A stretch of 64,000 bases of DNA from positions 10,247,309 to 10,311,308 of the forward strand of contig CM082591.2 of the NCBI GenBank assembly GCA_040954595.2. The letters are read 5' to 3'. This DNA comes from Balanoglossus misakiensis (lineage: Eukaryota > Animalia > Hemichordata). The notes below the pieces were generated by a model that was given only the letters and a program-made list of their open reading frames with translations, was not told the DNA's origin and ran no database searches. Below are positions 1 to 64,000 of the stretch, in pieces; positions within the stretch are counted from its first letter, which is position 1; each line of letters opens with the position of its first letter. The position numbers were made by a program, and so were the translations under genes.

Positions 1-1521
1 TTACGGCCAGGAGAGAGCATAAAAGTCTTCAAATGACCATGTGGTGGCGCACTTTTTCCGATTGGCTGTATTTCAATTTGTTCGTGGTAAATTAATTCTG
101 TGGAGGTGACTGGCACTGAAGCTCTTAGCTAGGATGAGGTGGGATGGAAAAATGCCCCATTTTAGCTGTTTTAAAATATACGACTATTTATAGACAAAAG
201 GAAAATAAAACAAGCGCAAAAACATACCAAACCTAGTTTTATTAATTAAAAACAAAATTGCTGAGTAAAGGTTTTCATGTGGGCATTCACTTTGAACTTG
301 CTAAATTAATTTAAAGAGACAAAGTCGCTCTCTCTTTGTCCTTTTGCGATGATAGAATGCTTGCTTGAAGTCTCTCGTGCAATAAATGATGTCGATTCAT
401 ACATGTATGGATGGTGTATAGGTGGTCGGAATTTACATGTCTTTGCCACGACCAAACCAACAACACGTAAAATCAAAGTTTGGGTCATGAAATCGAGTTT
501 TGTTACAGTCTAGAATTTCATGCCACCCCTTATGGTCATATTATTCTTGGTAGGCAAAAGTGACAAGTAGTCAAGTTTCAACACAGGCAACATTTTTTAC
601 AAACAAACCACAAAGAAGACATCAAAAGGGAGAGAATTATAGAATGGTCAATGTGTGAAAAGTTAAGATACGTAAAGTGGCCGGGTTCAACATTAACTCA
701 TCGACTTCATATCGTCTTCATGCCATGGTTTTTGCCTGCCCTGAAAGTTCTTGTCGTTGCAGAAGTGGTTTTGACAGAAAGAATTTAGTCTTCCGGGATG
801 TTTGTGATTATTTGAACACCAGAAAATACAATGCAACCTTGACTTCCAAAATACTTACCGGCATTGCATTATCTTACCATGGTTAGGCCTACAGTGAACA
901 AATTTTCAACAATATTTTCTGAGTTACCGCTGATATTTGTTTTGTAGTATGGATATTAAATTATACATCCCTATACAAAGCAGAATGTTATAGAATCCTT
1001 CCTGAGTGATATTGAAAAAATTACCGGAATGCTACCGCCTAATCTATGGTTAGGGTTATTGCTATTATTTTATATCAGTAATCGACTTTGTGTATATCAA
1101 TGTCATTTTCATAACGAAAATGAACTCGAGTCTAATGTAAACGTTACGAATTGATCGAAAGGCGCTCTGATGAATGTTAACACGAGTGCGCAGTGACAAG
1201 ACATGCATCGTGCATGACAGTGACAACAGTTCCTATAGAGCAGTTAAAAAATAAACCGGCCGTCCGTAAATTTATCAGCTATATTTTTTTTTATTTAGTC
1301 ACGTTTTTCCTGTTGCATGCTATTAGTTCAGGGGCCAGTTTTAGCAGTGCTCTATTGAGTACTTTCGTATCGATGGATTGATCTCTCGTCCAATCAGAAT
1401 GGCGGATGGTAGCATGATCCGACATATTGCGTATTACAATAGGGCTTCCTCATACAGGTCAGAACGGCGAGGTCATTCCTTTTATTTTAGGACGTCTCAG
1501 CTCCTTTGTCTTTTCTGTTAT
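1..1521. repeat. Direct repeat copy 1 (>=1.5 kb, runs off the left edge); near-identical to 28272-29794
   Basis: The sequence from ttacggccaggagagagcat to gtcttttctgttat recurs at 28272-29794 with scattered SNPs/indels. ORFs 306-488, 677-886 and 1193-1381 recur at 28578, 28950 and 29466. Confidence 0.95.
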
Positions 1522-1825
1522 AGTGTTAAAGAAATCAAACGGTTTTGTTTTGGCCGGTAAACACCGATGGATTAACTCTTAAGTCCATCGTGCATCCAAA
1601 CGCAGTCGAGTCGGTTTGGTCATTGTTTATGCGACAGTAAATGCCAAATGTGACAGAAGCATCATATTAAAATATAGCTGCAAGCAGCGATAGCGGGCCC
1701 AAGCCGAAATAGCACATAGCAACATAGCAATAAGCAATACTGTTGGGTGCTTATTCGTGTGAAATATAAAGTTATGATGCTGTTAATTTATGTAGGAATT
1801 TTCATTCATGTCAGTTTAAGGTGGA

Positions 1826-2000
1826 AGGTCCTGTGAGGTCACTGTAAATTTGGGGCAAAAAGTGTGGACCCCCATACTGGTGTATGTGAAACAAAAACCA
1901 AACTCTACTTGCACTGGTTAGCGTGGAATTAGGTATGTACATAATTTATGAGATAGGCAGGTGTAGCAGGTGCCTTGCAAATGAAGCTTGTCATTTTTGG
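1826..2000. repeat. Degenerate single monomer of the 239-bp Helentron subterminal satellite
   Basis: aggtcctgtgaggtcactgtaaatttggggcaaaa...ggaattaggtatgtacataatttatgagataggcaggtgt aligns by eye to the monomers at 24654-26720. Confidence 0.75.
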
Positions 2001-2190
2001 CACATAGTGTACATTGATGTTTAATGATTGAAGGAGTGTTGAATGTAGTTAACGTAGGTTTGTTGATAGTTAGGCATTAGAAGAAGTTGACAAGGAAAAA
2101 ATTAGAGTCAAGAGGCAGTTGTAAATAAGTAGGCAGTTATTTATTTTAATCTCTGGCTGAACATAGAGGTTAAGAGGAATGGGAAACTGT

Positions 2191-2849
2191 GGGGTTGAAG
2201 TTATCAAGATATACTCATATGCTGTGATGCTGAAGCAAAATGCAGTAAAAAATATAAATAGAAAAGTGAAACAAATATTTCTCAAGAATGTAAAATAACA
2301 ACAGTCGAACTGTATTGAACTTGTGCACATAGTAAAAAACATAGTTCACAAGTTGTCGTTAAAAAACAAAGCTTTGCAAAGAATGTTAAAGGGACAAAGT
2401 CTGTATCTCGCTGCCCTTTGGTTTTGAACTATGGGTTTGAAGTTATGAAGATAGACTCATATGCTGTGATGCTCAAGTTAAATGCAGTAAAAAATATAAA
2501 TAGAAAAGTGAAACAAAGATTTCTCAAGAATGTTAAATAACAACAGTCGAACTGTATTGAACTTGTGCACATAGTAAAAAACATAGTTCACAAGTTGTCG
2601 TTAAAAAACAAAGCTTTCCAAAGAATGTTAAAGGGACAAAGTCTGTATCTTGCTGCCCTTTGGTTTTGAACTATGGGTTTGAAGTTATGAAGATATACTC
2701 ATATGCTGTGATGCTCAAGTTAAATGCAGTAAAAAATATAAATAGAAAAGTGAAACAAAGATTTCTCAAGAATGTTAAATAACAACAGTCGAACTGTATT
2801 GAACTTGTGCACATAGTAAAAAACATAGTTCACAAGTTGTCGTTAAAAA
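2191..2849. repeat. 242-bp tandem repeat (~2.7 copies; third copy resumes at 3435 after a HINE insertion)
   Basis: gaagttat(c/g)aagat recurs at 2197, 2439 and 2681. The unit includes a ttaaagggacaaagtc MITE terminus. Confidence 0.9.
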
Positions 2850-3434
2850 TCGCGTCAAGGACACGGCGGTCCCATTGAGTTATTACACAAGAAAAAGTCT
2901 ACACCGGAGTATATGGCCATATACAGACAGAGACACACACACACACATAGCGAGAGATCAATGGGCAAGCACTGACTGACCCATAAGCTGCCAATGGCAT
3001 ATGTACTGTACATACACTAAATAGAACAGCTGGTCTCTTTAAAACTTAGCCAGTTATGTAATCATTCAAGGAATTTGCTGTGTAAATCAATCACACCGGG
3101 AACTTTTTGCCTAATTAAAGCAACTCAATAAAGTAAATACACACCACTGTGCAAAGCAATCTGACCAGTACTTCTTGAGTTGTTGAGTTTTGACCAAATT
3201 GACATTTTTCCAGCTAATTTGCATATTTTTGGCAATGACACCTTCATTTGAACGAGCTCCCATCTACAGCCCAGCCTGCATCTGCACACCAAATACCAAG
3301 GTGATACACGCAGTGGTTTTCAAGTGTTTGATGTGGACGGACGGACGGACATACATACATACATACATACATACATACAGACGCAACCGATCCCATAAGG
3401 TCCCATGGTATATAGGCCTATACCAATGGGACCT
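2850..3434 (-). mobile_element. Nested non-autonomous Helentron (HINE/DINE-1-like), ~585 bp
   Basis: Terminal palindrome aggtcccat...aatgggacct (3398-3434), (TACA)n/(GGAC)n microsatellite, inverted subTIR ggtcccattg (2868-2877) and small hairpin cgcgtc-aag-gacacg. It splits the A-run gtcgttaaaaa|aaacaaagc of the 242-bp repeat without a TSD. Confidence 0.88.
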
Positions 3435-3634
3435 AAAAAACAAAGCTTTCGAAAGATGTTAAAGGGATAAAGTCTGTCTCGCGCTGCCCTTTCTATTAAT
3501 AATATTTGATAGAAGGCACCGTTCATATTATTCTACATGTGGATATATAGAGAATCCACATTCAATGACTAACAACTTGCATCGTGTTTGTAGGATATGA
3601 TAGTGGGAGAAACGCTATGAAATGAGTATGGTAA

Positions 3635-6600
3635 CTACTGTGAGTGAAGGGTGAATGATGTGATGACGCGGCTGTGTATGTCATATGTAATGGAGAAGTC
3701 ATGAGTTTCAGTCAGGAAGGTGGATGCTATGTTATCAGAAGTGAAGAGTACGAGTGGGTTTCCTTGTGGTTGGCCGTAATGTTGGGGGTTCAATGTAGAT
3801 ATGTATGCTGTAAGTGTGGTTTTGTGAAAGTATAGTTCCAGGTATTCGTCATTGTGTTGTACTGTAATTGAACCGGTGAACTGGATGGGCATGTTTGTGG
3901 TATGTTGAGACGAGTGGCATTTTGTGCATTTGATCAGAGTTGGGAGTGTATCATTTGGGTATGGTATGGTTTGGTTGCAGTTGTGTTTTATACATGTCAG
4001 CGTTTTTTGGAATGAGCATAGGTGTGGTTTGGTTATCAGGGTGTTTGTGTTTGGGTCAGTGTAGTGAGTGGTGTAGTTTTGCAGTGTTGTGGTTGGTGTG
4101 ATTTTTGTGTTTGTGTGTGTGGATAAGTATTTTTGGCCGAGGTAAGATCTAACTGTGACTTCATTGAAACTGTATGATGTGTTAATGTGTAGGCTGTTGG
4201 TGAATGGCCCCCAAGCTGACAAGCGAATGGCTGCGGTGTTATCGGAAATTATGTTGTTTCTCATGGGAAGTGTTTTGTGTGTAGATTTTAAGCCATATTG
4301 AATATTGTCCTGTTGTATGATGTGTGCAGTGATGTTGACATGTTCGTAATCTTTTTTCATGTGGACTGTATTTAGGGGAGTGATGATGTTTGGTTGCTGA
4401 CAATGAGGGAATGTGCATGTATTGATGATTTTTATGGTTGTGTTAATTTGCAGTTTGATTTCGTCTTCGTCAAGTTTGTTAAAGCATGGTTGAAATTTTA
4501 TGTCATAGAGAGTAATGGGTAGTTTCCCTGTAGCTGCAATGTTGAGTGAGTCGTAATGTTTTTGTGCTGAAAATGATATGAATCTGATGTATGTGCTGGT
4601 GTTTGTTTGTAGCTGTCCGGTCAGTCTTGTGCCTGTCTGATGCAAGTTGTGGACATACCCAGTGGCTGTTGTTGGTTTGGTTGTTGCAGATGCTGGATTG
4701 TGAATTTGTAGCATTCTTCGTTTCATGGAAGGAGCTGGAAATATAGACAGTAATAGTGTGATTGTGTAGTGAATGTTAAGGGTGTGTATTTCAGTTGCTG
4801 AGAATATAGATAAGTGGAAGTTAAAGGGACAAAGTCCTCTCTTGCTGCTGTTTTAACATTAATTATGTTTGATGCAAAACACTGTTTATGTAATTCTACA
4901 AGTAGATATATAGTGAATTAATGTTTGACCATATACAACTTTTATGGTGCTTGTTGACATATTGAAATGATTAATTATTCTGTACTGTGTATTCATAGAG
5001 GCGAATTTGTACTGTTGTATGATATAAACGGGGTGGAAGTTGTGTGTTGTTGAACATTGCAGGTTCACTATATCCACATAGAATAACATAAATGGTGTGT
5101 TTGACAAAACATAATTACAGGAAAGGGAGAGACTTTGTTGCTGTAACGGGAACAGTATACACATGATGATTGACAATGAGGGCAACAGTGTATTTTGATG
5201 ACCGAGGGCACTACTAGTCGGAACTAAAATAGTGTTGTTTGGAAAACAGACTGGTTTGGTGTGACTGGCAGTCCCGAGGTCATCAAAAATACACTGTTCC
5301 CTAAATATGTCAGTCATCATGTGTTTTATAACACACCAAACACGACACACACCACATCCAGGCAACACTACCGGGCAGAAACAGATCGAACTGATGCCTT
5401 AGAGAACAGTGCGAAATGACTAAGGTCATGTAAGAGCATTTTGACGAATTGCAATCGAGGGTTCACTGCATGGTGGTTCACTGCATGGTGTGTTATGTTT
5501 TGCAACAAGTAAGAGTAGAAACTCTGCACACAACAAATTAGTATAAGCAGGTACTCATTGTTATGTGAAAGTGCCAACCCTAATCAACATTGCATCACCT
5601 ATGTGTGTGTAAAAACCATGGCTTCCCCGTTGCAATTTTGACGGTTTAGTCTCCTGACGAGTGACCTTAGTGACTAATGAAACAACATTGTAGAGATTAT
5701 TTACTGCCTATTGTTTTGCAATTACTGTGACTTTTTATTCTGGTCTGGTGAGATATTGAGCACTTTGTATGAGACTAGTTGAACCACATACGGCGTGAAC
5801 AGAAATGCATACAGAAATTATATCGGTATGATTATGGTAACTTGAGTTTGCGTTAATTGCTTTGAAGTTGTACTCACCATGTTCTGGTGCTGTACTGGTA
5901 CTGGGAAACAGTTGTCTTTTTGCTGTTGTAGATGCTGTTGAAAGGAATACATGTGTGTTAGGAGCTTGTTGGGATTGGGGTGTATACAAGAAACTGTTCA
6001 ATAGGAATGTGTCATTTGAATTGTGTGATAATAGTAATTGTGGAGCCCATGTTCTTGTTGTTGTGACTTTGGGATGTAAAGGAAAATGGTGTGTCTGCTT
6101 TTGGAATGGAAGGTTGCAGTGTGGATTGTATGCTGTAAGCATGTGACACCTGGTATAGTGTAAATCAGTGTGTTAACAAAATTGGATGTTGTTCATTGTT
6201 GTGGGATAAGAAATGACAGTGGCACATGTTGAGGTGAAGCCTAATTTTAAACTAGTATAGTTTGGTATGGGATGTAATTGAATGGAGTGAGATATACTGA
6301 AATCAATGAAGCCGGCAGAGCTGACACTGCTTGGATTATTTTCCTGATTTTATTTCCTTACTTAAAATGGTTCATATGTAAGGAAAGTGACAGGATTACA
6401 TGAACACCTTTTTGGACACATGACTGAAAGTGTATGTTGGAATTTAAAAATGCTATGTATTGAGGGAGTGCTGCATCGATTTAGTCAGTGTCTATAAAAA
6501 GAGTACATAGCTTTTATGGTATGTGTAAGCAGGAGATGATAAACTGATGCAAATAATACTAGAGATTTTCGAGGAAAGAGGATATATTTGAAGAATTTTA

Positions 6601-9600
6601 TGGAGGGGAAAATGTGGGAAATTTTGCAGGTGTAAGCGCTTTAAGAGGTCTAAGGAATTTGTGTAGCGTGTGTGGAAATCATATCGAGAGGTACATACCA
6701 TGTGAAGATGATGGTGGATTGCTGGCTTCAGTGGCTTGTATGTCCATGGTTTGTGTGGTAGTGGGCATTGTTACTGGACTGGAAGCTGTTCAGGAAATAG
6801 AGACATGTAGAAATTGTTGTCTATGTGGAAGCAATGGTGGATTTTAATGTCGAAAGAAATGTGAACAGTGTTGTTGCTTCTTGTTTGTGAAGCTAAGCCG
6901 AAACACTCTGTGTGATACGTCTGGTAGTATGGAACAAGGGAGATGTTCTTTGCGGGGAATCAGTGCTGAGTAAAATGTTATAGAATGATACTTACCATAT
7001 GTACATGATGGTGGATTGCTGTCTGCAGTGGCTTGCTTGCCCATGGTTTGTGTGAAAGGTGGTGTTGTAGCTGGCATTCCTATTAGAATGGAAGCTATTT
7101 AGGAGAAGAAAATGTTGAATATGTAATGTAGGTAAAGTTGATGATGAATAGGAATTTAAGGGACTTGCTAAATGCTCAGTTACGGTGTAATATGGTTGAA
7201 CTGTGAGTGACTTCCATTTTGGGGGTTATTACTTTAGTATGGTTGCGTTGTATGGATAACTGTACTTTTTGCAGAGCCATTGTGTACTATTCAGCATTGT
7301 TTTAAAATAAATGGGAATATGGACTTCACTTGAGAAGCTGAACACAGCGAAGATTTCATGAAGTTGTGCAAAGTAGAAGGGAGCGGAGTTGAAGCATGGG
7401 GGAATATAATACAGGGAAAAAAGTGTCAAAATCAGGATGACTAGTGGAGTCGAAATGTTAGTTATGTATTGTAAGGTTGGATGTTTAAAAAGGGAACTGG
7501 GGTGGAAAGGTTAGGACTGTATGGAAAGAAAAAGTTACATACACGGCCTTAAAGCTGATGTAGCTGTCAAATGTCACATATATTTTCCCGAAGTGAAATA
7601 GTTTAAATGTATTGCCTATGCTGTGAGAGCCTTATTATTAGGTGATATAACTTGCATTTCCATTATTTTGTTATCTCTTGGTAATGCATACCGTGATAGC
7701 TGATGTGTACTGTTTGTAAGGAAGCTGATTAAAGGGACAAAGTCTCTCTGCAGCTACCCCTTTTCCATTAATTATGTTTGATACAAGACACTGGTTGTGT
7801 TAATGTAAATGTGGATATAGAGTGAATCAATGATCAACCACACAAAACTTCCATCCCACTTGTATGGTATGAGAGTAAAAACTCGCCCGAAATGAATAAA
7901 TGGTAAAGAACAATTATTCATTTTGGCGAGTTTTTTCACTCTCCTGTCTATAAGAGGGATGGAAGTTGTGTGTGGTTGAATGTTCATTTGCTTTATATCC
8001 ACAAGTAGAATAACAAACAGCGTCTTGTATCAAATATAATTAATGGAAAAAAGGGCAGCGAGAGAGAGACTATGTCCCTTTAAATTGGTGTGGCACTGTC
8101 TGAATACATAGGATTTTCCAATGACTACATACTACGACAATTCCATATTTATTAGTGAGCTTATTTAGATTGAGTAATTTTAGTTGGGAAATAAAATCAA
8201 GAAAAGTATGGGAAAAAATATCAGCTGTAGAGGTTTTTATGAGAAACTGTTATTGGAAATAATAAAAATGTATAATACTTACATGTACTTGGTGTACATG
8301 GTAATGTAGGTGGTGGTGTGTCTGTAAATTTTAAAGATGAAAGAAGTATTGGGTGTTATAATAATACTTAATTTGTCAGGGCTTGCAGTGTACGCAAAGG
8401 GCGAAACAAAGTTGCATGAAAGTGTATGTGAATTATGTAGAACAAACAATAGACAAGGAGGGTTTCAATTAAGATGGCATTGCAGGAAAAGTTGTAATTT
8501 GGGCAACTTTGAGTTTTGTACATAAATTGGTAGGTGTAATACTGATCCACATTCGGACAAATTGCTTTTTGGTGGAAATGGTGCATAATCATTGGAAAGT
8601 AGCACTTTCCAGAATGAGTCCACAGCTGCAGAAATAGGTGTCAGCAATGCAAATTGTTGCTTTTACTAGTTTGCATTTTTGCTGCTTTGGACTACTTCAG
8701 AAGATTGTGTTTTCTGTGCATTGGCGAAATTTGCTGGAATTTTAACAAGAAATTGTGTATGACATATGTAGCAATATGAAAATATTTTTAGTCAATAAAG
8801 TGTCACTGGCAGTAATAAACTCTGATTCAACGTAAATTTGCTCAAATGTTCTAAAAATCTAACTTCCAAATGTTGCTTCCTTAATGGGAGCAGATAACAT
8901 CAAACGGAATTTTGGTATTTTTGCATGTGCACTGTAGTTTTGAATGATATATTAAGATGCATGATGCATGGTGAACTTTTTTACCTGATTTCAAGTGAAT
9001 GGCATAAGATAGTGGTACATACCATGTGAAGATGATGGTGGATTGCTGGGTTCAGTGGCTTGTATGTCCATGGGTTGTGTGGTAGTGGGCATTGTTACTG
9101 GACTGGAAGCTGTTGAGGAAATAGAGACACAGAGAAATTATTGTCTATGTGGAAGTAATGGTGGATTTTAATGTCGAAAGAAATGTGAACAGTGTTGTTG
9201 CTTCTTGTTTGTGAAGCTAAGCCAAAGCACTCTGTGTGATACGTCTGGTAGTATGGAACAAGGGAAATGTTCTTTGAGGGGAATCAGTGCTGAGTAAAAT
9301 GTTATAGAATGATACTTACCATATGTACATGATGGTGGATTGCTGTCTGCAATGGATTGTTTGCCCATGGTTTGTGTGAAAGGTGGTGTTGTAGTTGGCA
9401 TTCCTATTTGAATGGAAGCTGTCAAGAGAATAGAAATTTGTGAAATATGTGGTGTAATGGGAAGTGATGATGGATTGTAATTTGGAAAGTGTGAAGTGTG
9501 TTGGGTTTATTATCATTTGAGCTGTATACATTTTGAATCTAGAACCTTAAGGTGGCTTTGCATGAAAAGTTTTGATTTTTGCCAGTTTGTACTTTTTACA

Positions 9601-12600
9601 GAAATCGGTAGGTCTAATACTGATCCACATCCTGACTAATATGTCTTGGCGGAAATGGTTCATAATCAGCCAAAAATAGCACTTTTGTGAATGAGACACA
9701 TGTTAACAAATAGGTGTCAACAATGCAAATAACCGGTTTTCTCAGTTTGCATTTTTGCTGCTCTTGACAACTTCAGAGGAATTTAGCTTCGCTGTGTGTT
9801 GGCCGAATTTGCTCAAATTTTAACAGGGGATTGTGTATGACCCATCTTTTTGTTAGTTGATAAAGTGTCCATGCCGGGAATAAACTCAGATTCAGTACAA
9901 CTCACCATGAATGTGATCAAATTTTTCTGAAAATCTAACTTTCAAACGCTGTTACTCCTCAATGGAAGCAGATAACGCAAAACGAAATGACCGTTTTTTT
10001 TGCATGTGTACTGTAGTTGTGAATGATATATTAAGATGCATGATGCATGGTCAACTGTTTGCCTAATGTAAACTGAATGACATAATATCAAGATACGGGG
10101 TTTTTAACCCAAAAAGGGCACCATTATTGGGGATAAATAATATATGCAACTTAAACAGAAGTTCTGAAACTCAGCTGTCAAAATATATACGGTTTGTGGG
10201 GGTTTTAACGTTGTCTTTGATGAGAAATGGGCCTCTGAAAAAGTCTCGACGGTTTCATGCAATGCCACCTGAAAGTGGTGATGTTTGGTTAGTATTATTG
10301 TTTTCTGTATGAAGTGCACTTTGCTGGTGACATTTAAATCAATGTTCACTATTTTTGAAACAGGCAATTTTGAGAGAAGAGCATTGTCGTTGTTGTTAAA
10401 TGAAATGAATTGAAATGTGGAGCCTTTTTTGAGTAATGTGAATGGATTAATTGTCTATGGTGGCAAGTCTCGGTGCTTATGAATACATAAACTTTGTGTG
10501 TGTGGACACAAGCGACTGAAACGATTAATTCTCTGTGTTTATGAAATGCAAATAGTGTTGAGGAAACGTGTGGGATTTTTTTCCGAGTGTGACAGCGGTA
10601 ATATAGAATCACATGTGTATGTCGATAAGATGTTTACTTATACCTATGACATTTTAATATGGTCAATTATGCCGTGTTTAGAAATGTGGTTATTATAATA
10701 CTTACTAGGCGAAGGGAATGGAGTAGTTGATGGTAAAGGTGGTGGTGGAGGTAGTTGTGGTGTTCCTGTCAAATCTGCATGGTTAAAAAAATAGAAATGG
10801 TAGAGTAAATTGATTGGAAGTTAATTTGCATTAATGTATATAATTAAGCTATACTGGTATGAATTTCTGATCAAAATGTGGTTGTCATGGTTTTTGCAAT
10901 GTGGAAATCTGGTAGATTGGAAAAGTGTTGCAGCGTTGTAATCCTATGGCAAGTACACAAGTATCTTTAGTGCCACACGTGCCGTCAACGCCGCCGCAGC
11001 GGCTGCCCTAGGGTGGTGTTAATTTGTAAGTCCCACGTGTGAAAAGGTGAGAGCGGCCCTGCACCGCCCTTTTTTTGTGACGGTGTTGAGGGGTGGGATC
11101 TGGGTCGGGGCGCTGCACTAAACAGTGATTCAAATCACGTGTGAACAGAAACACTGCACTAAACGCCGATCTAAATGCACTATGCCGACGCGGTTTGTCT
11201 CATTAAGCGCTGCATTAAGCGTTGAGGTTCACTTTACTGAAACAATGGCCGAAGCAGTGTCTCAAGGCAACAATTGGAGTGACGCGGAAATGGCCAAGAC
11301 ACATACACAGGAATTGCAAACTCGACCTTCGACGACGATTTTGTAGCATGGACTGCAGTCTTCCAATCGCAACCTCCAATGAAAGGTTACCATAAACGGG
11401 TATGGTGTTATTGAAATGCCCATAAAATCGGCGTTGACGACGTGTAAAAAGCAAATTCAAGAGTACCATATACAGTAAACACACACTGCTGTGGACGCGC
11501 GTAGAGTGATGGCCCCGTCCCTTTTATACACATGTGAGTGCAAAAGTATTTATGTCGCTGATAAGAAATGTTTACAAACTTTTATAATCCCAAAAAGGGC
11601 GACCTAACCATGGAACGTGTGCAAGCGGCTATGGTCATGAAAGTTTCAGCAGTGCTAATGTGTTGTGTACACTACAAAATAATCCGTGCTGATTAATCCT
11701 CTGGCAACCATGCTACTTGTCACATGCTACCTGGCAGCTCAAGAAAGTGGTGGTAAGTTTCATGCAAATAGGCGTGCACGTACATTGTAGGTAGTTAACA
11801 GCATCAGAAAACCTCCCTTGAGGAGGTTATAATTAAAGTGTGAGTGTCTTGGTCAACACTTGTAGAGAAATATGTTGGTTGTTTTGGAGAGGCAATACCA
11901 GCCACACTTAGTCATTGTTATGACAATCTCTGTCTACCAAGAGCATTTGTGCAGAGGGTTTTCTTCATGTTTGAAATCGCTGTGAGAATTAAACTGTTTC
12001 CTGCAAAAATTCTGCTGCAATCAGATGACAAATTCATGCAAATACCGCTAATGTAGCTTAATGGGTTTTATTGTAAAGCATGGGGAGAAGATTGAAGCAT
12101 GTATCGTTGGTGAAGAAATTGTAAAATGTGGCAGCTGTAGGGGTTTAATAAAATGAGTAGTGACAATGCGGACATTGAATGGAAAACATCATGAGCGCAT
12201 TGGACTGTCTGCTGATTGTCTGCTGCTATAGATTTGAATGGGAATTACGGGTAGGTTGTTGGTGAAAATTTAGGGTTAGGTTACGGTTAAGGTATGACTG
12301 TATTTAAAATGACTGAATTGATTGAGTTTTATGAATGAAGTCAAGTTTTGTGCTGCGAACACCAGTAAATCTATAGCAGTATCTGCTACATTCACTGCAG
12401 GTAAACTATATTCAAATGTTAATGCTAACCATGTGTAGTAGAGAATGGTAGAGTCCTAGACACATAATGCCGATGCACACTGTGGGTTGACCTTAGTATG
12501 AATAGATTAGCTAAGTAAGGGTTTACAAGAAAGAAATGTTGTTTACTAAATAGAAATATAATAATTGAAATGAAATAAATAGGATGACTATGCCAAATGA

Positions 12601-13106
12601 TTGGTAAATATAAACAATTATAATAATGGACACATCCAAAAGTCCAGTATTATTTCTGTGGGTGTTAAGCACATTATTGTGTAAGTGTTGACTGCTGATT
12701 GAAATTTCCCCATTGAAGTCTGGGTGACTTGGAATTTTGGGAAATATTGCAGGATCTAAAGCAGAATTGGAACCTGAGAAAATTTTGTCTACTTTGGTAA
12801 GAGAAAGTTGATACTGAAACACAAATTGCGGTATTGTAGTTTGTATAATTTTGCGGAGTCATTGTATTTTTTGAATGCCACTTTCTGTAATATGTGATTA
12901 GCATGTTCAGATGATTGTTAGGGTGATTCAAGACGTCAGATTAAACAAGGCAGGCTTAGTTATATATCCATTTTAAGTTGGGAAAGTGTGGGTTTGTTAA
13001 ACATTTTGAAGAATTCAAGATTACTAATGATGTATAAGTACATACCTCTTGTTTTTCTCCGTGATGAAGTCTTGTGGGACGAGTGTGCAGAACCTTTGCT
13101 TGCCAT
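3635..13106 (-). CDS. Helentron-borne multi-exon gene, ~565 aa: S/T/P-rich repeat N-terminus + RPA-like OB-fold ssDNA-binding domains with Cys4 Zn ribbon. Exons 13106-13046, 10774-10706, 9418-9320, 9109-9023, 8321-8283, 7094-6996, 6785-6699, 5934-5878, 4734-3635
   Basis: All junctions are canonical (y)ag|...|gt(a/g)(a/t)gt and phase 1, and the joined frame is open from aaaacaATGG to the stop. The last exon has the OB-fold pattern VNITAHII...IISDNTAAIRLSAWG..F..VTVRSYLGQKYLST and C-x4-C...CTKC. The domain call is from motif recognition, and additional exons are possible. Confidence 0.72.
4821..5146. mobile_element. Degenerate copy of the TTAA/Kolobok-like MITE (another partial copy at 3459-3575)
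   Basis: Starts ttaaagggacaaagtc and ends gagactttgttgctgtaa; internal similarity to 7733-8079. Confidence 0.65.
7733..8079. mobile_element. MITE, 347 bp, long TIRs, TTAA TSD (Kolobok-like)
   Basis: TTAA-agggacaaagtctctct...agagagactatgtccct-TTAA; second copy at 31378-31724 in the opposite orientation. Confidence 0.88.
8469..10090. repeat. Two diverged intronic copies of a ~520-bp sequence (8469-9000, 9547-10090), probably an old TTAA-type element
   Basis: Shared blocks ggtagg..taatactgatccacat, aataggtgtca.caatgcaaat and gaatgatatattaagatgcatgatgcatggt. Confidence 0.65.
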
Positions 13107-13557
13107 TGTTTTTGCAAATTGTGATTTGGAAACAGAGATTTTCAATGTTAGAAGGTGGACGTTGCGGGAAATGCGTTCTTGTATAATAAAGTTGCTGCGT
13201 CATTACCGGGATCATGTGATTTTCTTACTCCTTGGGTTGGTCAAGTTTAAACAGGGTGTGAGGTGGGCAGCGAGACATAGTATATGATTAAGTGTATGAA
13301 GATAGAGGGTCTGCTATATTGTGGCTGCCTGCTCAGTAATGGGGGCCTAAGTGGAAACAGCGCATAGCAACATTTGAGCTCAACATGAAAGCAACGTTTT
13401 GGGCGAAGTTCTGTAATATGTTGATATTATACTTATTAGCTGTGATACACACAGTGGCTATTGAAATTTGTGCGGGAAGAGGCTGTTTGCACTTGACGGA
13501 TCCGAAAACGAATGTGATTACGGAAATACGTCTGCAGTCGGGGTCAGCTGATTACTG
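13107..13557. promoter_or_regulatory. Putative bidirectional promoter between the RPA-like gene (-) and RepHel (+)
   Basis: The minus-strand ATG at 13106 and the first plus-strand donor ctg|gtgagt at 13557/13558 lie ~450 bp apart in a locally CpG-richer segment. Confidence 0.5.
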
Positions 13558-15285
13558 GTGAGTGTAATTCGCTAACATGTCGAAGTTTTGAAAGTGGTAG
13601 TAATGGCCTTATCGGTGATTTTAACGAGTGGAAACCTGGGTGGTGACGATTGTGTTGTTGTAGTTTATCTAGCGGTAGTGTGATTTCGACGATATGAGAG
13701 CCGATGTCAGTTTAATTTGAGTTATATTTTCACACGTACAGAGGCAAGTCCAATACAATATGGCGGAGACCAAGTGTTTTGGAGAGTAGCTTACGCAATA
13801 GACTTACGCAATAATTTATGCTGACATGTCTGAGTTGTAAAAGTGGTATTAATGTTAATCAATTTATCGGTGATTTGGATGACTGGAAAGGTGGATGGTG
13901 GCGGTTGTGTAGTTGTAGTTGATCCGGCGGTAGTGAGATTAATTTTGATGATATGAGAGCCGATGTCAGTTTAATTTGAGTTATATTTAACACGTACAGA
14001 GGCACGTCCAATACAATATGGCGGCGACCAAGTGTTTTGGAGAGTAGCGCGTACGCAATAATTTATGCTGACATGTGTGAGTTTTAAAAGTGGTGTAAAT
14101 GTTAATCACTTTATCGGTGATTTGGATGTTGTGGTTTATCTTAGGAAAACAATGAATAAGTTGTAATATTTTTGTGTATTCTGTTAACAGATTACGCTGA
14201 ACAGATATATCTCAGTCTCAAGGTGAGTGTTTGATATTGTTTTTGACCATGACCTGAAGGGATTAAGGATATGGTTTTGAGCTGTGTTCAGGAATATTGG
14301 TGATATTAAAAGTTGTTTGACACTTTAAAAATGTTGGAAATACTGGTGAAATGATGTGCCATAATTGGTGTTTATTTGAATGTGTCTTTTTCTGTAAATG
14401 GGGGGGGGGGGGGGGGGCATTCCTGTGTTCATCATTGTTTTTTTTTTTTTGTACATATTAATCAGTGTGACAAAGATTTGGATTTGAATGTGTAGACATG
14501 GTTGATTAAAGTAATGCAAGTGTGATTTTGTTTGTTGTGAAATGATATTAATCTGTTGATGGTTGGCTATGAAAGTGATATGCATCATTGTTTTTTTCCC
14601 TGAGAGTTCTGTTGATTAATAATCGTATTTGTAGCTATGTAAATACTATTAACATACAGGGAAATTTGAAGGGCAGTTTCAATTAAATCTGGAAAGCTTT
14701 TTTGTGCAAGTTTCCCACAGTGTACACTTTGTGGGTATTTTGTGTATGTCTTCTTGAATCATACAAATTTTCTTAATTACGTTATCTGGTTTCTTTTGCA
14801 GTTTTTGGTCACACAACATATTTGATGGTAAGTGTTATAGATATAGCAGAAGATTTGAAGTGCATTGTAGTTTGTAGAGGTGAACTCAACATAGCTGGTC
14901 GAGAGCTTGTGTACTGTATGTATGGTGTACCAGGATTATTGATTCTATCCTGGGACATGGTTGGAATGAAAAATGTTGTGAGACAGTTGTAATGATAATG
15001 CCTAAGGTATGGTGTAGTTTGATGTCCATGAACAAAATAGACGTTTGGTGAGCAAAGCTGCTGTACAACATGTATATTTCATTTGTGTGGCAGGATTATT
15101 GATTGTAGCATGGGAGATGGTTTTATTATTTGTCAGGGTTGTATTAATGCGATTGAATGCTGAAACAAACACAAGGACAAGTAATACAAACACTGAAATG
15201 GGGAAATGATTGAAACGTGTGGAGTATTTCATCAACAATGAGATGGTAACTTCTGTGATGGTAATCATGTTGAAATATTTTTCAG
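13558..15285 (+). other. Spliced 5' leader of RepHel: exon ending 13557, mini-exons 14191-14222 and 14802-14827, acceptor immediately before ATG 15286
   Basis: aacag|attac...tcaag|gtgagt; ttttgcag|ttttt...gatg|gtaagt; atatttttcag|ATGCCT. Confidence 0.6.
13575..14128. repeat. ~248-bp tandem repeat (~2.3 copies) in RepHel intron 1
   Basis: acatgt..gagtt..aaaagtggt recurs at ~13575, ~13824 and ~14071; gatatgagagccgatgtcagtttaatttgag occurs twice. Confidence 0.85.
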
Positions 15286-18200
15286 ATGCCTCGTAAGAAG
15301 AACTGGAGGAACAGTGATGCGCAGAAGAAGCGGTTGGGTTTGGGTCGTGTCCCACCAACCAGTGATATTGTCACTCAGGGCCAATGTGTCCTGTTTGATC
15401 AAAACAATGCTAATGAAATGGAAAATGAATGTGGAAATTATGTCCTTCGGGATGCTAATAACTTGGAAAATGAATGTGATGGTGTCCTTCGGGATCTTGA
15501 TAACTTGCAAAATGAATCTGATGGTGTCCTTCGGGATCTTGATAACTTGCAAAATGAATCTGATGGTGTCCTTCGGGATCTAAATGACTGGCAAAATAAA
15601 TCTGATAATGCTCTTATTCAGGGTCATGGTGAACATGTTGGAGATTTTGAGGACGTAAGTAACACTATGGCACGTGATGTTGCACATGATGAAGGTGATC
15701 AAAGAGGAATTATTGTTGAGCATGAAGTTGAGGAGACTTATGTGATGGGAGAAGTTGATAATGTGAACATACCAAGAGTTACAGAAACAGAGTGTGTTGG
15801 AAATGATTCACAAGATGTTGGTACCGAAACCAGTGAATATTTATTTTGTCCAATTACGTCTGTGATACAGCATGAGTTATGTGACAAACTTCACTTACAT
15901 AATGAAAATAATGAGTCTGTAAATGTAATTGAGGGTGTCGAAGCTGGTGAACCCTGTAAAATAAAGTCAATTGTTGGTGATGGTAACTGTTTGTTTCGGG
16001 CGTTGTCATATGCTGTAAGTGGAAGTGAGAGAAATCACAGAGTGATGCGAAAAGCCATTGTTAATCACTTGAAAGTCAATGAGAATGCATATTTAGATTT
16101 CATAAAGGCAATGGGATATACATCAGTTGCAGACTACATTGGAAAGTCTAGAATGGATTGCCTTAACATTTGGGGTTCCGAAGTTGAAATCTTTGCAGGA
16201 GCGAACTTCTTGAATACTGACATATATGTCCATACCATTGGCAGATGGTGGAAACACCCTTGCACTCAATTTAATGAGAGGAATTGCAGTCGAGGTGATG
16301 GTATCTATATTTATCATCTAAATCAAAATCATTTTGATGTCGTTGAGTGTGTCAAAACACCTAACTTGGAAAGCTGTCACTGCACACATACTGATTGTGA
16401 TGTACAAGTGTCTAGTGTAAATGTGACTGACAACTGCAAATCTGTTACAAGTAGCGAGATATCTTCTTCACAAAGGAAGTGTCCAAATAAGACAGGAATT
16501 GTGAATGACAATTTGAATGCACTGGGGATTGGAACTGGAGTTAAGAGAAAAAGGCCGATGAGTACACGGCTGAGAAAGAAACTGAGAAGAGTGAAATATC
16601 AACAGAAACAAAGTATGGAAACTGCACCTGGTGCAAATGTTAAAACAAAGAGCAGTAGGGCTGATAGACAGCGTGCGTTGTATCATAGTAATTGTGAAAT
16701 CAGAGAGCAACTGAAATTGAAAAGTAAAAGAAAGTACCATGATGATATAACATACAAAGAGGTTAAGAAACAGAAATCGTCAGAGAAGTACCAGCAGGAC
16801 ATTTTGTTTCGTGAAGCCACAAAGGTGAAATTGTCAGAGAAGTACCGGCATGACACATTGTTTCGTGAAGCCACGAAGTTTAAGTTGGCTGAGAAGTACC
16901 GTCATGACACATTGTTTCGTGAAGCCACGAAGGTGAAATTGTCAGAGAAGTACCGACATGACACATTGTATCGTGAAGCAAAGAAGGGGAAATTTACAGA
17001 GAAATATGAGCATGACGATTTGTTTCGTGAAACAAAGAAGGTGAAATTGTCACAGAAGTACAGGCATGATGCATTGTTTCGTGAAACAAAGAAGGTGAAA
17101 TTGTCACAGAAGTACTGGCATGATGCATTGTTTCGTGAAACAAAGAAGGTGAAATTGTCACAGAAGTACCTACATGACACATTGTACCGTGAAGCAAAGA
17201 AAGGGAAATTTACAGAGAAATATGAGCATGACGATTTGTTTCGAAAATCTGAGAAAACAAGATTTTCACACAAATATCGGCACGATGAGGGATTTCGTGA
17301 CCAGAAAAAATGGGAATTTTGTGAACAATATAGAAAAATCCCCCTAGTCAGAGAAAATCAGCAGAGGCAATGTTCACAAAGGTACAAAGAAAACCCTGAC
17401 TATAGAGAGAGTGTATTGGAGAGAACGAGAAGACAAAGAGAACAGAAGAAAATGCAAAAGGGGAATTTAGATTATGTTGTTGCTGCTTTCCGAAATCAGG
17501 TATCAAATGGTCCTGACTGTGTGTGTTCTGTTTGCCACAGGCGACTTTTCAGAAAGCAAGTAATTCTTTGCAGAAGGGATAAGTATGCAAGTAAGACAGC
17601 ATCATGTGATATTGCTGAGAATTGCATTACAGAAGATTATGTACATAGATGTAGTTTACTATGTCCTGTTGAGTGCCCACTTGAGAATAGTGCAGCTAGT
17701 AAGATGTGGATTTGTTACACTTGTGACACTAAAATGTTGCGTGGGAAGATGCCAGTTCAAGCTGTTGCAAACAATCTGCATGTAAACCCAATTCCTTATG
17801 AATTGGAATGCCTGAATTCTCTAGAACAACATCTGATTGCATTACATATTCCATTTATGAAAATGCTTGCATTGCCAAAAGGTGGGCAGAATGGTGTTCA
17901 TGGACCTGTTGTATGTGTCCCATCAAATATTGAGAAAGCTACAAGTATTTTGCCACGAGGTGAATTGGATGATCAGATGATAAAGGTAAAACTGAAGCGG
18001 AAATTAACTTACAAGGGTTCTTATCAGTATCAGTTTGTAACTAAAAGCCACATTCAGAATGCATTGGATTACTTACAGAGAAATAACACGTGGTATAATG
18101 ATGTGAAATTCAATGTTGATTGGGAAAATAGTCTTGAGAAAACAAAAGATGAACCCTCGGAAATCAAAGATATTGATGCAGATGATGTGCCATCAGATGC

Positions 18201-21200
18201 AGATGATGGAAATGAGTCTGACAAAGAAACTAACGGAATATTCATGGATACATGCTTTCAGCCAGTCAATATAGCTCAAGATATTCTTGATTATCACTTT
18301 GATGCTATAATCTCTGTTGCTCCTGCAGAGGGTAATGTACCTGTTAGTGTTTTGATGGAGAAATTCAATGAAGCAAAGTGCTTTCCAGTGTTATTTCCAA
18401 CTGGGTCACCAACATTTCATGATGACAGAGAAATTAAAATTACTATAGGTCGATACTTGCAGAGTCGTTTGATGAATGCAAGCAATAGGTTTGCACAAAA
18501 TACAGACTACATATTCTATTCACAGTATTTGTCAGAAATTGAGCAGGTTGTATCTAATGTGTCTATTGCATTGAGAAAAGGAACTGCACATGCTTGTGGT
18601 AGAAAAGTAACATCTGATGTTTTGACTGACAGAGAATCTTTGCAAGAGATTTTGAAGTGTGATGAAGGTTACAAGTTTTTGAAACCTATCAGAGGGACAC
18701 CCCCTTACTGGCAAGCTACACAGAAAGATTTGTTTGCGATGATCAGACAGCTAGGTATACCAACATGGTTCTGTTCATTTTCTTCTGCTGATTTGCGATG
18801 GAAAGAACTGATTGAGACATTGCTTCGTGGTGAAGGTGATACACGTAATGCAGAAGATCTTGATTGGTCAGAGAAATGTGGTATTTTGAAGCGTAACCCA
18901 GTAACAGCTGCAAGAATGTTTGATCATCGGTTTCAATGTTTTGTGAAAGATGTCATTATGTCACCAGCCAATCCTATTGGCAAAATCAAAGATTACTTTT
19001 ATCGAGTAGAATTCCAACAACGTGGGTCACCCCACACTCACTGCTTATTTTGGGTTGAAAATGCACCCAGAGTAGACAAAGAGTCTGATGATGAAGTGGT
19101 TGATTTTGTTGACAGATATGTTACATGTGAAATGCCATCATCTGACAATGATGAAGAATTACATGACATTGTGAAGTCAGTTCAGAAACACAGCACACGT
19201 CATTCAAAATCTTGCAAGAAGAAAAATACTAAATGTAGATTTAATTTTCCACGGCCACCATCACAACAAACATTTGTATGCCGCCCTGTTGACAGTGTAG
19301 TGAATAGAGTACCAGAAAATCTAGAAACCACAGAGAGTCGCGAAGCATTTGGAATTGCCGTTTCACAGATGATTGTTTCACCAGTGGAGCAAAAGATGGC
19401 TACAAATCTTCTAGAGAAAGTGTGGGTGGCAATGAATGATAAGGAGAAAGAGTATGATACCATAGATGACTTATTTGCTGAAGTTGATATATCTCAGGAA
19501 GCCTATGAGAGAGCACATTCTATTGTTTCCAAAAAGACAAGTATAGTTATGAAACGTCAGCCTAGTGATGTGTGGGTAAACCAATACAATGCTTGTCTTC
19601 TGCGTTGCTGGAATGCAAATATGGATATCCAGTTTGTTGTTGATGCTTATGCATGTGTTGTTTATATTGTATCATACATTTCCAAGGCAGAAAGAGAGAT
19701 GGGTTTACTTCTGGAGCACGCACAGAGAGAAGCTAACAAGGAAGGAAATATGGATGCTAAATCTGCATTGCAACAGTTGGGAAGTGTATATTTGCACAAC
19801 AGAGAAGTAAGTGCCCAGGAAGCTGTATATAGAGTGTGTGGATTGAAATTGAAGCAATCATCTCGAAAAGTTCAGTTTATTCCAACTGGAGAGAATCCTA
19901 TCAAAATGAGTTTACCATTTGCTGCAATAAAAAACAAAATGAAGGGAAATGAGGTCGATGAAGAAAGCATCTGGATGCATAGTATTGTTGACAGATACAA
20001 GAACAGACCAAATGGGATAGATTTTGATAACATGTGTCTTGCTACATTTTGCTCAGAATACAGAATAGTGTCAAAATCAGAAGTTATGAATGTCAATGAT
20101 GAGAAACGACAGAGTCCTCTAGTAAAGTTACAAAATAATGCTGGCTATATGCAAAAGAGATCACGAACTGAACCAGCTGTCATCAGATATGCAAGATTCT
20201 CAGTGACGAAATATCCAGAGAAGTATTACCGCAGTATGTTAGAACTCTTTCTTCCACACCGGGTTGATTCACAACTGAAACCTAGTGGTTTTGAATCCTA
20301 TGAGGATTTCTATCGTGTTGGTGCAGTGAAATGTGGATCTGAATCTGTAGAAAAAGTGAAGGACATAGTGGAAAGAAACAAAGCACTGTATGAAAAAGAG
20401 GCTGATGCTGTTGATATGGCTGAAGAATTCCTTGGTGGGAATAATGAACCACTGGAAGATGCATGGGCACAAATCTGCCCAGAAAATGAATTAGACAGAT
20501 TGGAATGTATTGAGGAAGGCAAAGAATGCAATGACGATGATCATGGAGATGAAACAGATGATATTCCAGAGTTGGTGGCAAAAGCGCAAGGTGATTGCAG
20601 TGTAGAGATTGCTACTTCGACATCAAGAGCAGAGATTGCAGCAATGTGTAGATCATTGAACAAAGAACAAGCTGAAGTGTTCTATAGTGTCAGACAGTGG
20701 TGTTTGGATAAAAGCAATGGGAAAAATCCAGAGCCTTTTTATTTATTTGTGAGTGGTGGTGCTGGCACTGGGAAAAGCCATTTGATCAAGACGTTGTATC
20801 ATGAAGCCAAACGAATTCTAGCTCGTGTATTGCCAAACCCAGATGAAATCTCTGTAATGCTCACAGCTCCAACGGGTGTAGCTGCATTTAATATACAAGG
20901 AGAAACACTGCATCATGCATTTTCAATAGCAGTAGACTCAAAGCTGCCGTATCAGCCACTGCATGAGGAAAAGATAAACAGTCTGCGTTCAAAACTTGGA
21001 AATGTGGAAATTTTAATAATAGATGAAATTTCTATGGTGGATAAAAAGTTATTGCACTACGTTCACGGAAGATTAAGACAACTCAAACAACGCTCAAGTC
21101 AGGCACCATTTGGAAATGTCAGCGTAATTGCTGTTGGTGATTTTTACCAACTTCCACCTGTGAAAGGAAGTCCACTATGCATAGACAATGATGTCATTAG

Positions 21201-22734
21201 TTTATGGAGTGATATTTTCAGGATGGTCGAGCTAACTGAAATAATGCGACAGAAGGATAGTGGATTTGCAGAAGCATTAAATCGCCTAAGACTTCACAAG
21301 AAGGGAGAGGCACTGAAAGCAAATGATTTGGAAATGTTTCAGAAATGTGTCACTGGTGAATCGTCTGAGGCAATTCACATTTTTGGTACAAATGCAGAAG
21401 TAAATAAATGCAATGTTACAATGCTTCATTCTGTATGTTCTGATCCTGTGTGTATTGAAGCAGAAGATTTCATCAAAAATGCCACAACAGGAAAATTAGA
21501 AAGAAAGGAAGGTCACCATACAAAAGTCTACAGAACTATGTTGCCTAAAAGTGTAAGTCTAGCCATTGGTGCACGAGTTCAATTGACACAAAATATAGAT
21601 GTTTCTGATGGGCTGGTGAATGGTGTATTTGGAACAGTATGCCATATTGAAGTGAAGGAAACTGGGACTTTCCCAATGGCTGTTTATGTGGTGTTTGATA
21701 ATGTAAGTGTTGGACAGAAGTTGCGCAGAAAAACACCTAATGTAGTTCAGTTACCAGAAAGGAGCACACGTATTGAACCTCAGGAATTGTCTGTTGCAAT
21801 TAATGGTGGTATTAGGAGACAGTTTCCCCTGAAACTAGCATGGGCATGTACAGTGCACAAGGTACAAGGATTGACAGTTGATAAAGCTGTTGTTAGTCTA
21901 AAGAAGATGTTTGCACCGGGACAGGCATATGTTGCATTGAGTCGAGTGACATCATTGGAAGGTCTTGTCATTGATGAATTTGAAACATCATCTATTTACT
22001 GCAATCCAAAGATACAGGTTGCTTTGGCAGAAATGCCGAAATTTCTTGATACATGTAAAACAAAGTTGGAAACAAGTCATGCTTGCACTTTCATAATGCA
22101 TAATATTGAGGGTGTTCAAAACCACATTGAAGATCTTCGTATTGGTGCTGAATATTTGGAGTCAGACTTCATTTGTTTGACAGAAACATGGCTATCAGAG
22201 ACAACATTAGAATCTGATATAGAAGTCAGTGGTTTTGTATTTAGTCACAAACCTCGAAGTTTATCTTATAATCAATTTTGTAAGAACACTGCAACTTTGC
22301 AATCACAACATAGAGGTGGTGTTGGAGTGTACTGCACTATATCCAAAACTGTTGACATTTTGCATCTACCTGTTTGTAACCTAGAATATATGGCATTTTA
22401 TGTCCAAGACATCAATGTGACAGTAGCAGTAGTTTACAGACCACCATCATACAAAGCAGAGACATTCAGGAAGAACTTGCTTCTTTTAGTAAGTGAAATG
22501 GATAAACACCATGGTGGGACAGTGATCATGGGTGATTTCAATGAAAACATTCTCACATCATTATCTCTTGTGGATTTAATGGAATGCTGTGGTTTCAAGC
22601 AGTGTGTTAATACAGCAACCACAGAAGCGGGTACATTGATTGACCATGTGTATGTGAAAGGCATTGAAAATGTCACAGTTGAGATTGTACCCAAATACTT
22701 TAGTTTTCATGAAGCCATACGCATTCAGATTTGA
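15286..22734 (+). CDS. Helentron RepHel transposase, 2482 aa: OTU cysteine protease - Zn finger - HUH Rep - PIF1 (SF1B) helicase - EEP/AP-like endonuclease
   Basis: OTU: GDGNCLFRALS...WG..E...NHF. Zn finger: CVCSVCHR...WICYTC. Rep: PTWFCSFS, EFQQRGSPHTH (Ser typical of Helentrons), YIVSYISK. Helicase: GGAGTGKS, IIDEISMV, GDFYQLPPV, QFPLKLAWACTVHKVQG, GQAYVALSRV. EEP: LTETWL, YRPP, MGDFN, IDHVY. The ORF is uninterrupted. Confidence 0.97.
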   Translation: MPRKKNWRNSDAQKKRLGLGRVPPTSDIVTQGQCVLFDQNNANEMENECGNYVLRDANNLENECDGVLRDLDNLQNESDGVLRDLDNLQNESDGVLRDLNDWQNKSDNALIQGHGEHVGDFEDVSNTMARDVAHDEGDQRGIIVEHEVEETYVMGEVDNVNIPRVTETECVGNDSQDVGTETSEYLFCPITSVIQHELCDKLHLHNENNESVNVIEGVEAGEPCKIKSIVGDGNCLFRALSYAVSGSERNHRVMRKAIVNHLKVNENAYLDFIKAMGYTSVADYIGKSRMDCLNIWGSEVEIFAGANFLNTDIYVHTIGRWWKHPCTQFNERNCSRGDGIYIYHLNQNHFDVVECVKTPNLESCHCTHTDCDVQVSSVNVTDNCKSVTSSEISSSQRKCPNKTGIVNDNLNALGIGTGVKRKRPMSTRLRKKLRRVKYQQKQSMETAPGANVKTKSSRADRQRALYHSNCEIREQLKLKSKRKYHDDITYKEVKKQKSSEKYQQDILFREATKVKLSEKYRHDTLFREATKFKLAEKYRHDTLFREATKVKLSEKYRHDTLYREAKKGKFTEKYEHDDLFRETKKVKLSQKYRHDALFRETKKVKLSQKYWHDALFRETKKVKLSQKYLHDTLYREAKKGKFTEKYEHDDLFRKSEKTRFSHKYRHDEGFRDQKKWEFCEQYRKIPLVRENQQRQCSQRYKENPDYRESVLERTRRQREQKKMQKGNLDYVVAAFRNQVSNGPDCVCSVCHRRLFRKQVILCRRDKYASKTASCDIAENCITEDYVHRCSLLCPVECPLENSAASKMWICYTCDTKMLRGKMPVQAVANNLHVNPIPYELECLNSLEQHLIALHIPFMKMLALPKGGQNGVHGPVVCVPSNIEKATSILPRGELDDQMIKVKLKRKLTYKGSYQYQFVTKSHIQNALDYLQRNNTWYNDVKFNVDWENSLEKTKDEPSEIKDIDADDVPSDADDGNESDKETNGIFMDTCFQPVNIAQDILDYHFDAIISVAPAEGNVPVSVLMEKFNEAKCFPVLFPTGSPTFHDDREIKITIGRYLQSRLMNASNRFAQNTDYIFYSQYLSEIEQVVSNVSIALRKGTAHACGRKVTSDVLTDRESLQEILKCDEGYKFLKPIRGTPPYWQATQKDLFAMIRQLGIPTWFCSFSSADLRWKELIETLLRGEGDTRNAEDLDWSEKCGILKRNPVTAARMFDHRFQCFVKDVIMSPANPIGKIKDYFYRVEFQQRGSPHTHCLFWVENAPRVDKESDDEVVDFVDRYVTCEMPSSDNDEELHDIVKSVQKHSTRHSKSCKKKNTKCRFNFPRPPSQQTFVCRPVDSVVNRVPENLETTESREAFGIAVSQMIVSPVEQKMATNLLEKVWVAMNDKEKEYDTIDDLFAEVDISQEAYERAHSIVSKKTSIVMKRQPSDVWVNQYNACLLRCWNANMDIQFVVDAYACVVYIVSYISKAEREMGLLLEHAQREANKEGNMDAKSALQQLGSVYLHNREVSAQEAVYRVCGLKLKQSSRKVQFIPTGENPIKMSLPFAAIKNKMKGNEVDEESIWMHSIVDRYKNRPNGIDFDNMCLATFCSEYRIVSKSEVMNVNDEKRQSPLVKLQNNAGYMQKRSRTEPAVIRYARFSVTKYPEKYYRSMLELFLPHRVDSQLKPSGFESYEDFYRVGAVKCGSESVEKVKDIVERNKALYEKEADAVDMAEEFLGGNNEPLEDAWAQICPENELDRLECIEEGKECNDDDHGDETDDIPELVAKAQGDCSVEIATSTSRAEIAAMCRSLNKEQAEVFYSVRQWCLDKSNGKNPEPFYLFVSGGAGTGKSHLIKTLYHEAKRILARVLPNPDEISVMLTAPTGVAAFNIQGETLHHAFSIAVDSKLPYQPLHEEKINSLRSKLGNVEILIIDEISMVDKKLLHYVHGRLRQLKQRSSQAPFGNVSVIAVGDFYQLPPVKGSPLCIDNDVISLWSDIFRMVELTEIMRQKDSGFAEALNRLRLHKKGEALKANDLEMFQKCVTGESSEAIHIFGTNAEVNKCNVTMLHSVCSDPVCIEAEDFIKNATTGKLERKEGHHTKVYRTMLPKSVSLAIGARVQLTQNIDVSDGLVNGVFGTVCHIEVKETGTFPMAVYVVFDNVSVGQKLRRKTPNVVQLPERSTRIEPQELSVAINGGIRRQFPLKLAWACTVHKVQGLTVDKAVVSLKKMFAPGQAYVALSRVTSLEGLVIDEFETSSIYCNPKIQVALAEMPKFLDTCKTKLETSHACTFIMHNIEGVQNHIEDLRIGAEYLESDFICLTETWLSETTLESDIEVSGFVFSHKPRSLSYNQFCKNTATLQSQHRGGVGVYCTISKTVDILHLPVCNLEYMAFYVQDINVTVAVVYRPPSYKAETFRKNLLLLVSEMDKHHGGTVIMGDFNENILTSLSLVDLMECCGFKQCVNTATTEAGTLIDHVYVKGIENVTVEIVPKYFSFHEAIRIQI
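15410..15605 (+). repeat. Coding 42-bp (14-aa) repeat DGVLRDLDNLQNES in the RepHel N-terminus
   Basis: gtccttcgggat recurs every 42 bp, 4 times. Confidence 0.9.
16730..17410 (+). repeat. Coding 60-bp (20-aa) repeat KYxHDxLFRExxKxKLSx in RepHel, ~10 units
   Basis: Visible in the translation and the DNA (tttcgtgaa...gtgaaattgtca...aagtac). Confidence 0.9.
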
Positions 22735-23301
22735 ATATTGACAGTAACACTGAGGCAAACATGTGATATATGGCAAAATAATTTCAAAGACATATCCCGT
22801 CCTGATTATGGAAATTTTGTGGCGATCCATACTGACGGGGCCACATGTTTTTGTGTTTTAATTCTTTATCTGATTAATACCAGCTGTAAAGTTATGCTAT
22901 GTCTTAACCATTGTCACGTCTGTGTTGTTGTTTACTCTTGTTCCAATGTCAGGAGTAAACAAGAATAAGGAAGACCTGACAAATGTAAAGACACTAAGCC
23001 TTTACAGGTGATATTAATCAGAGTCAACATAGGGGGGGGGGCAAGGGTGTGCAGGTCTGGTGGGATAAGGGGACAAAATGTATGTATATATATGTATGGG
23101 TATAATGTATATATTTGAACTTTTTATCAGGAAAAAATAATTTTTTACTTGAATGCTAATATCTGAGAGTTTCTGTGCATTACTGCTTTTGTTAGTTATG
23201 GCAATGTGAAATGTGCTTTTAAATGATATTTAGTAATGAGGAAATATTTGTCTTCCAAAGCTATTGGAAATTGCATATTTAATGCCATGTTGTGATTAGT
23301 C

Positions 23302-24276
23302 TAACCAGGTTTTACTATAGTTCGCCAACGGCAATTAATTGGGAAATGACGAAATTAACAGGCGCACACCTGGGACCAATAAGTTGCCCAGGGCGACAAT
23401 TTGGCTGCATGTATATAAAACACCTACTTTGATGCAAGCGTCACGTCATGAGCGTGATCAATAAATAATTGACGCAGTCGCCTGAACACGCACATGATCG
23501 CTGCCCTAGACGCTGATGCCGGTGGACGAGCTTTCGATGTCGTGAAGACATTCATCATCTCAGATGCCATCTACATGGCGAAAGAGTCGTGGGACTATGT
23601 CACGGCGCAGACACTTGTTGGGTGCTTTCGCAAAGCCAGCTTCTCGGATTTGGACTCTGTGGTGACCGACGCGATGAATTCGACGCACTGCACTTGCCGA
23701 TGTCCCCACGCCAAATGACACGACGACCGAGGAATTCACCTGTTTACGTCGAGGTGGACAGCGCTGTTGAGGTCAACGGTGAGCTGTCCGATGCAGAATT
23801 GAGAACGCCGTGTTTGCTGTAGCTCCAGAAGCAAAGATCAACGCACCATCGACTTGTGTCTCCAAGAGCGGCTTGTCTTCAGTCTGGTGTTATTCAATAT
23901 TTATTGTATTTGTCTTTGATATTTTTACATGATTTCTCTTGTAAGACTAATAGAAAAAAGGCGACACTTTATTTCAAGAAAGGTACAGTAATCGTTCATC
24001 TGTACATGTCACCCATGTCAATCACACTCTAACAATGGCCCTAAGTTATTTACACTTGAATAGGCATTTGTATCAATCAGGTGGACGTCAGTTTCGCTGC
24101 AAGATTTTACCTCCTCTTTTTCGTTTATTTGTAAGAATCTTTGGTGAATCGTACATGTTCTATTTTACATGTCATGGCCGGAAATTTAATTTAAAAATCC
24201 GAAGCAGTTGCCAACCAGCCAAAAAGTCGCCCATGAACGATTTCTTGGATGGGCGAACTATCAGTTAAACCCAGTA
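23302..24276 (+). mobile_element. pogo/Tigger-like DNA transposon relic nested in the Helentron 3' region
   Basis: Peptides DAIYMAKESWDYVTAQTLVGCFRKASF and YVEVDSAVEVNGELSDAEL resemble a Tigger transposase C-terminus. Degenerate TIRs ggttttactatagttcgcc / ggcgaactatcagttaaacc with flanking TA. Confidence 0.6.
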
Positions 24277-24653
24277 ATTATTGAAATAAATTTGATGTAA
24301 TGTTTATGCACTTATAGTTCTTATATTGTAAGACAATATACCCCCTTATAGTCCCATACCTCTATTGTTGACCAGTGTTATGTGAATTACCAATTAACTT
24401 CCATATAATGTATTTGTGACTTAAAAGTCACCATGAGCACTATGTACATGACAAGAATTAAACGTTCATATTAATTTAACAATTTTCCCAATGTGAATGA
24501 ACAATTAATAATGTATATTTGTTTCATTATCAACTAACATGTCTACTGTGGTGCAGTTGTGATGGTTAACTTCACAATAAAGAGTAATGTTTCAAAGAAT
24601 TTGTTTGAAAATGTGTAATATAAGAGTAGTAATTCGCATGTATGTAATATTAG

Positions 24654-26720
24654 TCACCTGAGGTCACCCGAAATTTGGGCCCAGAAAAAGGAGCCCAAAT
24701 AAATTAATCTAGGTTCAATAAAAACCACACCTTAGCCCTATTGGTGCACATGGAATTGGTATGCACATAATTAATGAAATCAGCAGGTGTCACAGGTGAC
24801 CTCCAAATTTGACTTTTCAAATCTGTCCCATACCTGTAAACGCCATGGCTATACCTTCTGTGGATGGCAAAATATGAGGAAATAGGTCGAAGGTCACCCG
24901 ATGTCACCCGAACTATGGGCATAAATTTTTCACCCCATACCGGTCCATGTTAAACAAAAAACGAAACCCTTGTCCTATTGGTTGGTCTGTAATGAGGTAT
25001 GGACATAATTAATGACTGAAGCAGGTGTCCACAGGTGACCCGAACATTTGGCTGTTCATTTTAGTCCCAAACTCCAAACGCCAAGTCTGTACCTACTCTG
25101 GGTGCCCAGATAAAAAAAAAGTAAGTCAAAGGTCACCTGAGGTCACCCAAAATTTGGGCAACAAATTTTGACCCCATACTGGTCCATTGGCCACAAGAGC
25201 AAAACCTCTAGCCCTAATAGTTACCCCGGAATTAGGTATGCACATATTTAATGACATAAGCAGGTGTCACAGGTGACCCCAACTGAGGCTTTTCAATTGT
25301 AGTCCCAACCATGCAAACGCGAAGTCTGTACCTGCTGAGGATGCCAAAGTATAGCAAAGTAGGTCAAATGTCACCTGAGGTCACCCAAAATTTGGGCAAC
25401 AAATTTTGATCCCATACTGGTCCATAGGCCACAAGAACAAAACCTCTACCCCTAATAGTTACCCCGGAATTAGGTATGCACATATTTAATGAGATAAGCA
25501 GGTGTCACAGGTGACCCCAACTTAGGCTTTTCAATTGTAGTCCCAACCATGCAAACGCCAAGTCTGTACCTGCTGAGGATGCCGAAATATAGGAAAGTAG
25601 GTCAAAGGTCACCTAAGGTCACCCAAAATGATGGCAAGAAATTTTGACCCCATAGTGGTCCATGTCTCACAAGAACAAAACCTCTAGGCCTATTAGGTAG
25701 CCCGGAATTATGTATGCACATAATTAATGAGAAAAGCAGGTGTCACAGGTGACCCCCAACTTAGGCTTTTCAATTGTAGTCCCAACCATGCAAACACCAA
25801 GTCTGTATCTGCTCAGGATGCCGAGATATAGGAAAGTAGGTCAAAGGTCACCTAAGGTCACCCAAAATGTGGGCAAGAAATTTTGACCCCATAGTGGTCC
25901 ATGTCTCACAAGAACAAAACCTCAAGGCCTATTAGGTAGCCCGGAATTAAGTATGCACATAATTAATGAGAAAAGCAGGTGTCACAGGTGACCCCCAACT
26001 TAGGCTTTTCAATTGTAGTCCCAACCATGCAAACACCAAGTCTGTACCTGCTCAGGATGCCGAGATATAGGAAAGTAGGTCAAAGGTCACCTAAGGTCAC
26101 CCAAAATGTGGGCAAGAAATTTTGACCCCATAGTGGTCCATGTTCAACAAAAACCAAACCTTAACCCTATTGGTTAGCCTGGAATAAGCTATGCACATAA
26201 TTAATGAGATATGCAGGTGACCCCCATTTTGGCTTTTCAATTTTAGTCCCAACCCTCCAAACGCCAAGTCTGTACCTGCTCTGGATGCCAAGATATGGTA
26301 AAGTAGGTCAAAGGTCACCTGAGGTCATACAAAATTTGGGCAAGAAATTTTGACCCTATACTGGTCCATGTTCAACAAAAAGCAAACCTATAGCCCTATT
26401 GGTTAGCTAGGAATTAGGTATGCACATAATTAATGAGATATGCAGGTGTCACAGGTGACCCCCATTTTGGCTTTTCAGTTTTAGTCCCAACCCTCCAAAC
26501 GCCAAGTCTGTACCTGCTCTGGATGCCGAGATATAGGAAAGTAGGTCAAAGGTCACCTGAGGTCACCCAAAATGTGGGCAAAAATGTTTGACCCTATACT
26601 GGGCCATGTCCCACAAGAATGAAACCTCTAGCCCTCTTAGTTAGCCCAGAATTAGGTATGCACATAATTAATGAGTTAAGCAGGTGTTACAGGTGAGCCT
26701 AAAATTTTGCCTTTTATTTT
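24654..26720. repeat. Subterminal satellite of the Helentron, ~239-bp monomer x ~9
   Basis: The a(g/t)gtcac anchor occurs at 24891, 25130, 25368, 25606, 25845, 26084, 26312 and 26550 (one unit ~11 bp shorter). Confidence 0.95.
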
Positions 26721-27500
26721 GGTGCCATTATGCTCACTGACCAATAGACAGTCACTGTACAGGACTATTGCACAGACCAGAATTCCACAATAAGACGTCG
26801 ACATAGCTTAACCATAGAGGTATAAGTAAAGGTATAAATTTAATAAAAAAATTAATATAAAAAAATCTGTCGATTTTTCATATTTTTTTTTCGCATAAAA
26901 TTATTGACAAATGCTAGGCTAGCTGCACACCAAAGTTGGAGATGATCGGCCGAACAGATTTTGAGATATGTATGCATATTTATCGAAAATAATATGTGGT
27001 CATAGCTTTACAATGTAAAGTATAGGCCCATGGCTTGGGCAAAAAATATGAAAAATAATACTTAAAAATCTTCTTCTCAAAATTGACATGGCCTATGGCC
27101 TTGACATTTGGCATGTAGGACACTGACCACATGGTCCGCGAAAATCGCTAAAAGAATTTAGATATCTCCATTAATATGCAAATTAGGCCCTTTTGAAAAC
27201 TTTGCCCATATATGGTCATCAGGTCACGTGACTAATTAAACATTCACAAGGGTACTGCACTAGCTCTCATTGGCCTGCACCATTGTGCCAAGTTTGAAAT
27301 CTGTAGGTTTAGCCGTTTTCCAGATCTAGCTGGCCGAAAAAACTACACAAGAAAAAAAAAAGAAGAAGAAGAAGAAGTAGAAGAAAAACCAGGATAATAA
27401 CAATAGGGCCCAAGCGCTGCATGCGCTTGGGCCCTAATGAGATAGAATACACAAACAAACAAACATACGAATAAACAAACAGGCAAACAAACAACCATTA

Positions 27501-27750
27501 GGGACTGCTCAGAATTTACTTCCAAGTTGGGGATGGAGGATTTTTTATTTTCCTGGTGATTTTTTTCCATGGTCTCCCCTAGTAAATTGTGGAGGAAATA
27601 TGTGGTCCCTCCTTAAATTTCCTGGGGATTTTCCATGGTCCCCCTATTGTGACTTTTATGTCTAGTCTCCCCTAATTTGTCTTGGAGAAAATGGGTGGTC
27701 CCCCCCTATGAAAATTCTCCGCCCCCTGGAAGTAAATTCTGAACAGTCCC
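27501..27750. mobile_element. PIF/Harbinger-type MITE, 250 bp, TTA TSD
   Basis: TTA-gggactgctcagaatttacttcc ... ggaagtaaattctgaacagtccc-TTA. Confidence 0.85.
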
Positions 27751-27854
27751 TTATTAAAGCCAACAGCTAGCACCCTGGCTTCTCTGCCAGAGGAGCGATA
27801 ACATCGACAAAATGCAGATACACAAGAAATGAGCACTTTATTCCACAAGTGAAG

Positions 27855-27942
27855 TAGTCTGTTCCCTGCCCCATTCCCACCGCTGGCTGCGCCCTTTAGC
27901 GTAGCGCCGATGGCAGTGGGAATGGGGCAGGGGACCAGACTA
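27855..27942. mobile_element. 88-bp foldback element with TAG..CTA ends and 9-bp TSD (Academ/AcademH-like non-autonomous)
   Basis: caagtgaag-TAGTCTGttccctgccccattccca...tgggaatggggcaggggacCAGACTA-caagtgaag. Confidence 0.75.
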
Positions 27943-28271
27943 CAAGTGAAGAACCCCAGTAACAGACGTAACGAACAAACAAACTACATGTACTAACAAC
28001 AAAGCAAGAAAAGTGTCAAGCGTCGTCAAAGAAAACGAAAACGTTCTAGCATGGTTGGTAAAAGTTATTGGTAGAAAACGAATAGGGCCTTCTACAAATG
28101 ACGTCTCAGACCCGCAAACGCCACCAGAACACAAAACACATGCACAGAACAGTTTAAGCCGGTTGTTGTATGGAGCAGCAATAATCTGCGGTTGGGCCGT
28201 CGTAGATTTTCGCTGGTGGTGAAAATAAATAAAACACGATCGATGTTCGATTTATTCCAGATCACATGCGT

Positions 28272-29794
28272 TTACGGCCAGGAGAGAGCATAAAAGTCTT
28301 CAAATGACCATGTGGTGGCGCACTTTTTTCCGATTGGCTGTATTTCAATTTGTTCGTGGTAAATTAATTTTGTGGAGGTGACCGGCACTGAAGCTCTTAG
28401 CTAAGATGAGGTGGGATGGAAAAATGCCCCATTTTAGATGTTTTAAAATATACGACTATTTATAGACAAAAGGAAAATAAAACGAGCGCAAAAACATACC
28501 AAACCTAGTTTTATTAATTAAAAACAAAATTGCCGAGTAAAGGTTTTCATGTGGGCATTCACTTTGAACTTGCTAAATTAATTTAAAGAGACAAAGTCGC
28601 TCTCTCTTTGTCCTTTTGCGATGATAGAATGCTTGCTTGAAGTCTCTCGTGCAATAAATGATGTCGATTCATACATGTATGGATGGTGTATAGGTGGTCG
28701 GAATTTACATGTCTTTGCCACGACCAAACCAACAACACGTAAAATCAAAGTTTGGGTCATGAAATCGAGTTTTGTTACAGTCTAGAATTTCATGCCACCC
28801 CTTATGGTCATATTATTCTTGGTAGGCAAAAGTGACAAGTAGTCAAGTTTCAACACAGGCAACATTTTTTTACAAACAAACCACAAAGAAGACATCAAAA
28901 GGGAGAGAATTATAGAATGGTCAATGTGTGAAAAGTTAAGATACGTAAAGTGGCCGGGTTCAACATTAACTCATCGACTTCATATCGTCTTTGTGCCATG
29001 GTTTTTGCCTGCCCTGAAAGTTCTTGTCGTTGCAGAAGTGGTTTTGACAGAAAGAATTTAGTCTTCCGGGATGTTTGTGATTATTTGAACACCAGACAAT
29101 ACAATGCAACCTTGACTTCCAAAATACTTACCGGCATTGCATTATCTTACCATGGTTAGGCCTACAGTGAACACATTTTCAACAATATTTTCTGAGTTAC
29201 CGCTGATATTTGTTTTGTAGTATGGATATTAAATTATACATCCCGATACAAAACAGAATGTTATAGAATCCTTCCTGAGTGATATTGAAAAAATTACCGG
29301 AATGCTACCGCCTAATCTATGGTTAGGGTTATTGCTATTATTTTATATCAGTAATCGACTTTGTGTATATCAATGTCATTTTTATAACGATAATGAACTC
29401 GAGTCTAATGTAAACGTTACGAATTGATCGAAAGGCGCTCTGATGAATGTTAACACGAGTGCGCAGTGACAAGACATGCATCGTGCATGACAGTGACAAC
29501 AGTTCCTATAGAGCAGTTAAAAAATAAACCGGTCGTCCGTAAATTTATCAGCTATATTTTTTTTTATTTAGTCACGTTTTCCCTGTTGCATGCTATTAGT
29601 TCAGGGGCCAGTTTTAGCACTGCTCTATTGAGTACTTTCGTATCGATGGATTGATCTCTCGTCCAATCAGAATGGCGGATGGTAGCATGATCCGACATAT
29701 TGCGTATTACAATAGGGCTTCCTCATACAGGTCAGAACGGAGAGGTCATTCCTTTTATTTTAGGACGTCTCAGCTCCTTTGTCTTTTCTGTTAT
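28272..29794. repeat. Direct repeat copy 2 of 1-1521
   Basis: Near-identical to the window start; diverges after ttttctgttat. Confidence 0.95.
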
Positions 29795-30495
29795 TTTTGA
29801 CAAATGCGGATTGACGTTCCATTTCCAATTGGCGATAATTATATTTATTTGTATTTCATTGCATAAGCGCTTGCTAGTCGTTTTTTCGCAATTTTTTTGT
29901 AGTACAAAAACACTGAAGAAAACGAAATATTTTATTCATTCGCACTTCCAAAGAACACCGTGACAGAATTCCTCAATTTGCATTTCAGTTTGTGTGTCTG
30001 GTGTGTCTGCATTGACGTGAGGCGCATTCTCCACCCGCACACATACGTTGCATTGCATTCTTTGACTAATTAGTGTGACGTCATGTTGAAGCAGGATTCT
30101 GATAGTAGTAAGTAATTTGCATAATTGACGCACAGCTGGTGCCTCGTTCTCCTACCGCTGACCGTTGCATTTGAAAAATCATTGCAGCTTTGACGTTCAT
30201 CAAGCATGGAGGCGACCGGGACCTCCATGCTTGATGATGTCGTTTCTCTGGTAAGCATGGCATTTAATGTTATTTTACAAGTACATGTACACTCCTTCTA
30301 GCAAAAACTGGTCGTGGTAGGGCGAGAGGGTCCTCCCAACATCGAAATTCTGACTTAGGGAAGCGTTACAGCACCAAACAGTAAACTCACAGTCGCATGG
30401 AATTTGTGCGTTATATTACACCGTGCGAGTAAATTGTACGTCGTTCGTTGGCTCGAGTCAGCTTTGTTATTGTGGAGCAGGTGGTACCGTAACAC

Positions 30496-30857
30496 CACAG
30501 GGGGCTCTCCCTAGGCGATGTTATTGTTTGTTTGTTGTTGTTGATGATTGGCATAATAAACAAATACATATTTCTTTATTAATAAATATGGTTTGTTGAC
30601 ATGTAAGGGTTAGGTTATTAGGGTATATTTGACAGGTTATGGTATATTCAACGGTTAGGATTAGTGTTGGCATTTTTTCGATCCATGGCCGGCATCACCC
30701 CCCCCCACCCCCCAACCCCCCCTGTGGCTTAGTGATGCCCGGGGCCGTGGATCAACAAACCATATTTATTAATAAAGAAATATGTATTTGTTTATTATGC
30801 CAATCAACAACAACAAACAAACAAACAATAAAATCGCGGAGGGAGGAGCCCCCTGTG
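30496..30857. mobile_element. MITE with ~105-bp TIRs, CACAGGGGG ends and 7-bp TSD (P-element-like)
   Basis: gtaacac-CACAGGGGGCTC...GAGCCCCCTGTG-gtaacac with long internal inverted arms. Confidence 0.8.
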
Positions 30858-31377
30858 GTAACACACTACAGTATAACTTTTAAGGCAAAGCGATAGCGAA
30901 TAAACTGACCAGGGTTGGTTTTGTTGTTGGGGAGATTTTTGGCACCATTGAGACTGTTATAAGCTACCAGTGTCAGCTATGGTATAGCCGTTAACACGCA
31001 GCCCTGCCACGCAGAGCTTCTATGACTGGTTACTAACTTCTATGTCTATTTGATTCACAGATGCTGCCTGAAACTGTCTGCGTTTCAACTCGGGATTCTC
31101 TTCCTTGTCCGGGGCGAGTTTAAGACCGCTCAATGGTAAGCATGACTTGCTTTATATTTGCTTTTATCGGGTGTTGCAACCGAAACAATAGGAAGAAATG
31201 TATGTCTACGAACTAATTTACATATTCCAGCTTTCAATACAATGTACTTGTTTTTTCCCCTTCGAATTCTGGCCTTGATTGCTTGTGATATGATCGTGAT
31301 GTCATGAATTAGATGGACAACTCACAAGTTCAAATCTTCACGTGGAGCATAAAATAAATTTGGATGCATTTCCTTAA

Positions 31378-31724
31378 AGGGACAAAGTCTCTCTCTCGCT
31401 GCCCTTTTTTCCATAATTATATTTGATACAAGACACCGTTTGTTATTCTACATGTAGATATATAGTGAATGAACGTTCAGCCACACACAACTTCCGTCCC
31501 ACTTGTAGACACGAGAGTAAAAATACTCGCCAAAATGAATAATCGTTCTTTACCATTTATTCATTTTTGGCGAGTTTTTACTCTCATATCATACAAGCGG
31601 GATGGAAGTTTTGTGTGGTTGATCATTGATTCACTATATATCCAAATGTACATTAACATAAACAGTGTCTTGTATCAAACATAATTAATGGAAAAAAGGA
31701 CAGCGAGAGAGAGACTTTGTCCCT
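31378..31724. mobile_element. MITE, 347 bp, TTAA TSD (same family as 7733-8079)
   Basis: TTAA-agggacaaagtctctctctcgctg...cagcgagagagagactttgtccct-TTAA. Confidence 0.9.
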
Positions 31725-32397
31725 TTAACCATATAGCTAAAATTACTCCCATACCAATACACAGGGAGATACTTTAACTTTGGCTGAACGTGTGCTAGTC
31801 CAACACTATGCTTAATCAAACTGGCTAAGAGATCTGTTATTATATTAGACGCATGAAGGAAAGTAATGTTGTTTAGAGTGAAATAAAACAATACTTTAGG
31901 CCAGAAAGAAAAATGTAAATAATGACACATGCAGACTGGAATTTTTTTATGATTCTATATTATACCATGTTTTGCATATTTTCACTAATTTGTATGGCCC
32001 ACATAATTCTAAAGCAAGGTTGATTGGTTACTAATTAATATTTGCATATATTTGATTCACAGTCTTAAACACAGCATTTCAACGTATGCCGGAGGAGGAA
32101 GAGAATACCTAGGCCTGATCCAAGACCGCTTTCCGGTAAGCCCTACTTGCTGTATACATGCTCCATAGCTTGTTTGTAAATGCTACCTTTTCCCATCAAA
32201 TAGTGAAGTCACCCTTTTAAAATTATGGTGGTGGCAAGCCACAACTGGTTATCATGAAGAGTTGGACACCACTAATAATCATTTCAATATTTTCCAATTG
32301 GTAACCTTTATGTACCACTATCCTCAACAATTTCAGTCAACAAGATTCATATTGCGCTGTATAGCAAGGCCAAACAAATATGACTGATTGATAGGGA

Positions 32398-32440
32398 TTT
32401 TTAGCTCACGTGATTTTCACGTGAGCTTATAGTTTAGCGA

Positions 32441-32484
<44 letters not shown>

Positions 32485-34290
32485 TGTATACCCGATATCT
32501 CAAGAACCGCTGAACCGATTTCAACCAAATTTAGTACACATGTTCAGATATCATATGGCAAGAACTGAAAAGGTTTTGGTGGGTGTGGCTTTGATATTAA
32601 TGAAGTTATTAAAGTTTTAATTTTTCTATTACATGGTTGTCTATGAGAGCTTTCGTTAATGCCGCATATATGACCAGTGGAAACGATAGTTTGAGGAGAT
32701 CGACTGTTTGAGGGCGTTGTGAAATGAGAAAGTCCAGTTTGGTTGTAGCTTGGGCTGTAGCTGTGTTATAGTATATAGCTCTGTGCTCAGACAGTGTACT
32801 CGTCGTTACAGTTACACAGTTTCAGGATCTAAATGGCAAGAACTGGAAAGGTTTTGGTAGGTGTGGCTTGGATAGTAATGAAATTATCAAATTTTTAATT
32901 TGTGAAATGAGACATTCCTGGCGATATTGCCGTGGTTCTGTCCATGCTGAGACGCTGTACCCGTCGTTACGAATAACTTCCCTACGTGAATCCACAAGGA
33001 AGCTAACGTTGTTTAGTTGCTTCATAGAGTGTAAATTGTTAATCTACAGTCAATCTCAAAATGTCACCAGGCTTTCTATTTGTCTATTGTTCAGAGAAAA
33101 ATAACATGGCGGTTGATCACACTAAACAGTAAAATCCGTTTTGTGTGTTTATAGGCAGTCTGTTATCGCCAATACTATATAGCGATTGCTAGATGGCCTA
33201 CCCAATATGTGATCGAGCGAGAATGATAACATTGAATGTCTGTTCAGATCTCATGCCGTACGTCATACGTCAACATTTCGATTTCGATTTAATCCATTCA
33301 TAAAGAATTTAGAGAAAGTCGTCTTGAATTGTGACCCCGACTATCAATTTTACGATGATTTTTTGGCGACGGAATACACGAGACGCCATTGCATTATAAC
33401 TAGGTCAGCTGGACTTCCAAGGTTACCATTTTGTGTGTATGGAATCTTATCACAGAGACCACGTACTTTGACAATATGCCATGCTATATCAATGACGCCT
33501 CAGAAAATCTGTCGAAAAATGAATTTGTCTTCTCATGGTGGTGCAATATATTTTAATGTCTATTTTGAGGTTGATTTTGGTTTTTGGCTAACATGTATAT
33601 CAATGTCAGCTTATAGCAATATTAACTGGAACAATGTTCAAATAGTCAAAATTGAAAAACTTAATAACAGCGGATCAGATTCAGTTAAAAATTGGCGTGC
33701 ATTGGTGTGCAAGTACTTTGGGAAGACCTCGTATGATTTTGTTCAGGTGGAGTCAGTATCTGGCGTTTGCTATTTTTTATGAATTTTTGGGGGAATTTTC
33801 TGCAGTTTTGTTAAAAAAATTTCTTCTCTGAAATTACATGTCCAATTGATTGGAAACTTGGTATGGAGGTTCATAGGGCTTACCTGAATCACATTTGTGC
33901 AAACGGTGGTGAAATTTGCAAAAATGCATTTTTGGGCAATATTTCCTGTTTTTGTCAAAAAATCAAATCCTGTGAAACTGTAAGTGCAATTGTTTTGATA
34001 CTTTGTATTTGGGTTCCTAGGGGTAATCTCAGTCAGATATGATCAAATTGTAATGAAATTTGCATAATTGTATTTTTTGGGAATTTCTGCAGGGTTTGGC
34101 CAAATAGTCTTCAGTAAAACCACAAGTCCAATTGATTGGAAACTTTGAATGGGAATTCATATATGTGATATCAGTCAGATTTGTCTGAATTTCCTGTTGT
34201 TTGCCAAAATGTCTTCCTTATTGAAACTTGTTAAAGAGGTTCTTAGGCATGAACAGAAATCAAGACCTGATGTAAACTCAGAATTGAAAA
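32398..34290 (+). mobile_element. HINE-like non-autonomous Helentron (3' end uncertain, probably interrupted by the RTE)
   Basis: T-run, palindrome agctcacgtga-ttt-tcacgtgagct, (TG)n, then typical core (aaccgatttcaaccaaattt...) with repeated ccaattgattggaaact blocks. Confidence 0.6.
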
Positions 34291-34294
34291 GAAA

Positions 34295-36010
34295 TGTCGT
34301 CGTCGTTCATTCAACCGTTGCGGTTGCTTGTGACTGCCATGACCATTTCTCTCCAATCCGCTCTGTTCTGGGCCATGGTTAGCGCTTCGTAGAGTTGCAT
34401 GCCAGTGAGCGATTTGATGTTATCAGTCCACCGCATCGGGGGTCTGCCCCTCCCTCTACTGCCCTCAACCATACCCAATATAGCAATCTTTTCTATGCTG
34501 TCATCTGGTTTTCGTGCGGCGTGTCCGAAGTATGTGAGTTGTGCTCTATGAATGAGATAGAGTAGACTGTTTGGACGGTATACTCTGTCAAGCACGCTTG
34601 CATTGGTTTGCCTTTCGGACCAGTGGATGCTCAGCATACGACGCCACGACCACATTTCAAACGCGTCAATTCTTTTTCGGGAGCGTGTCTTTAAAGTCCA
34701 TGCCTCCGCACCACAGAGGACGATGGAAAATACCAAAGACCGCATCAGTCGGGTTTTCGTGTCTAACCGGATGTCATGGTTCTTCCATATCTTCTGTAGC
34801 TTTCCAACAGCAGACCTGCCCATCGCTAACCGTCGATCAATCTCCTTTTCACAGTCTCCATCAGGTCTAATCATCGAACCGAGAAAGTTAAAGTTGTTCA
34901 CTTCCTCCACTTCTTTGCCGTCGAGAAATATATGGTTGTCGTCTGCGGTGGTTTTCATGATTTTAGTTTTGTCGACATTGAGATATAAACCGCATTTCTC
35001 ACTTTCTACTTTGAGCTTTTGAAGCAATGTGTTCATATCTTGGATGGTTTCGGCGATGAGGGACGAGTCATCAGCGTATCTAAGCTCGTTTATCAACCGC
35101 CCACGAATAGATACACCCATTTCCATGTTCGATAACGCCTTCCTCATGATGTGTTCACCATATAAGTTGAAAAGGTGAGGGGAGAGAATGCACCCCTGTC
35201 TTACTCCCTTTCCAATGCCAAATTCGTCGCTTTCACCACTTTCTGTTCTAACAACTGCACACTGGTTCCGGTAGAGTTCATGTAGGAGATGGATTATGTG
35301 TTCTGGAAAGCCCATATCTCTCATTATACTTAGCAAGAGGCCGTGGTCGACGCAGTCGAAGGCCTTTGCGTAGTCAATAAAGCAAAGGATAAGTTGCCTT
35401 TTGCGTTCCTTCAATTTTTCCATGATTCGTCGGATATTGGATATTTGATCTCTAGTTCCTCTGCCTGTACGAAACCCCGCCTGTGTGGCTGGTAGTTCTT
35501 CATCAAGGCGTTTACGCATGCGTTCTACAATCACATACAGCAAAATCTTACTAGTATGTGAGATCAGAGCGATGGTGCGGTTGTTCTTGCATAGTGTTGC
35601 GTCACCCTTTTTCGGAATAGTTATGAACACAGATTTCAACCAATCATTGGGCCAATGTTTGTGTTTCCATATCGAGTTGCATAAACTACACAACTTGGCT
35701 AGTCCAGTGTCGTCCATCGCTTTTATGAGCTCTGCTGCTATTTTGTCGTCTCCCGGTGACTTTCCGCTTTTCAGTTTCTTTACAGCTGCTTTGATTTCAG
35801 AGAACATGATATCTGGCTCGTCTTGGTAATCTCGAAAAACCGTGTGTTCGTGTTGTATTCTATCATCCTTTGCGTACAAGTTTTCGCAGTATCTTTTCCA
35901 CCTATCCTGTATATCTTTAGATTCCGTGAGTACATGGTCGTCTTCATCTTTGATTACGTTCAAGCGTTGCGAACGCTTATTTGTCAGGGACTTGATTGCT
36001 TGAAACATCG
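34295..36010 (-). mobile_element. 5'-truncated RTE-clade LINE with (GAC)n 3' tail
   Basis: RT ORF ending in the RTE-type C-terminus (GSRGRGRPPMRWTDNI...AQNRADWR), followed by tgaatgaacgacgacgac. Confidence 0.9.
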
Positions 36011-36110
36011 CAAAATACAGCAAATACAGCAGACATAAAGGAGAAGAATAGAGAAGATTGACAGGCAATTTATCATGGAGATTTATGCTGTCAGAGGAGA
36101 ACCTTAACAA
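34311..36110 (-). CDS. RTE non-LTR reverse transcriptase (partial; first ~35 codons probably flank)
   Basis: KSPGDD, IPKKGD, QAGFR, FIDYAKAFD, GVRQGCILSPHLFN, RYADD. Confidence 0.92.
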   Translation of the reverse strand: MLRFSSDSINLHDKLPVNLLYSSPLCLLYLLYFAMFQAIKSLTNKRSQRLNVIKDEDDHVLTESKDIQDRWKRYCENLYAKDDRIQHEHTVFRDYQDEPDIMFSEIKAAVKKLKSGKSPGDDKIAAELIKAMDDTGLAKLCSLCNSIWKHKHWPNDWLKSVFITIPKKGDATLCKNNRTIALISHTSKILLYVIVERMRKRLDEELPATQAGFRTGRGTRDQISNIRRIMEKLKERKRQLILCFIDYAKAFDCVDHGLLLSIMRDMGFPEHIIHLLHELYRNQCAVVRTESGESDEFGIGKGVRQGCILSPHLFNLYGEHIMRKALSNMEMGVSIRGRLINELRYADDSSLIAETIQDMNTLLQKLKVESEKCGLYLNVDKTKIMKTTADDNHIFLDGKEVEEVNNFNFLGSMIRPDGDCEKEIDRRLAMGRSAVGKLQKIWKNHDIRLDTKTRLMRSLVFSIVLCGAEAWTLKTRSRKRIDAFEMWSWRRMLSIHWSERQTNASVLDRVYRPNSLLYLIHRAQLTYFGHAARKPDDSIEKIAILGMVEGSRGRGRPPMRWTDNIKSLTGMQLYEALTMAQNRADWREMVMAVTSNRNG

Positions 36111-36532
36111 TTCGAAAGTGAAGAGTATCTTTAGCCGGTGGGGCTTTTTTGTTATTTTTAACGTTCACCTACTTTGATATACGTGCTGAAATAGGTGACA
36201 TTAACAGCTTCGAGATATACACCTCCAATCGACTCATGAGTATCCGGCGGAGGGGGGTCACTTGCAAACGCAATGATGATGTCCTCTTCTGTGGCAAGAA
36301 CTGAGAGATTTAATAGAGAAGACCGAGATCGGATTGATGCGAGATGATTTCTGCAGTCAGCTTTTCAATATATACCATAGTTATCAATGTCTTGAGACAA
36401 GTTAGTCACACAAATGAGGATAAATCTCGAATGGAAAGTAAAAAGAAGATTGTAACATTTCTCTCTATAAAAGAATTACTTAAATGTCAAGCAAACTCAG
36501 TCTGACATTACATAGATTTAAAAAAGACATAC

Positions 36533-38869
36533 CTTCTATCTCATTGTCCTGACTGTCCGTGAACGACAAACTTACGACATCGTTGGCAAAGAAACCACTT
36601 CTGTCGTCATATTGGAGGCATCTCCTATTCACACTTGTAACCTGTGCATGTTCAGAAGAAAGCCTTTTTAGGCCACTGCTATAATCTGCAGAGCAACCCA
36701 ACCCGTACCCGTGTCTGTGACGCGACACCCAGACTCTGGATCTTGCTGGGCCGTACTTTTGAATTCTCTCGACAAGTCAAGCCATGATTTGTACGTGGAT
36801 GCATCAAACGGGTAGAAGACACTAATACCTTGTGATGTGTACGTGTGTGAAAATTACCCGTACCTGCATGCAGTGATTGCGTATACATGTACGACCACCC
36901 TGTGTGCAATAAGTACAATTAACAGATCAGGAACCTTGTAAGTAAACATGGATAAATGTTTGCATGTCTTGCGATAGGGACCCGCCACACTAATATTGAA
37001 CTTGTTGTATTACAAACACAAGAACAGTCTTGTAGTTCACGAGTAACGAAAGAGTGACTTTAAAAAACTTACTATCATATTAATATGCTCTCCTGGAGTA
37101 AAGTTTGAGAATATTTTCTCTGCTGGTGGAATGACCAGGGCATTACCATCTCCTACTTTTATGTCTGAGTTAGTTACATTCTCAATGGTGTCGACTTCCA
37201 AATACAAATCGATGTTTGTTGTATTCAACACGATTGGACCACTGCCAGGTTTAGAGTTGCGCAAAGCAAATTTTGAGATGACGTCAGTTGCACGAAGCAG
37301 AGCTGTTAACAGTGACTGACTGTCGTAATAACTGTCACTGGATGATGACATCAGGGATGTCGTTGCAGCAATGAGTGAATCAATGAAGTGTACCATTCCT
37401 GCAAGTAGTACATGTATATCAAACATTTTATGAAATCATGGGCATGAATAATATTCTGCTAATTAGTCGCCATTTATACAAGCAGATTTTAAAATCATAC
37501 CCTTTGTTGGAGAAAATATTGTGACAACACTGGTTATCAAATCCCGAGCCACTTCAAAAGCTTTCAATGTTTAAGACTGAGTGCTGGCAAATATGGAGAG
37601 ACAAAATGACATCATTGTCTTATACAGATATTTACGGCATCGAATTTGATGAACCCATCTACAGGTCATCGTCGTAAAACCACAGGTGCATTTAACATAG
37701 TACACTTTGATATCAAAATGCTGGCAGAAGAACTACATAGGCCAAATTTTTCCATATCTGATTCTGCAGTGGATACTAGTATGACCTCGGAAAAGAGCAA
37801 GAGATAGGTATATTGCAAACGGTGGATCACACATTTCAATTCATTATTATGGCTTAAATTATATGACACTATATGATTGGAAGCATTCAACTTTACATAT
37901 AAAGAATCGCAAATCATTAAACAGTAGCAAGTGTCCGAATTTCTGTAGAAGCAAACCTTTCTTTCATGCACTGGGACGGGGCCTTAATCGCAAAAGGCAA
38001 ACTGTTGCAAGGTTAGCTGCAAAGATGAAGACTTTCTAATAAATTCAACGTCACTTTCCTTCAGCCATATCTTGCCGTTCTGCTGCAGACACATTCAAGT
38101 TGAAACCCCGAAGTCCAGAAGTCGTGTCTGACAAGTTGTTCAAAATCTCTATTATCTGTAGGAGTATAATAGAGTAAAACATAAATGAACAGTCGAAAAT
38201 ATGATTCCACAGTTGATGCCTATTCAATTGAAATAGATCCTTGTCGAGCTGTACACTACACTACACTGCTCCGCATTGTTAAGTTATACAACAGGGTAAT
38301 TGGCAGTCGACCTGAACGTCACTGGAACATATTGTAACATTACTTAATTAGGCCTTATGTATGTACAAATTGGTAGCGTTGGTTTGTTAGCACTGGCCTG
38401 TACAGTCACACCACGCAAATTCTGTGGCGGATTTACTCAGGCTCGCCGCAGCAGGAACTGGGTCAGAATATAACGGGAGCAACGCTCGTTCTTCTGATAA
38501 CAACAGATCTATGGTATAGACATGATCTACATATTCTAGGTGTCTTTAGTCCACCAGGCAGATTGATGTGCTTTTAATACATACCCAAAGGCGTCAGACG
38601 TTTGAGTTTAGTATGTCTGAGTTATTTTGGTTTGATCGTGTTTTTTAATGCTCGGCAGTTTATTTATAATTCTCGTTAGAATATAAATGCTCAAAATAAT
38701 CTCCTTATGTACGTCGTGGCCAATAATGAACTCAAACTCACACATGGTACTCCATTATGTGCAAGGCTTCGCCTCGCACATTAATGTCGCATGGTATAAT
38801 TGTCGTAGATTATCAATTATTTACTTACATTTAAAGGTCTTGCATTGACAACTAAAGGTCTTACAACAC
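36533..38869 (-). pseudogene. Disabled C-terminal exons (GAIN-like, adhesion-GPCR/PKD1-like) of the SRCR-HYR gene: 38869-38829, 38155-~37957 (stop 38051-38053), ~37788-37502, 37398-37073, 36641-36533
   Basis: Canonical splice sites. Peptides LLRATDVISKFALRN..PGSGPIVLNTTNIDL and DVVSLSFTDSQDNEIE resemble GAIN-region sequence. Two exons carry stops/frameshifts, and no GPS or TM exons were found. Confidence 0.55.
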
Positions 38870-39200
38870 CTGCATTGATGTACCGTAGGGTAGTCAACAT
38901 GTACAATAAATGAAATATAATAGATCAAAATAAGAATCTCATTTAGCCCCAACACAATGTGAAACAAACTGTATAACAGAAGGGCCTTCAAAAGAACATG
39001 TACAGAGTGAAGAAAAGTTTACATATTTTACTTCTGGTCTGCAAAATAAAACTAGACTTTGAGAAACAAATCGTTTGTTCGATAAATTTCCTACTTAAAA
39101 TTAAAGATATTGTTTGTCTGGGGGGATAATAAAATCAAAATAAGACCCCTGAGGGGGCAACCGTACTAACTATAAAGACGAAAAAATGTTGACACTTTAC

Positions 39201-42200
39201 CTTTGACTGTAACAGAAAATGAACAAGAAGCGGAATTTCCGTAAGGATCCTTAGCTGTCAATGATACAAAAGTAACACCGATGGTAAAGTTGCTTCCTGG
39301 TTCATGGCTGCCAGACACAGTCACATTTCGGGAATTGTCGCTCGCATTCGGAAATGGCCATGTCACTGGGAGTGTATGATTGTCCAAGTATGTCATTGTT
39401 TCAATGTCTGATGGACATGGAATGACAGGGTTTTCAGTGTCTGCGAAATGTTGAGAGGAACGATAGAAGTAAGATTGGTTGTTCATGAAAGTGCTGTATA
39501 TTCAATACCTTTAGTAATTCGACGACAGTACAACTACAATATCTGGTGATATTGCCTTTGCCATAATGTTATTGGTTACACAAACACACACCGAATATAT
39601 GTGCAAAGTGGTAGAAATCGCTTGACCAATTGATGTGATAATACAAATGTGCACGTCCACTTAGTAAAACTTCCATAATATATCTTTGTCTCAGAATTTA
39701 CCAAACTCATCCACAAACGCGGCAACAATCTGTGTATTCTAGAATGACAGTAAACTTGGATTCCCTTTTCTGTGTAAGTCGGAACTGAAGCTTATTTTAT
39801 ATGAATAACAAGATAAACGAAAAAACGACGTCACCTGTAACTGTAACAGAAAATGAACAAGAAGCGGAATTTCCGTAAGGATCCTCAGCTGTGTATGATA
39901 CAAGAGTAACACCGATGGTAAAGTTGCTTCCTGGTTCCTGGCTGCCAGACACAGTCACATGTCCGGAATCGTCGCTACAAACCGGAAGAGGCCATACCAC
40001 TGGCATTGTAGGAATGCCAATGTATGTCGGTGTTTCAATGTCTGATGGACATGTGATGACAGGGTTTTCAGTATCTGCAAAATGTTGAGAGGGACGATAG
40101 AAGTAAGATTATTTGTTCACGAAGAACTGTATGTTCAATACCTTCAGTAATTCTTTTACATGTAACGTTGCATGTCCTGTCGAGTGCAAATTTGAAGCCC
40201 AGCTGAACTTACAGTGACTTGTTAATACAAGGCATAGTTCAAGTAGCTTGGCGTTCAGGCTCAATCAATATGAACATATGTCATTACTTTATGTTAATCA
40301 AATATGTCTCATTACGAATGACAATTGATGCTACTATAATTGTTCCCAATTTTAATTCCACTGTCAGCGACGCGGGGCTTATCAGATCGGGATGATTGTC
40401 TGTCGTCGTACGGGGTCAACCGTCTGTCAACTTTTGTCTTCATCTCTGAAATCACTGGTCGGATGATGACAGTGAAATTCGGTATGCAGATCTTTCGGGT
40501 GACCAGAGTTTTCTTTTATTCAAATTGTGGTGAAATTTGCATTTTTGTACTTTTGGGCTATTTCCGTTTGTTGATTCCCTTGAAAGTTGATATGTAGGTC
40601 TCTGGTGTGATCTATATCAGATTTTTTTTTTCAAATTGTGACGATTTTTTCATTGCGATATTTCTACAGCATTCGCAAATTTGCCTTTTAGATCTGCTGT
40701 CAAGTTTAGTTGTTCGAGTCTCAAGAGAAATGCTCAATTTAAGTATGAAGCAGTTGCCCCGATTATATATGCATTAGTATTACAGAGGAGCTGTATCGGC
40801 CTCTAGGTCGCTTGTGTTAATTATAATGTATGTAATATTTCCAACTGTTGTTCGCTTTCGTCAAATTTAAATGCTGTCAACTTCTCGTAAATATTCATAC
40901 GTGTCTATCTTGTTATTTCTATTGTGTATTTTATTACAAATTCTACAGTTAACGAATTTTAAAATTCATTAAAGGTCGATGTGTTGTTGATTTAAATATC
41001 CTGAGAACAGTGACATGTTTTATATTCAAGTTTCTGGATTTTTTTTTGCATTGGCTGCGGCCTGTCACTTGTCAGACCTACCATCACTTCCACTAGCTAT
41101 TGTATTTATTAAACGCATAATCTTAAGGGTCGTGACAGTCCTTTTTGCATTATCGATGAAACCGCAACGAGAGTTTTCCGCACGCCGTAAGGTTGATCGG
41201 GGGTTTATCTGTTACTGTGTCAGACATGTCTCTCTATCGACAAACGTGACTGTCGAGTCATCCTAATTGAGAGGACCGTTTGTTGTGTTTTGTGCATATT
41301 GTTATTCTTTCCGATTTTTCAGACAATTCTGGGCATTTCCGAACATGTTCTGTAAACCAAATTCAGAGCAAGACAATTTCAGCACGTTCGCAACTTCCGG
41401 GGTGATCGCCCACGTATATACTATAGCTCTCGATAGGAAATGCTGCGTGGGGACAGTAACATAATGTAGCTCTTTTTCTTTTAATTCCGATTCAGTTGAC
41501 ATAGCATATTATAACTGCAAAATAATCACCTACACCTCACCTGCAATGGGACAACATGAAATTGCACTTGCAGGATACACTTCACAAGCTTCTTTTACGT
41601 GTCCTGTAACAACAAGTGTTCAGAATTGATATGTGGGTCAATTGTAATTTCTTACGGGATTAAACCCTGCCTGGGTGAGTCGAACAGGAAACCATGATAG
41701 ATACACAGAATAAAAATGCTGACAAATAATCCTGACAGCCATTTTAACTCAACGTCAAAGTATCCCAGGGGTTGCCAATTTCTTGCAAGATATGCGTTCA
41801 ATTCTTTAAAAAAAAACGAATAATATGAGCACTCGACTCAGGGAAAGAATGCTCGTATTTTAACGTCATCTGATGTGTTTTAGCGTATCCCACATGACAA
41901 AAACACAATACTTGTACTGTACACAACATTTTATGCTTTTGAAATGTTACTTTAAGTGTACGTATGAAACAAAATAATTGCGATAATACCCATAAAATGT
42001 ATTATGTTCTTGAGAAATCAAGGTCAAATATCTCATTCCATGGCAAGTTATGTAGACAAACACAAAAACTGCCTAGCATCAATCAACCAGCGAAGTACAC
42101 AGACCACCTTGCCCAAAGCATATATAGGGTACAAAAACTTTTCATTCCATGTATATATATTTCGAAACAAGAATAAAAAATAATTACGCGCATAAATCGG

Positions 42201-45200
42201 AAATTTTTTTTTATCCAAGTTCCCAGATTTACATGAAGTGTTATTACACCTCACGTATTATACCGTTTTCGTGATTGGCTGAGACGCGCTCACGTGATAT
42301 AGAAAAAAAAGTGATATAACATGGCTAGAGTTGATAAAGCCCTGTCGCGTGCGCTGATATTGCCCGCTGGGTTGTTTTGGTGTTCTGCGCGCGACTTCTG
42401 CGCGTTCCAAACTGTCGTTCAATGGCTTCCTTCACGATCAGTCAACTCCCGCATCTATATGGCTTCAAAGCGACACACAGGCTTAACACCTGTTCAACTG
42501 GATGATATTTTACTGCAAACGGGCAGTAAATACACCAAAATCGCAACCAACAGCGCAGTATTTTCAAAATAATCTAAGTTCGAAGTAGGTATCGTATAAT
42601 TCTTGGGAGATCGAGACATTTTACATTCTCAGCAATGTACGACATATGGACGCGCGTCTACGTTCTTCTATGCTGCAGTGTATGTACGTTCAAATGTTCG
42701 GCGTAATAAAATTAATAACACATTATGCTCGGGCAACATCACGATTTGAAGCCCTCGCTATCATGTGTTATTATTTAATTAAAGCATATGACGGGATGTC
42801 TGGAGTCCCTCTGTAAAACAAAGACTGTGCTAGAAATAATTATAGGATAATATCTTGAGCTTTTATTCTCAAGTATAGTCAGAAAAATGAAAGATTTATT
42901 GCCTATTATGACAGAACTTCATGACCTCGCCAAGGCGTTTGTGTAGTACTCAAATTATTTTCATGAGTGATACGGTGTATCCTGCTTCCGTATTTTCGCG
43001 AGCACCACGAGCGAAAATACAGCAGGATACACCGTATAACGAGTGAAAATAACTTGAGTACTACACAACCGCCCTGGCGAGGTCATGAAGTTCTGTTATT
43101 ATTACATATGTTCCCTCCAAACTTTAACACGTTCGTAAAATTGTTCGGGATGTAGTTGGCGTGTGGATATTACCAATTCGCCGCTCAGCTAATCAGGAAC
43201 CGTCACTTACTCACGCTCACATCCACTCACAAATGACGCTTCAGTAAAATGTTTTCAAGTGAAACAATTCGTATTTTATATCATTAAAACCAGAATTCGT
43301 ATATAAAGTAACAAGAACGATAAATAGAACGTCAACATTTGGAAAGTCGTGTAAAATTTATCTTTGAATCGTTCAATCCGAGTCGGAATCGGAGTACATC
43401 ACAGCTGGTCGGCGACGTTTAGCTGGTGGCGATGCGGCGTTAAACACCGGCGAAGACTGCTGTTGTGACAGAGAACTGTTTCCGGCGATATTAAAGGTAA
43501 AAGTGAACGATCCACCGCTTATTTGTGTGTTGGAGAACATTCTTGGTAATTGTGGCAATTGGTGAAATATGGGAACTGGACCTCGAATAGCCATCGCATG
43601 CGAAGGGTCGGCATTGGGGGGTTGCATCTTTTCAGCTGGTATAAGGCTTGTTGTGCTTGCTACGGTCGGACGTGGATCAAATGTATTCTGAGTCCCTGTG
43701 AGTATGTTGCTCATTTGACACTGCTGGTCGGCACTGGCTACGGAATAACGGTTAAGAGATGATGGATATTTGTGACCGCTTAGTTGTGCTGTTACAGCAG
43801 TCGCTGCACGCAGGTTTTACGGGCGCTGTGGTTACTTAATTTGTCCGACAGTCCGGCGGCCTTGGCCATTGACTTCATTGCGGTGTTTAATTTGATCACA
43901 CCAATTGGTTGGTTTCGGAACCACACTCCCTTATCTAGGTTGGTTTTTGCGTACTCGATGCCGAGGTAGAATGGCGAATCATCGAATTTCATGGCATGGG
44001 GACGTTGCGAAGCGAATGCTTTATATACAACGACAGGGCAGGTGTCTGGTGTTGACGGGGTAGCGTAGGCCTTGGGCGAAAATTGACGTGTGTTACCTGG
44101 CTCGCCCTTTCTCGTCTACGTCAGCCGTTCGTTGTACAGCAGATACTCTCCTCTTTCATCTTTGGATAAGTGGACATGTCCCCATTTCATCTGACGGTGC
44201 TCATTACTTCCCGGAGTCCGAAAAGCTTGGTAATATTCAGCCATACGATGTTGGGGACTGCGGTTGGAGAGTTCGTACCTAGCTGGCCATCTTCCCTCAT
44301 CGCTCGTTCGTGGGCGTCCGTCACAGCCTGTTTTTTTTTTTTTTTTTTTTTTTTTGGGGGGGGGGGGGCAAGTTGCCCTTTCCAGTAGCTTTCAGATGCT
44401 TTCGTTTTGCAGCGAGAGCTTCCCCACTCTTTCTAAACTGGTCACCTCTAACAATACTGATCCCGTAGCCGTTGAAAAAAACGGGCCTGCAGTTGATTGA
44501 AATCAGTAAATGGGAGTTTGATTAGAGGGCGAGTTTCTTCTGCTATTGATTGAAGCCATTCTCGGAAAACTGCTACTTCACGTCTTGTTTTCATTTAAGT
44601 GTTTTGATTTTTCTGTGCTGCAACTAGGGCGTCGACGTCAGCGGTGTCGACAAACCTTCCTTCGCACGCGGTTCCTGGCGCTACGGTCAGCGAGACGTCC
44701 GTCGCCGTATCCTTGGGAATTTCAGCTTGTTTCCACAGGGTCGTCATAATAAAATTCACTTTCCATATGATCAAAATATTTGCAATTTTGTCAGTCTCAA
44801 TGCCTGTCCTCCATCGTGTTTAGGTTCATGAACTTAATGTAGCAGACGACAATTCGTATCATAACATAGAATTAGTCCGGCCCCTTGTTTACTCATTTGC
44901 ATAAAATGCCATGAAACACCGTAACAAATATTTCATGGCCACCTGACTAATTTGCATAATTAATTCATGGCTTCTGATAACCGAATTGACACTATGTAAG
45001 TTTTGACCTGTTATCACGAGGTTTGTTGTAAATATTTGATAGTGTTGAGAGAAAACCTACGCAAGAGTAAAATGCAATTTGTTTGTCAATAATTTATTCA
45101 AAAAATGGTCTGAAATATTGAATTTTAAAAGGAACTACTTTTTTCATTCTCACAGTAATGAGGGGCAATACAAAGGTTATGTAGTAGTAAACCACAGAAT

Positions 45201-46899
45201 AATCTGCAGTACATATGTAATAAGTAATATTATGTGGCAAACATAATTAGCACAACGTGTGCGCCTCCATACAATGTAGGTGTCGACACAAACTGCAACA
45301 ACCTACAAGACAATACCGTAAGACATAGAGACAAAACCGTAACGTTTCATTTCACTAAACAGAAATGAACACATGAAAGCACACAATATGTTACCTTCCG
45401 AATAGACAAGAGACATTGCACGATCTCGCATGAGTCGACGCATGGTACTGCAGGTAGATACTATGGGAGGACATTTTCATTTGATACAGGACACGGTACA
45501 CATGGACAACAGCTTAAAACGGCAAAAAAGTTCAAATTTTCTTTAAACTCTGCACCTTATTATAATTACATACACAACTTAACGCGTATTACCTAACAAC
45601 CCATTGCAACGGTATTTAACCGAATTCATTGGTCAAATAAAATATAGGGGTCACCGCGCTCTATTTTGAGATAAATTGCGTCAAAAATTTTGCCCATAGA
45701 CAAACCATTGGTGAAAAATGCTGAGTCATCAGTTTTCTTCTATTATCGGCTAAATTCATGGCTCTGTATTTCAAAAACAAGCGCGGTGACCCCTATATTT
45801 TATTACGGATTTTCATTATACATACAAAGGAGAATCCAAAAATCCACAATTAAAAAAAATGACAATACTTTCAATTTTACTGAACGTACATCCTTAAGTC
45901 AGTTCGTTTATACAATAAATTTGATTATATTATATCATGCTACCGTCCGCGATTCTGATTGGACGAGAGCTGAATCCAGCCATGGTAAAATACCATGGCT
46001 TTACCATGGCTAGCAGTGGTAGAACGGCCCCCTGAACTAGCATACGGCAGCAAAATGTGCAGTTAAACCACAGTCGCGCGTGTTTAAACCAAATAAATAT
46101 AACAAAAATAACGTTGAATTAACGGACGTTTTATTTTGGAACTGCTCAGTGGATATATTTGTCGCTTTGCCACGCGCGATGCCCGTCTTGTCACTTTTTG
46201 TCGTCTGCTTCATGTTTAATGCTCGATCCCGGCCGCTCGTGTTTACATTCGTCGTCGCCATGTTGGTTCACGATCGTAATTTCTCTTTCTGACACCGTTT
46301 CGGTAAGAAAATGACACTGATATGCCACAAAAACAGTTGTTGATATAATATAATAGCAATAACCCCCGCCTCAGTCGGGTATACACTCGATTTGGGTACA
46401 ATTCGCTCCATATAGCACTCGCCTGACGGCTCGTGCTATATGTCTCGAATTGTACCCAAATATCGTGTATACCCGCCTGCGACGGGGGTTATTGCTTAAC
46501 TTTATTACAGTCGCAAAGAGATTTTATGCACGGCAGCAGAAGCACAATTTTACACATGTGAAGGGTCTGTCCGTCTACCCAGCAATTTTGTGTGTGTTTT
46601 CCTCATGCGCTAAAACGTTTACTTTACATCACTTACCTGAACAAGAAACGCTGACATCCCGATTGTGCTCACAATTGTTGGTTCTCCACCCAGGATGGGG
46701 GCAGTAATGGAGAGCCGTTTCGTTTCCATGACACTTCAGGTCATCTAGTGCTATGTAACCAGCTCCTTCTCCAAACAGCGCTTCCCTATAGAATAGCCCA
46801 AACCTTCCACTGAAATGGATAAAGGCTTCAACGCTTAGAAAATAAAATAATTATTACAACAATGGTATGTATGTATGTATGTATGTATGTATGTATGTA

Positions 46900-46952
<53 letters not shown>

Positions 46953-49900
46953 GAGATCGAAGATGAAATTGTGAGTTATATACGACATTGGTTTGACTTG
47001 AACCAATCATCATCAAGATCCTTCTTCTTTACTCCAAAATCAGCTGGTGGAATGGGGTTAATTAATCCACGTATAATGTATTATGCCAAACACGTGTCAT
47101 TCTATTTATCAGTTATGAACAATGACGACCCCAATGTACGCCAGTCAGCAAGGCAATCACTTAATCTACATATGGAGAAACGGAAAGCTGTTTGCACAAG
47201 CAATGATTCCCCAAATTTTGTCGGATTTGCTCTTGATGGTAGTAATAATATTACAAAACAGTCAAAAATAAATTGGCCAAAGTCCATGTGGATAAATCTG
47301 CATGAAATGTGCAAACGTGAAGCCATCTCCATGTTTAGGAAAGGTGATAAATACATTTATGAAATGTCACTCGATGAAGAGGTATCAATAACATTTGATT
47401 CAGCGGAAAATTATTACACATGTATAAACAAACCAAGTTGAAGCAATACGAAAGTGATCTTAAGGCAAAGTCCTCCAAGGGGAGAGTAGTTAGAGAATTT
47501 CAGATACGTATCTCAATACCCATAATATTGATGATAAACTAAGATCAGTTGTGATGCGAGGCCGCTTACAATGTGAAAGCCTCATGTCCCTGTACAATCC
47601 GAGTAATCATTCAAAATCATGTAAAATATGAAAGCATCGCTCCGAAACGGCATCCCATGTATTCAACTGCTGCACTAAATTCCAGAAAATTTACCAAAAA
47701 AAGGCATAACAGAATTGTTGATTTAATTTACGGGAAGATCGTTGGTTGTAACCCAAACATGATAATTGTCAACGATACAGTGCTCACCCATAAGTTGGTC
47801 GAGGACAATGATGAATTTTCTTTCCGGCACCATCACAAAAGACCAGACATAGTTGTTGTTGACAAAAAAACATGCAAGTAACTTTAATTGAAATCGCCGT
47901 TCCCTTTGATGCACATATCTCAAAATACTTTTAGGCTAAATTCGATAAATATCACCCCTTTCTCTAGAAATAAACGATTTGGGATATCGCTCAGAGATTG
48001 TCGTTTTAAACATCGACAGTCTCGGTACTGTTAACCTAAAATTCATAACAGGGCTTATCAAAACCGGGTTAAGTAGAAACGACGCCGAATGGCCAGGTAT
48101 TGCAGTATTATCACCACAATAGGCTCCAACAAAATTTGGAGAATGCGATGCCAGCAGTGCAACATATAAATTGCTGTTTTGTTTAGTGACAAGGTAATGT
48201 AATGAGAAGGGACCATTCGGTACGTTTCCTAATATATGCAATGTTTTTAACGATTGTTATGTAAATATTGTATTTATACATCCCTCTGGTTGTATTTGGA
48301 AATAAAAGAGGTATGTATGTATGTATGTATGTATGTATGTATGTATGTATGTATGTATGTATGTATGTATGTATGTATGTATGTATGTATGTATGTATGT
48401 ATGTATGTATGTATGTATGTGTGTGTGAATGTGTGCGCGTACGTGCCTTCGTGCACCTGTGTGTATATGTCCGTGCGCGCGAGGGGGGGGGGGTGATGTG
48501 TATGTATGTATCTATTGAATTATAAAACAGAAAAGTCCATCCATTAAAGTGGTACAACGAATTCACAGAAGCAATAGCACAAGTCATATTTAAAATAACA
48601 AATCTTGTAATTACCTATAGCCTAGTTGACGACACGCAACAGTTGCAGCAAAATAATCAAAAGAATCATCACAGACTGTTCCCCAATCGCTTCCACTCCA
48701 TACTTCTACACGTCCCATGTACTGATTCGGTCCTACTAAGCGAATGCCAGAATCTGGATTTTTGCGAATTGAAGAGAAATGGGTCAATTGTAAATAACCA
48801 GTTTACTTAATGCGCATATAAGATGGAGAAAGGGGATTGATTAGGGTGGAATGTCACTGCATTAGGGCTGCCGAGGAGGATTACAGGAAGAAGTATTTAA
48901 TTTACATTTTCATTTTCACGTTGAATGTTTCTTTTTACTTTGACTTTAATTTTCTATTTGTTTAAGCTTTCATATTTGATTTAGATGTAACTGTGACCCA
49001 GATCATGTTTTGTGGCACAATAATAATTCTTGGTTTTTTTTACTGATAATTTCCTGATAATATTGATGTGCATAAATTACAATCTTACCAGTGTTTCTTG
49101 CACACAGAACGCCTGCATCTTCGGAGTGGTGACAACTCTGTGCTCCCCATCCATTATTAGAGCATTCAGTGAGAACTATTTCATTTCCATTACATTGCAC
49201 CCCATCTAACCATATGGGATCAGCTCCTTCTCCAAAATATGCTTCTGCATAGGCAGTTCCATAAGATAGCCTGAGATACACCAGGAATTCAACCTCAAAT
49301 ACTTTTTATATCCCTGCACCAGAATAGACCTGAACTGGTCATTTTGCTCTGTTTGTGGGAGATACAAAAACACGACACAACCAGAATTGGCGAAAAATGG
49401 CCAAGAGATATTGACCCTTTATTGCAAAGTTAACAATGTGTAAAGATGATGAAAAATTCCTCGCCAGTTGCCTGCCTCAATAAAACAGCAAAAACCTCAA
49501 CAAGGTAGGTATAGGTCAAAGGTCAACTGGCGAGGAAAATTAACATAACATTAAACACTGTAAAATAGGTACATAAAGAATCTCCCACAAAGGTGTGGGC
49601 CTAAAAACGCCTCTAACAACTACAATCCAATGCGACAATGAAATAAGTAAAGATACAAAGTCCATGTAAGCTCTAAAATACATATACCTCCGTCCCATAC
49701 GACCTATGTAGGGGAGGTAGATGGGGAGGCGGTGGGAGTGAAAATTCGAGGAGATGAACCAGCTCGTTGTCTTGAGGTCACGGCTGTAAAATGGAAAAGG
49801 CTGTTCCTAGTATTGACTCCCCCCCCCTATAGGAAACTGCAAATATTGTCAAGGCGGGAAAATGAAGTTGCTCTTCCATGAAGTGTCTCCCCCCGGAGAC

Positions 49901-52900
49901 TAAAGTGCTGTAAACCTCCCTGTCGGATAATAGAAAACTGTAAAACTTGATCACTAAGAAGCATGTCTATAAATGCGATTATAATAGTGATTATAATCGT
50001 GCTTTTATATCCCTGCACCAGAATAGACCTGAACTGGTCATTTTGCTCTGTTTGTGGGAGATACAAAAACACGACACAACCAGAATTGGCGAAAAATGGC
50101 CAAGAGATATTGACCCTTTATTGCAAAGTTAACAATGTGTAAAGATGATGAAAAATTCCTCGCCAGTTGCCTGCCTCAATAAAACAGCAAAAACCTCAAC
50201 AAGGTAGGTATAGGTCAAAGGTCAACTGGCGAGGAAAATTAACATAACATTAAACACTGTAAAATAGGTACATAAAGAATCTCCCACAAAGGTGTGGGCC
50301 TAAAAACGCCATAAGCCACACCCTGGTGTGGCCGCCCCACCCAAAATGACCAGACCACCCCAGGGAAGGACCCTAAAAACACCATCCCCTGCTCTTGATA
50401 GCCATAAGCCTAAAAATTGGTTACCAAGATGCTGGTTGCCTAATGTACCCCTTAAAAGCATCTGACCTCCACCTGCCTAAGGCGCGTATCTGTGCATCAG
50501 ACAATCCATCTTTAGCAGCTTGAGAGGCTGCTCCTATCCTAAAGCTATGTCCCTTGAACCTGTCTACCTCAAAGCCGCAAAAAGTGAGCGAACGCCTAAG
50601 CTGTGCCGTGAAATCTCCCCGTCCTATGCCTAACGGCCCTGGCATGCAGAAAAGAGGGCCAGGCTCACTCCCCCTCAAACGACTAAATTCCCACAATGCC
50701 TGAACCGGACACAAGTCAGACCTAAGAACCTTCTGAAATTTGATAACAAACACATCGCCTGGTTTACTGTGCTTAAAATTGAATAAGGACACAGTTGCTG
50801 ACTGTGGCAAACCTGCGCTAACCTGAAACTCCAACTGGTGGAAAAGAATGGCTTTTCCATCATCAAACATATTCCGAACTGTGAATTCCCCAATCCTGAG
50901 GAACCCATAGAAGGCTGATAAGAACATAGCCTTAAAAAGAGAACGCTGATAAACAGATGTGACCACATTTGGAATGGCCTTAATCAGACGAAGTAGGATA
51001 TCCCTAGTGATAGGGAGACGATCATCTCGTTGATGCACCAGCTTACGGTATGACTGGACCAATTTGTGAACCAAAAAGGACTTAGTAGGGTCCTGCAAGC
51101 CTGCAAGTTTATGAACGTAGCTAATGGCTGACAAATAGGTAGAAACAGTGGATGGGGCAAGGTGTTGCCTAGAGAGGTGACCAATAAACAATGTGACCGA
51201 GGATTCTGACAGCGGCAGAGATGGACAATGCACCCCTAACTGGCTACCCATGAACTGTGTAAGAACTCTCCAAGCACGCTGATAGGTTGACCTGGAAGAA
51301 CTGTGAAGAGCCTGCTGCAGAAGTCTGCCTACTTCCATGTCCAATGTATAGGTAGCAACTGAGACGGCACTGGAGTCGGATAGGTATCCATGCCCCGTGT
51401 ATATGTCCGTGCGCGCGAGGGGGGGGGGTGATGTGTATGTATGTATCTATTGAATTATAAAACAGAAAAGTCCATCCATTAAAGTGGTACAACGAATTCA
51501 CAGAAGCAATAGCACAAGTCATATTTAAAATAACAAATCTTGTAATTACCTATAGCCTAGTTGACGACACGCAACAGTTGCAGCAAAATAATCAAAAGAA
51601 TCATCACAGACTGTTCCCCAATCGCTTCCACTCCATACTTCTACACGTCCCATGTACTGATTCGGTCCTACTAAGCGAATGCCAGAATCTGGATTTTTGC
51701 GAATTGAAGAGAAATGGGTCAGTTGTAAATAACCAGTTTACTTAATGCGCATATAAGATGGAGAAAGGGGATTGATTAGGGTGGAATGTCACTGCATTAG
51801 GGCTGCCGAGGAGGATTACAGGAAGAAGTATTTAATTTACATTTTCATTTTCACGTTGAATGTTTCTTTTTACTTTGACTTTAATTTTCTATTTGTTTAA
51901 GCTTTCATATTTGATTTAGATGTAACTGTGACCCAGATCATGTTTTGTGGCACAATAATAATTCTTGGTTTTTTTTACTGATAATTTCCTGATAATATTG
52001 ATGTGCATAAATTACAATCTTACCAGTGTTTCTTGCACACAGAACGCCTGCATCTTCGGAGTGGTGACAACTCTGTGCTCCCCATCCATTATTAGAGCAT
52101 TCAGTGAGAACTATTTCATTTCCATTACATTGCACCCCATCTAACCATATGGGATCAGCTCCTTCTCCAAAATATGCTTCTGCATAGGCAGTTCCATAAG
52201 ATAGCCTGAGATACACCAGGAATTCAACCTCAAATACTTTATCTGTGCATAACAGTGAATGTGTGCGTGCGTGTGTGCACCCGCATGAATTTTGAGTAAC
52301 GACGTACATAACTAATACATCCATCCAGAAAAGTGGTTCAATGAAGCCACGGACACAATAGCACAAGTCATTTTAAAGAATAAATCTTGTAATTACCCAT
52401 TTGGATAAATATATCCTAGTTGACGACACACAACTGTTGCAGCATTATCATCAAAGCTGTCACCACAGACTGTTCCCCACTGACCACTGTGATATATTTC
52501 TACACGTCCTTTGTACTGATACGGTCCTCCTTCCAATCGAATGTGACCTTCAACTGGCCCTGGATGTGTGCGTGTCGAAGGAAAATATACTCATTGGAAA
52601 ATAACTTGACTTTACTTGTTTAATTTTGCATTGAATAAAATGAAAAGAACATGTATAGATTGTGGGTACAATTTCACTGCCTTGTTCAATTTTACGTCGT
52701 CTTAGATTATATATACTTGTTGGCATACTTGGTTTCCCTATGATCAAGTTAATGAGGCCCACATTAATTTAAGAAGAAAAAAAAACAAGATCGAGCCGCT
52801 TTGTTAGTTCGTAGTGTAGAAATTTTACTGATAGCCTGTTTATCTCCGGTGATATGAAATCCCGCGCAAGCATATAAACGCTGCAGAAAAAGAACTATAA

Positions 52901-55900
52901 TTATACGAATATATTTTAAAACACCAATGTCTATTTTCTATTTAAGCCTTTTTTGCTGAGCTGGTAAGTACTTTCTTATTGTTAGGATTAAAATCACTCT
53001 ATATCACCTCTGGGCTGGGAAAACTTGCCGCAAGTGCAGGTGTGGACCACGCCCGCATCACAAAATTTGATTTTTTTTATCTCACAGTCATCCCAATTTC
53101 TTTTTAAAATATGTTATGTTAATTACCGTTGATTTGACAATTTAACAAACCTCTGCATTTAGTACTACAAGTAGTTACTGCACCAATTGTAATGAACATT
53201 GTCAGAAATGCAGTTCTTGTGATGTAGGATTAACTGTATGGACACATGAATTTTTCTGGCCTCAGTTTCTTTATTTAACATGCATATTAACGTTCACTTT
53301 CCATCACTTACTTGCACAAAGAACGCTTGCATCTTCATAGTGATCACAATTGTGTATTCCCCATCCAGAATTGGAGCATTCAGTGAGAACCATTTCATTT
53401 CCACTGCATGTCACGTCATCCAACCATATCAGATTATTCAGACTATCTCCTGTTCCAAAATATGCTCCTGTATAGGCGGTTGCAGAACTGGAACTGAAAT
53501 AGAGAATGCAACGTTTAGAATTCAAAATACTTTCTGCAACAGTGTATATATACCCCCCACCCCTCCAATATACATTGTGGCATGCGTGTGTGTACGACCG
53601 TGAGTGTATGTGTGCACCCGCCTGAATTGTGTGTTTGGAAGTACAGAACTAATGAACATCCTTCTCCATCCTTTCTACATACTAGGCGGTTCCAAACATC
53701 TGACTTAGGTAGATAATGATCATAAATTCAACGTTTAGAAAACAAAAAATACTTTCTGTCCCAGTGTATGTGAGCGTGCGTGCGTGCGCATGAATTGTGA
53801 ATATCGAAGTACAGAACTAATAAATCCATCCACAAAAGTGGTTCAAAAACACAAGCCATTCTTTAAAATAACAAATCTTCTAATCACCTATATCCTAGTT
53901 GACGACAAACAACATTTGCAGCATTTTGATCAAAGCCGTCATCACAGATTTTTCCCCACTGACCGTTGTGATATATTTCTACACGTCCTTTGTACTGATC
54001 CGTTCCTAATACCAAGCGAATGTCACCTTCAACTGGATGGTGAAAATATATTAATTAAGGAACAACTTGTTGTTTAAGCTGTATGTGTAAAAATAACGTC
54101 GGAATGAAATTAAATGAGAATCTGGCCCTACTAAATGGTACATAAGATGCTTTTAATTTTACATTTTTGACAGCCCAGGAATAAGAAATTTGAAGATTGT
54201 TGCTATTGGATATTTCAGAATTACAATGCGAGATATCCGGGCCCTTTAGACAACAGTAGGAAATTAACTGTACACACAAATCAATATAGGAATAATCATA
54301 AAATGCTATTTTGAAATTTACAACAAATATATGATCAAGTTGATGTGATGTAGAGCGTCTTATTTATCGGAGTACACTTTTATCGGTGCTGTCAGAAACA
54401 GTTGCGGCGTACTCCAGTTTTGATATAACAAAAAAATTAATTGTAAACCATGAGCAGAGCGTCTACAGGTAACTCACAAATACAAAGTAATAATCGACCA
54501 CGGGTATTAATTAAACTGGTGTGTATGGAAAAAACTCCACTTGATATACATATAATTGATATAAAATTCCCCCGTATTTCAAACGAGTGTGCCTGCGTCG
54601 GGGACGAGTGATTACCCGTATAGCGGCCGTATCCCTCTGAGCAAATGCGCAGCGTCTCCAGCTCATGTGTTAAGGCTGAATTTTATCATTAAACTTTGGT
54701 AAATGGCAATCTAGCCAAAGAAAGACGTTTGTCTGATAATTTGGATTACTGGAATATCACATGTGTTGTAACACTTTCAGCAGTCATTCACATTATACAG
54801 AGGATCTTGTACAATAGAAGATCATCAGCAAAGCCTCTAATGTATATAACACACACTTAAAATGTTCTGAAACTCGTTCAAATACAGAATCAAACACAAA
54901 TGTGACCTTTATGGACCCCCTTGATCTCACCAAAGCGGGGTCTGATCTACACATTTTGACATTAACATCCTGGATCTTATAAGTCTGGTATGTAGTATAC
55001 CAGTCAAGGAGGATATCGTGTACATTGTATTCCGTACCTGGCAAGGATGCCTAGTAAATACACATGATTCAGTAGAAATGGAACTTTATGTAATATGCAC
55101 ATAAATGGTCCCTTTCCGTCACTTACCTACACAAAGAACGCCAACATCTTCATAGTGGGTACAGGTGTTCATTCCCCATTCAGACTTGGAACATTCTGTG
55201 AGAAGCATCTCATTTCCACTGCATTTCACATCAGTCAGCCATATCGGATCAGGTCCGCTTCCAAAATGTGCTGATCCATACGCGAATCCAAATCTTTCAC
55301 TAAGGTAGATCAGGCATTCAACGTTTAAATTGTGTGTGTCTGCGCGTGTGCGTGCGTGTGTGTCTTTGTACGTGTCATTCTTTATATCACAAAACTTATA
55401 ATTACCTATATCCTAGTTGACGACACACAACACTTGCAGCATTATCATCAAATTGGTTATCACAGACTGTTCCCCACTGACCATCGTGATATATTTCTAC
55501 ACGTCCTTTGTACTGAGTCGATGAGTCTCTTAATATAATGTCACCTTCAGCTGTATGCGTGTATTGAATGAAAATGTTAAAACATATTTTTAGTTTACCT
55601 GTTTCAGTTTTATGTGTCAAAAAGATCACGGACGGATAAGGGTTGCAACTTAGCTGCATTGATCAAGTTTAGGTCGCCTTACCTTTGATAAAGTTTAAGC
55701 ATAGACCTTCCAGGGTCAATGGTTTAAGCGGCGCACATAAATATATGCACAAGTCAGAATCAATACAATACATACATGGTGGCTTGTAGAAGTACTGGCC
55801 CGTGCCAACTCCCGTATTCGCATAGGGGAAGAGTCTGTCTGTCTGTCTGTCTGTCCCTTTTCTGTCTGTGTCATCGATATCATAAAATGGTGGGTCAGAT

Positions 55901-58900
55901 TTGAACCAAATTTAGTGGACAGGTATCGATGTTGGTGGCTGGTCAGAAATGAATGCATTTTGGTGGATGTGGCTTGAATCTTATTGAAGTTATCAAGATC
56001 AAGTTGTTGATGATTTAACTTGTGCATGACAGAATCCGCATACACCGAAAATTACTTTACCTACTTCGTTGAAACTTACTGTTTGTAGATATCAATAAAC
56101 ATTCCACCGATTTTTATTAAGTAGCAAAGTTGAACTTTTCTGATTAATGATATATTTCTAAAACATCATCACAAACTCAGTGGAAATTAACTGAACAGGT
56201 ATTTATCTCACGGTCATGTCAATGTCTCATGAAATATGTTATGATATCACGTTAATAAATTGTAGTTGCATATCATCGAACTTTTGCTATTAGTAATGTA
56301 CGTCAGTAGTTACTACACATGCAGCTATGCTGAAATTATTTCGTACGTGAAACTAATATTGTTTTATGCGGAGAACCAACACACTCTAAATAATATAATG
56401 ACAAGATACAACTATTGAGCTGTTAAACACTTTTTTTTCTCATCACAAATTTTAACCTTAGAATGTTCCCCTGCCAGAGGAATGAGTTAATATTTTATAT
56501 TGAGCAAAAAAAAAAAAGAAATTCATTATTGTCTTACGATCTAATTATTTTCTTGACAAGTACAAATATTAATTTTGTGATGGAGCAACTAGCATCGTTA
56601 GATGCTACCAAATCTCATGGTTTTGACAATGTCTCCCCCAAACTTCTTAAAATCGGGGCAAATAGTATAGCGGGTCACATTACTAATATGTTCAATTTGT
56701 CAATAACGAATGGTACTTTCCCTGATTGCTTTAAATGTGCCAGAGTTGTACCCATACATAAGAACGGGCCGAAACATGCTATTAGTAATTACAGGCCCAT
56801 ATCAATCTTGCCTGCTTTATCAAAGATACTTGAGAGACACGTTTATAACAGTCTGTACACTTGTCTACAAAATAATAAGTTAATTATGAGTTCGCAGTCG
56901 GGTTTCAGACACTTTCATTCATGTAACACCGCATTGCTGAAGCTTACAGATCAACTTTTAAGAAATATTGATAATGGTCTGTACAATGGCCTAATGTATC
57001 TTGACTTATGTAAGGCCTTTGACGTGGTCGATCATGATATTCTTTTAAGGAAATTGTCCATTTACGGTGTTAATGATGTATCTTTTAAATGGTTTCGTTC
57101 ATATCTCTCGAATAGATGTCAATTTGTCAGTTACATGGGTGAGGAATCAAAGACTTTACCTGTTGTTTGTGGTGTTCCACAAGGTTCCATTTTAGGACCT
57201 CTTTTGTTTTTAATTTTCATTAATGATTTACCTTTGAGTCTCAGCATGGGAAACATTGATATGTTTGCTGATGATCAAACACTTTGTGTCTCTGGCATTT
57301 CTATTGATGAGGTTGGTACAAAACTTCAAGAGGACGTTTTACCAATTTCCACATGGGTTTCAAATAATGCCATGTCAATTAACACCACCAAGACAAAATG
57401 GATGATTGTTGCCTCTTGCCCAAAGGTTAATAATGTGTCCGAGCACAGTGTCACTCCCAATATTAGGATCAATAATACTTGCATTTCTTGTGTTTCTTCT
57501 CACACACTTCTTGGAATAGAGATTGACAATGCTTTAACATGGGATACTCATATAGATAACTTAAGTAGAAAATTGTCAATGCGGATTGGGGTACTGAGGA
57601 AATTGCGACCTTTGACCCCAAGGCATACTCTTATGTTGGTTTATAATGCTATTTTCCTTTCTATAATTGATTACTGTTGCACTGTTTGGGGCAACACATC
57701 AAAAACCAATCTACAGAGAATTTATAAACTTCAGAAAAGAGCCGGCAGAGTAATTTTAGGAGTAGACATTACATTTCCTTCTCGTTCTCTTCTGACAACT
57801 CTTCATTGGTTGCCCATTGATATTAGAATTGAGTATTTCATTGCTGTTCAAACTTTCAAGATACTACATGGCCTGGCGCCTGATTATTTAAATGAATTTT
57901 CTTATGTTTCTGAGATGTACAATTTTACCACTAGATCTGTCAGCAACGCTAATTTGTATGTGCCCACTTTTAAAACAGCAACTGGGCAAAGGTCTTTTAT
58001 GTATCGAGCAACAAATATCTGGAACAATATTCCCCTGTCTATAAGAAGTATATACAGTCTGTCACAGTTCAAGTCACAACTACGTAACTTTTTTCACACT
58101 AAATTTATAAATGAAGGTTCATCACTTGATTAGATTTCATGACTGTTTCCGCCATTGCGACTTGATTTGATTTTTTCAGTGTTTTGTTTTTTTTCTTTCC
58201 TTGTTGTATTCATTCTCATTTCGCCTTTGAGGGCTCTGTTGTATATTACAATTCTACTTTGTAACACAGACTACCCTCTTTAAATAAAGCATAATAATAA
58301 TAATAATAATAATAACAGGTAGCTGCAATAATTATAGCCTTAGTGGTGGGCTGGTGTATCGCTGTCGGCTGGCCTGATCGCTGACGGCAGGCCAACCGAC
58401 AGCGATACACCAGCCCACCACCAAGGCTACAGTTATTGCAACAAATAAACAGGGCTGTTCATATAGAATAATATAGAACAGTGCCGGTGAAGTCGGTTTT
58501 GGAAACATCTCCACACTCACGGGATGCTTTTTCATTCAAATTGCCGACGAGAGAATTGGATGGGGAAGTCTATTCAATCGAACGCGGAATGAATCTTTTA
58601 GCTGAATGACATTAATTTCGGAAAATAGATTGATTTCCAGCCTATACAGAGCACCGAAATGATATCATGACGGTAAGTTGATCAACTATTTTGCTAAAAT
58701 AACGCAATTTCAACATCGATCTATTGTCACTGTTCTATTTTCTATTTTAAACAAAATGTCCGCTTTAAACGGAAAACACGATCAGTGACAGAGACGCTCT
58801 ACCCGTCTGTAGAATGTCAAATCCAATTAAAAACTACCACTTTAACAACGCGACTTCATGAAAGGTCAATGAAACAGTTGTTGGCAATCATTACAGTTCT

Positions 58901-59091
58901 GTTATCGGAATTTAATGACAAATGCAGTCGAACAGCCGCAAACAAAGAAAACCGAAATGGTAATCTTCAGCAGTAAAATTAATAGTTACCAAGGCACAAC
59001 TTGCAAAACTACAAAGTTTTCTCTTACCTGTTCCTTCGGTTATGTGCGTACAGTAGAGCAATAACAGCGAAATTAAGACTAGTTGACACAT
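39201..59091 (-). CDS. Host gene N-terminal part: signal peptide (59091-59028), SRCR exons 55550-55406, 55293-55127, 54032-53888, ~53493-53312, 52553-52397, 52205-52024, 51688-51550, 49270-49089, 48752-48614, 46809-46637; linker 41603-41541; HYR exons 40074-39835 and 39440-39201
   Basis: SRCR motifs [26 protein letters not shown] and FG.G..PIWLD.V.C.G.E..L.EC...WG...C.H.ED.GV.C. HYR motif DTENPVI.CPSDI...[22 protein letters not shown]. Exon phases are consistent. Confidence 0.85.
40351..40815 (+). mobile_element. Degenerate HINE-like element
   Basis: ttttaattccactgtcagcgacgcggggctt 5' end with gtct/gtc microsatellite; 3' cagaggagctgtatc followed by hairpin ggcctctaggtc and gcttgt. Confidence 0.55.
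42912..43097. repeat. ~185-bp foldback (long imperfect hairpin) downstream of the Crypton relic
   Basis: cagaacttcatgacctcgcca...atacggtgtatcctgct / agcaggatacaccgtat...tggcgaggtcatgaagttctg. Confidence 0.85.
43373..44400 (-). pseudogene. Crypton-type (DUF3504-like) tyrosine recombinase relic, frameshifted
   Basis: [12 protein letters not shown]...DSPFYL...[15 protein letters not shown]...[12 protein letters not shown]; after a frameshift, LSGHK...SLNRYS...QQCQMS; upstream FGLR. Confidence 0.8.
45637..45806. mobile_element. Short inverted-repeat element (MITE-like)
   Basis: aataaaatataggggtcaccgcgct ... agcgcggtgacccctatattttatt. Confidence 0.65.
45922..46500 (+). mobile_element. Non-autonomous element ending in a ~145-bp hairpin (Crypton-like)
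   Basis: 5' tatcatgctaccgtccgcgattctgattggacgagag (also present inverted at 1383-1418 and 29656-29691); 3' foldback agcaataacccccg...cgggggttattgct (46355-46497). Confidence 0.55.
46949..48310 (+). mobile_element. 5'-truncated, frameshifted non-LTR retrotransposon with restriction-like endonuclease (R2/R4/NeSL group), inserted in a microsatellite
   Basis: RT-thumb-like [29 protein letters not shown]..., IEIAVPFD...KFDKY across frameshifts; aataaa 3' end; flanked by (TATG)n(TG)n and (TATG)n. Confidence 0.8.
48461..49305. repeat. ~845-bp direct duplication copy A (copy B 51397-52240) carrying two SRCR half-exons
   Basis: Near-identical sequence; ORF 49003-49281 equals the end of ORF 51938-52366. 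Confidence 0.95.
49304..51396 (-). mobile_element. 3' part of an Ngaro/DIRS-order YR retrotransposon with split direct repeats (B1 50003-50310, A2 49612-50002, B2 49304-49611)
   Basis: A 308-bp repeat occurs twice, separated by unique sequence, after the YR ORF. The upstream overlapping frame ends [20 protein letters not shown], as expected for an RT/RNase H ORF end. Confidence 0.82.
50421..51344 (-). CDS. Tyrosine recombinase (DIRS/Ngaro-type), 307 aa, intact
   Basis: [53 protein letters not shown]. Confidence 0.92.
   Translation of the reverse strand: MDMEVGRLLQQALHSSSRSTYQRAWRVLTQFMGSQLGVHCPSLPLSESSVTLFIGHLSRQHLAPSTVSTYLSAISYVHKLAGLQDPTKSFLVHKLVQSYRKLVHQRDDRLPITRDILLRLIKAIPNVVTSVYQRSLFKAMFLSAFYGFLRIGEFTVRNMFDDGKAILFHQLEFQVSAGLPQSATVSLFNFKHSKPGDVFVIKFQKVLRSDLCPVQALWEFSRLRGSEPGPLFCMPGPLGIGRGDFTAQLRRSLTFCGFEVDRFKGHSFRIGAASQAAKDGLSDAQIRALGRWRSDAFKGYIRQPASW
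51397..52240. repeat. ~845-bp direct duplication copy B
   Basis: Matches 48461-49305. Confidence 0.95.
56463..58133 (+). CDS. CR1/L2-group LINE reverse transcriptase (5'-truncated)
   Basis: [59 protein letters not shown]. Confidence 0.92.
   Translation: MFPCQRNELIFYIEQKKKRNSLLSYDLIIFLTSTNINFVMEQLASLDATKSHGFDNVSPKLLKIGANSIAGHITNMFNLSITNGTFPDCFKCARVVPIHKNGPKHAISNYRPISILPALSKILERHVYNSLYTCLQNNKLIMSSQSGFRHFHSCNTALLKLTDQLLRNIDNGLYNGLMYLDLCKAFDVVDHDILLRKLSIYGVNDVSFKWFRSYLSNRCQFVSYMGEESKTLPVVCGVPQGSILGPLLFLIFINDLPLSLSMGNIDMFADDQTLCVSGISIDEVGTKLQEDVLPISTWVSNNAMSINTTKTKWMIVASCPKVNNVSEHSVTPNIRINNTCISCVSSHTLLGIEIDNALTWDTHIDNLSRKLSMRIGVLRKLRPLTPRHTLMLVYNAIFLSIIDYCCTVWGNTSKTNLQRIYKLQKRAGRVILGVDITFPSRSLLTTLHWLPIDIRIEYFIAVQTFKILHGLAPDYLNEFSYVSEMYNFTTRSVSNANLYVPTFKTATGQRSFMYRATNIWNNIPLSIRSIYSLSQFKSQLRNFFHTKFINEGSSLD
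56550..58313 (+). mobile_element. CR1/L2-like LINE with AATAAA and (AAT)n tail, antisense in intron 1 of the SRCR gene
   Basis: The RT ORF is followed by a short 3' UTR and taaataaagc(ataat)n. Confidence 0.88.
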
Positions 59092-59752
59092 CTTAGTGTT
59101 TCATCCTGTTTTACACGCAGAGCTCAATTTAAACTGAGGGACATACAGGGTTGTGACATACAAGTACATCAGTCAGTTGCTATAGGTACACCTACGCGCG
59201 TTTATTGGTGGTGTTAATTCACGTCACTCAATCGTACGCAGGCCAATCGCATACGACGGATAATTTTTATAATCAAACTGCTTGTACCATTTGATATTAT
59301 GCTTTTAAGCATTTGTACAAGTCCCTTAAGTTTCTGAACGATGACCACAATTGGGATTATTTTGGGATTATATGTCATGAAATATCGTATAAATCAACGG
59401 ACTTCAATGAAACTGCGTTGACATTTTTTGCAAAGTGTTTGTTATTTTAGTAAGAATAACTGCAGTCTACGGGTTTGCGGTTTGGCCCAATGGTTCTGTG
59501 CTCGCGAATTGATAAGGCGAATCCAAATTAGTCAGTTTTCACCACTGTACTGCAGATTTTATATTCCCGAGCTAGGGTGTTCACGTATCCCATTTAACAT
59601 AAATATGAAACCTTTAATAAGGCAGGAGCGCAATTAACAAAACGTATTTGCAAAGTTGTCATTTTATGAACGGCTCCATATAGTGCCGTGTTCCAAAAAT
59701 ACAAGGGACACATATACTGTATATGCTGATGACATATGCGAATGTTGGTCAA
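58314..59752. repeat. ~1.43-kb direct repeat copy 1 containing promoter and signal-peptide exon (copy 2 60850-62276)
   Basis: aacaggtagctgcaataa...gctgatg..ttggtcaa is repeated at offset ~2536. Confidence 0.95.
58323..58441. repeat. ~118-bp GC-rich hairpin (TAGCCTT...AAGGCTA core); second copy ~60859-60977
   Basis: gcaataa..tagcctt.gtggtgggctggtgtatcgctgtcgg / ccgacagcgatacaccagcccaccac.aaggcta..ttattgc. Confidence 0.85.
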
Positions 59753-60849
59753 CACTGTCAGAAATTCCCCAAGAGAAAAATTGATCGTGTAGGTGGGAGC
59801 TAGCTTGAACTGTATTAATGCAGGCTGATGTTGTAGGGGCTACAATTTTAGGGGTATCGAGGGAGCCATTGGTATGAAAATGAGAAATGGTTAATATATT
59901 TACGCGTATGCACGGAGATATTTAGGCGCGCCTTCACAGCGACAGACATTTCACAGTAGACGTATTCCAATATGTCTGGGCTGAGTAGAGCAATGTGTTC
60001 TAATGACGCAAGAATTTAATTTATAAGGTGACATAGATAAATAATAAATAAAACTCCAAAAGAATTGGCCATATTAATGTCATGGTGTCAATTTGACACT
60101 TGGTACAGGTTAGAACATATCCTTTCTTCTTTATACAGCGACTGTTTGCTTTTATTTTCTTCGTTTACTTAAAATTTTTGCGAAATGAGGTCACTTCCAT
60201 CTCTTGATTTCATTGTGGTGCTTGGCATGGGCTGAAAGATGTCTCAAGTTGTCTTAGTGTTTCATAAATCTTTACCAAATAGTACACTGTTTTTCTTGTT
60301 GCTATGTTCTTAAACTCCACGCTTCGTATTAAACTCTAAGTACCCCGAACAGGTGACACCACGCCGGCTCATAATCCACACATTCGGAAAACATAACGAT
60401 TTCAGTGTCCGATGACTTTAATGCAAACGCATGGCTACGGCATATCGGCCGAGCCCTCCGCCCGGAGACTGAGAATCCTTCGTCCGTTATGCGTCTCCGG
60501 TCTATATGCCTGTCAGAAATGTTTATTTGTTATTTCTCACAAACCAAACTACTACAGTTGAAGCTATATACATTAGAATTGAATAGTCAGTTCACAGTTG
60601 CAGATGCAACATTAAAAGATTACACATCACACCGTACCTGCGCACGTTAAATATGTACACGAGGGCTAAACATATTTATCGGGGTTCTCACTGTAACGCC
60701 TTCAACCAAGCAGGAACAGAAACAGGAAAAAAATATGTGTGAACATATTTATTTGCTGAGTGTAAATTCAGATCATGCAACACTCTAGGAAACATCCAGT
60801 GAAGACACGGCTTCGAAATGGCCCGCTCATTCTGGGAGAAAGTCATATA

Positions 60850-62276
60850 AACAGGTAGCTGCAATAATTATAGCCTTAGTGGTTGGGTGGTGTATCGCTG
60901 TCGGCTGGCCTGATCGCTGACGGCAGGCCAGCCGACAGCGATACACCAGCCCACCACTAAGGCTACAGTTATTGCAACAAATAAACAGGGCTGTTCATAT
61001 AGAATAATATAGAACAGTGCCGGTGAAGTCGGTTTTGGAAACATCTCCACACTCACGGATGCTTTTTACATTCAAACTGCCGACGAGAGAATTGGATGGG
61101 GAAGTCTATTCAATCGAACGCGGAATGAATCTTTTAGCTGAATGACATTAATTTCAGTAAATAGAATGATTTCCAGCCTATACAAAGCACCGAAATAATA
61201 TCATGACAGTAAGTTGATCAACTATTTTGCTAAATTAAAGCAATTTGAACATCGATCTATTGTCACTGTCGTATTTTCTATTTTAAACAAAAGGTCCGCT
61301 TTAAACGGAAAACACGATCAGTGACAGAGACGCTCTACCCGTCTGTAGAACGTCTAATCCAATTAAAACTATGATTTTAACAAAGCGACTTCATGAAAGG
61401 TCAATGAAACAGTTGTTGGCAATCATTACAGTTCTGTTATCGGAATTTAATGACAAATGCAGTTGAACAGCCGCAAACGAAGAAAACCAAAATGGTAATC
61501 TTCAGCAGTAAAATTAATACCAAGGCACAACTTGCAAAACTACAAAGTTTTCTCTTACCTGTTCCTTCGGTTATGCGCGTACAATGTAGCAATAACAGCG
61601 AAATTAAGACTAGTTGACACATCTTAGTGTTTCATACTGTTTTACACGCAGAGTATAATTTAAACTGAGGGACATACAGGGTTGTGACATACAAGTACAT
61701 CAGTCAGTTGCTATAGGTACACCCACGCGCTTTTATTGGTGGTGTTAATTCACGTCACTCAATCGTACGCTGGCCAATCGCATACAGCGGATAATTTGTA
61801 TAATCACATTGCTTGTACCATTTGATATTATGCTTTTAAGCATTTGTACAAGTCCCTTTACTTTCTGAACGATGACCACAATTGGGATTATTTTGGGATT
61901 ACATGTATATGTCATGAAATATCGTATAAATCAACGGACTTCAATAAAACTGCGTTGACATTTTTTGCAAAGTGTTTGTTATTTTAGTAAGAATAACTGC
62001 AGTCAACGGGATGTGGTTTGGTCCAATGGTTCGGTACCCGCGAATTGATAAGGCGAATCCAAATTAGTCAGTTTTCACCACTGTACTGCATATTTTATAT
62101 TCCCGAGCTAGGGTGTTCACGTATCCCATTTAACATAAATATGAAACCTTTAATAAGGCAGGAGCGCAATTAACAAAACGTATTTGCAAAGTTGTCATTT
62201 TATGAACGGCTCCATATAGTGCCGTGTTCCAAAAAATACAAGGGACACATATACTGTATATGCTGATGTTGGTCAA
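60850..62276. repeat. ~1.43-kb direct repeat copy 2
   Basis: Matches 58314-59752 with scattered substitutions. Confidence 0.95.
61559..61622 (-). CDS. Duplicate signal-peptide first exon [21 protein letters not shown](G)
   Basis: ATG, hydrophobic core and G|gtaaga donor; paralog [21 protein letters not shown] at 59028-59091. Confidence 0.75.
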
Positions 62277-64000
62277 ATGTCATCCAGAAGTTGGATTACA
62301 TTCTTGGCCCCGGCTGATCCATCGTCGACAATACGAACCCCACTGGTCACTTTTTAGCATGGAATTAAATATGTAAAAATATAAGAAATAAAGGGTAACA
62401 TATTATGTAGATATGGTTAATCTAAGAGAACCACTATGCAAAAGTCGCCGCACATATGAGTAGTCACCCAACCATTCCGAACTGTCAAATGGTTCTTGAG
62501 AAAAAGTTCTTGAAGAAGTTTATTTTCAAAGATTTTTGTCATTTCTGAAAAACTAGCATGGCCACCAAAGGAATTTTAAGAGCTCAGTGCGCGTGCCGGA
62601 GGCTCGTTTAATGACTTCACGTTTAAATTTATAATGCAATTTCTATCTAGTATACCTGACACTCTGTGTTTCTTTTCTCCCGAATATGTATTCTTCAAGA
62701 GGTGTCAAATGACATTATAAGATCGTTAAATTGCTTTTATTAATATTTAACTAAATTGAAATGCATGTAATAATTGTTCAATTTCTATCTCTGTCACGAA
62801 AGTTTTTTGCTTCTTTTGTGTCAGAGTCACTTTCGGGCATCGTTATTGTGTGGCAGGTAAATTGACAAGACCATAACTTTGTTTTAGTTACAGGCTGTTC
62901 AGATAATGTGGCAACTACGACTTCTGTGCCTCTAAGCATACATTTTGAAGCAACTCAACGTTTTCTCGGGTAGACAGGTGTATGCTCCTAAATGGCTGGT
63001 CAATACATGGATATTGAAACCCATCCATCTAATCTGTTTCCTATACGTAATATTAAAGCCACAGTATTTCTCGTAGGGGCAAAATTTTGTTTGAAACGGC
63101 ATCTAAAAGTAGATGATAATTGATAATTGATACTGAATCGAACAGTCATCATCCCCAGCTCTGCTCATAAACTCATACAATTTACAATATAACGAGTGAA
63201 GAATGACTTTCTGTCCGGACAGAAAGTCACGTGAGTGTTGACACACGTGACTAGTGCGCATGCGCACTCAAATGTGAATCTATGCGGAAGAGGTTTGGTC
63301 GCCCCAAATCAAGTGACTCAGCGAAGAAATGCGCACTAATTCGGCGAAATTTTGGGAAGATAACTTTATGGGAGAAATCAGTCGATGGAACCAGATCAAA
63401 TCCGAAAATGGTCTGACCATCAAAATGTCAAAGTGGCACGTTTGCTGATCGACATGTACAACATTTCCGTTGTAAACAAACCCGCGCATCATTTCAAGTG
63501 TTACGGGCAATATTTACAGCTTGCACGTAGCTACAGTTGCCCAAACCTTTCTTCTATCTTCATTATGTAGTATTCCATGATGAATGTACAGGAAAAACGG
63601 GCATTTTTCGATAATGAAAAATGGATACACACGAGAAATACTGGGGCTTTAATGTCATGCGGTATGCGTCATTTTTGTTCTGATACAAAAGCTTAAACTG
63701 TAACCCTGGCGTGAAAGCGTTGAATACAATACTGTATGTACACATATAAATATTAAGATGTATCGAATAAACGTCAAAGGTTAGGAAAAATCGTCTATAA
63801 ATTGACAATTGATTTCATGCAATTTATGTCCAAAATTCAACGCAGATCAGTGACCAGTAGGAAACACCCCCCCCCCCCAAAAAAAAAGTAGTTGTGTGCA
63901 TATCCATGTAGTAGTCATTGAGCAGAAGCAAGGCATTTTTCAACTGTCTGGAATGACCACAAACTTATACACGTCTTCCATATGATACAGTGCGGAAAGT

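What the first reader, a model, noticed from the sequence alone, without database searches (positions are those of the whole stretch)
3635..13106. Hidden 9-exon accessory gene inside the Helentron: disordered S/T-P repeat arm + KRQLF motif + RPA-like OB folds
Seen: the 363-aa ORF is only the last exon, with an acceptor 8 nt before its ATG. Eight upstream minus-strand exons (61, 69, 99, 87, 39, 99, 87, 57 nt) all have canonical sites and phase 1, giving one ~565-aa open frame. It has a basic start (SSRRKTR), many TP/SP sites, AKRQLF, then an OB-fold-like region with a Cys4 Zn ribbon. Known: some Helitrons carry RPA70-like ssDNA-binding genes, and (K/R)xLF is the cyclin-docking motif. Inference: this is a self-encoded SSB for rolling-circle replication that could be CDK-regulated, coupling transposition to the cell cycle. 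Gene finders would probably miss these micro-exons.
Basis: partly seen in the sequence, partly recalled or inferred. Interest (0 to 1): 0.8.

Follow-up and report, generated by a model that had tools for sequence, protein, structure and literature searches.

The report
Helentron's spliced stand-alone RPA-like gene
A rolling-circle transposon carries a second gene, likely spliced from nine exons, whose product is predicted to fold like the DNA-binding core of replication protein A and likely coats the element's single strands; such genes are known, and the proposed cell-cycle control is possible but not shown.

Summary
The nine exons lie where stated: all introns GT..AG, phase 1, one open 565-aa frame. 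The eight donors are the only eight GTRWGTAY sites on that strand (1.7 expected). Relatives show the same phase-1 acceptor just before the OB exon. No RNA was available. The last exon folds as RPA70 DBD-A/B/C with a conserved Cys4 ribbon (pLDDT 93). It lacks DBD-F and the trimer-forming C-terminal helix, so it is likely a stand-alone SSB. It lies divergent to an intact OTU-RepHel-endonuclease gene between Helitron2-type ends; 8 of 22 homolog loci abut a RepHel. Helentron RPA/Ssb-like_OB genes are already described (PMC4067079, PMC11417382). The CDK reading is weak for this copy: 9 S/T-P sites versus 12.9 expected, no full CDK site, duplicated arm exons drifting 1 synonymous to 6 replacement. 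It is stronger family-wide: homolog N-tails are enriched in S/T-P-x-K/R (15 of 50, 2.6 expected) and RxL-like motifs (7 of 50, 1.4 expected). Verdict: new variant of a known accessory gene; cell-cycle gating is a testable lead.

The parts
13046..13106 (-). Exon 1: ATG in strong context (A at -3, G at +4), basic SSRRKTR patch, phase-1 donor
10706..10774 (-). Exon 2 (69 nt, Pro/Thr-rich, symmetric phase 1)
9320..9418 (-). Exon 3 (99 nt, repeat type A)
9023..9109 (-). Exon 4 (87 nt, repeat type B; 71% like exon 3 with a frame-keeping 12-nt indel)
8283..8321 (-). Exon 5 (39 nt)
6996..7094 (-). Exon 6 (99 nt, copy of exon 3; block 6687-7157 is 92% identical to 9011-9483)
6699..6785 (-). Exon 7 (87 nt, copy of exon 4)
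5878..5934 (-). Exon 8 (57 nt) with KRQLF at 5920-5906 (RxL-like motif and/or first half of a bipartite NLS)
3635..4734 (-). Exon 9: 363-aa frame from ATG 4726. OB1 about 4678-4412, OB2 about 4390-4079, OB3 about 4054-3644 with Cys4 ribbon at 3994-3917; ends after the last strand, no C-terminal helix
15274..22734 (+). Intact 2486-codon frame (ATG 15286): OTU, DUF6570, Helitron Rep, PIF1 helicase, AP-endonuclease; divergent to the RPA-like gene
1669..1704 (-). Likely 3' end of the element: ATIR at 1704-1695, hairpin at 1688-1677, ending ATATTTT
   Evidence: layout as in PMC3627910 and PMC5148889 (passages)
27404..27437 (-). Likely 5' end of the element: 13-bp hairpin containing the matching ATIR; AAG-rich run just inside
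24752..26696 (.). 238-bp tandem array (8.2 copies); one partial copy also at 1825-1996 beside the other end
7729..8083 (.). MITE-like insertion in intron 5 (90% like 31374-31731); an older relative sits in intron 8 (4818-5127). Neither interrupts an exon

Best explanation
This is likely the Helentron's own single-stranded-DNA-binding gene: nine exons, likely spliced, would give a protein whose last exon is predicted to fold as RPA70 DBD-A/B/C, and which likely coats the strand peeled off by the element's RepHel during rolling-circle transposition, without the host RPA32/RPA14 subunits. Shown: the exon chain and open frame, the predicted fold, the conserved Trp/Tyr/Cys residues, and the position beside an intact RepHel between Helitron2-type ends. 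Inferred: expression, ssDNA binding, and independence from RPA32/14 (no C-terminal helix) and from DBD-F partner binding (no DBD-F). The 200-aa arm is the family's normal phase-1 leader, lengthened by tandem duplication of symmetric micro-exons. Most of it is likely a neutral disordered spacer. Its basic ends (SSRRKTR; KR..KRR) likely serve nuclear import, possibly tuned by cyclin/CDK.
For: Exon chain. Family architecture: best acceptor before OB1 is phase 1 in 14 of 16 scored homolog loci (22 loci; 5 not scorable; L007 set aside; the 2 misses are one frameshifted copy, L012/L013), which is 4 of 5 lineages. Short ATG exons ending in phase 1 lie upstream in L001, L004, L008, L017 and L019, picked by eye among other donors; L004 has an extra 33-nt symmetric exon. 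L007 lacks exactly the predicted 526-nt intron of L006. Fold: the profile hits Sulfolobus SSB (E 1e-16) and RPA70 (E 2e-15, three stretches); AlphaFold pLDDT 93; top Foldseek hits are 9pd4_N (E 8e-15; an entry listed for the RPA70 sequence) and RPA trimer chain 4gop_C (E 4e-14); VIA aligns model 14-363 to U. maydis RPA70 190-608, Z 13.1, rmsd 15.2, 317 aligned. W172 is W in 98% of 129 homologs and aligns to RPA70 W361; Y195 is aromatic in 92% of 127 and aligns to F386; the four Cys are 97% conserved. 63 of 84 homologs that reach the last strand end within 9 residues of it; the RPA C-terminal helices are essential for the trimer (PMC8329085, passage). Linkage: 8 of 22 homolog loci (5 lineages) have RepHel directly upstream; in L004 it carries OTU and DUF6570.
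Against: No transcript or binding data. Duplicated arm exons differ at 7 of 186 nt (1 synonymous, 6 replacement) against 10 of 210 in the intron between them, so there is no sign of protein-level constraint. The arm is not significantly similar to the arm of the close relative P0004 (P 0.15 and 0.27 against shuffles). The fold model depends on the alignment: the single-sequence model had pLDDT 34. The last exon alone has no significant Pfam hit. 14 of 22 homolog loci show no RepHel, 7 of them despite 1.9 kb or more upstream. The linked homologs are tandem downstream of an endonuclease-less RepHel, unlike this divergent layout. That the 25.8-kb interval moves as one unit is not shown. The L007 intron loss has 5 nt of microhomology and could be a deletion or an assembly effect.
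Confidence: 0.7

Rival explanations
1. One reading: KRQLF docks cyclin A/E-type complexes, which phosphorylate the upstream S/T-P sites and gate import, ssDNA binding or stability, tying transposition to S/G2. This adds to the best explanation rather than replacing it.
For: KxLF arises in 0.5% of arm shuffles. K at -3 and R at -2 fit the basic preference described for RxL motifs (PMC12232547, passages). All 9 arm S/T-P sites lie N-terminal to the motif in a disordered chain, a layout compatible with docking-assisted multisite phosphorylation (PMC4230602, passages). In 50 homolog N-tails (of 129 rows), S/T-P-x-K/R occurs in 15 (2.6 expected), [KR]x[LI]x?F in 7 (1.4) and [KR]xLF in 3 (0.4). C-tails have 0 of 21 for the first two motifs, and the enrichment holds when basic runs are kept intact. 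The CDK-type sites fall on several separate branches, including this protein's clade (P0001, P0003/P0004).
Against: This protein has no full CDK site and fewer S/T-P than chance. Only 3 of 50 tails hold both motif kinds. The coral-type homologs have leaders of only 2-9 residues with no such motif. Tails are related, and 5 of 50 look like intron read-through. S/T-P-x-K/R next to basic runs also fits NLS regulation or SPKK-type DNA binding (recalled). RepHel carries two KxLF-type strings as well.
Confidence: 0.25
2. Exons 1-8 are spliced but untranslated, or are not used, and the protein starts at the ATG 8 nt into exon 9 (363 aa), matching the intronless 358-aa RPA of the mite Helentron.
For: An in-frame ATG follows the acceptor. 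The close relative P0003 is annotated from the equivalent Met. The arm drifts neutrally. The mite Helentron RPA is described as 358 aa with no introns (PMC4067079, passage).
Against: All seven internal exons have lengths divisible by 3 and are open in phase 1. The old exon 3/4 duplication kept frame through a 12-nt indel. The exon-1 ATG has a strong context and the inner ATG a weak one. The arm's S+T+P content (55%) exceeds every one of 2000 nucleotide shuffles (mean 35%, max 46%). P0004, nearly identical to P0003 over the OB domains, is annotated with a long S/T/P/K arm.
Confidence: 0.12
3. The gene is a captured or domesticated host-serving OB protein, or lies in a different nested element, and has no role in this RepHel's transposition.
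For: Self-nesting Helentrons are reported elsewhere in this genome (unchecked earlier notes). The 238-bp array and the skew-free right arm could be a host HINE. 14 of 22 homolog loci show no RepHel.
Against: Both genes lie in one G>C-skewed domain from about 1800 to 23300 whatever their strand. No second perfect hairpin/ATIR pair was found at the inner borders. The left 238-bp copy has drifted in the same C-losing direction as the core (seven non-independent alignments). Homologs abut RepHel in 5 lineages.
Confidence: 0.08
4. The protein replaces RPA70 inside a host RPA trimer, acting as a mimic or a poison.
For: Same domain order and Cys4 ribbon as RPA70 DBD-A/B/C.
Against: The model ends in a strand, and 63 of 84 homologs have no room for the trimerisation helix.
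Confidence: 0.05

Closest known systems
Helentron (HLE2) RPA / Ssb-like_OB accessory genes (Thomas et al. 2014, PMC4067079; HELIANO, PMC11417382)
   Same: RPA70-like OB gene in a separate ORF of an HLE2 with OTU, DUF6570 and endonuclease. HELIANO finds RPA upstream of RepHel in HLE2, and Ssb-like_OB and HIN almost only in HLE2. Ssb-like_OB is the commonest Pfam hit among the homologs (26 of 130). Nematostella Helentrons have the same content of Rep, helicase, EN, OTU and RPA (supplementary table S3). The mite RPA is 358 aa, like exon 9.
   Different: The mite gene is described as intronless. In what I read, nothing describes a micro-exon leader, the missing trimer helix, or CDK/RxL-like motifs.
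Eukaryotic RPA70 (RPA1), DBD-A/B/C
   Same: Three OB folds in order, Cys4 ribbon in the third, aromatic residues aligned to W361 and F386 (their base-stacking role is recalled).
   Different: 8-15% identity; no DBD-F and no C-terminal three-helix-bundle helix; a disordered S/T/P arm instead.
Plant Helitron RPA (PHRPA, Mothra; PMC4683698)
   Same: Multi-exon RPA-like gene in a Helitron whose small exons were missed by annotation (4 exons re-annotated to 8); can occur without RepHel.
   Different: HLE1, downstream of RepHel, probably an independent capture (PMC11417382). No direct comparison was run here.
Baculovirus LEF-3 (PMC13712923)
   Same: Self-encoded three-OB SSB of a mobile replicon, working with its own helicase; top viral fold hits (E 2e-8).
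   Different: TM about 0.3 and about 10% identity. Helicase escort is shown for LEF-3 only. An analogy, not membership.

Membership tests
Helentron / HLE2 element | Rep and Pif1 helicase in one ORF with C-terminal AP-endonuclease | tested here: met
   Pfam Helitron_like_N E 1e-32, PIF1 9e-28, Exo_endo_phos 6e-9 in one 2486-codon frame
Helentron / HLE2 element | DUF6570 marker domain; OTU often present | tested here: met
   DUF6570 E 8e-21, OTU 2e-8; marker per PMC11417382
Helentron / HLE2 element | 8-15-bp asymmetric TIRs, 5' hairpin, 3' ATIR 20-30 bp from the end upstream of a hairpin | tested here: met
   10-bp ATIR at 1695 and 27425-27434, hairpins at 1677-1688 and 27404-27436, each unique in the window. 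RepHel runs opposite to the ends, as in Helitron-1_DR (PMC3627910)
Helentron / HLE2 element | TT insertion site confirmed by an empty site; both genes move as one unit | not testable with these tools
   T-rich flanks fit, but no genome is held and no second copy was found
RPA70-like SSB (DBD-A/B/C) | Three tandem OB folds | tested here: met
   (4gnx_C aligned over model 14-363); predicted model
RPA70-like SSB (DBD-A/B/C) | C4 zinc finger inside the third OB | tested here: met
   C245, C250, C267, C270 (exon-9 numbering) each 97% conserved; profile aligns to RPA70 478-567
RPA70-like SSB (DBD-A/B/C) | Binds ssDNA | not testable with these tools
   Inferred from fold and conserved aromatic residues
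Canonical RPA1 subunit of the host trimer | N-terminal DBD-F OB domain | tested here: not met
   The N-terminus is a 54% S/T/P low-complexity arm; only 7 of 129 homolog rows have 70 or more residues before OB1
Canonical RPA1 subunit of the host trimer | C-terminal helix for the three-helix bundle | tested here: not met
   Model ends in strand 354-360 plus 3 residues; 63 of 84 homologs end within 9 residues
RxL-docked CDK substrate | RxL motif with basic residues at -3 to -1 in a disordered region | tested here: met
   KRQLF in exon 8; 0.5% in shuffles; disorder judged from composition only
RxL-docked CDK substrate | Cluster of CDK consensus sites | tested here: not met
   0 full sites; 9 minimal sites versus 12.9 expected
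RxL-docked CDK substrate | Motif conserved in homologs | tested here: inconclusive
   Enriched but patchy (7 of 50; 15 of 50 for full CDK sites); arm not alignable to P0004
RxL-docked CDK substrate | Cyclin binding and phosphorylation | not testable with these tools
   Needs bench work; no cyclin sequence was on hand for a complex prediction

The most novel reading that the evidence does not exclude
Helentrons across marine animals encode a 'stealth' RPA70 stripped of its partner-recruiting DBD-F and of its trimer helix. Its spliced N-terminal leader carries CDK sites and cyclin-docking motifs, so the element shields its own ssDNA from host RPA signalling and licenses rolling-circle copying only in S/G2. 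The leader is tuned by duplicating phase-1 micro-exons.
Probability: 0.2. Interest if true: 0.72.

Novelty: new variant of a known kind. Interest (0 to 1): 0.42.

Why it matters
Helitron RPA-like genes have been known for years, but in the papers I read their role is only proposed. This locus offers an apparently complete 25.8-kb Helentron with both genes intact, so the question can be tested directly. It suggests that ORF-only annotation (about 360 aa, 'no introns') may miss a spliced leader in many family members. It also gives two concrete predictions: independence from RPA32/14, and family-wide CDK/NLS motifs in the leader. If the leader does gate transposition to S/G2, that would be a cell-cycle switch encoded by a eukaryotic rolling-circle element. 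If not, this is an ordinary member with an elongated neutral arm.

Tried and rejected
No whole genome is held, so other copies, empty sites and dN/dS across copies could not be examined. Sequencing-run search: no RNA holder was listed; this is no evidence either way, and no reads were laid. Word-index homolog search with exon 9 found 0 of 798 candidates; with alignment A1, 2 of 3446. The single-sequence fold was useless (pLDDT 34). Viral contigs: no relative of RepHel or of the OB family. No look-alike among earlier findings by sequence or relatives or by the first word search. Rejected: 'many TP/SP sites' as a signal; purifying selection on the repeat exons; sequence homology of the arm to P0004; HIN-200, MCM or POT1 identity (they share OB folds, but RPA70 ranks first and spans all three domains). 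One search used a filter that dropped 4 tails (three bearing the motif); it was redone and both results are given. The tree is the quick version, 77 rows with cores of 250 aa or more, and the window protein's composition is atypical. The context strings for RepHel motifs were printed with a wrong offset and are not used. No complex prediction was run. Literature searches (listings) showed no paper on exon structure or CDK/cyclin motifs of Helentron RPA genes; the library lacks most subscription papers, and HELIANO's supplementary domain table was not seen.
Full report
Observation. Reading the minus strand and scanning for AG..GT exons of the stated lengths recovered all eight upstream exons. 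Joined by coordinates they give 1698 nt, phase 1 at every junction, and 565 aa with one terminal stop. The eight donors are 8 of 8 GTRWGTAY sites on the sense strand between 4735 and 13100, against 1.7 expected from the rest of the window and 1 on the antisense strand; the pattern was chosen after seeing them and resembles the U1 complement (recalled). A blind caller returned the seven internal exons exactly, while 3 of the other 17 strong donor hexamers gave lengths divisible by 3. The exon-1 ATG has A at -3 and G at +4; the inner ATG has neither. MITE-like insertions lie in introns 5 and 8 and in no exon. Splicing was not observed directly.

The last exon. Alone it has no significant Pfam hit and a weak hit to Sulfolobus SSB (E 0.003). 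A full HMMER scan found 136 relatives at 21-37% identity; 129 were aligned with it. The profile hits archaeal SSB (E 1e-16) and RPA70 (E 2e-15, three stretches including the zinc-finger domain). Among the 130 rows, Pfam gives Ssb-like_OB to 26, REPA_OB_2 to 17 and Rep_fac-A_C to 9. The ESM Atlas points to unnamed animal clusters and RPA-type families, though the recognition score was just under its bar. AlphaFold with the alignment gives pLDDT 93. Foldseek ranks RPA70-containing entries first. VIA aligns residues 14-363 to U. maydis RPA70 190-608 (Z 13.1, rmsd 15.2, 317 aligned) and 17-225 to human DBD-A/B (Z 14.1, rmsd 7.2, 202 aligned). The best viral matches are baculovirus LEF-3. W172 (98% of 129) and Y195 (aromatic in 92% of 127) align to RPA70 W361 and F386; F52 (F/Y in 97% of 72) is probably the DBD-A counterpart (inferred). 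C245, C250, C267 and C270 are each 97% conserved. Two RPA70 parts are absent: DBD-F, and the C-terminal helix that PMC8329085 (passage) calls essential for the trimer. The model ends three residues after its last strand, and 63 of 84 homologs end within 9 residues. I infer a stand-alone SSB.

Context. A 2486-codon frame at 15274-22734 (+) holds OTU, DUF6570, Rep, PIF1 and AP-endonuclease, divergent to the RPA-like gene. A 10-bp ATIR pair with hairpins at 1677-1704 and 27404-27436 is unique in the window and matches the Helitron2 layout of PMC3627910 (passage) read on the minus strand. RepHel is thus inverted relative to the ends, as reported for some elements. Both genes share one G>C-skewed domain from about 1800 to 23300. 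C is rare on the + strand at four-fold sites of both genes (0.09 in RepHel; G 0.08 in the sense strand of exon 9). This explains the protein's extreme Thr/His content (higher than all 119 homologs of 200 aa or more) and part of the arm's composition. Whether the whole 25.8 kb moves as one unit is untested. A metagenome scan with a tighter sub-family alignment gave 22 loci. RepHel lies directly upstream, same strand, in 8 of 22 (five lineages) and was not found in the other 14; in L004 it has OTU and DUF6570 but no endonuclease. Linkage was tested only for this sub-family, which is distant from the window protein.

The arm. The homolog loci repeat the architecture: one large OB exon behind a phase-1 acceptor in 14 of 16 scored loci (4 of 5 lineages; the miss is a frameshifted copy; L007 set aside; 5 loci not scorable). 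Short phase-1 ATG exons lie upstream, picked by eye, and L004 has a further 33-nt symmetric exon. L007 lacks precisely the predicted 526-nt intron of L006, though 5 nt of microhomology allow other causes. An annotated Lineus protein in the window protein's clade (P0004) has a long S/T/P/K arm ending in an RxL-like string before the equivalent Met, but the arms do not align better than shuffles. In the window the arm grew by duplication: exons 3-4 and 6-7 lie in a 92%-identical block, and exons 3 and 4 are 71% alike with a frame-keeping 12-nt indel. The recent copies differ at 1 synonymous and 6 replacement sites, about the intron's rate. Frame and splice sites are kept; the residues are free to change.

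CDK and cyclin. In this protein S/T-P occurs 9 times in the arm against 12.9 expected, and no S/T-P-x-K/R exists. KxLF appears in 0.5% of shuffles and a looser RxL pattern in 8%. KR and a KRR 16 residues later also fit a bipartite NLS (consensus recalled). Across 50 homolog N-tails (last 45 residues; 79 of 129 rows had no usable tail), S/T-P-x-K/R is in 15 (2.6 expected), [KR]x[LI]x?F in 7 (1.4), [KR]xLF in 3 (0.4) and K[KR]x[KR] in 10 (1.8). C-tails have 0 of 21 for the first two, and keeping basic runs intact does not remove the signal. An earlier pass with a faulty filter (46 tails) gave the same CDK-site result but no KxLF enrichment. The tails are related, several patterns were tried, only 3 of 50 hold both motif kinds, and the coral-type leaders are too short to hold any. 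So the family leader is often a basic, proline-directed phosphorylation and import module; true cyclin docking is a lead of about one in four for this copy. PMC12232547 and PMC4230602 (passages) give the motif rules. PMC5876387 (term search and passages) models a displaced strand in Helitron transposition and does not mention RPA, S phase or the cell cycle.

Mechanism. RepHel nicks an end and peels one strand (known for Helraiser; inferred here). The element's own three-OB protein would coat that strand, as LEF-3 does for baculoviruses (PMC13712923, passages). Lacking DBD-F and the trimer helix, it would do so without the host RPA32/14 or DBD-F partners (inferred). The basic ends of the arm would take it to the nucleus.

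Comparison and novelty. Helentron RPA genes are known: PMC4067079 (passages, section 8 and supplementary table S3) describes a 358-aa intronless RPA in mite Helentrons and RPA plus OTU in Nematostella. PMC11417382 (passages and section 22) finds RPA upstream of RepHel and Ssb-like_OB and HIN domains in HLE2. PMC4683698 (passages) shows a plant Helitron RPA re-annotated from four to eight exons. My six searches on this point (listings) showed nothing on the micro-exon leader, the missing trimer helix or CDK-type motifs, within a library that lacks most subscription papers. Earlier AI notes report similar RPA-like genes elsewhere and Helentron self-nesting in this genome; they are leads, not support.

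Verdict. Observation confirmed; interpretation partly supported; a new variant of a known accessory gene; interest 0.42.

Noticed in passing
window 1800-23300: Strong G>C skew on the + strand across both oppositely oriented genes (up to +0.66 per 300 nt), ending where the core ends. It suggests strand-asymmetric, replication-linked mutation with + as the exposed strand, although the terminal hairpins read 5'-3' on the minus strand. The homolog loci show little skew.
   Followed up: partly
window 13571-14128: Two 247-bp repeats between the divergent genes, each with a CCGCCATAT string resembling a YY1 site (motif recalled): candidate bidirectional promoter.
   Followed up: no
window 14802-14827 and 15285: Candidate 5'-UTR exon of RepHel and a splice acceptor directly before its ATG at 15286, seen by eye.
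   Followed up: no
window 16773-17300 and 15441-15606: In-frame 54-bp (18-aa, basic) and 42-bp (14-aa, acidic) tandem repeats inside the RepHel N-terminal region.
   Followed up: no
window 23312-24265: Insertion with imperfect 14-bp terminal inverted repeats and TA flanks inside the element's right arm; looks like a pogo/Tigger-type deletion derivative (family recalled).
   Followed up: partly
window 2850-3434: Small HINE-like element on the minus strand (T-run, hairpin, GTAT microsatellite, subterminal repeat) just beyond the RPA-like gene's stop, next to a 242-bp tandem repeat at 2185-2849.
   Followed up: no
window 8469-9010 and 9547-10088: A 559-nt intronic segment present in introns 2 and 4 at 74% identity: an older duplication or a dispersed repeat.
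   Followed up: no
L006 1533-2058 versus L007 1105-1109: L007 equals L006 but lacks exactly the 526-nt phase-1 intron while keeping the upstream one: precise intron loss, partial splicing or an assembly effect.
   Followed up: partly
L001, L003, L004, L008, L016-L019: HLE2-type elements without endonuclease that carry the OB gene downstream of RepHel in tandem, unlike the upstream position reported for RPA in HLE2.
   Followed up: partly
window 50421-51446 (-): Open 341-codon tyrosine-recombinase-like frame (weak Pfam hits, E 0.02-0.08) lying between duplicated segments (48183-49305 and 51244-52372 give the same translations); possibly a DIRS-like element.
   Followed up: no
window 34311-36164 (-) and 56427-58133 (+): Two long reverse-transcriptase frames (RVT_1 E 2e-34 and 2e-31), LINE-like.
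   Followed up: no
window 37000-54000 (-): Host-gene exons that look by eye like HYR- and SRCR-type repeats (names recalled, not scanned).
   Followed up: no
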